Translations under genes and position numbers: made by a program
Notes under the pieces: generated by a model
Database searches by the model: none
Told to the model about the DNA's origin: nothing
The model's input: the letters and a program-made list of their open reading frames with translations, nothing else
Shown here: in pieces, positions 1 through 64,000 of the stretch
Numbering within the stretch: the first letter of the stretch is position 1
Layout of the letters: each line of letters starts with the position of its first letter
Source: an uncultured Parachlamydiaceae bacterium
GTDB taxonomy: Bacteria; Chlamydiota; Chlamydiia; Chlamydiales; Parachlamydiaceae
Length of the DNA stretch: 64,000 nucleotides
NCBI GenBank assembly: GCA_963742415.1
Contig: CAVULX010000003.1
Span: 1-64,000 of the forward strand
Direction: 5' to 3'

Positions 1-269
1 TTGTCAAGAAAATTAATGACTCATGTAGTAAATTTCATCAATTCCCAGATAGGAATTTTGAGTTCGGTTATCTTAGGAAATATTTTTTTTGTGCAATCAA
101 CTCATCATGTTTGAAAAAGCTCTTGTGTAGGCCTGTAATCGCCTCCACGGCTTTATTTTTATTCCGCAGCTTCCCCACGATACAAGCCTGACATCGCTAG
201 TCAATATTTTCATTGCACAAAATATGCTACCCATGCATCATCTAGGACCTTTAAATAGGGAGAAAACAT

Positions 270-989
270 ATGTCGAGCATCAGAAAAACGATCCATTTAT
301 TTATTTTGTCATTTTTCGCTATAGGAATGAGTGCTGTTCAACTTTACGCAAAACCTGAAGTTAGAATAGAAAAAGCAACTTTAGATATGCTTTCCAATGG
401 TTGTGATGAATATATTTTGACCTTCGATGATTTTCCTAAAAATAAAGATTTTATCGTTTCATATTCGAGAGCAATACAAAAAGACCCAGGTACCTACAAA
501 CAAATTGACAAATTGAGGATAGATGATCAAAATTTCCTAACCGTAAATGAAGTTGATAAAGCACTGATCTACCCGGCTCTTCCTCCAGAATGGCTTGCAC
601 AAGGCGAAAGGATTAAATATAGAGCTAGCTTGCTCGATGGAACGATTATTTCAGAAACCTCTTTCATACCTTATCCAATCACGAAAAAAAGTAAAAATGG
701 TTCTTTCGATGTTAAGGCGGAGTTGACATCCCTTTTTCCTACTACCTATCAAATTTCTTATGAAGGATTAAAACCTGACGAAACAATACACATCTGTTCA
801 ATTTCTGGATCTGAAATGCTTAATTTTGATCTCAGCGCAAATATTTTCATACATATGCCAGGAATTCTTGGTAAATCGGGCGGTATATCTTCTTTGGAAA
901 GTTCGCGGAACTCTGGAGATAAAGTAATTTTACAATTGAAATGGGGCGATGAGATCACGAAAGAAATTATGAAAAAGAATTCTAAATAA
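270..989 (+). CDS. Hypothetical exported protein
   Basis: 239-aa ORF, GGGAG RBS, signal-peptide-like N-terminus; no recognised catalytic motif. Confidence 0.7.
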   Translation: MSSIRKTIHLFILSFFAIGMSAVQLYAKPEVRIEKATLDMLSNGCDEYILTFDDFPKNKDFIVSYSRAIQKDPGTYKQIDKLRIDDQNFLTVNEVDKALIYPALPPEWLAQGERIKYRASLLDGTIISETSFIPYPITKKSKNGSFDVKAELTSLFPTTYQISYEGLKPDETIHICSISGSEMLNFDLSANIFIHMPGILGKSGGISSLESSRNSGDKVILQLKWGDEITKEIMKKNSK

Positions 990-1115
990 AATCAGCTGCA
1001 AGTATAGGGTTAGCAAATTTTTGAATAGTGGGCATAAAGAAGATGATGATGTTTCAGCTGGTTTATGGTGCTTCGCTCCATTACGGGAATTAACATTTCT
1101 AAAATGAAATGGTTA

Positions 1116-2432
1116 CTAAAAAAGAGCTTTAATATATTGATTGGAAAATAGTCCTTGAGGATCTAGCTCGCGGCATGCTTCGTTAAAACGATGCGCATTT
1201 GCCCCATATAATTCGATGATCTTTTCTTTTGTCAAGAAATGCATTTTCCCCCAATGGGGCTTTCCCTCATAGGGGTATAAGGCCGTTTCAAAGTCTTTAA
1301 ACAACATCTCATACCCTTTTTTAGCGATTGTGATGAGACTAATATAAGCTGTTCGGCGATTCAAAGCCGGGCTTAGGTAACCATATCTGTCGGCATCGGC
1401 AAATCGGACCAAAATAATCGCCACCATGCGTATCTTTCGAAGGCTATATGCATGGATCAAATTGCGTGTTTTTTCAAGAGCATTATTTAAATTTTCTATA
1501 GGAACAGCGATTTCCTCTTCCACATAATGCCCCTCATCTGCTGGGGAGAGAAGCCTATAACTATAGTCCACGCAAGATCGGAAAGGGGAAATACCCATGT
1601 AAATTTTAATCAGCAATGGTATGCAGTACGATGGGATTGGCATCAGGTCAAAGCTTGATACGGCCATGCATTTAATAAAGAAACGATTTGTATGATATAA
1701 AAACCTGTTATGGAAAGTCTCTTCTGTCTTTCGATAATTCCATGAGACGACCTCATCGCTATATGGGTCTGCTGCAAATTGAAAATACTCTGATTTCTCT
1801 AAAATCTCCGGTAATTGTTTTAATAGGACAGGAAGAGTGCTCTTTATCTTTGATAATTGCAATTTTTCCAATGAAATACATTGTACTGTCACAGAATAAA
1901 TGATGCCAAGGCAGCCTAAACTTACAACAGCTGCGGAAAATAGATGCTCATTTATTGCAGGTGATAAGCTAAGCAAGTTGCCATTTGCATCCAGCAATTC
2001 GATCTCTAAAATAAAACTGCTCAGAGTGCCTGTCTTGCCGCTGCCATGCGTGGCAGTCGCAATCGCTCCCGCAATGCTCTGGTCCATGATATATCCCTGA
2101 TTTGGGAGGGTGAGGCCTTCTTTTGCTAAAGCATAAAGCAGGTCTTTAATCTTTATCCCTCCATGGACTTTGGCTTTTTTGTTTTCTTTATCAATCCACA
2201 AAATTTGGGATATTTTATCGGTCTGGACCTGTATCCCAGAAGTGGAGCAAAGAGGGTTAAAAGAATGGAGGGAACCTGCAACGCGTATCTGGGAACAGCT
2301 TTTACTGGCTTTGAGAACTATCTGGCGCAATTCGTCTAAAGAGACAGGATAGCAAACTTCCGATGGAAACCAAGCATTGTATTTTCCCCATGTATGCCTT
2401 TTTGTCGACACAGCTTCCCTTAAGTTGGGCAT
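1116..2432 (-). CDS. FAD-linked oxidoreductase, D-arabinono-1,4-lactone/L-gulonolactone oxidase family
   Basis: RVAGSLHS FAD-binding motif, QSIAGAIATATHGSG, SLGCLGII, C-terminal KPHWGK and LDPQGLFSN. Confidence 0.85.
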   Translation of the reverse strand: MPNLREAVSTKRHTWGKYNAWFPSEVCYPVSLDELRQIVLKASKSCSQIRVAGSLHSFNPLCSTSGIQVQTDKISQILWIDKENKKAKVHGGIKIKDLLYALAKEGLTLPNQGYIMDQSIAGAIATATHGSGKTGTLSSFILEIELLDANGNLLSLSPAINEHLFSAAVVSLGCLGIIYSVTVQCISLEKLQLSKIKSTLPVLLKQLPEILEKSEYFQFAADPYSDEVVSWNYRKTEETFHNRFLYHTNRFFIKCMAVSSFDLMPIPSYCIPLLIKIYMGISPFRSCVDYSYRLLSPADEGHYVEEEIAVPIENLNNALEKTRNLIHAYSLRKIRMVAIILVRFADADRYGYLSPALNRRTAYISLITIAKKGYEMLFKDFETALYPYEGKPHWGKMHFLTKEKIIELYGANAHRFNEACRELDPQGLFSNQYIKALF

Positions 2433-2747
2433 TCAAAAAATTACAAAACTAAATAAGCGAAGGTTTTCTAATCACGACCATAGCCAAAAGTTTTTCTTTG
2501 GCTAGCTTTAGCTATTTCCAAAGGATTGAAAGAATACCTTACCAATTACAAGCTTCGCAAAAAAAGTTCTACAAAAAAGCAGATTCAATTTAGATTTTGG
2601 CTTTTTGCTATCCTTCCTCATGTACAAGATGTTCAAAGTGCTAAAAAAATATAGCTTATAAAAAACATTGATTAAATAAAAAAAATCACTATTATTTTTT
2701 TCAGTAATTAGCGTAGAACAAATATTTATAAAAAGGAGAATAATACT

Positions 2748-3347
2748 ATGGGGCTAACTATAGAAGAGTTATATGGTCACGTTGGTGCTTGGTCTAATCA
2801 TATTGCTCATAAAACAGCCGCTTTTTGTAACAGTGCTGTTGATCATTTAGCAAAAGTTCCATTTTTGTTCGATAAGAAAGGCCCTAGCGCTGATTACGAA
2901 ATTGAGACAAGTTTTCTATCACATAATATCAAAATATTAACTTTTAATGTTGTGACTGTATGGATGATTGCAAAGATTGCAGCTGTTGTATTCAGTGGTT
3001 TTGCTTTAACTTTTGCAACTGCTAGAACCCTTTTATCCATGTACGTGATCAGACATATTTTATATCTTATGATTGATGATTTTATGAATTTTTATAAAAA
3101 AGATGGATCGGAAGCAGATCCAAACAAAGGATTGATTCAAAGGGGAAAAGATATTCTCAAGGATGCAGCTAATAAAGTGTATAAATATTCAGTAAAAATA
3201 ACTTTAAAAAACATTGAAATATCAGTTTCAGATGTAGATCTTGATTTAGGGGGAGGGACTGCTATGTTTTTTTTCAAAAGGTTTACTTCTTTTGCTCTGC
3301 TTGACAAGATATATTCGTTAACTCCAACTCATAATCGTAGCAAATAG
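2748..3347 (+). CDS. Hypothetical membrane-associated protein
   Basis: 199-aa ORF, AAGGAG RBS, long central hydrophobic segment. Confidence 0.65.
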   Translation: MGLTIEELYGHVGAWSNHIAHKTAAFCNSAVDHLAKVPFLFDKKGPSADYEIETSFLSHNIKILTFNVVTVWMIAKIAAVVFSGFALTFATARTLLSMYVIRHILYLMIDDFMNFYKKDGSEADPNKGLIQRGKDILKDAANKVYKYSVKITLKNIEISVSDVDLDLGGGTAMFFFKRFTSFALLDKIYSLTPTHNRSK

Positions 3348-3358
3348 CATCGTGAGTT

Positions 3359-3385
3359 GCATCCCTCTCTTCTTAGGAGGGGTGC
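3359..3385. terminator. Hairpin between convergent genes, probable intrinsic terminator
   Basis: GCATCCCTC...GAGGGGTGC followed by TTT, 11 nt after the stop of 2748..3347. Confidence 0.5.
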
Positions 3386-3442
3386 TTTGGCTATCCATAA
3401 AATTCTAGTTGTATCAATCATGAAGGCGTCTACTTACTTAGC

Positions 3443-3781
3443 TTAGCAACAAAGGTCTTTTCTACACTTGAGCATCTTTTTTAGATCAGAACTGTAGGGT
3501 TTAATTTTTTTTAGCTCTTCCAAAGTTACCATAATAATGTTTTGTGCCCATGCAGGAAGGTTTGGATTTAATCGATAATAAACCCATTGCCCTCTTCGTT
3601 CATCTGATACAAGACCTGACTTACGTAAGTAAGCCAGGTGTCTTGATATTTTTGGTTGGATGCTATCTAGGATATTGCTGAACTCGCAAACACAAAGCTC
3701 CTTCTGCTTATTAAGAAGAAGAAGGCAGCGCAATCTCGTTTCATCTGATAAGAGAGTAAATAACTCGTTTGCAGTTATCAT
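3443..3781 (-). CDS. arsR: ArsR/SmtB family arsenic-responsive repressor
   Basis: ELCVCE metal box, SRHLAYLR helix, RRGQWVYY wing, C-terminal CC; overlaps the arsM stop. Confidence 0.9.
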   Translation of the reverse strand: MITANELFTLLSDETRLRCLLLLNKQKELCVCEFSNILDSIQPKISRHLAYLRKSGLVSDERRGQWVYYRLNPNLPAWAQNIIMVTLEELKKIKPYSSDLKKMLKCRKDLCC

Positions 3782-4647
3782 TTGTTAGTCCTAGGTTTAA
3801 CAGCTTTTATCTTTGCAGAAACGACATAATTTTCAGCGTCTGATCCAGGAACCCAGTCTTTAATAAACATGCGGCTATTTTCCTGAGGTTCAATTGCGAT
3901 ATCTGTGAATCCTGCGTTTGACAGGATTTTTTTAAGTTCACTAATTGTAATAGCGCCAGAGATACAATTGCAATAGAGTTCTTTGTTGCTAACCATTTCC
4001 GGAGGCAGCGGTTTGTACGCTACCATATCAGAAATGGCTATTCTGCCGCCTTCTTTTAAAACCCGAAATGCTTCATCAAAAACTTGAGTTTTGTTGGTTG
4101 AAAGGTTTACTACGCAATTTGAAATGATGACGTTAATAGAATTGTTGGGAAGAGGTAAATGTTCAATTTCTCCTAAAAGGAATTCGACATTTCTGTAGCC
4201 ACTTTTTATAGCATTGACTCTAGCTTTGCTGAGCATTTCAGGGGTCATATCTACTCCAAAGACTTTACCGCTTGGACCCACTTGCTTAGCAGCCAAAAAT
4301 GCATCAAATCCTCCACCGGCTCCTAGGTCCAATACAATTTCGCCTTGTTTTAGTGATGCCATAGCTTGAGGATTTCCGCAGCCCAACCCCATATTGCATC
4401 CTTCTGGCACGCTTTCTAACTCTTCCTGGGTATACCCTAATTCTTTTGAATATGCACTATCTGGTTTTGAAGAAACTCCACAGCAGCTGCGTGAATTTCC
4501 ACAACCTTTGTTTTGATTATGGGCTTCTGCGACCCCTCCATAAGCAGATCTCACTTCAAGTTTTGTGTCTTCCGTAGTTTTAGTTCCTTGTTCGTTTGTA
4601 GCAATATACTGTACATGTTCCACTTTTGGCGGTTGGTAATAATCCAT
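3778..4647 (-). CDS. arsM: Arsenite S-adenosylmethionine methyltransferase
   Basis: SCC, GLGCGNP, LDLGAGGGFD, GVDMTPEM, IISNCVVNL, NCISGA motifs; start moved to MDYYQ, which has an AAGGAGG RBS. Confidence 0.9.
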   Translation of the reverse strand: MDYYQPPKVEHVQYIATNEQGTKTTEDTKLEVRSAYGGVAEAHNQNKGCGNSRSCCGVSSKPDSAYSKELGYTQEELESVPEGCNMGLGCGNPQAMASLKQGEIVLDLGAGGGFDAFLAAKQVGPSGKVFGVDMTPEMLSKARVNAIKSGYRNVEFLLGEIEHLPLPNNSINVIISNCVVNLSTNKTQVFDEAFRVLKEGGRIAISDMVAYKPLPPEMVSNKELYCNCISGAITISELKKILSNAGFTDIAIEPQENSRMFIKDWVPGSDAENYVVSAKIKAVKPRTNK

Positions 4648-4676
4648 AGGAGCCTCCTTTAGATGTTTTCTTATCT

Positions 4677-4712
4677 TCATATACGTATATACGTATAAGC
4701 ATATTAATACAA
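4677..4712 (-). promoter_or_regulatory. Candidate arsM-arsR promoter with ArsR operator
   Basis: Minus strand TTGTAT followed by ATATGCTTATACGTATATACGTATATG, with overlapping TATACGTATA palindromes, about 30 nt upstream of arsM. Confidence 0.5.
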
Positions 4713-4794
4713 TAGCTTTTTTCATTTCTACTTAGATTTTGGCTTGTTGCTATGCTTCCTCACGCACAAAAGGGTACCAGCTAATCTAAAAATC

Positions 4795-5391
4795 TTATTC
4801 GGTAATTTTTGCCACCATCACATTTACTGGATATTCTCCTTGATCGCCTCCAGGAACATAAAAAATTTCATACCTGGGGTTAATATCCAAAATTTTGTGT
4901 ATGATATCTTCTTGCGTAAGATAATCAAATGCCTCTGTACCGCAACAGTGCATATCATCGATTAAAATTGTATGTGTTTTAATAGGGTGTTGCTTGATTT
5001 GCTCTAATTCTTGAATTAAGGGACAATTTTTTCCACCATCGCTTCTAGGAGGAAAAATATGAGCGTCTAACCAAAATGTCACAGGTTCTCTAATATCCTT
5101 TATGAGCAGCCAAAGATCCTGAGAAGAATCGCCATAAAATATTTTTACTTGTTTTAGGCCTTTAAATCTTTCAACACAGAATCGATAATTGTTAAGATCA
5201 AACTCAATGGATCGAGCCTCAGGGAATCCCGCATCCAAGGCCTTTTGAACAGCAGAACCACCAAGCGTTCCAGTTTCAATAAAATAGCTGCTTAAAAAGG
5301 GGGAGAAGCCCTGGGGCCCTATATTGGCTAATAAATGTGCATTTAAACAGCAAATTATTCCACATAATATAGTCTTCCTCATGTGCCCCAT
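4795..5391 (-). CDS. Putative SAM-dependent methyltransferase-like protein of glycan clusters
   Basis: FIETGT..G motif I, GDS, FWLDAH, ILIDD; signal-like N-terminus. Confidence 0.6.
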   Translation of the reverse strand: MGHMRKTILCGIICCLNAHLLANIGPQGFSPFLSSYFIETGTLGGSAVQKALDAGFPEARSIEFDLNNYRFCVERFKGLKQVKIFYGDSSQDLWLLIKDIREPVTFWLDAHIFPPRSDGGKNCPLIQELEQIKQHPIKTHTILIDDMHCCGTEAFDYLTQEDIIHKILDINPRYEIFYVPGGDQGEYPVNVMVAKITE

Positions 5392-5503
5392 AAATACTTT
5401 TAGATTTTTTTTACAAAATTACGTTCTATTCTGCAAGAAGAGGACCCAACATTGACAATAACTTTAATCTTATCATACTTTCAATTTTTTTTATGGTTAT
5501 TCT

Positions 5504-6376
5504 ATGAGGTGCCTCTTCTTTCTGGTTGCTATTTTTTTTCTCGCCCAAATTTCTCTGTTATCTGCAGAGATGAAAATCTTTCCCTTTTCAAATACCCAAA
5601 TCGATGTAGTGATTCCGTGTGTCGAAAAGGATCTGCTTACACTCAATCTTTGCATTCGGGGAATCCGAGAAAATGGAACGAATATTCGACGCATCATCGT
5701 TGTTTCTAGAAACCCACTCACAGATGAGGCTGAATGGTTCAATGAATCCGATTATCCATTTTCCTTCCAAGATGTGGCTGCAGCCTTAGCCAATCACACC
5801 TTCCTGCTCACAGAACAGCTTCTTCAAAAAGGGTCGAGAACCGGTTGGTATTATCAGCAATTGCTCAAATTGTATGCTCCCTTAGTCATTCCTGATATTT
5901 CTCCAAATGTTCTGATTCTTGATGCGGATGTCATATTTTTAAGGCCCGTTACATTTTTAAATAAGAACTATGCTGGAATGTATAATCCTGGGTTCGAATA
6001 CAACCCCCCTTATTTCCAGCATGCCAAGCGCTTGATTCCCAGATTTTATAAATGCTTCCCTCAATATTCAGGTATCTCCCATCACATGATTTTTCAAAGA
6101 CCAGTGATCGAAGCGCTATTGGAAGAGATCGAGCATCATCATGGTGTCTCCTTTTGGCAAATCTTTTGCCAACTTGTAGACCCACAACACCTCTTCCACT
6201 CCGGTGCTTCTGAATATGAAATTTATTTCAATTATATCTTTGCTCGCTCTAATCAAGTCTCAATCCGCAAATTAAAATGGAAAAATATTCAAAAGTTGAG
6301 TGAGATTCAGGAGCATAAATCAAAGGGATTTCTACACTATGTTTGCCTCCACACCTATGAGCGGATCGAGGAATAG
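5504..6376 (+). CDS. Putative GT-A glycosyltransferase (DUF6492-like)
   Basis: DVVIP, GWYYQQLLKL, ILDADVIF (DxD), HHMIF, SEYEIY; signal peptide. Confidence 0.7.
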   Translation: MRCLFFLVAIFFLAQISLLSAEMKIFPFSNTQIDVVIPCVEKDLLTLNLCIRGIRENGTNIRRIIVVSRNPLTDEAEWFNESDYPFSFQDVAAALANHTFLLTEQLLQKGSRTGWYYQQLLKLYAPLVIPDISPNVLILDADVIFLRPVTFLNKNYAGMYNPGFEYNPPYFQHAKRLIPRFYKCFPQYSGISHHMIFQRPVIEALLEEIEHHHGVSFWQIFCQLVDPQHLFHSGASEYEIYFNYIFARSNQVSIRKLKWKNIQKLSEIQEHKSKGFLHYVCLHTYERIEE

Positions 6377-6377
6377 A

Positions 6378-7409
6378 ATGGTGCGTTTTTTGCTTCTATT
6401 CCTCTATACAGCTCTCCTGAGCGGCGCAGAGATCCATGAACGGGTCTTAATTTGCGGTGTTTGCCGTAATGTGGAATCCCGTTTAGAGAAAACGATAATG
6501 ATCATGGAGTCTATTGGCCGTCTTTTCGATGATTATCGGATCTTGGTCTATGAAAATAACTCGACGGATCAAACTCAAACTATTCTTCTATCTTGGGCCC
6601 AGGCAAACCCTAAAGTTTGGGTGAAATCTGAAATCCTATCGAGAAAAGAACTAGAAGATCTCATCATCAATGTCCATTCCGATGGCTCCCTGTTTATTCC
6701 AGAACAAATCTCTCGGGCGCGAAACATCGTTTTGGAAGAAGCATTGAGCCCTGCCTACGAGGATTTCCCCTATCTGATTTGGATGGATATGGATTTTGTC
6801 AAATTCCCCAATCTAGATGGATTCATCGATACATTTCATAGCTTGCAAGAATGGGATGCTGTATTTGCGTATGGCGTGGATCCTGCCAATATGTATTGGG
6901 ATTGGTATGCTTTTCGCGATGCGAATTATCCTATTGGCTCCGAATTACTAGGGATGGATTGGTGGTATATGGATAAACAGCTCAGCCTCTCTCAGAAAGA
7001 TCCTTGGTATCCCGTCTATTCCGCTTTTGGGGGTTGTGGAATTTATAAAAAATCCTCAATCCAAGGGTGTCGTTATTCTGCGTTAGCCACTGCTGACTTG
7101 GAGGCCCATGCGAAGAAGCTCATGGAAAAAAGAGGGCATCCGCAAATTCTCAAATACCGGACATTCAATAAAAATTTGGAAGCCATCCATCTTGTTGAAG
7201 AAGCAACGCCGCATCTTCCTTTGATCCTGAATCCACAGATTGGCGTGGTGTTGCATCCAGGACCTGATGCTCTGATTTGGAGAATGAGCTCCTTTGTCTA
7301 TCAATTCCCTTCGGTCTGTGAACACGTTCCTTTCCATGCCTCTATGATCGTTCGTGGATATGATAAACTCTATATCAACCCAAGATTAGTCTTTATCTAT
7401 GGCGATTAG
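6378..7409 (+). CDS. Putative glycosyltransferase, CAP59/cryptococcal mannosyltransferase-like
   Basis: YENNSTD, RARN, DMD, VYSAFGGCGIYK, CEHVPFH; start set to MVRFLLL (signal peptide). Confidence 0.65.
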   Translation: MVRFLLLFLYTALLSGAEIHERVLICGVCRNVESRLEKTIMIMESIGRLFDDYRILVYENNSTDQTQTILLSWAQANPKVWVKSEILSRKELEDLIINVHSDGSLFIPEQISRARNIVLEEALSPAYEDFPYLIWMDMDFVKFPNLDGFIDTFHSLQEWDAVFAYGVDPANMYWDWYAFRDANYPIGSELLGMDWWYMDKQLSLSQKDPWYPVYSAFGGCGIYKKSSIQGCRYSALATADLEAHAKKLMEKRGHPQILKYRTFNKNLEAIHLVEEATPHLPLILNPQIGVVLHPGPDALIWRMSSFVYQFPSVCEHVPFHASMIVRGYDKLYINPRLVFIYGD

Positions 7410-8430
7410 AAAACTCCTCTTTTTATTTCTAAGCCTTTCGATCCCCCTTGCGGGCGATGAAGGATCGGGATGGGAGCCAACACAATTCATATGGAATTTT
7501 GGACTTATCTCTTCATGCGATCTGGGCGCACCTAAAAATCCTTGGCGCTACTTCTTATACGAACCAATTCTACAGCCTGAATGCTATCAGGATGTCAAAA
7601 GTGGAGACATCGTCTGGGTGCAATCTCGTCTTGTGTCTGAGTTTTATGAAAAGGTCTTTCCTTGGATTCAAGTACCCTTTGTCTTAGTCATTAGCGATGG
7701 AGACGGCTCTTTCCCCTCGGATTGTTTAAAACCGGAAGTACTTGAAGAGCTTCTTTCTCAGAAAAATATCATTCATATTTTTGCACAAAATTGTGATTAT
7801 CAAGGCATATCAAAGAAAATCTCGCCGGTTCCAATTGGGATCGATTTTCATACGGTAGCTTACAAAGGAACAACCGGTGGATGGGGTGTGGTCGGATCTC
7901 CCAAACAACAGGAAGCCCTTTTGTTATCCCTTCTGCAAGGAGCGCTTCCCACGCACCAGAGAAAATGTCGAGCTTTTGTCGATTTTCATCATTCCGACAC
8001 AATGCATGGAGAGTTTAAGAGATACCTGCAATTCGGAGAAGATAGAACCTCGATTTTTACGGCTATTTTATCGTCGAAAGTCATCGACCATGGCCGATGG
8101 ATGCCCCGGGACCAGCTTTGGAAAACCAAACTCAACTATGCCTTCTCCATTAGCCCCCATGGGAATGGATTGGATTGCCATCGCACTTGGGAAGACTTAA
8201 CGTTAGGATGTATCGTCATCGTAAAAAGCTCCCCTCTTGATCCTTTGTATGAGGGGTTGCCGGTTGTGATCCTTCAGGATTGGAGCGAAGTCAATGAGGA
8301 GAATTTTCAAAAATGGATCGTACAATATGGAGAAGCCTTTACCCACCCTGCTTATCGAGAAAAATTGACTCATCAATACTGGATGTCAAAGATTATCAAT
8401 GCAGCTAAATCTTATAAATCCCGCAATTAG
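7399..8430 (+). CDS. Putative exostosin/GT47-like glycosyltransferase
   Basis: FAQN, PIGID, FSISPHGNGLDCHRTWE, LYEGLPV..DW; paralog of 45728..46612. Confidence 0.7.
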   Translation: MAIRKLLFLFLSLSIPLAGDEGSGWEPTQFIWNFGLISSCDLGAPKNPWRYFLYEPILQPECYQDVKSGDIVWVQSRLVSEFYEKVFPWIQVPFVLVISDGDGSFPSDCLKPEVLEELLSQKNIIHIFAQNCDYQGISKKISPVPIGIDFHTVAYKGTTGGWGVVGSPKQQEALLLSLLQGALPTHQRKCRAFVDFHHSDTMHGEFKRYLQFGEDRTSIFTAILSSKVIDHGRWMPRDQLWKTKLNYAFSISPHGNGLDCHRTWEDLTLGCIVIVKSSPLDPLYEGLPVVILQDWSEVNEENFQKWIVQYGEAFTHPAYREKLTHQYWMSKIINAAKSYKSRN

Positions 8431-9305
8431 CGCAACCAAGAAAGGGCATGCCACCCTTCGGGGATAACATTCGACGAATCATGGCCTGAGACTGGGCTAA
8501 ACCAAGGATCTGGAGCCACGACAATTTTTTCTGGATTTTTATTCAAGTAAGCAGCCCACCAACTAAAGCTAGAAGGAGAAATGATCTGATGTTTACAAAA
8601 ACTCATGAGGTAGAAATCGTGATAATGAGGCTCATTTTCAATGAAAACATGCGGACGCTTAAAATTTTTCAGCTCCTTTTTCGCCCAATCTATCCGATCA
8701 GAAAAAATGACAAACAGAGCATCCTCAGAAAATAACTCAGCTGCTCTCATGTAGAATTCGCCGGAAAGAAAGGGAAAGCACTTTTCGATCTCTAAGCTTT
8801 CAAGTTTGAAGGCTCTTAAATGGATCGCTACCGTCTTGGGATGGTCCAAGAGAGGCTGATACTTCTTTGCGAGATATTCCTTAATCTTTGCTGAGGGTTC
8901 GAAGAATGAACATATCTTTTCTTTATTATGTTTAAAATATTTTTCTGATTGGAAATAACCGAAAATTTCCATATTTGGATGAAATGAGATCGGGTTAAAG
9001 TGAAAATGGGGATGTTCATGAAATGTATAAGTAGATGGAACTGAAGGGCGTTTCGCTTCAAGAGAAGAGAAAAAATATTTGTGGTTTAACTGAATATCTT
9101 CTCCATCCCGCTCCGCCAAGTCGGGAAAGATTGCCTCAGCCCCAAAATCTTCGGCTAAACTCAAAGCTGCGGCAATTTGGAACATCTGGTTCCCCAATCG
9201 CCCGCCGAGGTGCATATTCACGTAAAATTTCTCGCTTGCAGCTCCTTGAGTTGCTCCAAATAAGGAAAAGTAGAAAAAGAAATAAACTTTCAACGCTCGA
9301 TGCAT
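8427..9305 (-). CDS. Alpha-1,2-fucosyltransferase (GT11)
   Basis: GRLGNQMFQ, GYFQSEKYF, IHLR, FSD, HQIISPSSFSWWAAYLN. Confidence 0.9.
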   Translation of the reverse strand: MHRALKVYFFFYFSLFGATQGAASEKFYVNMHLGGRLGNQMFQIAAALSLAEDFGAEAIFPDLAERDGEDIQLNHKYFFSSLEAKRPSVPSTYTFHEHPHFHFNPISFHPNMEIFGYFQSEKYFKHNKEKICSFFEPSAKIKEYLAKKYQPLLDHPKTVAIHLRAFKLESLEIEKCFPFLSGEFYMRAAELFSEDALFVIFSDRIDWAKKELKNFKRPHVFIENEPHYHDFYLMSFCKHQIISPSSFSWWAAYLNKNPEKIVVAPDPWFSPVSGHDSSNVIPEGWHALSWLR

Positions 9306-9510
9306 AATTCAGCTTCCGAGTGAATGTATTTTAAACCAATATTCGATAGATTCTCTTTCTAACCAGAGTTTTGGGTTTCTATAGAAAAAAAACGGTTGCT
9401 GTTTCTCAGGCAATCCCAAAAAACCAATGGCAAAAAATCATAGAAACATCAAAATTTATTGAATGGCAAATTATGACTTTTTTAAAGAAATTTAGCAACT
9501 ATTTCCCAAC

Positions 9511-10485
9511 ATGAGGAAAAAAATGAGACTTATACTGATTGCACTTTTGGCATATGCATCGAACATATTTGCTGAATATTCGATTGTCTATGTTCATATC
9601 GGCGAAACAGTGCCTCCGCATGCAGATATTGCGATTGCACAGGCTCGCCTTTTCAATCAACATGCAAGAATTATTCTCTTAAGCAGTGAAGGAGGACTGC
9701 AACGGTTTCAAGCGCTGAAAGAGCAAGCGAACATAGAACTATGCACTTACGACGCGCTGCCTAAAACTCCGATTCATCAAGAGTACCAAGACCTCTGCGC
9801 TGAAACTTCTCCCTTTTGGAGGTATACTTCTGAGAGATTCCTGTACCTCTTGGATCTTATGGAGGCCTATTCTTTAGAAAATGTCTTTCATCTAGAAAAT
9901 GATAACATGCTTTATGCCGATTTAGAGCCGCTGCTCCCCCATTTTCAAAAACAATATCCCGGTGTTGGGGCGACTTTTGATAACGATGACCGCTGCATTC
10001 CGGGTTTTGTTTGGATTGCCAATTGCAAAGCGATGAGATCTCTAGCTGCCTACTTTGCAAAAAACGCTCCTAAGCGCCTCTTCGATATGGAGGTCATAGG
10101 GAATTATCGCAAAGAATATTCAGACCAATGGATCGATGCTTTGCCGATTATTATGCCCGAGTATACTTCTGTCTATCCCCTCGAAAGCCCTTCTCATCAT
10201 ACCACAACACGTCCTCACTCCTATTCAAATCACTTCGAAATATTTCATGCAATTTTTGATGCGGCAGCGATCGGTCAATTTCTCGGGGGCCTCGACCCGA
10301 TTCATGCCAACAATCAGCCAGGATTTATCAATGAAAGCTGCCTTTTTAACCCTTTTTTCCTGCAGTATCAATGGATATCGGACGAGCAAGGAAGATCAGT
10401 CCCCCATGCCATTTTTCAGGATCATTCTTATAAAATCATTAATCTCCATATCCATTCAAAGCGGCTCCAAGAGTTTAAAAGTTGA
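9511..10485 (+). CDS. Putative glycosyltransferase-like exported protein
   Basis: ERF, FHLENDNMLY, FDAAAIGQFLGG, NLHIHSK; signal peptide; glycan cluster context. Confidence 0.55.
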   Translation: MRKKMRLILIALLAYASNIFAEYSIVYVHIGETVPPHADIAIAQARLFNQHARIILLSSEGGLQRFQALKEQANIELCTYDALPKTPIHQEYQDLCAETSPFWRYTSERFLYLLDLMEAYSLENVFHLENDNMLYADLEPLLPHFQKQYPGVGATFDNDDRCIPGFVWIANCKAMRSLAAYFAKNAPKRLFDMEVIGNYRKEYSDQWIDALPIIMPEYTSVYPLESPSHHTTTRPHSYSNHFEIFHAIFDAAAIGQFLGGLDPIHANNQPGFINESCLFNPFFLQYQWISDEQGRSVPHAIFQDHSYKIINLHIHSKRLQEFKS

Positions 10486-10716
10486 AATAACCAGGGACAA
10501 CAAGCTTGATCGAGGATTTTTTTTTCACAAAATCTTGACCTGTTCAGCAAGAATTTGTTCTCGTAAACTCCAATAAATCGAATTATAGGTGATTTTTGCA
10601 CGCAAAATCAACATTTATCTTTTTTTGAGGGAAATTTTTGTTAATCAATTATTATAAATACAAGGTTGCATCCTCAAACCGAATGAATACATTGACCGGT
10701 CTCTTCTGAAATTCAT

Positions 10717-12510
10717 TCAAAATGGCGTTTTTAATTTTTTTGTTAAAAGCAAATGTGCCCCTTTTTTTGTATTCTTAACGACGCTGACAAAAGGAGCTGT
10801 ACGGCGGTTGTTATCCAGAAGTATAGTGGCATTATGCGTAGGATCGGATAAGATCACTGTAGGCAGGGTGAAAGGACCTTTGAATGACTTCATATAGATG
10901 GCATAAAAATTGTTGCCTTGGGCTCTAAGGAACTGATAATCACCTTCAGTCATCACCCCTTGGGTAGTCATGGGGCCATTCTGAGCGATAAATGATTTTT
11001 CAGAAAGACGTATCTCTTCAACAAAATTCAAGCCCATGTGCGTACTTCCTCCATTCGGATCTTTGACTTCCTGGTAGATCGCAAGCCACGCATCCATTTT
11101 AGTTTTATTTAAATCAGATCGATCATCATTGCGAAAGTCAAAATAGAGCACACCTACACGCCCCTTTTTAGTGACGGCAACAAAGGGAGCAAAAGCTTGA
11201 GGATTTGATGCATTGGCAGGGGTACGATTAATTTGTACAGGCGTTGACCAAGTATGCCCGCCATCACGGGAAGCAACAAGCCCTATTTGCTGCAGTTGGT
11301 CCGATCTAAAAGCGCTGGTTTGATAGACAACGTACAGGAAACCGTTTTTTGGGTTTACATTATAAGAAGGGACGGTTTGATCATTTCGCATGAGAGTTCC
11401 CAAACCACCTGTGATATCTCCATTAATGTCATACGTATAGCCGCCCGTGTAAAGCAAATGATTAACAAAACTCGGTATGACAACTTCCGAATGAGGATCC
11501 CATGTTTTGCCTCGGTTTTTGGAACGTATAGCGACAATATCCGTCAGTGTATATTGAAAGGGAAAAGAATCGTTAGTATACTGAGCATCAGTTGCGCCAG
11601 GCTTTGCGTAGACGCGAACCGTAAAGTTGAGCCAATCGCCATTTACGTTTGGTTTTTTGCTTTTCTTTGGCAAGATGACAACCACATTGTTGCTAGCTTG
11701 ATTGTCATTTTGAATACCATTACTTAAACCTTGCTGCGTAAGATCAGGAAAGGGATCATATACCAGTTGCACCGCTGACCAGCTTTTTCCGCTATTAGTT
11801 GTATAGCTGCTTTGAGCGACACCATGGAATGATGAACTCGGATTAAAGTTGGCCCAGACCGCGATGGCATTATGATGATCGTTTGGATCGGCCGTGATGG
11901 AGGTTTTGTCAGAATTGGCAAATTGTTTTGTGGGTTCGTTTAGATAATTCATGCTAGAAAATAAATAGCGGGGCTCACTCCAGGTTTCTCCATTGTCCTC
12001 AGAAATCGTGACGACAACTCCGAACTGATTTTCTGTATTTGGTTCTTGGGTTGCATTGAGAACAGCAGCGCATAAATAGACTTTCCTCCCATCGGAAGAA
12101 TAACTTAGCCACTCATCCCCTGATCGTTGATTTATTCCCCCTTTACATATTTGAAAAGGGATGCTGCTTTTATGCCAATGCCTGCCGCCATCTTTGGAAT
12201 AAGCAACTCCCGCTTGAAGGGCTCCCCCATTAGAGATCCGATCTTGTTGCCAGACAGCGACCATCCGTTTTTTATTCATTGGATTGACGGCAATGGTCGG
12301 TTCAACAGAAGATCCGTGAAAAATTGTGGTGGTTGTATTAAATACTTCTTGCCGATCGAGACACTCAGGTGAAAGGATATTCCCAAAGGCCTCTAAAGGC
12401 TCTTTTATGCTTATCGCGGCGAAAAAGATAAAGCAAGCAAGGAAAAACAGGATTTTGATAAAAACCTGATTGCTCCTTGACGCAGGGCTTCTCATCATTT
12501 CTCTCATCAA
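10717..12510 (-). CDS. Sialidase-family (BNR/Asp-box) exported protein
   Basis: Asp boxes SKDGGRHW, SEDNGETW, TTNSGKSW, SKNRGKTW, SRDGGHTW; EPTIAVNP; GDY; N-terminal hydrophobic segment. Confidence 0.75.
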   Translation of the reverse strand: MMREMMRSPASRSNQVFIKILFFLACFIFFAAISIKEPLEAFGNILSPECLDRQEVFNTTTTIFHGSSVEPTIAVNPMNKKRMVAVWQQDRISNGGALQAGVAYSKDGGRHWHKSSIPFQICKGGINQRSGDEWLSYSSDGRKVYLCAAVLNATQEPNTENQFGVVVTISEDNGETWSEPRYLFSSMNYLNEPTKQFANSDKTSITADPNDHHNAIAVWANFNPSSSFHGVAQSSYTTNSGKSWSAVQLVYDPFPDLTQQGLSNGIQNDNQASNNVVVILPKKSKKPNVNGDWLNFTVRVYAKPGATDAQYTNDSFPFQYTLTDIVAIRSKNRGKTWDPHSEVVIPSFVNHLLYTGGYTYDINGDITGGLGTLMRNDQTVPSYNVNPKNGFLYVVYQTSAFRSDQLQQIGLVASRDGGHTWSTPVQINRTPANASNPQAFAPFVAVTKKGRVGVLYFDFRNDDRSDLNKTKMDAWLAIYQEVKDPNGGSTHMGLNFVEEIRLSEKSFIAQNGPMTTQGVMTEGDYQFLRAQGNNFYAIYMKSFKGPFTLPTVILSDPTHNATILLDNNRRTAPFVSVVKNTKKGAHLLLTKKLKTPF

Positions 12511-12626
12511 TCATCACCTTTTCTAAACGAGGTTTGCTGCTGCAAAAAAAACATGATAGAAAAATTTTTCATTTTATCACAGTCGAAAGTTTGCGCGCCT
12601 CACCAGTTCCGCTCGTGACATCTGCA

Positions 12627-13418
12627 TCAAGAATAGTAGTAATCGATCTCCTCATTTTTCTTGGCACCGATAACCCTCCAATTCAAACGAAGGCTATGTT
12701 GGTCAAAGCGAATCTGTCCAAAATAAATATCCCCTTCACAAAGATGTGAATCGACTGATGATAGGAGGTGTTTACCGGCAGGAGCAAGATGAAAAAGAAA
12801 AACGGGATGATCTGGGCCTCGGCGTAAGTGCTCCAAAGAAATCACACCCGCATTGCGATCCAAATTCCATCTGAATATATTGCTAAAGCTGACTTCCGCT
12901 CCTTGTTTGCTTTGCCAAGTCCCCTTTTCAGTGAAAACTAAGGTATTGGCATTTTCCTTCGTCACAACTACCTCGCCTTGACCCTTGCCGTTCCATCCCG
13001 TTTCTTTTGATTTTGTCTTTGCATGGAAAGTAAGCTGGGTAACTCCCATAAGCCTTTGCCAGAGAGTAGAAAGAACTTGAGCTTTATTTTCCGAATTGAT
13101 CGGTTCCTCTTTTACGACATAGTATGCTTTCTTTTTATGAGCCGGAAGTAGTGTGTAAGCTTTTTTGAGCAGCTGTTCTAATTCATTTATTAGTGGGTAG
13201 GCTGGATTGAACTGATAAAGCCGCGTCTTTCCTTCATAGTAGCTTGTGATGAGGCCTCCCTTTTCTAAGCGGGACAGAGCTTTTTGAAGGGGGGTGAGCG
13301 GGGTATCAAGCGATCGATGGAGTTGGGTGCCATAGCATTTTCCATTAACAAACAGGAAGATGAGAATTTTTTGCACATTTTTGTTACCACATAAGGCTTC
13401 AAGCATAAAAAAAATCAA
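12627..13418 (-). CDS. Winged-HTH protein fused to a DUF6314-like beta-barrel; putative regulator
   Basis: N-terminal wHTH (LQKALSRLEKGGLI...GKTRLYQFNP); C-terminal G.G.V, F.E.G, F.HL, HLCEGDIY, WRV.G.KK pattern. Confidence 0.7.
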   Translation of the reverse strand: MIFFMLEALCGNKNVQKILIFLFVNGKCYGTQLHRSLDTPLTPLQKALSRLEKGGLITSYYEGKTRLYQFNPAYPLINELEQLLKKAYTLLPAHKKKAYYVVKEEPINSENKAQVLSTLWQRLMGVTQLTFHAKTKSKETGWNGKGQGEVVVTKENANTLVFTEKGTWQSKQGAEVSFSNIFRWNLDRNAGVISLEHLRRGPDHPVFLFHLAPAGKHLLSSVDSHLCEGDIYFGQIRFDQHSLRLNWRVIGAKKNEEIDYYYS

Positions 13419-13436
13419 ACCTCGTTTAAAGCTTTC

Positions 13437-13557
13437 TAAACTACTTTTTAGTTTTAACCTGAGTTTTTAGAGAACAGGGCTAAAATCCCGAGAAAATCTC
13501 TCAAGAAACCTTCTTATAAACCCATTTTGATTTTTTATAAACTACTTTTGAGTTTTA
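13437..13557. promoter_or_regulatory. Two copies of a 20-bp quasi-palindromic operator-like site in the divergent regulator/bioB intergenic region
   Basis: TAAACTACTTTTTAGTTTTA (13437-13456) and TAAACTACTTTTGAGTTTTA (13538-13557); 19/20 identical, AAACT-N7-AGTTT symmetry. Confidence 0.6.
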
Positions 13558-13656
13558 GAGGATCGATACACAAGCAATTTTTCATTGAAACAGCCAAAAA
13601 ATCAGACTAAAATTCCCATTTCGAAGACAAAATGGCTTAAAAATGGGGAGATTACA

Positions 13657-14628
13657 ATGTCTATCAGATATGACTGGGCACTGGATGAGTTAAAAGAAAT
13701 CTATGCATTACCCCTCATGGAACTCATTTCAAAGTCCAATCGCTTTCACAACCAATTTCATCAGCCGGCAGAAGTCCAAGTTTGTAGCCTGATTTCCATT
13801 AAAACGGGAGGATGCCCCGAGGACTGTAAATATTGCGCTCAATCGTCTCGATATCAGACCTCTATTAGTGCGCAATCCATGATGAAATATGAAGCGGTCT
13901 TAAGCGAAGCAAAAAAGGCCATTGAGCGGGGCGCAACCCGAATTTGCTTGGGAGCTGCCTGGAGGGAGGTGCGGGATGGCAAGCAATTCGAAGGAGTTCT
14001 CAAAATGGTCAAAGGAATCATCGATTTGGGTGTGGAAGTATGCTGCACTTTAGGGATGGTAAAAGAAACTCAGGCTCAAAGACTTAAAGAAGCTGGCCTT
14101 TATGCCTATAACCATAACCTCGATTCTTCTGAAAGATTTTATCGAACGATCATTACAACCAGAACTTACCAAGATAGATTAGATACATTAGATGTCGTTG
14201 AAAAGGCCAATTTGAGTGTCTGCTGCGGCGGCATCCTAGGGATGGGGGAAGATCCCATAGACCGGCTGGAACTCCTACTAACTTTATGTAGGAGAAATCC
14301 CCACCCCGAATCTGTCCCGATAAATCGATTAAGTCAAATTCCAGGTACGCCGCTAGAAAAGCAACCGAAGGTCTCCATTTGGGAAATGATCCGAATCATT
14401 GCTGTAGCACGAATTGTTTTGCCTGAGGCAATGGTCAGGTTATCTTGCGGACGGATTGAGATGTCTTATGAGCAGCAAGCGTTATGTTTTCTAGCCGGAG
14501 CGAATTCGATATTTGCTGGAGAAAAACTTTTGACAGTCGCAAATACCCCTGTCGACAAAGACGAGGAGATGTTTCAGCTCCTGGGCCTTAAGAAACGACC
14601 CCCATTTGCTAAGGGTTCCGCGCCATGA
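13657..14628 (+). CDS. bioB: Biotin synthase
   Basis: CPEDCKYCAQS radical-SAM motif, YNHNLD, PESVPIN, GANSIF.GEKLLT; start at MSIRYDW with GGGGAG RBS. Confidence 0.97.
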   Translation: MSIRYDWALDELKEIYALPLMELISKSNRFHNQFHQPAEVQVCSLISIKTGGCPEDCKYCAQSSRYQTSISAQSMMKYEAVLSEAKKAIERGATRICLGAAWREVRDGKQFEGVLKMVKGIIDLGVEVCCTLGMVKETQAQRLKEAGLYAYNHNLDSSERFYRTIITTRTYQDRLDTLDVVEKANLSVCCGGILGMGEDPIDRLELLLTLCRRNPHPESVPINRLSQIPGTPLEKQPKVSIWEMIRIIAVARIVLPEAMVRLSCGRIEMSYEQQALCFLAGANSIFAGEKLLTVANTPVDKDEEMFQLLGLKKRPPFAKGSAP

Positions 14629-14750
14629 GATCACATCTTGAAGCCAAAATTGAGTCCTGCACAAGAGTTGAACGTGACCAACTTTGCCGCTTTTTCGGCA
14701 TCTGCTTCATCTATGATCAAATTATTTTTACTATTAAAGGGGACCTATGA
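14625..14750 (+). pseudogene. 41-codon bridging ORF, probable fused remnant of deleted bio genes (bioF start plus bioA end)
   Basis: MRSHLEAKIESCTRVERDQLCRFFGICFIYDQIIFTIKGDL*; ATGA overlaps with both bioB and the next gene. Confidence 0.5.
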
Positions 14751-15388
14751 CCGCATTTGTTTCTTTTGCAAAACAGACCCACCACCTCCTGACGACCATT
14801 GTGGCTTCCCATGATTTACACGCCAAGTGGCTTAATACCCTTTCATTCCTTGAAAACTGTGGAGCTAGAAAAATTGCCGCCTGCGAGCATCCGACATTAG
14901 TCAAAGAAGAAATGCTTAAACATGCAGCAGAAGAATTTCGCCATGCTCATCATTTAAAATGTCAAATCGAAAGGGTTTCACCCAACCCCATGGACACTTA
15001 CTCTCTTTCCTATATGCTCGGAGAAACCGCTACCCTGCACTATTTGACATCCTTAGACGTAAAAGCCATCCGCTATCTCAGGGAGTTGGGTCTATCTAAA
15101 AACTCGATAAAAGAAGCCGCCTACTTGCTTGTCACCTATGCCATTGAACTTCGCGCGGAAGAACTATATCCTGTTTATGATGAAGTTCTTCGCAAGGCGG
15201 GCTCTCGCGTCGCTATTAAATCGATCTTATTGGAAGAAAAAGAACATCTTGCTGAAATGAAGGAGGGGCTTCTAAAGCTTCCGTCAGGATTTATACACGC
15301 AGATCGTGTGTGTGCAATAGAAAGCAATCTATGTAAGACTTGGTTAGATCGCGTTGCAAGAAGCATTAGGTCCGGCTGCTCATTTTGA
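14747..15388 (+). CDS. bioE: Ferritin-like diiron protein, probable BioE-type pimeloyl-generating oxygenase
   Basis: WLNTLSFLENCGARKI, EEFRH, IELRA and EEKEH diiron ligand pattern; coupled to the biotin operon. Confidence 0.65.
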   Translation: MTAFVSFAKQTHHLLTTIVASHDLHAKWLNTLSFLENCGARKIAACEHPTLVKEEMLKHAAEEFRHAHHLKCQIERVSPNPMDTYSLSYMLGETATLHYLTSLDVKAIRYLRELGLSKNSIKEAAYLLVTYAIELRAEELYPVYDEVLRKAGSRVAIKSILLEEKEHLAEMKEGLLKLPSGFIHADRVCAIESNLCKTWLDRVARSIRSGCSF

Positions 15389-15426
15389 ACGATTTTTAAC
15401 TTGATTTTTTTGGTAAAATATTCAAG

Positions 15427-15457
15427 AATAGGTTTACAGAATAGAAATAGGTTTACA
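15427..15457 (+). promoter_or_regulatory. 12-bp direct repeat, candidate TA autoregulatory operator
   Basis: AATAGGTTTACA at 15427-15438 and 15446-15457, directly before the ATG at 15460. Confidence 0.45.
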
Positions 15458-15459
15458 AT

Positions 15460-15694
15460 ATGGCAAAACCGTTAGAGGAAAGGAAATACACAGCCTATTT
15501 GAGATTGGTCGGATGGCGCTTAGAAACAAGGTGGCATTGATTATAACCTTTACGATGAAAACCAACATTATTTGTGTTCCATTAAAGTAATCCATAGTAA
15601 AGGGAAAAAACGAGAGGTTTCGGCCTCAAGTATACGTAAAACAGACAAGGAATTTAAAGAGAGAGGATGGTCATGGCCTCCAAAAAAGAAATAA
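15460..15694 (+). pseudogene. HicA-like toxin with one extra base (frameshift or read error)
   Basis: Removing one base near 15527 gives MAKPLEERKYTAYLRLVGWRLEKGGIDYNLYDENQHYLCSIKVIHSKGKKREVSASSIRKTDKEFKERGWSWPPKKK*; overlaps the antitoxin start. Confidence 0.5.
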
Positions 15695-16074
15695 AAGATC
15701 ATTTAGAAACTGCCCTTAAAGAAATTGGAGAGATCAAGCCTTGGTTTGATAAAGAAGTAAATGAATGGGTTTTCAATCATCCCAACTATCCTGTTGAATA
15801 TGGTGGGGAATCCCTGGATGAAGTAATCGAGAATTATCCTAAATATTTGCAGGAATTCATCAAGCATCGTTTAGAAGAAAGATTGAATCCCCTTACAGAA
15901 AAGAAGACTAAGGGGCATGGGGGTAAAAGAAAAGGAGCGGGAAGACCCAAAGGCTCTGTAAAAGAAACTACACAACGCATTAGCCTTCCTAGTGATTTAG
16001 CCACGTGGTTTAAAAATAATCCTCAAGCCATTGATTTGGCTCGGAAGTTGATGTATCGGCGCGCAAACTTTTGA
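15667..16074 (+). CDS. HicB-like antitoxin with basic GGKRKGAGRPKG and RHH-like tail
   Basis: YGGESLDEVIENY resembles the HicB G.T..EA..N motif; sits downstream of a small basic ORF. Confidence 0.55.
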   Translation: MVMASKKEIKDHLETALKEIGEIKPWFDKEVNEWVFNHPNYPVEYGGESLDEVIENYPKYLQEFIKHRLEERLNPLTEKKTKGHGGKRKGAGRPKGSVKETTQRISLPSDLATWFKNNPQAIDLARKLMYRRANF

Positions 16075-16090
16075 AGGAGCTTTTCAAAAA

Positions 16091-17062
16091 ATGAAAATAA
16101 AAATATTTTCTTTGCATCCTTATGAAATTTCTCTAACGCATGGACAGATGCGTAGTGGAATTTTCATCCACATAACAGATCAGCTGGGAAATGTAGGATG
16201 GGGAGAAGTAGCTCCCCTTCCAAAATGGAGCCGTGAGACATTAGACGATTCCTTGAAGCAACTAAATGAAAAGCGGCAAGAGATAATGATGATCGATTGG
16301 ACTGCTCATCGTTTAAAAGAAATTGAAAAGCTCAATCTTTTGCCTTCTGTATTATTTGGATTAGAATCTGCCCTTTTGTCAATCCTCACTCCTATTCCAG
16401 AGCATACCGTCCCAACAAGCGCTCTGTTGATGGGCTCTCCAAAGGAAATTATGCAGCAAGCCGAACTTAGACATCCTGAAGGCCATACTTCTGCTAAGCT
16501 CAAAGTAAACCATCTAAGCTTCGAAGACGCTGCACAGATTATCGATCAATTGAAAGACAAATTCCGTTTGCGAATTGATGTCAACCGAGCCTGGAAAACC
16601 TCTGAATCTCTATCCTTTTTTGAACAGTTCCCTTTAGATACATTTGATTATGTGGAGGAACCTTTTCAAAATCCCAACGACCTAATTCTATTTCCTCATC
16701 CTCTTGCAGTAGATGAATCTTTTCCCCAAGATCTATCTTTGGAACAGTTGGAATCTTTCCCAACACTAAAGGCCCTTATTTATAAGCCAACAATCCAGGG
16801 TGGATTGCTAGGCTGTCTACCATTACGTGAATGGACAGAGAAGCGAGGAATAGAACTCGTTTTAAGCAGCAGCTTTGAAAGCGATCTTGGACTTGCGCAC
16901 GTCGCATCAATCGCACACCGATTATCGCTGTTATCCCCTGTTGGTATAGGAACATATTATTACCTCAACAATCATGTCTGCACTCCCCCTTTGCAGTTTT
17001 CTCGCTCCTTTGTACATATTCCAGCGCAAGTCAAACCTAAAATAAAATATGAAATTGACTGA
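16091..17062 (+). CDS. menC: o-Succinylbenzoate synthase
   Basis: GWGEVAPLP, KLKV, LRIDVNRAW, YVEEP, AVDES, KPT, VLSSSFES.LGL. Confidence 0.9.
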   Translation: MKIKIFSLHPYEISLTHGQMRSGIFIHITDQLGNVGWGEVAPLPKWSRETLDDSLKQLNEKRQEIMMIDWTAHRLKEIEKLNLLPSVLFGLESALLSILTPIPEHTVPTSALLMGSPKEIMQQAELRHPEGHTSAKLKVNHLSFEDAAQIIDQLKDKFRLRIDVNRAWKTSESLSFFEQFPLDTFDYVEEPFQNPNDLILFPHPLAVDESFPQDLSLEQLESFPTLKALIYKPTIQGGLLGCLPLREWTEKRGIELVLSSSFESDLGLAHVASIAHRLSLLSPVGIGTYYYLNNHVCTPPLQFSRSFVHIPAQVKPKIKYEID

Positions 17063-17109
17063 TCTGTCAGTTTCTGTTATCATTTTTCCGTTTGACACCA
17101 CAGGTATAT

Positions 17110-17799
17110 ATGAGAGCAAAACTTTATCGTGAACACAAGTATGTGAGCTTTGCATTAAACGAACTGGAAAGACTTATTGCCAAAACAGATTTTACGAATG
17201 ATACAGCGCTTAAACATATTCAAGAGGAATGGCACCCCATCAAGGAGATGCTAAAGGCTCATGCGCAACATGAGGAGCAAAATTTCCATGCTCTTTTAGA
17301 AAAGAAAGGATCCGCCATTCATCGTGAAGCACACAATGACCATGAGCACCAAGAAGAAACATTAGAAAAACTGCAAGATCTTCTGGATGCCATCAAGACA
17401 AGCCCTAATCGTGAAGAGGGGGGGTACCAATTTTATCTTGCCTATCGCAAATTCGTAGGTGATAACTTGCTGCATCTTCACGAAGAAGAGACGAAACTCC
17501 TTCCGGAATTACAAAGACTTTGTACAGACGAAGAATTACGCGCCATTGAACATCCTATCTATGATCTGATGACAGTTGAGCAGATGGTAGAGATGGTGCA
17601 GGTTCTTTTCCCTCACATGAATTTTTCTGATAAATGCGCCTTTCTGACAGATATAAAGCTAGCGCAACCAAAAAAATTTCTAAAGCTCTGGGATAATGCA
17701 AGCCTCTTTCTCAGCGCTGAAGAAATTCAAAGGCTTCTCAGCTGCCATATTATTAAGCTTTCGGGATGGGCTGATTGTGAGGAACGAGCTGTTTTATGA
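17110..17799 (+). CDS. Hemerythrin/HHE-domain protein
   Basis: REHK, HAQHEE, DHEHQE and HLHEEE..LLP motifs. Confidence 0.75.
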   Translation: MRAKLYREHKYVSFALNELERLIAKTDFTNDTALKHIQEEWHPIKEMLKAHAQHEEQNFHALLEKKGSAIHREAHNDHEHQEETLEKLQDLLDAIKTSPNREEGGYQFYLAYRKFVGDNLLHLHEEETKLLPELQRLCTDEELRAIEHPIYDLMTVEQMVEMVQVLFPHMNFSDKCAFLTDIKLAQPKKFLKLWDNASLFLSAEEIQRLLSCHIIKLSGWADCEERAVL

Positions 17800-17920
17800 T
17801 GGTAGTCGTTTCATAGAAAAGAGAGAGGAGATTTCACGTAAATTTGAATTTAACTGATAGCTGAATAGTGTAATACAGGTGCCCATTGGCTATAACCGTG
17901 CACCTGTGTTTCATCATTAA

Positions 17921-18081
17921 CTCACCTTACGCAAAAAGTGCAAAACGAAGAAGCGAGAGATTTTGAAAAATCAATTAATTCAAAAAGCGGAGCAATATTT
18001 TACTAATATTGCGAGCATTTTTGAAGTTAATTGAGATTCAAAAGATCCGCTTATTCGTCTGCACCTTTTGCGTAAGGTGAG
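17921..18081. mobile_element. Palindromic MITE-like element with target-site duplication
   Basis: Ends CTCACCTTACGCAAAAAGTGCA / TGCACCTTTTGCGTAAGGTGAG, imperfect foldback over the whole length, flanked by TCATTAA at 17914-17920 and 18082-18088. Confidence 0.8.
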
Positions 18082-18132
18082 TCATTAACCTGAAAGGCTC
18101 ATTTCCCACTTTTAATTCATTTAGAACAATAT

Positions 18133-18546
18133 TTATATTGCAATATAGGTATCTGCATTTTTCATGTTAACTTTTTCCATTCCCTGGGCAAATTGCGCAG
18201 CGATGGTTAGTAACGCTATAACAGCATAGGATCGCACATACATCACCTTGCCCATTGTACAAGCAACAGCTGATGTAATAATGCTAACTCTAGCAATGAA
18301 TTGCAGCTTCGATTCTATGTTAGAGTTCCAAATGTCTTTAAAAATTGGCTTTGTCACGTTTAAGACTAGCGAGCAAGTAGCAGCTATTATCCCGCTTTCC
18401 AGTGCATATTGAGGATTTTGTGTAAGTAATAAACTCACTCCGAATGATACGACAAAGCTCTTTCCAGCAGCTTGAATCGTCTCATTTGGTATTGCATCGT
18501 AATATTGATCAGCTTTTGCGCGTATATTATTAAGGTATGTAGACAT
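18133..18546 (-). CDS. Hypothetical small membrane protein
   Basis: 137 aa, paired hydrophobic segments, GGAGAG RBS. Confidence 0.65.
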   Translation of the reverse strand: MSTYLNNIRAKADQYYDAIPNETIQAAGKSFVVSFGVSLLLTQNPQYALESGIIAATCSLVLNVTKPIFKDIWNSNIESKLQFIARVSIITSAVACTMGKVMYVRSYAVIALLTIAAQFAQGMEKVNMKNADTYIAI

Positions 18547-18911
18547 ATTATATTCTCTCCAACTTGTTAGAAGTTTAAGTATTGGAATCGTAAATAAATT
18601 ATGTTAAATAGGCATTAAGGAAATGTTTAAGTTGAATTAATTTTCCATTCTAATATTTTCATGATTAACCGAGTTAAAGTGTTGAAGGTTTGCAGAGGGA
18701 CAAATTTATTGCATCTGCTAACGACATCTTTCTGCCATTAATATTCAAATTTTTAATTGATTTATTTAAAAGTTGCATTGTTTTCAGTAATTAAAATTTT
18801 AATGTTAGTAATAACGGGGCTTTATGAACTCATAAATGCCGCTTTAATTGCTGACAACACACTGATTCAAATCCGATCCTCAGCTTTAATTGCTTTTGGA
18901 CAATAAAAAGC

Positions 18912-18967
18912 TTGAAAAAAGCAAAACAAAGCATTATCTTCAAGTTGTGACGAAATTTTCGTCACAA
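18912..18967 (+). promoter_or_regulatory. Sigma70-like promoter followed by a perfect palindrome
   Basis: TTGAAA-17bp-TATCTT (18912-18940), then TTGTGACGAAA-T-TTTCGTCACAA (18945-18967). Confidence 0.55.
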
Positions 18968-18983
18968 TAAGAAGGTTTATATC

Positions 18984-30527: not shown

Positions 30528-31652
30528 ATGTTTATTAATGGCATGTATGGAATTCCAAGTAGTGTAAGAGTAATAAGTTGCAGCGGAGCTCCGGTTCTAT
30601 CAAATAAGGCTAATGGTTTAGACGCGACTAAATATTTTGAAAACTACGGCTCAGCCATCTCATTTCCCTGTAAAAGCAGGGCATGTAAGAACCTTACAAG
30701 CATGGAAAAATTACCTGATTCTTTCCAAGTTGCCTTGGAAATCCACTCAGTTTCGTTGCTAAGAATTTATGGTCAACACCCAGTTCCCTTTGCATCTTAT
30801 CTTCCGCAAGCATCTGATCGCGATGTCACTAATAAATTAGAAAGTTTGCTGGACTTCTGCAAAAAATACGAACCTAATAAAGCAAGCATTTTGCTAAGTA
30901 ACTACTTATCTCAGCTGGAAACACCCTCCTCTAAAGCTTCTTCAATATGGGATAATGTAGAGTCTCCTGAGAAACACATTGAATTACTTTACGAGCTTAG
31001 CAATTGCATGATTGACAATTTTTACAAAGCGAAAACTTTGAAAATAAAAATGAACGAGGATGAGTTTGTTATTGCACTACACAACGTGTTAGCAATTATG
31101 GGGAAATTGACCCTCCGCTTGCCAGAAACAAAACCAGAGGATAATCAAATCAAAGATTATATTATCGATGTTAATTCCTTTACCTCTTGGTCTGATAACT
31201 CTGCTATTACACTTTCTAACTCATCTCAGCTTAAGACCATCTCATCTTTGCGTAAAAAGAACATGACAGCCCCAGTTATGAAAGGAATGACTGATATGAG
31301 AAGGCCATTTATTGCCATTAAAGTCAATTGCAATTTAACTAAAGAAAATATTAGCAATATTGCGGGCACTTTCGAGGACACTCGGAGACATTATACAAAA
31401 AATCCTAAATTAGAACAAATTCTTGTGCTTTATCAAGGTCAACCTCTTCAACCTTTGATGTGGGACCAGCTGGGTCGTGGTGGTTCATTTGAAACACCCC
31501 AATTCTTCACATGGAATTTTACCTACGAAGATGATGGTGATGTAACTAAGTCCCAGGAAAATAATTTTAAATCAGTCCAAACCTTGCTAAGAGATGGTGA
31601 AGCCTCCGATCTCCGCGGGCTAAAATGGTACATACCATCAGACCAGACGTAA
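30528..31652 (+). CDS. Hypothetical protein
   Basis: 374-aa uninterrupted ORF after an AT-rich promoter region; no recognised motif. Confidence 0.65.
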   Translation: MFINGMYGIPSSVRVISCSGAPVLSNKANGLDATKYFENYGSAISFPCKSRACKNLTSMEKLPDSFQVALEIHSVSLLRIYGQHPVPFASYLPQASDRDVTNKLESLLDFCKKYEPNKASILLSNYLSQLETPSSKASSIWDNVESPEKHIELLYELSNCMIDNFYKAKTLKIKMNEDEFVIALHNVLAIMGKLTLRLPETKPEDNQIKDYIIDVNSFTSWSDNSAITLSNSSQLKTISSLRKKNMTAPVMKGMTDMRRPFIAIKVNCNLTKENISNIAGTFEDTRRHYTKNPKLEQILVLYQGQPLQPLMWDQLGRGGSFETPQFFTWNFTYEDDGDVTKSQENNFKSVQTLLRDGEASDLRGLKWYIPSDQT

Positions 31653-31812
31653 AAATTTAACTCACAAATCCTTATCAATTCTAAATCGCTTGTTTGGTAA
31701 TGACTATCGATATGATATGCACAGTATCCTAGATTATCTCAATATCATTAAACCCGGCTTGAAGTTGGGTCCTCACAATTTCTCAGACCTAGAGGAATAA
31801 TATTTATATTCT

Positions 31813-31877
31813 ATCACCAAATCGATATTTCTTGATTTGGTGATGTAATTATGATATGATAAATTTATCACCAAATA
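31813..31877. promoter_or_regulatory. Inverted plus direct repeat upstream of the ATPase gene
   Basis: ATCACCAAATC (31813-31823) / GATTTGGTGAT (31834-31844), third half-site at 31868-31877. Confidence 0.45.
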
Positions 31878-31888
31878 AGGATTCTAAA

Positions 31889-33316
31889 ATGCAGCATTCA
31901 TTTGTAGGTCGAAAAAGAGAGCTTCAGATGCTCGGAGAGCTCTTTAAGAAGAAGTCAGCTAGTCTTGTGGTCATTCGGGGAAGACGTCGTATTGGAAAGA
32001 GTCGTCTAGCACAGGAATTTGCTCAAAAAACCCCTCATTATGTTTTTTCTGGGCTTCCACCAACAAGCAGGCATTTCAGCTGCTGATCAAAAGAGAAGAA
32101 TTTGCTCGTCAATTACAACGTGAAATGAAAATCCCTCTTCCAAGAGCTGACGACTGGGGAGATTTGTTTTGGCATTTAGCACAACAGGCTCAAAAAGGAA
32201 AAATTGTTCTTGTTTTAGATGAAATTAGCTGGATGGGTTCAAAAGATCCCACATTTCTTAGGAAAACTCAAAACTGCTTGGGATCTCTATTTCAAAAATA
32301 ATCCTCAGTTAGTTCTTATTCTATGTGGATCAATTTCAAGTTGGATTGAAGAAAATATTCTTAGCAGTACGGGATTTATGGGAAGAATCTCTTTAGACAT
32401 TATTCTGGAAGAACTTCCCTTATATGAATGTAATGAATTTTGGAATGCAGAGCAAGATAGAGTATCAGCTTTTGATAAGCTTAAAGTGCTTTCTGTTATG
32501 GGAGGTGTTCCACGTTATCTTGAAGAAATTTTGCCAAATCAAAGTGCTGAGACAAATATTCAAAGATTGTGTTTTCGAAAAGAAGGTTTTCTTTTTAGTG
32601 AGTTTGAACGAATTTTTTCAGATTTATTCTCATCCAGAAGCGCTATTTACAAAACAATCGTTGAAAGACTTGCAGAAGGTCCTTGTGAGCTTAAAGATAT
32701 TTATACAGCTTTGAAGGTTGAAAAAAACGGACTGGTTTCTGAATACATGGAAGATCTCGTTACAGCAGGGTTTGTTTCTCACGATTTTACATGGCATCTT
32801 AAAACAGGACTAGATTCAAAATTAAGTCATTATCGACTTAAAGATAATTATTTAAGATTTTATCTCAAATATATTGAACCAAACAAAAAGAAAATTGAAA
32901 AACAAGGACTGAAACTACTACCTCAATGGCAATCTGCGATGGGATTGCAATTTGAAAATCTTGTCCTTAGCAATCGAAAAACGGTACAACAAATTCTTGG
33001 TATTGATCCTTCTGAAATTGTGAATGACAATCCATTTTTTCAGCGTAAAGCTAAAAATCGGCAAGGATGCCAAATTGATTACATGATCCAAACAAAATTT
33101 GGAACCTGTTATTTATGCGAAATCAAATTTAGCAGTCAGGAAATTACAAAAAGTGTCATTGATGAAGTAAAACAGAAAATTCAAAGTTTAGCTCTTCCTA
33201 GAAATATCTCTATAAGACCTGTTTTGATTCATGTAAATGGCGTTGATGAATATGTAATGGAAAGTGATTTCTTTTCTTCAATTATCGACTTTAATGATCT
33301 TCTACACAAAAGCTAA
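31889..33316 (+). pseudogene. Archaeal-type ATPase (ATPase_2 plus DUF234-like), frameshifted in the 5' part
   Basis: FVGRKREL, GRRRIGKS, LDEISWM, LCGS, GGVPRYL, GLQFENL, QIDY, CEIK; frame breaks between about 32070 and 32255. Confidence 0.8.
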
Positions 33317-33481
33317 TCCATCCAAGCAATAGGACAAAGGGATAAAGGCTAAAAGCTTCGCATTAAATTCCTCTCTGGCATTTTTTTGAAAAAAGCAGTA
33401 TGTTCCTTCTAAACGAAACGTGAAGATCTGGTCAAAATCAAAGGTGTTTGAATACTCACTAGAATCAAACAAGGAATAATA

Positions 33482-34342
33482 ATGATGAAAAGAAAATTCT
33501 TGCTAACTACGTTGCTAGCGCTAATGCCGCTATTTTCATCTCCATGTGATGAAGCCAGCCACGATCATTGGAAGGCTGAAGAATACTACCAAAACTCCTC
33601 TTCACAAAAAAATGCGGCAGCTGATCTGATGGAGTTTGTGAAAATTAAAGACTATGGAAAAATTTTGGATGTCGGTTGCGGGGATGGAAAAATTACTGCT
33701 GAGATTGCAGCTAAAATTCCACATGGGCAAGTAACCGGTGTTGACATTTCACCTGCTATGATTTCGTTTGCCAAATCGTCATTTACAAAAAAGAACTATC
33801 CCAATCTTCAATTTTTCCTTAAAGATGCTCAAAGCTTAGATTATGAAAATGAGTTCGATATTGTTTTCTCTTTTACAACTTTACAGTGGATCCAAAACCA
33901 TAATGCTTTTCTTCAAGGTGCTCATAAAAGCTTAAAACCTAAGGGTACTTTAGCTGTCACCATGCCAATGGGTCTTCCACACACACTTGAACAAGCCGTT
34001 ACAGAAATTAGTTCTTCTCCGGAATGGTCACCCTATTTTTGCAATTTTTCTACAGGATGGAATTTTGTGGATGATATCCAATATAGAAAACTGCTTGGAT
34101 CCAACCGATTTATTCCTATTAGACTTGCTGTGGTTCCTCAACGAGATATTTTTCCCTCTCGGGAAATTTTTGAAAAATTTATTAGCCAATGGTTTCCTTA
34201 CCTTCGGCCTTTACCACAAAACCTCAAAGACGTTTTTCTAACTCAAGTTGTTGACCGTTTCCTCGAATTAGAGTCTTCTTTCCCAAATGGAGAGGTCCAT
34301 TTCAAAATTCGCCGGCTAGAAGTTATTGCTCTAAAATTCTGA
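33482..34342 (+). CDS. Class I SAM-dependent methyltransferase (Tam-like) with signal-like N-terminus
   Basis: ILDVGCGDG, GVDISPAMI, FDIVFS..TLQW, LKPKG. Confidence 0.85.
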   Translation: MMKRKFLLTTLLALMPLFSSPCDEASHDHWKAEEYYQNSSSQKNAAADLMEFVKIKDYGKILDVGCGDGKITAEIAAKIPHGQVTGVDISPAMISFAKSSFTKKNYPNLQFFLKDAQSLDYENEFDIVFSFTTLQWIQNHNAFLQGAHKSLKPKGTLAVTMPMGLPHTLEQAVTEISSSPEWSPYFCNFSTGWNFVDDIQYRKLLGSNRFIPIRLAVVPQRDIFPSREIFEKFISQWFPYLRPLPQNLKDVFLTQVVDRFLELESSFPNGEVHFKIRRLEVIALKF

Positions 34343-34415
34343 CATTAGAAATAGTTCAAAGGTTCATTATTTTAATTTTGTTGTATTTAATTTATTATAG
34401 ACAGAATAGAGTTGC

Positions 34416-34697
34416 TTAAGCACAACAATTTACTAACTTTGCTAGTGTTTTGATTGTTGGGTTTTTTCCTTTTAGGGCATGATACATCGTTGCTCTAGAT
34501 AAGTCTGTTGCTTGTGCAGCTTTTACCTTATTAACAACTTCCAAGTGAATTTCAATGATCTCTATAACACCTTTCGGATCATTATTTTTTAGGCATTCCC
34601 AGATAGCTTGCGCTATGAATCTTTCGTCGAGCAACCGTTCAGTTGCACTAACTTCTTTCACCGGAGCATTTTTTTTTAATCTCAATTTATTTTTCAT
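34416..34697 (-). CDS. Addiction-module antidote (HI1420-like HTH antitoxin)
   Basis: AQATDLSRATMYHALKGKNPTIKTL helix-turn-helix; overlaps the toxin gene. Confidence 0.8.
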   Translation of the reverse strand: MKNKLRLKKNAPVKEVSATERLLDERFIAQAIWECLKNNDPKGVIEIIEIHLEVVNKVKAAQATDLSRATMYHALKGKNPTIKTLAKLVNCCA

Positions 34698-34989
34698 ATT
34701 CCGTGTACTCTTTAAGGATCTTCTTTGCCTTTGAAATATCGTAGTTTTGGCCATTTTTATTACCTCCTAACAGAAGCAAAATATTGGTCTCAAGTAGGTA
34801 AACATAATAAACTCTACGTCCATTTTTCCATTTTAATTCGTAAACATGATCCCCAACATCATTTATAGTTCCAAAATGTCCTTCCATTTCAATATTTGAA
34901 ATTCTCTTTTCAATCTGGACTTGTGATTTTAAGGTTTCCTTTGCTAACCATTCACTGAATTCACTCGTTCTGATCACTCGATATCGCAT
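34687..34989 (-). CDS. RelE/ParE-family toxin (HI1419-like addiction-module killer)
   Basis: T.EF.EWL, GHFG, VGDHVYELK, GRRVYY, LLLLGGNK..Q..DI.KAK. Confidence 0.85.
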   Translation of the reverse strand: MRYRVIRTSEFSEWLAKETLKSQVQIEKRISNIEMEGHFGTINDVGDHVYELKWKNGRRVYYVYLLETNILLLLGGNKNGQNYDISKAKKILKEYTEYEK

Positions 34990-35158
34990 TTTTTTCCTCT
35001 AAATAAAGTGTATCATATACTAGACATTTAATCACATAAAAAAATGACTTTCTATAAGGATGGGTTGACATTTTGTCAAATTTCTGCTACAATCTTGTGA
35101 ACAAATTTAGTTTTGTTGGGGTCAATGTAAAAAATTACATTATTGCAAGGTAGATCCA

Positions 35159-35788
35159 ATGGATAATGTTTCAAATTTATTAGCTGTGGCTGTTGTCTCT
35201 CTTTTGGCGGCTATTAGCCCTGGCCCCGATTTTTTCATTGTTGTTAGAAATAGCCTTTCTTTTTCTAGAAAAGCGGGTCTTTTGACTGCAGTGGGGGTCT
35301 CCATAGCTTTGATCGTTCACCTTTCCTATACATTAGTTGGATTAGGAATACTCATCGCCGAGAGCCCATTTCTATATACTCTTATAAAATACACGGGTGT
35401 GGGTTATCTTTTTTATCTTGGTTCAAGCGGTTTGATCTCTTCCTTTAAAAAATCAAGCGCAATGGATCTAAGATGCTCCAAATCCGTTAATCAAATTTCT
35501 TCCTTTAAGGCTTTTAGCCACGGTTTTTTAACAAATTTGCTAAATCCTAAAGCAGCTCTATTTTTTGTGAGTTTATTCTCCCAATTTATCGATTCAAATA
35601 CGTCTGGTTTTCTAAGAGTTCAATACGCTTTCATCAATTGGTCTGTCACTTTAGGTTGGTTTCTTTTTCTTTCTTATTTGATTACCTCTAAAGGATTTAT
35701 TGGGAAAATCACTAAGTTCCGAATTTACGTCGATCGAATCATGGGGAGTGCACTTATATTGCTGGGTATTAAGTTGCTTTTTGTTTAA
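35159..35788 (+). CDS. LysE/RhtB family exporter
   Basis: SPGPDF, G..YL.YLG, GFLTNLLNPKA.LFF. Confidence 0.9.
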   Translation: MDNVSNLLAVAVVSLLAAISPGPDFFIVVRNSLSFSRKAGLLTAVGVSIALIVHLSYTLVGLGILIAESPFLYTLIKYTGVGYLFYLGSSGLISSFKKSSAMDLRCSKSVNQISSFKAFSHGFLTNLLNPKAALFFVSLFSQFIDSNTSGFLRVQYAFINWSVTLGWFLFLSYLITSKGFIGKITKFRIYVDRIMGSALILLGIKLLFV

Positions 35789-35789
35789 G

Positions 35790-36237
35790 TAGTGGGTGCT
35801 GAATTCATAACAATTTCCCCTTGAAAATGATGTATGCATGCATTTTTGATCTAAATAAATTTGCAAAGAATATGGCTTTTAGTTTCAAAAGTTTGCAAAT
35901 TTTTTCCTGAAACTGTCCTCTATGAAAGAAGAATTTTATGCCGTCCTTACAGGACTCTGTTTTTTTACATTTTACCCAGGCCTCCGCTTCGCTACGACCT
36001 GGGCTATAACATTTCGGCCTTTCAGGCCGTTTTCAGCGCCGAAGGCGCGGAATATCATAGCCCAGGTCGTAGCGGAGCGAAGGCCTTTCAGGCCGTTTTC
36101 AGCGCCGAAGGCGCGGAATATCATAGCCCAGGTCGTAGCGAAGCGGAGGCCTGGGTAAAATGTAAAAAAACAGAGTCCTGTAAGGACGGCATAAAATTCT
36201 TCTTTCGTCGATATAGACGTTAAATTAGCATCAACTA
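35790..36237 (+). mobile_element. MITE/REP-like element, copy 1
   Basis: Perfect 84-bp arms at 35924-36007 and 36123-36206, internal 66-bp tandem duplication; the whole unit recurs inverted at 63543-63915. Confidence 0.85.
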
Positions 36238-36313
36238 AGTATATTGAATTGTGACAAGACTTAGAGAAAACTCTTAAATTTCTCGTTGTCGCATTAACTC
36301 CGCATCGACTTTT

Positions 36314-36895
36314 TTAATGTTTGTAACGCCAACAACCAATGAAATGATCATTGACCAAACCCACGGCTTGCATGAACGCATAAATGATCGTTGGGCCCAC
36401 AAAAGTCATCCCCCGTTTTTTCAGATCTTTTGATAGGGCTGTGCTTTCGAGTGTAAATGGGGGGACATCTTTAAATTGTTTCCAATGATTAACAATGGGT
36501 TTTCCCTGAACAAATCCCCAAACATAACGATTAAAAGATCCAAATTCTTTTTGAATGCTCAAAAAAACGACTGCATTTTGCCGCGCCGCATAGATTTTCA
36601 GCCTATTGCGAATGATATTTGGATTTTGACGTAATGCTTCTAGATCAGAATCGCGCATGCTAGCAACCTTGGAAGGATCAAAGTTGTGAAAGGCTTTCCG
36701 ATAGGCTTTCCGCCTTTTAAGAATGGTTTCCCAACTTAGGCCGGCTTGTGCTCCTTCGAGAATTAACATTTCAAACAAATGGCGATCATCGTGCACGGGG
36801 ATTCCCCATTCGTTGTCATGATATTCAGTATAAAATTCCTTCCCAGCTTGACCACCAAAACAGCGTTTCTTCCCATCGGTATCTTTTTTCGACAT
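36314..36895 (-). CDS. tag: DNA-3-methyladenine glycosylase I
   Basis: YHDNEWG, LILEGAQAGLSW, IIRNRLKI, FVGPTI.YAFMQAVGLVNDH..C. Confidence 0.95.
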   Translation of the reverse strand: MSKKDTDGKKRCFGGQAGKEFYTEYHDNEWGIPVHDDRHLFEMLILEGAQAGLSWETILKRRKAYRKAFHNFDPSKVASMRDSDLEALRQNPNIIRNRLKIYAARQNAVVFLSIQKEFGSFNRYVWGFVQGKPIVNHWKQFKDVPPFTLESTALSKDLKKRGMTFVGPTIIYAFMQAVGLVNDHFIGCWRYKH

Positions 36896-37055
36896 TTTAT
36901 TCCCCTCGAATGATGACCCCTTATCATAGTTGCAGACGCCGCCAAATTGAAAGAGAAATATCCGGACAGGATGTTCTTCTTGTTTTTATATTGAAATTTA
37001 ATGTTTTTTTTTACATAATAGAAAAACAAAGCAAATTTAATTTAGATAGATTCTT

Positions 37056-37574
37056 ATGAAAAATAAATTAGTTAATTTTTTACTCATTTTTTGTTTAATG
37101 TTTGTTTCGGTCACAACTCAAGTCTTAGCAGATAATAAAACATCCTGGCAAGAAGTGGTGAATTATGCTCGAGAACATTTGCCTCTTGAGGGTCAATTAA
37201 TTGTTAAGTCTGGTGGCTTTGGTTACCTCAAAGTTGATGATGAGTATATTCATACCCTTTTTCCTCTATTAGGACTTGCAGACAGTGGTTATAAAAAACC
37301 ACCTTATTTTAGATCGCATGAATCTCCCGGCGCTCATATAAGTGTATTTTACGAGGATGAAAATGTTATTCCGGATGAAATTGGGCAAACATTCCACTTT
37401 GAACTAAAAAATATTGTTATTGTGCGCGTGTCTAAAACTGTCAGTTATGCTGTTTTACAAGTTGAGTCGCCAGAGTTGGAAGCCTTGCGAGAAAAATATG
37501 GTTTAAGTCCTAAGCTTCATGGGCATGAATATCATATTTCTATAGCAAAAAAAACGATACGCCCTTCTAGATAG
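37056..37574 (+). CDS. Exported 2H-phosphoesterase-like protein
   Basis: Two HxS motifs (AHISV, YHISI), SPELEALREKYGL; signal peptide. Confidence 0.7.
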   Translation: MKNKLVNFLLIFCLMFVSVTTQVLADNKTSWQEVVNYAREHLPLEGQLIVKSGGFGYLKVDDEYIHTLFPLLGLADSGYKKPPYFRSHESPGAHISVFYEDENVIPDEIGQTFHFELKNIVIVRVSKTVSYAVLQVESPELEALREKYGLSPKLHGHEYHISIAKKTIRPSR

Positions 37575-37586
37575 CACCTACTCAAG

Positions 37587-38465
37587 CTAAACTTGGGAAA
37601 ACACTTTTCTCCAGTGAATCAGCAGTTTATTTAAACGGTGTTGAAAAGCCTCCCCATTGCTGCGATAAAGAGCAAGGATACGGTACCGGGAAGGTATCGG
37701 CTGCCACGACACAGGATGAAGTTTGGATTGAGCAGCAAGAAAATCAGGTAAAAAACCCACTTCTGCAGAAGTGGCGCAAATATCCGCTATTAAAGACCAA
37801 CTTGGAAGGCGAGCCTTGACGGCAAGAGGTTGGCTATACACTTGCTGCCACCGTTGTTGGAGCGTAAGCACTTCAATTTGATCTTCTGGTAAAAGAACTG
37901 CCGCCGGAGGAATGTCCAATTTAGTGGAATATAGTTGAAAAGATCCTTTTCCCACTTCCGCGGCGATGACCCCTTCCCAAGGTGCGTTGTCTAGTACCAA
38001 AGCGACATCAGCCTCATCCCTTAAAATGGCCCCATAAGCAAGATCGGGCCTCATCAGCCTAAGTTCTAGAGTTTCCATCGTCAAAATAGTTGGGATAGCC
38101 ACACGCGCGATAGCATGCGTGGTTGCTATACGCATCGGCAAAGGATCCTGGGTAGCCACTGTATCTCGAAGGTGTTTAATCCAGTTTTCCGCTCGCGGCA
38201 AAAGAAGCTGCCCCTCTTTGGTGAGCCTAAACTGCCTTTTTTCGTGGGTGCAAAGAAGTCTGCCAAAAGCCCCCTCCACCCGCTGGATAGCTGCACTTGC
38301 CGCACTCTGGCTGAGGTGGTGCAAAGAGGCGGCCCGCCCTAAATTTTTTAAATGTGCTGCAGTGATAAAAAGTTCCAAATCGGCAATCCTCAGATTACGC
38401 AGGAAGCGGTTTGATCTCTCTTGCTTTTGCGTCGATGGCTTCGATTTTTTGCCGTTTTTTTTCAT
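37587..38465 (-). CDS. LysR family transcriptional regulator
   Basis: AA..HLSQSAASAAIQRVE..FG..L...FRLT.EG helix-turn-helix. Confidence 0.85.
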   Translation of the reverse strand: MKKNGKKSKPSTQKQERSNRFLRNLRIADLELFITAAHLKNLGRAASLHHLSQSAASAAIQRVEGAFGRLLCTHEKRQFRLTKEGQLLLPRAENWIKHLRDTVATQDPLPMRIATTHAIARVAIPTILTMETLELRLMRPDLAYGAILRDEADVALVLDNAPWEGVIAAEVGKGSFQLYSTKLDIPPAAVLLPEDQIEVLTLQQRWQQVYSQPLAVKARLPSWSLIADICATSAEVGFLPDFLAAQSKLHPVSWQPIPSRYRILALYRSNGEAFQHRLNKLLIHWRKVFSQV

Positions 38466-38493
38466 ATAGTTTTTGATCGATCCCTCTATTTTA

Positions 38494-38508
38494 ATCGAAA
38501 ATTTCGAT
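38494..38508. promoter_or_regulatory. LysR-type T-N11-A binding box
   Basis: ATCGAAA-A-TTTCGAT palindrome in the 108-bp divergent intergenic region. Confidence 0.6.
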
Positions 38509-38573
38509 ATTAAAATTCAAATATATCGACAATACAAAATTAAATCAATCATTCATACTAGTTTCAGATTCAA

Positions 38574-39992
38574 ATGAGGTCATTTATGGATATAAGCAGC
38601 AAAATTTTGCAATTTTTTCAGTGGATTTGCCGTTTTAATTTTGGGGATTTCGAGAGGGAAGAATTCAAAAAATTTTTGAGGCTGGGTTTGATTTTCGCTT
38701 TGATTATAGGAGTCTATTGGACGCTCCGCCCATTGAAAGATGCTGTTTTTATTCAATTAGTAGATCGGCTCCATCTTCCTTATGCCAAGACAGTCTCCGT
38801 ACTGGCATTACTCCCCTTTGTTATGTTCTATACGAAACTTTTAGAGAGGACTTCTAGAGAGAAGATGTTGGTCATTTTGCCTGCTTTTTATGGCATTACT
38901 GTCTTATGCTTTGCCGCTCTGATGTCGTGGGCGCAAGCTCCAGCAGAAGAGATCGCAGCCCGTTCATTTTTGCCTTATGTTGCGACAAAAGTGTTAGGAT
39001 ATGTCTGGTATCTATTCGTCGAAAGCTTCGGCTCATTAGTGGTTGCGTTGTTTTGGGCGTTTTCAGCGGATACAACAGAACCCTCCTCAGCTAAACGGGG
39101 ATTTCCACTCGTCGTTGCTCTCGGTCAAATGGGCGGCATCATCTCCCCTTATAGTATAGGCGGGCTTCCCCACAGGCTTGGGCTTAAAACAGATGCACTT
39201 TCTATGGTCTTTTTAGGCGTTTTGATCCTCTTAATTATTCCGTTGATTCACTACTTTCTCAGAGCCACACCCAAAACATTGTTGACCTCCTTTCATGGAA
39301 AAAATGAACAGCAGATAGAACAGGAGCAAGAGCCGGGCTTTTTGGAAGGGCTGAGACTGATGTTAAAACATCGGTATTTGATTGGAATTTTTGCTGCCAA
39401 TTTCATTTATGAAGTTGTCGTCACGATTTTTGATTTTAATTTTAAAATAGCTGCAGGGGCTCAATATACCGGAGTCGCCTTGAGCCATTATCTTAGCCTC
39501 TATGGATCTAGTGTTAATATTGTATCATTGCTTTGCTTATTATTAGGAATCAGCAATATCACCCGTTTTCTTGGTGTGGGGGTTGCTTTAGCTGCAATGC
39601 CGATCATTGTGGGATGCGCCCTTTTTGGTTTTTTGACGATGAATAGCCTTGCATTTCTTTTTGGCCTGATGGTGGGATCGAAAGCGATCAATTATGCTCT
39701 CAATGGACCCGCCTTAAAGCAACTTTATATCCCAACGACTCCCGATGTGCGGTTCAAAGCGCAAGCTTGGATAGAAACATTTGGCTCAAGGGCTTCAAAA
39801 GAAGCAGGCTCCATTTTCAATATGTTATTGACTCCTCTTCAGACAGCATTTGGAGCTTTTTTAGGCCGTTCATATTATTTAATGTTAAGCGGCGTGCTCG
39901 GATTTCCTCTTTTGGCTTTATGGCTCATCGTTGCCATTTTCCTTGGAAAAACCTTTAGAAGAGCCATCGAAAACAAACAAGTTATTTGTTAA
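38574..39992 (+). CDS. NTT/TLC-family nucleotide transport protein (ATP/ADP translocase family)
   Basis: EFKKF, YWTLRPLKD, ALFWAF, AKRGFP, KAINYALN.P..KQLYIP, KAQAWIE.FGSR..K; about 12 transmembrane helices. Confidence 0.85.
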   Translation: MRSFMDISSKILQFFQWICRFNFGDFEREEFKKFLRLGLIFALIIGVYWTLRPLKDAVFIQLVDRLHLPYAKTVSVLALLPFVMFYTKLLERTSREKMLVILPAFYGITVLCFAALMSWAQAPAEEIAARSFLPYVATKVLGYVWYLFVESFGSLVVALFWAFSADTTEPSSAKRGFPLVVALGQMGGIISPYSIGGLPHRLGLKTDALSMVFLGVLILLIIPLIHYFLRATPKTLLTSFHGKNEQQIEQEQEPGFLEGLRLMLKHRYLIGIFAANFIYEVVVTIFDFNFKIAAGAQYTGVALSHYLSLYGSSVNIVSLLCLLLGISNITRFLGVGVALAAMPIIVGCALFGFLTMNSLAFLFGLMVGSKAINYALNGPALKQLYIPTTPDVRFKAQAWIETFGSRASKEAGSIFNMLLTPLQTAFGAFLGRSYYLMLSGVLGFPLLALWLIVAIFLGKTFRRAIENKQVIC

Positions 39993-40203
39993 TTGAGGTC
40001 GATGCTGGGAGCTGAAGGCATTGAGGGGGAAGGCTAGTTATTTTTAAATTTCTGAGCTTTAAAAATGTATTTAATATTGAAATTGAAGAAGAAAATTTCT
40101 CATTAATGTAAAAAAATAAATACAATTGTATTATAATAATTAATAGCATTTTATTTTAATATATGATATAAAATAAGTGTATTTTTTATAAGGAGTTATA
40201 ATT

Positions 40204-49919: not shown

Positions 49920-50600
49920 CTAAGGGTTGTTAAAGTCGTAAATATGATATGTTCCAGGCATTGGGATAGCGCCATACTTGCCCGTCAGTGCTTTTGAAAC
50001 ATGACAATAATTAAAAGCGTGTGTGACTATCAAAACAGTTTGGTTTTGGAGATAGGATAAACTCTGTAAAAAATCATCTGTTCTACTATAAACTGAGTGA
50101 CCTGATTCCCCTTGGGAAGGCTTTCCTTCGAGCATATCTTCTTCCGAAGAATAACTTGCTTTATAGACATTATAATTTTCTCCATCCGCTGTTCCAAAAT
50201 TCTGCGTCGCCAACCGGGAATCAACGATCAATTCATTCGGCTGTAAATTCAAAGTTGCTCCTAACAAACTGATGGTTTCCTGAGTTCTAAATGCGGGTGA
50301 TGTGTAAATACGGGAAATATTTTGCTGCGATAAGACGGGTATTGCCTCTTGCAATTGTGTTAACCCTTCAGTGGTTAAAGCGTAGCCTGGGGAAATTGTA
50401 GAAGTTACAATATCAGCCACGTTATTTGAGCTTTGAAAATTGCATAACACGACTAATCGGAGTTGATTTTTAGATAGTGTGTTAACCAATTTAGAATCTT
50501 GGGCAAAAAAATGATCTCCATTTTCATCTCCGTCTCCATTTCCGTAAATCATGGAAGAAAAAGAGACTAACAAAAATAAGAAAAATTTCAAACTTTTCAT
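49920..50600 (-). CDS. Histidine phosphatase-fold exported protein lacking the RHG motif
   Basis: LT..G..Q, IYTSP..RT.ET, L...NFG, GES, VLIVTH; the RHG position reads CNF. Confidence 0.7.
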   Translation of the reverse strand: MKSLKFFLFLLVSFSSMIYGNGDGDENGDHFFAQDSKLVNTLSKNQLRLVVLCNFQSSNNVADIVTSTISPGYALTTEGLTQLQEAIPVLSQQNISRIYTSPAFRTQETISLLGATLNLQPNELIVDSRLATQNFGTADGENYNVYKASYSSEEDMLEGKPSQGESGHSVYSRTDDFLQSLSYLQNQTVLIVTHAFNYCHVSKALTGKYGAIPMPGTYHIYDFNNP

Positions 50601-50708
50601 CCTATTCCTCTCCTGTAATAAATTGAAATATCAGCTTTTGCTTCGTATCGATAACAAGTAAGTTGTTTTAAGACAATAGGAACCTGAGTTTAGATAATGT
50701 GCTAGAGA

Positions 50709-50924
50709 CTAGCTTTTTGGATGGAAGGTATGATTGAATAAATTTATGATGGGCAAACTTGCATTGGAATCTATGCTTTTGACTTTCACGCTTTTGCCAT
50801 TCAGTTTGCCTGTAGAATTAAAACCTTCTTTTGCATCAAGTGCATCTAAATGATTTTGATAATACTTGTAGTGCTCATTTCTTTTTTTTCTTTTTAATAA
50901 ATCTTCAAAAGTAAGAGGATCCAT
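50709..50924 (-). CDS. Small hypothetical protein
   Basis: 71-aa ATG ORF in an otherwise empty interval. Confidence 0.4.
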   Translation of the reverse strand: MDPLTFEDLLKRKKRNEHYKYYQNHLDALDAKEGFNSTGKLNGKSVKVKSIDSNASLPIINLFNHTFHPKS

Positions 50925-51136
50925 AATAAACCATAAAATAAATTTATTCTAATCTAATTATACCAGTTTTCATAATTTTATTCAATAAAAATATAAAATT
51001 CTAAGTTTACACCTATTTTATTCAAAATTTCTTGTTAGGATTTAATATTTAACTCTATGGTAGGAACAATTCATACTCCTAGGGAGGCCATATCGATGCC
51101 AACTGATCGAATTTCCATTAATTTAGGTGAGCCCCT

Positions 51137-52294
51137 ATGAATCGAACAAAAAGGTCAGCGATTGCGTTTGTCATTCTTATGGGAATGGTGAGTCTCTTTG
51201 GTGACATGACTTATGAAGGCGCGCGGAGCATTACAGGTCAATATTTGGCTATTCTTGGTGCAAACGGAGCCATCGTTGGCGTTATAGCTGGATTTGGGGA
51301 GTTCATTGGTTACGGCTTCAGGCTTGTTTCTGGATATGTCAGTGATAAGACGGGAAAATACTGGCCGATCACGTTCATTGGGTACACGATTAACCTTTTA
51401 GCTGTTCCCCTTTTAGCTCTAGCGGGCAATTGGCCTGTAGCTGCTGCTTTAATCATTATTGAACGATTCGGGAAAGCTGTCCGCTCCCCAGCCAAAGACG
51501 CGATGCTTTCATATGCGACTAAGGAAGTGGGACGAGGGTGGGGATTTGGCCTCCATGAAGCTATGGATCAAGCCGGAGCTATTATAGGCCCGTTAATGAT
51601 GAGTTGTGTTCTTTATTTTCATGGAACATATCAAGCAGGGTTTGCGCTTCTTTTAATTCCCGCTTTATGCGCCTTAGCCGTATTAACGTGCGCGAGAATT
51701 TCTTACCCTAGTCCGGAAAAATTGGAGATTGCGCAGCCCAAGTTGAGTGGAGAGCGTTTGAACAGGAAATATTGGCTTTATGTCATTGCAGTTTCATGTG
51801 TGGCGGCAGGTTATGTGGATTTTGCTTTGATTGCTTTTCATTTAAAAAAAGGATCGCTTATTTCAGATGCTTGGATATCTATCATTTTTTCTATTTCCAT
51901 GGGAGCAGCAGGGGTAGCAGCTCTAGTTTTTGGAAAGCTTTATGATCGGTGGGGTTTTTCCGTTTTAATTTTTGCGACAGCTCTTGCATCCTTATTCGCA
52001 CTATTGGTATTTATTGATGGATTTTATTTCGCGTTAGCAGGAATGATTTTGTGGGGTATGGGGCTGGGAACTCAAGAGTCGATCATGCGCGCCTTTGTGG
52101 CTGATCTTGTCCAGATGAATAAGAGAGCCACTGCTTATGGAATTTTGAATATCTGGTTTGGAATTTTCTGGTTTGTAGGAAGCGCTTTGATGGGTTTTTT
52201 ATATGATATTTCGGTGACCTATTTAATCATTTTTTCCATGAGCATCCAGCTCTGTTCCATTCCTCTCCTTTTTGCGGTGAAGCATTCAGAATGA
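51137..52294 (+). CDS. MFS transporter
   Basis: SLFGDMTYEGARS, SG..SDK, ERFGKAVRSPAKD, G.LYDR; 12 transmembrane pattern. Confidence 0.9.
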   Translation: MNRTKRSAIAFVILMGMVSLFGDMTYEGARSITGQYLAILGANGAIVGVIAGFGEFIGYGFRLVSGYVSDKTGKYWPITFIGYTINLLAVPLLALAGNWPVAAALIIIERFGKAVRSPAKDAMLSYATKEVGRGWGFGLHEAMDQAGAIIGPLMMSCVLYFHGTYQAGFALLLIPALCALAVLTCARISYPSPEKLEIAQPKLSGERLNRKYWLYVIAVSCVAAGYVDFALIAFHLKKGSLISDAWISIIFSISMGAAGVAALVFGKLYDRWGFSVLIFATALASLFALLVFIDGFYFALAGMILWGMGLGTQESIMRAFVADLVQMNKRATAYGILNIWFGIFWFVGSALMGFLYDISVTYLIIFSMSIQLCSIPLLFAVKHSE

Positions 52295-52316
52295 AAACTA
52301 AAAGACTGTTATGTCC

Positions 52317-52461
52317 TTATAACAAATTTTTATTTGATAAAAAGCATCTTGATAATCTTTAATGGTGCTCAAAGAGAGTTGCGAATATTAAATATTGAAC
52401 ATGAAAGTCTTTGAATCAGTCTAAAACTAGATAAACAAATTATAATTATTTCAGGAGCTCT
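52317..52461 (+). repeat. Conserved upstream block of subtype A genes (also about 53739-53859 and 56042-56185)
   Basis: TTTGATAAAAA.CATCTTGATAATCTT.AAT.GTGCTCAAAGAGAGTTGCGAATATT...GAACATGAAAGTCTTTGAATCAG.CTAAAACTAGAT...AGGAG.TCTATG present three times. Confidence 0.85.
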
Positions 52462-53742
52462 ATGATCTTTGAATCATATAGTAGGGGAATAACTAATAGC
52501 CCCTTTGACATTGTTGGTGAAAGCGAATGGGGATTTAGTAGCAATTTTCATGATGTTGAGACTGTTGAAACCGGATTTATGCCAACAGACAATCTTTCAA
52601 CCGGAGAAAATGGTATTGACGAAATGTATGATGAGCCTCTTTCAATGGACCTAGTTGGAAAAATTGATCTGTTTAATCCATGTGTGGGTAATGACACTCA
52701 AAATTTCCCCTTTATAACGTTTGAAGGGTTAGGTAATTTTTTAAAATCACCATTTCAAGAAAATGCCCAAGAAGCCCTAGAACAAAATTCCTGCACCAGC
52801 AATACAGAAAACACACCCGAAGTTTCAAAAAAACGTACAAGAAAACCTTCTTCTGGTAAAAAAGAAACTCTCAACACCTCAAAAAAACGTAAAAAGGACC
52901 CTTATTCTTCTACTGAATATGGTAAAAGTTATCGAGAAGCCCAGAAAAAATATAATGAACATCTTGAAGAAAAAGTAACTGATTTGTTTAAAACTTTTAA
53001 AGATCTGTTGAAACAAATGAAAGCCAAGTCTCAGAATTCTCTACAGCCACCCGATCAAGACATGCTTCAGAAATCTTTTAATGAGCTTCGGGAATCTTTA
53101 CGGCCTCTAGATTATTCAAGTTGGAAGAATAAAAATAATGTAATTCCTTTTTCTGAATTTGCTAAATCTAAGTCAAATTTAAATCGTTCTTCATACTATA
53201 ACGATATTCGCGATAAATATAATAGTTACAAAATCTTATTAATAAATAAATTATTTAAAAAAATTAATCAAGGCCGTGCGTTATTGGAATTGACAGAGAT
53301 TATTGAGGAACCTGCTGTCTCTTTTTATGAATTTAGACAATCTATCAAGAACAAAGACCATTTAATAAGCAAATCTCAAACAGAAAGCCTCTCACAAAAT
53401 TCAAATCAAGAAAATCAAAAAATTTTTCTTGAAGGCTATAATATTAAAGCAATCGGCTACCTTTTGAAGGATAACCGCTTACTTGTAAAAAAGGATTCTG
53501 AGGCATGCATGATAGAGGCAAAATCATTAAAAGAATATTATATCAAGATCCGTCAACAACTTGTGAAAGATAAGATTCTCATTCTCGAAGAAAAAAGATA
53601 TAAATTTACAAAGGATTATATCTTCAGGACTCCCACATTGGCCGCCTCGGCAATTCTTGGAACGGCTGTTAATGGGAAAAGATATTGGAAAAATGAGTCA
53701 GGGCAATCTATTACAAAAGTCGAATCGAATAAATCGGTTTGA
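52462..53742 (+). CDS. DUF4357/RAMA-like domain protein, array subtype A (A1)
   Basis: C-terminal FTKDYIFRTPTLAASAILG..VNG..YWKNESG; KKRTRK and KKRKK clusters; AGGAG RBS. Confidence 0.8.
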   Translation: MIFESYSRGITNSPFDIVGESEWGFSSNFHDVETVETGFMPTDNLSTGENGIDEMYDEPLSMDLVGKIDLFNPCVGNDTQNFPFITFEGLGNFLKSPFQENAQEALEQNSCTSNTENTPEVSKKRTRKPSSGKKETLNTSKKRKKDPYSSTEYGKSYREAQKKYNEHLEEKVTDLFKTFKDLLKQMKAKSQNSLQPPDQDMLQKSFNELRESLRPLDYSSWKNKNNVIPFSEFAKSKSNLNRSSYYNDIRDKYNSYKILLINKLFKKINQGRALLELTEIIEEPAVSFYEFRQSIKNKDHLISKSQTESLSQNSNQENQKIFLEGYNIKAIGYLLKDNRLLVKKDSEACMIEAKSLKEYYIKIRQQLVKDKILILEEKRYKFTKDYIFRTPTLAASAILGTAVNGKRYWKNESGQSITKVESNKSV

Positions 53743-53859
53743 TAAAAAACATCTTGATAATCTTAAATAGTGCTCAAAGAGAGTTGCGAATATTGAACAT
53801 GAAAGTCTTTGAATCAGTCTAAAACTAGATTAACCAATCATAAATATCTAAGGAGATCT

Positions 53860-55104
53860 ATGTACTCGGAAACAACTTTGAATAATGGAACTGCTTTTTT
53901 TAATATCCCCTTTGACTTTGCTTCTGAAAAGGGTACCATTGGTAGTTTTTATGTTGAAGAAACTATTGAAACTGGATGTATGCCAACAGGCGATCTTCCA
54001 ACTAGAGAAAATGATATTTTGTTTGATGATCCTCTTTCAATGGGCCTAGTTGAAAAAATTAATCTTTTTAATCCATTTGTGAGTAATGACTCTCAGAATT
54101 CCCCCTCTGTAACGTCAGAAGCATTAGATGATTTTTTAAGTGTATCATCTCAAGACAATGCCCAAGAAGTCCTAGAACAAAATTCCTGTATTAGCAATAA
54201 AGAAAACACCCCCGCAGTTTCAAAAAAACGTAAAAGAAAACATTCTTCAAAAGAAACTTCCTATGTCTCAAAACTACCTAAAACGGACTCTGTTTCTATT
54301 GAATATATGAAAAATTATCGAGAAGCCCAAAGAAATTATAATAAATATCTTGAAAAAAGAGTAGATGATCTATTTAAAACTTTTATAGATATGTGGGAAC
54401 AAATAAAAGCTAAGTATCAGAATTCCCTACAGCCTTTCGATCAAGACGTGCTTCAGAAATTTAAAGAGCTTCGAAAGTCTTTACGGCCTCTAAATTTTTC
54501 AAGTTGGAAGAAAAAAAATAATGTACTCTCTTTTCCTGTATCTAAGTCAAATTCAAAGCGTTCTACATTCTATAGAGAGATTCACGAAAAATATGATAAT
54601 TACAAAATCTCATTAATCAATAAATTATTTATAAAAATTAATGAAGGCCATGCGTTATTGGGGTGGCCAAAGCTTATCGAGGAACCTGTTATTTCTTTTT
54701 CTGATTATAGGCAATTTAACGATAACAATGACTATCCAACGAATCAAGAAAATCAAAGATATATTCTTAAGCGCAAAAGGAAAATTATTGCAATCGCCTA
54801 CCTTATGAGTGATAACCGCATGTGTGTAATGAAGGATTCTAAAGCACGCATGTCGGAGGCAAAATCCTTGAAAAATGGTTATTCCGAACTCCGTCAGCAA
54901 CTCGTGGAAGGTGGGATTCTAATTCCTGATGATAAGAGTCCAATTTCCGAAGAAAAACTATATATATTTACAACGAATTATACCTTCAAATCTGCCACAT
55001 CGGCTGCCGTGGCAATTCTTGGAAGAACTGTAAGTGGGAAAAATCTTTGGAAAAATGAGTCAGGGCAATCTATTACAAAAGTCGAATCGAATAAATGGGT
55101 TTGA
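53860..55104 (+). CDS. DUF4357/RAMA-like domain protein, subtype A (A2)
   Basis: Paralog of A1; start moved to the ATG after AAGGAGATCT; KKRKRK; FKSATSAAVAILG..VSG..LWKN. Confidence 0.8.
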   Translation: MYSETTLNNGTAFFNIPFDFASEKGTIGSFYVEETIETGCMPTGDLPTRENDILFDDPLSMGLVEKINLFNPFVSNDSQNSPSVTSEALDDFLSVSSQDNAQEVLEQNSCISNKENTPAVSKKRKRKHSSKETSYVSKLPKTDSVSIEYMKNYREAQRNYNKYLEKRVDDLFKTFIDMWEQIKAKYQNSLQPFDQDVLQKFKELRKSLRPLNFSSWKKKNNVLSFPVSKSNSKRSTFYREIHEKYDNYKISLINKLFIKINEGHALLGWPKLIEEPVISFSDYRQFNDNNDYPTNQENQRYILKRKRKIIAIAYLMSDNRMCVMKDSKARMSEAKSLKNGYSELRQQLVEGGILIPDDKSPISEEKLYIFTTNYTFKSATSAAVAILGRTVSGKNLWKNESGQSITKVESNKWV

Positions 55105-55151
55105 TAAACATTATGTAAATATACTTTAATATCAATAATTCAAGGAGATAT

Positions 55152-56012
55152 ATGACCATCAATTTACGTCCGACTGAGCCTAATATCTCAAGTATCAATT
55201 TTTGGGATGAAGGAGAAATTGAATCTGGATTGGAGTCAAGAAAAACTTTAAACGGAGGAAATGATGTTGACGAAATATTTAAGAGTGATGATTTATCTCT
55301 TGACCTGATTGAAAAAGTTGATTTTTTTAATCCATGTGGGGATCAGTATCTTCAAAAATTACCCTCTTATGCATCTGAAGATTCAGTGAATTTTGTTGAA
55401 AAAAAAACCGAGATGAATGAAGTGACTTATATAGTCGATTTTGTGGATAGGTTTGGGAAGAATATTGAATTTTCTTCCGGAGTTGATGATTTAGATGATA
55501 TAAAACTTCCTCCATCAAAAAAACGTAAAATTGGCCCATTAAATGACCAGAATATTTTTCAGACCAGACATGATGTCTCAAGTTCAGCAGAGGAAATTGG
55601 CGAAAAATATACTATAAAAGAGAATCAAATTTATGCTATCGGCTACCCTTTGGGCGGAAAGAGCATGCGTGTAAAAGAAGGCTCTACGGCGAGCCTGAGT
55701 GAGGTACCATTGTTAAATAAATGTCATGTCATATGCCGCAAAAGTCTTGTGCAAAATGGTGTTCTAACTGTAACTACCGATGGTACAAAATATAGATTTA
55801 CAAGAGATTTCGACTTCAAGTCATCCACAGGTGCTGCCTCGGTCATCCGCGGAAAAAATTCATGTGGGACTGTATGTTGGAAAAATGAGGCGGGGCTATG
55901 CATCAATAAAAAGAAATATCAGAGGACTAAGAAAGGTCAAATGAATTCTTCAAAAATACTTGCGAAAGGAACCGCGATCAACCGGTCTATAAGTGAGAGC
56001 CTGAATTTTTAA
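55152..56012 (+). CDS. DUF4357/RAMA-like domain protein, subtype B (B1)
   Basis: PPSKKRKI; FTRDFDFKSSTGAASVIRG...G..CWKNEAG; C-terminus extended relative to B2 and B3. Confidence 0.8.
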   Translation: MTINLRPTEPNISSINFWDEGEIESGLESRKTLNGGNDVDEIFKSDDLSLDLIEKVDFFNPCGDQYLQKLPSYASEDSVNFVEKKTEMNEVTYIVDFVDRFGKNIEFSSGVDDLDDIKLPPSKKRKIGPLNDQNIFQTRHDVSSSAEEIGEKYTIKENQIYAIGYPLGGKSMRVKEGSTASLSEVPLLNKCHVICRKSLVQNGVLTVTTDGTKYRFTRDFDFKSSTGAASVIRGKNSCGTVCWKNEAGLCINKKKYQRTKKGQMNSSKILAKGTAINRSISESLNF

Positions 56013-56185
56013 AATAACTAAAAAGGAAAGCAAACTGTCTTTATAACAAATTTTTATTTGATAAAAAACATCTTGATAATCTTTAATAGTGCTCAAAGAG
56101 AGTTGCGAATATTAAATATTGAACATGAAAGTCTTTGAATCAGCCTAAAACTAGATTAACAAATCATAAATATTTAAGGAGATCT

Positions 56186-57451
56186 ATGTCCTTTGGTATA
56201 AATTTGAATAACGGAACAACTTTTTGTAATAGCCCCTCCTTTGACTTTGTACCTGGAAGCGAACGGGGATTCAGTTGCAATTTTTATAATGATGAAACTA
56301 TTGAAAATGGATTTATGCCAACAGACAATCTTCCAACTGAAAAAAATGGTCTTTTGTTTAATGAGCCTCTCTCAATGGACCTAGATGTAAATCTTCGCAA
56401 TCCATGTGTGAGTAATGACACTCAAAGTTTTCCCTTTACAACGTTTGAAGAATTAGGTAATGATTTAAAATCGTCATCTCCAGACAATGCCCAAGAAGTA
56501 CTAGAACAAAATTCCGGTATCAGCACAGAAAACACCCCCGCATTTTCAAAAAAACGTACAAGAAATCCTTCTATTGATACAAAAGAAACTCTCAATCCCT
56601 CCAAAAAACCTAGAAAGGATCCTTATTCTTCCATTAAATATATGCAAAATTATCGAGAAGCCCAGAAAAACTATGAAGAATATCTTAAGGCAAGAGTAAA
56701 TGACTTGTTTAAAACTTTTTTAGTTCTGTTGAAACAAATGAAAGCCTATCATAAGAATTCCCTACAGTCTTTCGATCAAGACGTGCATCAGAAATTTAAC
56801 AACCTTCAAAAGTCTTTACGGCCTCTAAATTTTTCAAGTTGGAAGAAAAAAAATAATATACTCCCTTTTTCTGAAGTTGCTAAAACCCAGTCAGATTTAA
56901 AGAGTTCTACATACTATAGAGAGATTCACAATAAATATGATAATTACAAAATCTTATTAATCGATAAATTATTTAAAAAAATTAATGAAGGCCGTGCGTT
57001 ATTGGGGTTGCCAGAGGTTATTGAGGAACCCGCCGTTTATTTTTATGAATTTAGACAAAACGGCAATAACAAAGACTATCCAATAAGCAGATCTTACACA
57101 CAAAATACAAATCAAGAAAATCAAAAATATTTCCTTAAGAAAAAAAACAAAATTATAGCAACCGCCTCCCTTTTGCGTGGTAACCGCTTACGTGTAAAAA
57201 AAGATTCTGAGGCATATATGACGGAGGCAAAATCATCAAAAAAATGTTATATCAATATCCGTCAAAAACTTGTGAATGATGGGATTCTAATTCCCAAAAA
57301 TGAAAGATATATATTTACAAAGGATTATATTTTCAAGTCTGCCTCATTTGCTGCCTCGGCAATTCTTGGAGCATCTGTAGCTGGGAAAAGTCTTTGGAAA
57401 AATGAATCAGGGCAAAGTATTAAACAAGTCGAGTCGAATAAACAAGTTTGA
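56186..57451 (+). CDS. DUF4357/RAMA-like domain protein, subtype A (A3)
   Basis: Paralog of A1; start after AAGGAGATCT; FTKDYIFKSASFAASAILG. Confidence 0.8.
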   Translation: MSFGINLNNGTTFCNSPSFDFVPGSERGFSCNFYNDETIENGFMPTDNLPTEKNGLLFNEPLSMDLDVNLRNPCVSNDTQSFPFTTFEELGNDLKSSSPDNAQEVLEQNSGISTENTPAFSKKRTRNPSIDTKETLNPSKKPRKDPYSSIKYMQNYREAQKNYEEYLKARVNDLFKTFLVLLKQMKAYHKNSLQSFDQDVHQKFNNLQKSLRPLNFSSWKKKNNILPFSEVAKTQSDLKSSTYYREIHNKYDNYKILLIDKLFKKINEGRALLGLPEVIEEPAVYFYEFRQNGNNKDYPISRSYTQNTNQENQKYFLKKKNKIIATASLLRGNRLRVKKDSEAYMTEAKSSKKCYINIRQKLVNDGILIPKNERYIFTKDYIFKSASFAASAILGASVAGKSLWKNESGQSIKQVESNKQV

Positions 57452-57497
57452 TAACCGTTTGTAAATACATTCTAATATCAATAATTCAAGGAGATCT

Positions 57498-57892
57498 ATG
57501 TTCATTAATTCATATTCGGCTGACTCTAATACCTTAAACGGCAATTTTTGGGATGTAGTAAAAATTGAATCTGGATCGGAGTCAAGAAACATTTTAAACG
57601 AAAGAAATTATGTTAATGAAATATTTAATAGTGATTTATCATTAAGGAGGCAAAATCGATAGATAAATGTTATGCCAAGTGGCGTAAAAAACTTGTGAAA
57701 AATGATGTTCTAACTGCAACTGAGGATGGAAAAAAATATAAATTTACCGCGGATTTCATCTTCCGGTCACCCTCACATGCTGCCTCGGTCATCTGCGGAA
57801 AAAATACAAGCGGGCCTGGAAATTGGAAAAATGAGGCGGGAAAAAGTATTAGGCAATTAATTGAAACGAAAAAAAAATTCAGAGGACTATGA
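57498..57892 (+). pseudogene. Subtype B copy (B2) with a large internal deletion
   Basis: ATG 57498 gives MFINSYSADSNTLNGNFWD...SDLSL, matching B1/B3 N-termini; it then jumps out of frame to GGAGGCAAAATC, matching B3 near 61147; the 3' part keeps FRSPSHAASVICG...WKNEAG. Confidence 0.85.
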
Positions 57893-58084
57893 AAGGTAAG
57901 CAAATTGTTTTTTTATAATAAATTCGTATTTGCTAAAAAAACATTTTATACATTAAAGAGTAGATTTTTGTTTAATTAATTTTGTATAAATGTTAGGTTA
58001 TAAAAAATTAAATAGAATTCTACTATGAAGCATTAAATGTGCTATAGAATTTGATTAACTAATAACAATAATTTAAGGAATTAT
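57893..58084 (+). repeat. Conserved upstream block of subtype C genes (second copy about 61699-61887)
   Basis: AAAGGTAAGCAAATTGTTTTTT.ATAATAAA...GTATTTGCTAAAAAAA...GATTAACTAAT..CAATAATTTAAGGA present twice. Confidence 0.8.
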
Positions 58085-58939
58085 ATGTCTACTCAACCTG
58101 TTTATTTTAATCCAATAAATTACCCTCTTACAAATTATTCAGGACTTGAAAGCCAACAAAAATCAGGTTTATGTTTTCAGGATTGCGATGTTCATAATGG
58201 ATCAGTAAGTGAATTGGAACCGAATAGCAATTATTCAAATGTTAATAAAAATTCATTTAACACAAAAAGTTTGGAAAAACTGGCTTATAAAACTCATCAG
58301 GTTATTGTTGGGGCTAATATATCTTTAGATTCTTCTGAACCCAAATATTTAGGAGCTTTTGACGAAACTACTGCCAATTCTCAAAGTGTCCTTAAGCAAA
58401 CTTCCCTCAACGACGATACAGATTGCCTCAGAGAGTCAAATAAACGTAAAAGAGAATCTTCAGCTCAAGCTCGAATTTCTCAAAAGCGTCCAAAGGGTTG
58501 GATTTTCCATACCGCAAATCCTGCAGTCAAGAAAAACTTAAAAAAGCCTTCTAATTTTCAAGACGTAGGTGATGCCCCAAACTCAAAATCAGAATCGGAT
58601 GAATACACTCTTAGGCGTAAAGAGATTCTTGCGACAGGCCAGCTTTTAAAAGATAATTCCATGCTTGTAAAAAAAGGTTCTACGGCTTGCATAGAGACAG
58701 TAGCATCAATGCATAATGGATATTTAAGACTCCGCGAAAAACTTTTGAAAAAAAATATTCTAGGTCTCGATCCCGATAGTGAAAATAAAAATTATATATT
58801 TAAAGATGAATATATCTTTAGGACGCCCTCACTAGCTGCCTCGGTGATCTCTGGGGCAAATGCAAGTGGAAGTGACTATTGGAAAAATAGGTCGAACCAA
58901 AGCATTAAGGCCGTCGAATTGAAGAAAAAAAATAGCTAG
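58085..58939 (+). CDS. DUF4357/RAMA-like domain protein, subtype C (C1)
   Basis: NKRKRE; VKKGSTA; YIFRTPSLAASVISG..ASG..YWKN. Confidence 0.8.
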   Translation: MSTQPVYFNPINYPLTNYSGLESQQKSGLCFQDCDVHNGSVSELEPNSNYSNVNKNSFNTKSLEKLAYKTHQVIVGANISLDSSEPKYLGAFDETTANSQSVLKQTSLNDDTDCLRESNKRKRESSAQARISQKRPKGWIFHTANPAVKKNLKKPSNFQDVGDAPNSKSESDEYTLRRKEILATGQLLKDNSMLVKKGSTACIETVASMHNGYLRLREKLLKKNILGLDPDSENKNYIFKDEYIFRTPSLAASVISGANASGSDYWKNRSNQSIKAVELKKKNS

Positions 58940-59019
58940 ACATTACTCGGCTATGAGCTTGAATGATTCGGGCATATTATAAAATTAGATTAACAAATCA
59001 TAAATATTTAAGGAGATCT

Positions 59020-60303
59020 ATGCTCCCTGGTACAACTTTGAATAGCGGAACAACTTTTTACAATAGCCCCGACTTTGTACCTGGAAGCGAATGGGGATTC
59101 GGTAGCAATTTTTGTGATGATGAAACTATTGAAACTGAATTTATGCTAACAAACAATCTTCTAACTGGAGAAAATGGTCTTGGCGAAAAGTTTAATGAGC
59201 ATCTTTCAATGGACCTAGTTGAAAAAATTGATCTGTTTAATCCATGTGTGGGTAATCACACTCAAAGTTTCCCCTTTACAACGTTTGAAGAATTAGGTAA
59301 TGATTTACAATCGTCACCTCAAGACAATGCCCAAGAAGTCCTAGAACAAAATTCCTGCACCAGCAATACAGAAAGCTCTCCCAAAGCTTCAAGAAAACGT
59401 AGAAGAAAACCTTCTATTGATACAAAAAAAACTCTCAATGCCTCAAAAAAACCTAAAAAGGACCGATATTTTGAATATAGAAAAAATTATCGAGAAGCCG
59501 AGAAAAATTATGATATATATCTTGAAGAAAGAGTAAAAAATTTGTTTAAAACTTTTATAGGACTGTGGGATCAAATGAAAGCCAAGCATCAGAATTCTCT
59601 ACAGCCTCCCGCTCAAGACATGCTTCAGAAATCTTTTAATGAGCTTCGGGAATCTTTACGGCCTCTAGATTTTTCAAGCTGGAAGATTAAAAATAATGTA
59701 CCTTCATTTACTGATTCTGCTAAAATTAAGTTAAATTTAAAAAATTCTACATACTATAAAGACATCCACGATAGATATAATAATTACAAAATCGTATTAA
59801 TTGATAATTTATTTAAAAAAATTAATGAAGGCCGTGCGTTATTGGGTTTGCCAGAGGTTATTGGGGTATCTACTGTTTCTTTTGATGAATTTAGGAAATA
59901 TATCAAAAATAAAGACTATCCCATAAGCAGTTCTCAAACACAGAGTCTCACACAAAGTTCAAATCAAGAAAATCAAAAATATATTCTTAAGGACAAGAAG
60001 AATATTAAAGCAATTGCTTACCTTTTGTGGGATAACAGCTTACTCGTAAAAAAGGATTCTGAGGCATGCATGATGGAGCCACAATCATTAAAGAAATGTT
60101 ATAGCAAGATCCGTCAAAAACTTGTGAAAGATATGGTTCTAATTCCCGAAAAAGGAAGATACATATTTACAAGTGACTATATCTTCAAGTCTCCCACATT
60201 TGCAGCCTCGGCGATCCTTGGATCATCTGTAAGTGGGAAAAAATATTGGAAAAATGAGTCAGGGCTAAGTATTGAACAAGTCGAATCAAAAAAATGGCTT
60301 TGA
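59020..60303 (+). CDS. DUF4357/RAMA-like domain protein, subtype A (A4)
   Basis: Start after AAGGAGATCT; RKRRRK; FTSDYIFKSPTFAASAILG..VSG..YWKNESG. Confidence 0.8.
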   Translation: MLPGTTLNSGTTFYNSPDFVPGSEWGFGSNFCDDETIETEFMLTNNLLTGENGLGEKFNEHLSMDLVEKIDLFNPCVGNHTQSFPFTTFEELGNDLQSSPQDNAQEVLEQNSCTSNTESSPKASRKRRRKPSIDTKKTLNASKKPKKDRYFEYRKNYREAEKNYDIYLEERVKNLFKTFIGLWDQMKAKHQNSLQPPAQDMLQKSFNELRESLRPLDFSSWKIKNNVPSFTDSAKIKLNLKNSTYYKDIHDRYNNYKIVLIDNLFKKINEGRALLGLPEVIGVSTVSFDEFRKYIKNKDYPISSSQTQSLTQSSNQENQKYILKDKKNIKAIAYLLWDNSLLVKKDSEACMMEPQSLKKCYSKIRQKLVKDMVLIPEKGRYIFTSDYIFKSPTFAASAILGSSVSGKKYWKNESGLSIEQVESKKWL

Positions 60304-60346
60304 CAAACTTTTGTGAACACCCTCTATCAATAATTCAAGGAGATAT

Positions 60347-61372
60347 ATGTCCATAGATGCACTGACTGACTCTAATACCTTAAGCTGCAGTTTTTGGGGT
60401 GAAGTAGAAATTGAATCTGAGTTAAGAGACATTTCAAATGAAGGAAATTATGTTAATAAAATATTTAATAATAATTTATCACTTGACCTGATTCAAAGAA
60501 TTGATTTTTTTAATCCATGTGCGGGGGAATATCTTCAAGACGTACCCTCTTTTACATCTGAAGATTCAGGAAATTTTGTAATGACATTTCAAGGAAAGCC
60601 ACCAGAAGTTCAAGAGCAAAATTCCTACGCCATCAGTACAAAAAAAACTCCTAATAACACGAAAAAACGTAAAATTGAGCCTTTATATTATCCTGATTGT
60701 GTAAAAAGACCTACGTATTGCGACCCGAACGTTTCTCTGTCAACTTTATTTTACAAGTATTATAGGCAGGAACCAAATGCTTGTTTTGATATCGAAGAAA
60801 TTCCTGAAGAGAAAGCTGAGATGAATTGTACAGATGAACCGACTTATATGGTCGGTTCTGAGGATAGGTTTGGGAAAATAATTGTACCTTCTTTCGGTGT
60901 TGATGATTTAGGTGATATAGAACATCCTGTCTCAAAAAAAAGTAAAATTGACCTTTTACATCATGCACAAAATGCTCAAAAAACTCTAAATGACCGGAAT
61001 ATTTTTCAGGCCATATGGGATGTCTCAAGTTCAGTAGCGGAAATTGGCGAAAAATATATTATAGAACATAAACAGATTTATGCTATCGGCTACCTTTTGA
61101 ACGATAACCGCATGCGCGTAAAAGCAGGTTCTACGGCATACCTGATGGAGGCAAAATCAATAGGTAAATGTTATGCAAGATGCCGTAATGAACTTATAAA
61201 AAGTGGAGTTCTAACTGTAACTGACGATGGTACAAAATATAGATTTACGGCAGATTTCGTCTTCAAGTCACCTTCGCGTGCTGCCTCGGTCATCCGCGGA
61301 ACAAATACAAGCGGGCCTGGATTTTGGAAAAATGAGGCGGGGAAAAGTATTAGGCAATTCAAAGGACTATGA
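60347..61372 (+). CDS. DUF4357/RAMA-like domain protein, subtype B (B3)
   Basis: KKRKI; FTADFVFKSPSRAASVIRGTNTSG..FWKNEAGKSI. Confidence 0.8.
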   Translation: MSIDALTDSNTLSCSFWGEVEIESELRDISNEGNYVNKIFNNNLSLDLIQRIDFFNPCAGEYLQDVPSFTSEDSGNFVMTFQGKPPEVQEQNSYAISTKKTPNNTKKRKIEPLYYPDCVKRPTYCDPNVSLSTLFYKYYRQEPNACFDIEEIPEEKAEMNCTDEPTYMVGSEDRFGKIIVPSFGVDDLGDIEHPVSKKSKIDLLHHAQNAQKTLNDRNIFQAIWDVSSSVAEIGEKYIIEHKQIYAIGYLLNDNRMRVKAGSTAYLMEAKSIGKCYARCRNELIKSGVLTVTDDGTKYRFTADFVFKSPSRAASVIRGTNTSGPGFWKNEAGKSIRQFKGL

Positions 61373-61425
61373 AAAGTTAAATCTAGTGAGGCATGCCAAT
61401 AAAGTTATTTGATAACAAATGTAGC

Positions 61426-61590
61426 TATACACAAACAACTTGAAAAATCGGTTTTAGGCTTAAGCGAAAGCTCTCGCGATTCGACTTCCGGAATCGACCC
61501 CATATTATAATATTGGGTCGATTCCGGAAGTCGAATCGCGAGAGCTTTCGCTTAAGCCTAAATTCCGATTTTTCAAGTCGTTTGGGTATA
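61426..61590. mobile_element. 165-bp palindromic MITE-like element inside the array
   Basis: TATACACAAACAACTTGAAAAATCGG...CCGATTTTTCAAGTCGTTTGGGTATA, near-perfect foldback, TA at both ends, absent from paralogous spacers. Confidence 0.85.
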
Positions 61591-61887
61591 ACATCGGCCC
61601 GACTATCAACTGTTACTTGAATTCTTCAAAAATACATGCGAAATTGAACCATGATCAACCTGTCAATAAGCGAGAGCCTTAATTTTTAAAATAATTAAAA
61701 AGGTAAGCAAATTGTTTTTTATAATAAACTTGTATTTGCTAAAAAAATTTTATTCATTAAAAAAGAGATTTTTGTTTAATTAATTTGGTAGAAATGTTAA
61801 GTTATAAAAATTTAAAAGAATTCTAATATGAAGTATTAAAAGTGTTATAAAATTAGATTAACTAATGCCAATAATTTAAGGAGATAT

Positions 61888-62676
61888 ATGTCTGTAAATC
61901 CAACCAATTTTAATTCAATAAATTATGATACTAGATACACTCATGCAAGATTTGAAAGTCAACAAGAACCAAGTTTAAGTTTTCAGGGTGGCGGCATACC
62001 TAATGAATCCGTATGTGAATTGGAATTGAATAACAACCTTTCAAATGAAAACGAAGATATTAAAAATTTATTTAACACAACTGATTTAGAAGAACTGGCT
62101 AAAGAAATTGATCGGTTTAATCCATATAATTTTGAATGTGAGACTGATATATCTTTAAATTTAAACTTTTTTCAATCCAAAGAATTAGGTTCTTTTGACG
62201 AAACTTCTACCGATTCCCGACAAGTCCCAGAACAAAATCCCTCCATCGACGATACAGATCGTCCCAGAGCGTCAAAAAAACGTAAAAGAGAACCTTCAAT
62301 TCAAGGCGAAAGTGATACTCCAAATTCAAAATCAAAATTGCAAGAATATATTCTTGAACGTAAAGGTATTCTTGCAAAAGGCCAGCTTTTGACAGATGAT
62401 TCCATGCTTGTAAAAAAAGGTTCTACGGCTTGCATGGAGACGGTACCATCAATAGCTAGAGGATATTTAAAACTCCGCAAAGAACTTTTGAATAAAAAAA
62501 TTCTAGTTCCCGATAGTGGAAATAAAAAATATATATTTACAAATGATTATACCTTCGGGAACTGGACAATAGCTGCCTCGGTGATCTCTGGGGTATGTGT
62601 AAGTGGAAGTAAATTTTGGAAAAATTCGTCGATCCAAAGCATTAAGGCCATCAAATTAAAGAGAAAAAATAGCTAG
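61888..62676 (+). CDS. DUF4357/RAMA-like domain protein, subtype C (C2)
   Basis: SKKRKRE; VKKGSTA; FTNDYTFGNWTIAASVISG..VSG..FWKN. Confidence 0.8.
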   Translation: MSVNPTNFNSINYDTRYTHARFESQQEPSLSFQGGGIPNESVCELELNNNLSNENEDIKNLFNTTDLEELAKEIDRFNPYNFECETDISLNLNFFQSKELGSFDETSTDSRQVPEQNPSIDDTDRPRASKKRKREPSIQGESDTPNSKSKLQEYILERKGILAKGQLLTDDSMLVKKGSTACMETVPSIARGYLKLRKELLNKKILVPDSGNKKYIFTNDYTFGNWTIAASVISGVCVSGSKFWKNSSIQSIKAIKLKRKNS

Positions 62677-62765
62677 ACATTACTCGGCTATAAGATTAAA
62701 TGATTCTAAGTAGTGGGGCATTTTATAAAATTAGATTGACTAATACCAATAATTTAAGGAGATAT

Positions 62766-63545
62766 ATGTCTTTTGATTCAATCTATTGTAATTCAACAAA
62801 TTATTATAATTATAGTAACAATTATTCAGGACTTGGGAGTCAACATGAATCGGAATCGAATAACAACCTTTCAAATGAAAACGAAGCTATTGAAGAATTA
62901 TTTGAGACAAATTATTCAGAAGAACTGATTAAAAAAATTGATAGCTTTAATCCATTTAAAGTTGAATGTGAGACTGATATATCTTTAAATTTAAACTTTT
63001 TTGAATTCAAAGATTTAGGTTCTTTTGACGAAACTTCTACCGATTCCCGACAAGTCCCAGAGCAAAATCTCTCCATCGACGACACAGATCGTCCCAGAGC
63101 GCCAAAAAAACGTAAAAGAGAACCTTCAATTCAAGGCGAAAGTGATACTCCAAATTCAAAATCAAAACCGAAAGAATATACTCTTGATTCTAAAGGTATT
63201 CTTGCAAAAGGCCAGCATTTGGAAGGTAATCTCATGCGTGTAAAAAAAGGTTCTACGGCGTGTAAGGAGATGGCAAAATCAATTAGTGAAAATTATTCCA
63301 CACTCCGCAATCAACTTTTGGACAATAAAATTCTAGTTCTCGATAGTCTAAAAGAAAAATATGAATTTACAAGCGCTTATACCTTCCAGTCCCCCACACA
63401 AGCTGCCTCGGTGATCCGTGGAGCAAATACAAATGGGAGAACTTCTTGGAAGAATACTACCTCGAAACAAAATCTTAATGATGTCGCATGGAATAAAAAA
63501 AGAGCTAGATTTTTCGAGACTATGGAGTTGAATGATTCTAAGTAG
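62766..63545 (+). CDS. DUF4357/RAMA-like domain protein, subtype C (C3)
   Basis: Start after AAGGAGATAT; PKKRKRE; YTFQSPTQAASVIRGANTNGRTSWKN. Confidence 0.8.
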   Translation: MSFDSIYCNSTNYYNYSNNYSGLGSQHESESNNNLSNENEAIEELFETNYSEELIKKIDSFNPFKVECETDISLNLNFFEFKDLGSFDETSTDSRQVPEQNLSIDDTDRPRAPKKRKREPSIQGESDTPNSKSKPKEYTLDSKGILAKGQHLEGNLMRVKKGSTACKEMAKSISENYSTLRNQLLDNKILVLDSLKEKYEFTSAYTFQSPTQAASVIRGANTNGRTSWKNTTSKQNLNDVAWNKKRARFFETMELNDSK

Positions 63546-63915
63546 TTGATACTGATTTAACATCTATATCTACAAAAAATGAATTTTATGCCGTCCTTAC
63601 AGGACTCTGTTTTTTTTTGCATTTTACCCAGGCCTTCGCTTCGCTACGACCTGGGCTGTGATATTCCGCGCCTTCGGTGCTGAAAACGGCCTGAAAGGCC
63701 GAAATGTTATAGCCCAGGTCGTAGCGAAGCGAAGGCCTGGGTAAAATGCAAAAAAAACAGAGTCCTGTAAGGACGGCATATTTTTTTATAGAGGGAAGTT
63801 TCAGGAAAAAATTTGCAAGCTTTTGGGGCTAAAAGCCATATTATTTGCAAATTTATTTAGACCAAAAATGCATGCATACCTTATTATCAATGGGAAATTA
63901 CTACGAATTCAGCAC
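63543..63915 (-). mobile_element. MITE/REP-like element, copy 2 (inverted, no internal duplication)
   Basis: Reverse complement aligns with about 35796-36237; inner palindrome at 63587-63780. Confidence 0.85.
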
Positions 63916-64000
63916 TGATTGTACCTGAATAACTTCTAAATTGTTAATACAGCAGACCCTTCTAGCGAGCCATTTCTAATAGCTTCAAGAGCTTGATTCG

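Follow-up and report, generated by a model that had tools for sequence, protein, structure and literature searches.

TAL effectors combine a nuclear localization signal, a DNA-binding part, and an acidic activation region. As far as the accessible text of a review of nucleomodulins describes them (PMC7819608), TAL effectors, AnkA, NUE, and SinC follow a shared logic in which a secreted protein carries a nuclear-import signal and acts on host chromatin, and this is the logic that we propose for the protein family described here. The family is unrelated to those effectors in sequence and domains, and Pfam recognizes in it neither TAL repeats nor an ankyrin or SET domain. Its C-terminal domain, DUF4357, is found with the type IV restriction modules McrB, GmrSD, and GIY-YIG as its usual partners, according to the accessible portions of PMC4619093 and PMC11090510. 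Two RAMA domains have been solved, those of MPND and CcrM; each is a small domain, rich in beta structure and with three helices, and binds double-stranded DNA (dsDNA). For MPND, the available part of PMC9963953 describes dsDNA binding by the RAMA domain that is independent of sequence and unaffected by 6mA, with flanking acidic stretches that modulate the binding of both DNA and histones.

The array studied here occupies positions 52462-63545 on the + strand of the window, which is the whole 64,000-nucleotide stretch analyzed from an uncultured Parachlamydiaceae bacterium (GCA_963742415.1, contig CAVULX010000003.1, positions 1 to 64,000). A reading of the sequence alone had described nine intact paralogs and one deleted copy, all co-oriented and each with its own ribosome-binding site; the open reading frame list and fragment mapping agree, and an AAGGAG, AGGAG, or AAGGA site lies 5-7 nt 5' of the start in 10 of 10 copies, the broken one included. 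Six of the nine intact proteins are identical, letter for letter, to independently called database proteins. The paralogs fall into three subfamilies, long (L), medium (M), and short (S), with intact frames that span 259-427 codons (Table 1). An internal deletion of ≈400 nt has cost the broken copy its basic cluster and the N-terminal half of the domain and leaves an N-terminal fragment (57498-57662) and a C-terminal DUF4357 fragment in another frame that runs to 57892. The GC content of the region is 0.335 compared with 0.416 for the genome, and the array genes lie in the lowest 1-10 GC percentiles. Genes for an MFS transporter, a histidine phosphatase, and an alcohol dehydrogenase flank the array.

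Table 1 Features of the DUF4357 array, in window positions
Feature	Position	Strand	Size	Details
L1, long paralog	52462..53742	+	426 aa	DUF4357 58.5 bits; = P0003; acidic disordered N-terminus, KKRTRK + KKRKK, putatively bZIP-derived helical middle, C-terminal DUF4357/RAMA-like domain
L2, long paralog	53860..55104	+	414 aa	DUF4357 46.0 bits; = P0004; open frame back to TTG 53809, ATG 53860 3' of AAGGAG site
M3, medium paralog	55152..56012	+	286 aa	DUF4357 47.8 bits; PPSKKRKI cluster
L4, long paralog	56186..57451	+	421 aa	DUF4357 66.5 bits; = P0001
Broken medium-type copy	57498..57892	+		DUF4357 60.6 bits
S5, short paralog	58085..58939	+	284 aa	DUF4357 52.7 bits; KRKR cluster
L6, long paralog	59020..60303	+	427 aa	DUF4357 61.8 bits; = P0002; RKRRRK cluster; open frame from 58963, ATG 59020 3' of AAGGAG site
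M7, medium paralog	60347..61372	+	341 aa	DUF4357 61.3 bits; = P0009; KKRKI cluster
Palindrome	61453..61562		55-nt arms	Perfect type, arms 98% complementary; inside 515-nt gap before S8; dispersed element, 4 places in genome
S8, short paralog	61888..62676	+	262 aa	Weakest DUF4357 match; KKRKRE cluster
S9, short paralog	62766..63545	+	259 aa	DUF4357 58.5 bits; = P0010; PKKRKRE cluster; open frame from 62700
Array end	63593..63757			Terminator-like hairpin (63593-63605, + strand), then 147-nt palindromic dispersed repeat (63611-63757), many copies in genome

The assignment of the C-terminal domain to DUF4357, made at first from its residue pattern, is upheld by hmmscan and by a six-frame profile search. 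Pfam DUF4357 (PF14267) matches all nine intact copies and the broken copy, and eight of the nine exceed the gathering score of 38.4 bits; S8 (61888) alone falls short by hmmscan, at 36.2 bits, and scores 38.9 bits in the six-frame search. The match sits within a C-terminal domain of ≈105 aa, in which the original residue pattern is visible in alignments and which aligns from first to last strand with the GIY-YIG and type IV restriction proteins that carry DUF4357. PF14267 was passed or matched by all 21 domain sequences compared. In the array proteins, an acidic disordered head and basic clusters take the place of the nuclease or NTPase part of the restriction-type relatives, and no nuclease family was matched in a Pfam scan of the array, as the sequence-only reading had claimed. 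The net charge of the array domains ranges from +4 to +14, as opposed to 0 to +6 in 11 nuclease-fused relatives, and in most copies other residues replace the conserved R and N that canonical domains have in the GR.ANG loop. The eleventh DUF4357 copy of the genome (286 aa, contig C2) is a canonical one, with a GIY-YIG-type N-terminus and an adjoining PD-(D/E)XK gene; together with the accessible parts of PMC4619093 and PMC11090510, it confirms that restriction-type proteins are the normal setting of the domain. That the array domain was stripped of its nuclease is plausible, but the array domains form a separate clade of their own (100/99 support) that points to no particular donor.

A search of 48,161 chains with the domain model (pLDDT 91.3) ranked the two solved RAMA domains first and second, mouse MPND (7ydt_A, Z 6.0, rmsd 2.5 Å, 64 aa) and the CcrM C-terminal domain (6pbd_B, Z 5.4, rmsd 2.4 Å, 62 aa), ahead of a third match at Z 3.6. 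The two leading values are modest, given the tool's own warning that Z below 8 can reflect a common arrangement. Foldseek returned no match at E ≤ 0.001. Pfam RAMA (PF18755) matched 7 of the 21 domain sequences weakly (best E 0.003), its cut-off of 35.2 bits was reached by none of them, and a sequence search of the PDB gave no match for the domain. The proposed likeness to RAMA holds at the level of the fold. The arrangement of acidic head and domain also resembles the layout of MPND in the available part of PMC9963953; neither an MPN nor a methyltransferase domain accompanies it in the array proteins, in contrast to MPND and CcrM, and the array proteins are of bacterial origin. A further suggestion, that the array reads 6mA, finds no support, given the indifference of RAMA-DNA binding to 6mA in the same paper. 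We regard the array domain as a candidate binder of dsDNA or chromatin that acts without a nuclease.

At the other end of the proteins, the N-terminal ≈145 aa are strongly acidic, are predicted to be disordered (aa 1-144 in the L4 model), and end in a conserved KKRKR-type cluster. The first 100 aa carry a net charge of -4 to -15 in the nine intact copies, and their acidity exceeds the 97th percentile of 1533 ORFs of the genome in eight of nine; both the charge percentiles and the disorder prediction bear out the acidic, low-complexity character noted earlier. The content of Ser, Thr, Asn, Pro, and Gln is at or above the 94th percentile in five of these N-termini and unremarkable in four. Kyte-Doolittle windows of 19 aa are all ≤1.34, in keeping with the reported absence of any signal peptide or transmembrane segment. 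All of the basic clusters quoted in the sequence-only reading are present, and a run of at least four K/R residues occurs in eight of nine copies compared with 168 of 1845 (9.1%) genome ORFs of at least 150 aa. The clusters occupy homologous alignment columns and are hence a conserved family feature rather than nine independent events, and they are kept across subfamilies that are just 30-36% identical. The short and medium forms have a single (monopartite) cluster, and three of the four long forms (L1, L4, and L6) have two clusters 12-14 aa apart, the spacing of a bipartite signal. These clusters are SV40-like, lie in a P/S context, and fit the classical import consensus, from which we infer a nuclear localization signal. 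They could alternatively be a mere part of a DNA-binding surface, as DNA-binding proteins rich in lysine have been described from chlamydiae.

In the long forms, the middle region shares homology with the product of a neighboring gene, 387 aa in length and 7 kb downstream. This neighbor passes both cut-offs for eukaryotic bZIP factors (PF00170 and PF07716), with 47.7 bits for bZIP_2 (cut-off 22.3) and 41.8 for bZIP_1 (cut-off 27.6). It has three basic-region stretches, and three of the six matches to N..[AST]A..[SCY]R in the genome (≈1.0 million aa) fall within it. Unlike eukaryotic bZIP factors, it has no long leucine zipper, an N-P occurring ≈20 residues into the helix. The long copies are collinear with the neighbor over the N-terminus and middle (BLASTP E 4e-7, 29% identity; HMMER 289 bits). 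They differ from eukaryotic bZIP factors in that they lie below the cut-offs, with one weak match among the nine array copies (L6, bZIP_2 E 0.013), and in that the canonical N, A, and S/C(-R) contact positions are substituted. In the L4 model, helices span aa 150-292, with long ones at 150-190 and 243-272, and the first of these, 41 residues in length, begins directly after the basic cluster; the RAMA-like domain follows at aa 312-421. The neighbor has no PDB match by sequence, and a search of 1.84 billion proteins found no eukaryotic relative. The terms "bZIP" and "leucine zipper" do not appear in the accessible text of the nucleomodulin review PMC7819608.

A profile of the non-DUF4357 part gave four matches in 1.84 billion representative proteins, all of them at this locus; across 399 further genomes of the phylum it gave none that was credible. 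This agrees with the earlier view that the family is undescribed. DUF4357 itself occurs in nine other genomes of the phylum at one copy each as opposed to ten in the array, and this genome is the only one with more than one copy among 400 scored. The family is known from this single genome, which is 84% complete by marker count and in 4 contigs. Four TLC nucleotide transporters, a family present in 60 of 60 sampled phylum genomes, and an HrpJ/SctW-type type III secretion gatekeeper (54.6 bits, cut-off 25) confirm the chlamydia-like, obligate intracellular nature of this bacterium.

We propose, with about as much confidence as doubt, that the array encodes secreted binders of DNA or chromatin that are targeted to the host nucleus and form a rapidly diversifying family specific to this lineage; secretion, nuclear import, DNA binding, and an effect on the host are all inferred. 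The acidic, Ser/Asn/Phe-rich N-terminal ≈100-145 aa would carry a type III secretion signal and perhaps offer an activation-like or histone-contacting surface, and the conserved basic cluster would direct import into the host nucleus. The helical module, confined to the four long forms, shares an ancestor with the bZIP-matching neighbor and has lost the canonical DNA-contact residues. The very basic DUF4357 domain would derive from a single capture from a restriction-type nuclease protein and would bind dsDNA or chromatin nuclease-free.

It is unlikely, in our view, that the proteins work within the bacterial cell, as regulators or nucleoid-associated proteins that bind its own (methylated) DNA, for example in the developmental cycle. 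DUF4357 belongs to restriction-type proteins of prokaryotes, the array domain is strongly basic, and chlamydiae do possess lysine-rich histone-like DNA-binding proteins, all of which count for such a role. A housekeeping DNA binder, however, would hardly be expected to have so acidic and disordered a head, ten tandem copies with dN/dS near 1, and no counterpart in the 399 other genomes; nor does the array region show a palindromic operator or autoregulatory layout, and its promoter-like sites are not above chance (40 observed, 45.6 expected). The lifestyle and fast evolution apply equally to secreted effectors that act away from the nucleus and DNA, in the cytoplasm or at a membrane, for instance by binding RNA or acidic lipids. 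The modest fold match leans the same way, as do the GR.ANG substitutions, by which the ligand may have changed. We nevertheless consider this improbable: the two solved relatives of the domain are both dsDNA binders, the clusters fit the classical import consensus, and the paralogous neighbor has basic regions of the transcription-factor type.

Chances appear slim for a panel of phage or plasmid defense or counter-defense proteins. In such a panel, sensors or decoys devoid of a nuclease would use DUF4357 to bind foreign DNA that is modified, and the acidic head would either mimic DNA or recruit a separate nuclease. The type IV restriction partners of the domain, in the portions of the sources available, and the low GC content are compatible with this idea, and fast evolution with tandem amplification fits conflict with mobile elements; yet there is no effector enzyme, ATPase, or other defense gene in or beside the array at the Pfam level, and the idea gives no role to the SV40-like clusters or to the bZIP-matching paralogy.

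For 10 within-subfamily pairs, full-length dN/dS is 0.72-1.22 and ≈1 in all regions, a value equally expected under relaxed constraint, against which the open frames alone argue. When random substitution was simulated for each lineage at the observed 17-22% nucleotide divergence, frames stayed stop-free in 0.05-3.5% of trials (P 0.0005-0.035). Decaying, functionless duplication debris would account for dN/dS ≈1, the one broken copy, and the low GC content, but it is very improbable given that nine long frames remain open at such divergence, 43 of 47 indel runs have a length divisible by 3, a ribosome-binding site is kept at every start, and 19 of the 21 columns invariant across the distant subfamilies lie in the C-terminal domain. 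We read dN/dS ≈1 together with frames kept open as a putative arms-race signature of a diversifying family.

New here are the three subfamilies, the paralogous neighbor that matches bZIP, the combination of dN/dS ≈1 with open frames, and the uniqueness of the non-DUF4357 part. If the proposal of secreted, nucleus-targeted proteins is correct, this bacterium would have joined a restriction-enzyme-derived domain to eukaryote-style nuclear-import and transcription factor-like parts in proteins that are probably injected and would act on host chromatin.

The array on the forward strand comprises nine intact paralogous genes and one broken copy. Alignment A1 of the proteins, together with the tree of their C-terminal domains, divides them into a long, a medium, and a short subfamily, which follow one another along the DNA in the order L L M L (M-broken) S L M S S; intact copies are named here by subfamily letter and by their place among the intact copies. 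At all ten starts, an AAGGAG, AGGAG, or AAGGA motif is sited 5-7 nt upstream, and the further-upstream extensions of the open frames are merely translated ribosome-binding region. Six of the nine array proteins agree letter for letter with independently called database proteins. The ORF calls and upstream motifs confirm what had been read from the sequence alone, namely a co-oriented set of nine intact paralogs and a deleted one, each with its own ribosome-binding site. Identity to L4 is 30-36% across subfamilies. The 160-nt stretches preceding L1 and L4 share 93% identity, and block duplication of L-M units is suggested by the spacing of the repeats. The broken copy has lost ≈400 nt, a deletion that takes out the basic cluster together with the first half of the C-terminal domain; its two surviving pieces lie in different frames.

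The array has a GC content of 33.5% versus 41.6% for the genome, and its genes fall within the lowest 1-10 percentiles for GC and GC3 among 1533 ORFs. Terminator-like sites on the forward strand occur only after the last gene of the array; a promoter scan returned 40 sites against 45.6 expected, none above chance, and no tRNA was found in 50000-64000. Palindromic dispersed repeats of two kinds also occur in the window, one with 55-nt arms at four places in the genome and the other of 147 nt in many copies, including short tandem runs near position 244000 of contig C3. Both resemble MITE- or REP-like elements.

Positions of the array genes and of associated features. C2 and C3 are contigs of the same genome, identifiers of the type L012 are loci, and other positions are those of the window unless residues are indicated
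Feature	Position	Strand	Remarks
Whole array	52462-63545	+	nine intact genes, one broken
L1, long	52462 (probable start)	+	RBS-preceded; long subfamily 414-427 aa, 63-67% identity to L4
L2, long	53860 (probable start)	+	RBS-preceded
M3, medium	55152 (probable start)	+	RBS-preceded
L4, long	56186 (probable start)	+	RBS-preceded
Broken copy, medium	57498-57892	+
S5, short	58085 (probable start)	+	RBS-preceded
L6, long	59020 (probable start)	+	RBS-preceded
M7, medium	60347 (probable start)	+	RBS-preceded
S8, short	61888 (probable start)	+	RBS-preceded
S9, short	62766 (probable start)	+	RBS-preceded
L4 model, disordered	residues 1-144
L4 model, helical	residues 150-292
L4 model, linker	residues 294-311
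L4 model, domain	residues 312-421
bZIP-hit neighbor	C3:70587-71750 = L012:7588-8751	-	387 aa; 7 kb downstream of the array, beyond the window
Three tandem paralogs	C3:66701-70269 = L012:3702-7270	-	388-419 aa
ATPase_2/DUF234-type gene	C3:65068-66627 = L012:2069-3628	+	frames 2069-2737, 2682-3065, 3050-3628
Canonical DUF4357 gene (C2)	L001:1456-2316	-	GIY-YIG-type
PD-(D/E)XK nuclease gene (C2)	L001:2300-3040	-	overlaps the canonical gene
Divergent TLC member	38574-39992	+
Palindromic dispersed repeats	61453-61562; 63611-63757; about 35960-36170
bZIP protein, other genome	L031:1420-2139	-
bZIP protein, other genome	L032:1426-2025	-
bZIP protein, other genome	L034:1060-2064	-
bZIP protein, other genome	L036:261-926	+

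The C-terminal domain proves to be DUF4357, as the sequence-only reading had proposed: all nine intact copies match the profile (Pfam PF14267, gathering score 38.4 bits) and eight pass it, with 46.0-66.5 bits. The ninth scores 36.2 bits by hmmscan and 38.9 bits in a six-frame search, and the broken copy 60.6 bits. Of a conserved block of ≈105 aa, the Pfam model takes in just the last 54 residues; the whole block aligns end to end with the C termini of canonical 277-301-aa proteins having a GIY-YIG-type N-terminal part. In PMC4619093 and PMC11090510, DUF4357 is found on GmrSD, GIY-YIG, T5orf172, and McrB-type proteins. No Pfam domain besides DUF4357 exceeds its threshold in any array copy, and a scan of the nine array proteins at E ≤ 1 found no GIY-YIG, GmrSD, or HNH nuclease and no McrB-type NTPase, which bears out the earlier remark that no nuclease is recognizable. 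A nuclease part N-terminal to DUF4357 does occur, weakly, in the 286-aa canonical GIY-YIG-type protein encoded on contig C2 of this genome (GIY-YIG 18.1 bits), and also in the relatives P0005-7. The C2 gene is preceded by two small ORFs resembling a putative toxin-antitoxin pair. A near-identical DUF4357 gene lies on a short contig (locus L017) of G295, a member of a different family of the phylum; this suggests that the canonical gene was transferred recently.

In the domain tree, which leaves out the locus of genome G220 (identical to that of G276) and a partial hit in G405, the ten array domains form one clade with support of 100/99, to which none of the eight single-copy chlamydial or three metagenomic domains belongs. 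Because the clade is single and separate, it fits a scenario in which the domain would have been captured once and then amplified; the donor is, on this topology, apparently not the resident C2 copy specifically. Array domains carry a net charge of +4 to +14 versus 0 to +6 for the nuclease-fused forms, and in most array copies the canonical GR.ANG loop has other residues in place of its R and N.

The domain had also been likened to RAMA and proposed as a reader of 6mA, and these two ideas fared differently. An AlphaFold model of the L4 domain, built from 21 aligned sequences, has a pLDDT of 91.3 and a pTM of 0.82. A structural search of 48,161 chains ranked mouse MPND first (7ydt_A, Z 6.0, rmsd 2.5 Å over 64 aa) and the C-terminal domain of CcrM second (6pbd_B, residues 290-355, Z 5.4, rmsd 2.4 Å over 62 aa), well ahead of ranks 3-5 (an FYR domain at rank 4 between two SAND domains), all with Z 3.4-3.6. 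SAND is a nuclear DNA-binding domain; its matches to the model of window positions 57131-57451 (1oqj_B, Z 3.6; 1ufn, Z 3.4) score too weakly to interpret. Foldseek with the L4 domain model gave no match in the PDB at E ≤ 0.001, and PDB sequence searches with the L4 domain and with a profile of alignment A3 returned nothing relevant. The Pfam RAMA profile (PF18755, gathering score 35.2 bits) is not passed, with weak hits in 7 of 21 domain sequences (best E 0.003) and 15.3 bits for the canonical C2 copy. Because MPND and CcrM hold the top structural ranks and a third of the sequences hit the RAMA profile weakly, we call the modeled domain RAMA-like in fold, at modest Z-scores and below the RAMA sequence threshold. 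According to PMC9963953, where these two RAMA domains are discussed and CcrM is the closest structural homolog of MPND, the MPND domain binds dsDNA without sequence preference, and 6mA left this binding unchanged. The idea of a 6mA reader therefore finds no support there. MPND contacts DNA through S113, S115, and W135; S-P-S/T and W-K-N are among the conserved positions of the array domain.

The N-terminal regions of the array proteins are of a different character. A full-length model of L4 (mean pLDDT 59, nine sequences) places two long helices, 150-190 and 243-272, between the predicted disordered head and the domain, with pLDDT mostly 70-85. Relative to the N termini of the genome, the first 100 residues lie above the 97th percentile of acidity in eight of the nine copies, and they contain 18-23 F/W/Y/L residues per copy. 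Content of Ser/Thr/Asn/Pro/Gln is at or above the 94th percentile in five of the nine N termini, which are also poor in charge, and is not so in the other four. The acidic region holds a conserved motif of the type L-S-x-D-L-x-x-K-I-D-x-F-N-P (alignment A1). No array copy has a hydrophobic segment, in agreement with the reported lack of signal peptides and transmembrane segments. All the basic clusters that had been quoted are present, and they occupy homologous alignment columns where the disordered region ends. L1, L4, and L6 each have two such clusters, spaced by 12-14 residues in the manner of a bipartite import signal, and the remaining long copy, L2, keeps only the first; the short copies have (P/S)KKRKRE within a P/S-rich context. 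Judged by the classical nuclear-import consensus, the clusters are predicted nuclear localization signals. TAL repeats (tandem, 33-35 aa) were absent from the Pfam scan, internal repeats were not seen in the proteins of A1, and an ESM Atlas search with L4 aa 1-300 gave no usable hit.

The helical middle of the long copies has a counterpart in a gene downstream of the array whose product passes both bZIP_2 (47.7 bits, cutoff 22.3) and bZIP_1 (41.8 bits, cutoff 27.6), with three basic-region stretches matched. This neighbor is the only bZIP_2 match in the genome, contains three of the six occurrences of N..[AST]A..[SCY]R in approximately one million residues of open frames, and shares the low GC of the array (1st percentile). 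It is collinear with the long copies from the N terminus through the helical middle (BLASTP E 4e-7; 29% identity in alignment A2; 289 bits against a profile of the non-DUF4357 part), and because of this collinear homology we regard it as an eleventh member of the family, one without DUF4357. The neighbor is also without a long leucine zipper in its sequence, and a sequence search of the PDB with it gave no hit. The segment just after the second basic cluster of the long copies aligns with the basic regions of the neighbor (YRE...NY..YL), with residues other than the canonical N, A, and S/C at the contact positions, which read S/Y..G/M..YR. No array copy passes the bZIP gathering score (PF00170/PF07716); only L6 matches (E 0.013, 16.0 bits versus 22.3), and the signature N-x2-A-A-x2-(S/C)-R with a leucine zipper is lacking in the long copies. 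Since the contact positions are replaced and the cutoffs unmet despite homology to the neighbor, the long copies, as we read their sequences, carry a bZIP-derived helical module and not a bZIP domain. Modeled as a pair, L4 aa 136-295 scored 0.00 versus a mark of 0.42, which counts neither for nor against a dimer.

Between the array and the bZIP-hit gene lie three tandem paralogs, of which the one scanned matches Glyco_trans_1_2. An ATPase_2/DUF234-type gene on the same contig is seemingly split into overlapping frames and is possibly a pseudogene. Elsewhere in the phylum, four other genomes encode bZIP proteins of 200-335 aa in which a low-complexity N terminus and a basic cluster accompany a canonical bZIP at the C terminus (basic region and heptad leucines). 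Three of the four pass a Pfam bZIP cutoff, and ATF-4, C/EBP-beta, and TGA7 are among their best PDB matches, which are weak; the literature searched yielded no paper on such scattered chlamydial bZIP-domain proteins. A candidate link between the A2 profile and a two-basic-region protein of genome G140 was rejected (hhalign probability 0.4%), its likeness to the neighbor being limited to the basic region.

Nucleotide divergence within subfamilies is 17-22%. Pairwise dN/dS (NG86, a crude measure in AT-rich genes) is 0.72-1.22 over the full length of the 10 pairs of intact copies within subfamilies, and is alike in the N-terminal, middle, and C-terminal thirds. These values could by themselves be the product of drift. 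When half of the observed substitutions were placed at random, a stop-free frame resulted in only 0.05-3.5% of cases (2000 trials for each lineage). Of 47 indel runs, 43 have lengths divisible by three, and 19 of the 21 columns invariant across the nine proteins of A1 lie in the C-terminal domain. From the rarity of stop-free frames, the in-frame indels, and the invariant columns, we infer that the array genes are held open by selection while most residues change fast, the pattern expected of proteins in a conflict.

To gauge how widely this architecture occurs, we consider several searches together. Apart from the other three long copies, L4 as a query against 5.8 billion clustered proteins found three nuclease-type proteins of 277-278 aa and nothing else; the neighbor found itself only in a database protein search, and a region-restricted search found two own copies. 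A profile of the non-DUF4357 part, run with HMMER on 1.84 billion representatives, found four proteins, all from this locus (L1, the neighbor, M7, and S9), and in six frames of the own genome it found the array and the neighbor only. Among 399 other genomes of the phylum, the same profile gave one marginal 15.8-bit hit, which contains a stop codon. DUF4357 itself is found in none of the 40 closest relatives and as one copy each in 9 of the 399 other scored genomes (one below the cutoff), versus eleven matches here. A scan of the genomes of 185,579 species for the array-type motif used alignment A4, built from seven of the ten copies (all but M3, S9, and the broken one), and none of its 17 pattern matches was confirmed; samples of this kind do not prove absence. 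The suggested search of other Chlamydiota thus yielded no credible non-DUF4357 match and no array elsewhere, and the same architecture in free-living bacteria, which the sequence-only reading had named as counterevidence, did not appear for the N-terminal and middle part or the array-type motif, to which this result applies. A look for the insertion site of the array at the three best loci for the neighboring MFS gene, in two relatives, revealed no neighbors in common.

A search of main texts in the literature found no described DUF4357 effector family or chlamydial bZIP effector, and the terms "bZIP" and "leucine zipper" are absent from a nucleomodulin review (PMC7819608). The view that the family is undescribed holds for the literature searched on DUF4357, bZIP effectors, and nucleomodulins. 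The architecture would be new within a known kind, the nucleus-targeted bacterial effectors, and its parts have not been seen together before.

The 2.69-Mb genome encodes four TLC nucleotide transporters, a family found in all 60 scored genomes of the phylum sample, among them those of a genus with genome sizes of 1.0-1.3 Mb and two or three copies. Transporters of this family mark the phylum as Chlamydiota. The fourth member, which lies in the window, is divergent (71.9 bits versus 630-696 bits for the other three). Chlam_OMP6 gave a sub-threshold hit only (21.5 bits). A type III gatekeeper of the HrpJ/SctW type scores 54.6 bits (cutoff 25), and two secretin-type genes have hits below the YscC cutoff; by its gatekeeper, the genome is predicted to encode a type III secretion system.

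We consider the chances even that the array encodes secreted, nucleus-targeted DNA or chromatin binders. The disordered acidic head would carry the secretion signal, the basic cluster would act as an import signal, an optional helical module would be of bZIP ancestry, and the basic, nuclease-free RAMA-like domain would bind dsDNA, as the MPND domain does without sequence preference. The acidic regions of MPND modulate its DNA and histone binding, according to PMC9963953, and by analogy offer a possible model for the acidic head. The overall interpretation of the sequence-only reading is partly supported and in places strengthened, and the function of the array proteins stays putative. A native role, in which the proteins bind DNA within the bacterium itself, seems improbable, and a secreted role outside the nucleus has a similarly low probability. 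Defence or counter-defence against mobile elements is a poorer prospect. That the genes are junk without function is very hard to credit, being contradicted by the open-frame simulation and the in-frame indels.

Building on nucleus-targeted binders, we put forward only tentatively a broader possibility: an amoeba-associated chlamydia may have built its own chimeric eukaryote-style chromatin factors from an acidic activation-like head, a classical import signal, a bZIP-derived module, and a restriction-derived DNA-reading domain. Amplification would then have given a diversifying panel of ten genes, with members that differ in the host DNA or chromatin states they bind, modified bases perhaps among them, and that reprogram host transcription. 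To our knowledge, transcription-factor-mimic effectors in bacteria are so far known mainly from the TAL effectors of plant pathogens. If the proposal is true, then, taken with the canonical bZIP proteins that four other genomes of the phylum encode, it would imply injection of transcription-factor mimics by environmental chlamydiae. The find also points to scattered bZIP-domain proteins in the phylum. Nuclear entry, if true, would make these the first effectors to be based on a RAMA/DUF4357 domain, and a rare case of a transcription-factor-like protein that joins a part from prokaryotic defence to parts of eukaryote type. Having diverged, the ten copies lend themselves to testing what a RAMA-like domain recognizes on DNA or chromatin, and direct manipulation of host transcription by environmental chlamydiae becomes testable with named genes.
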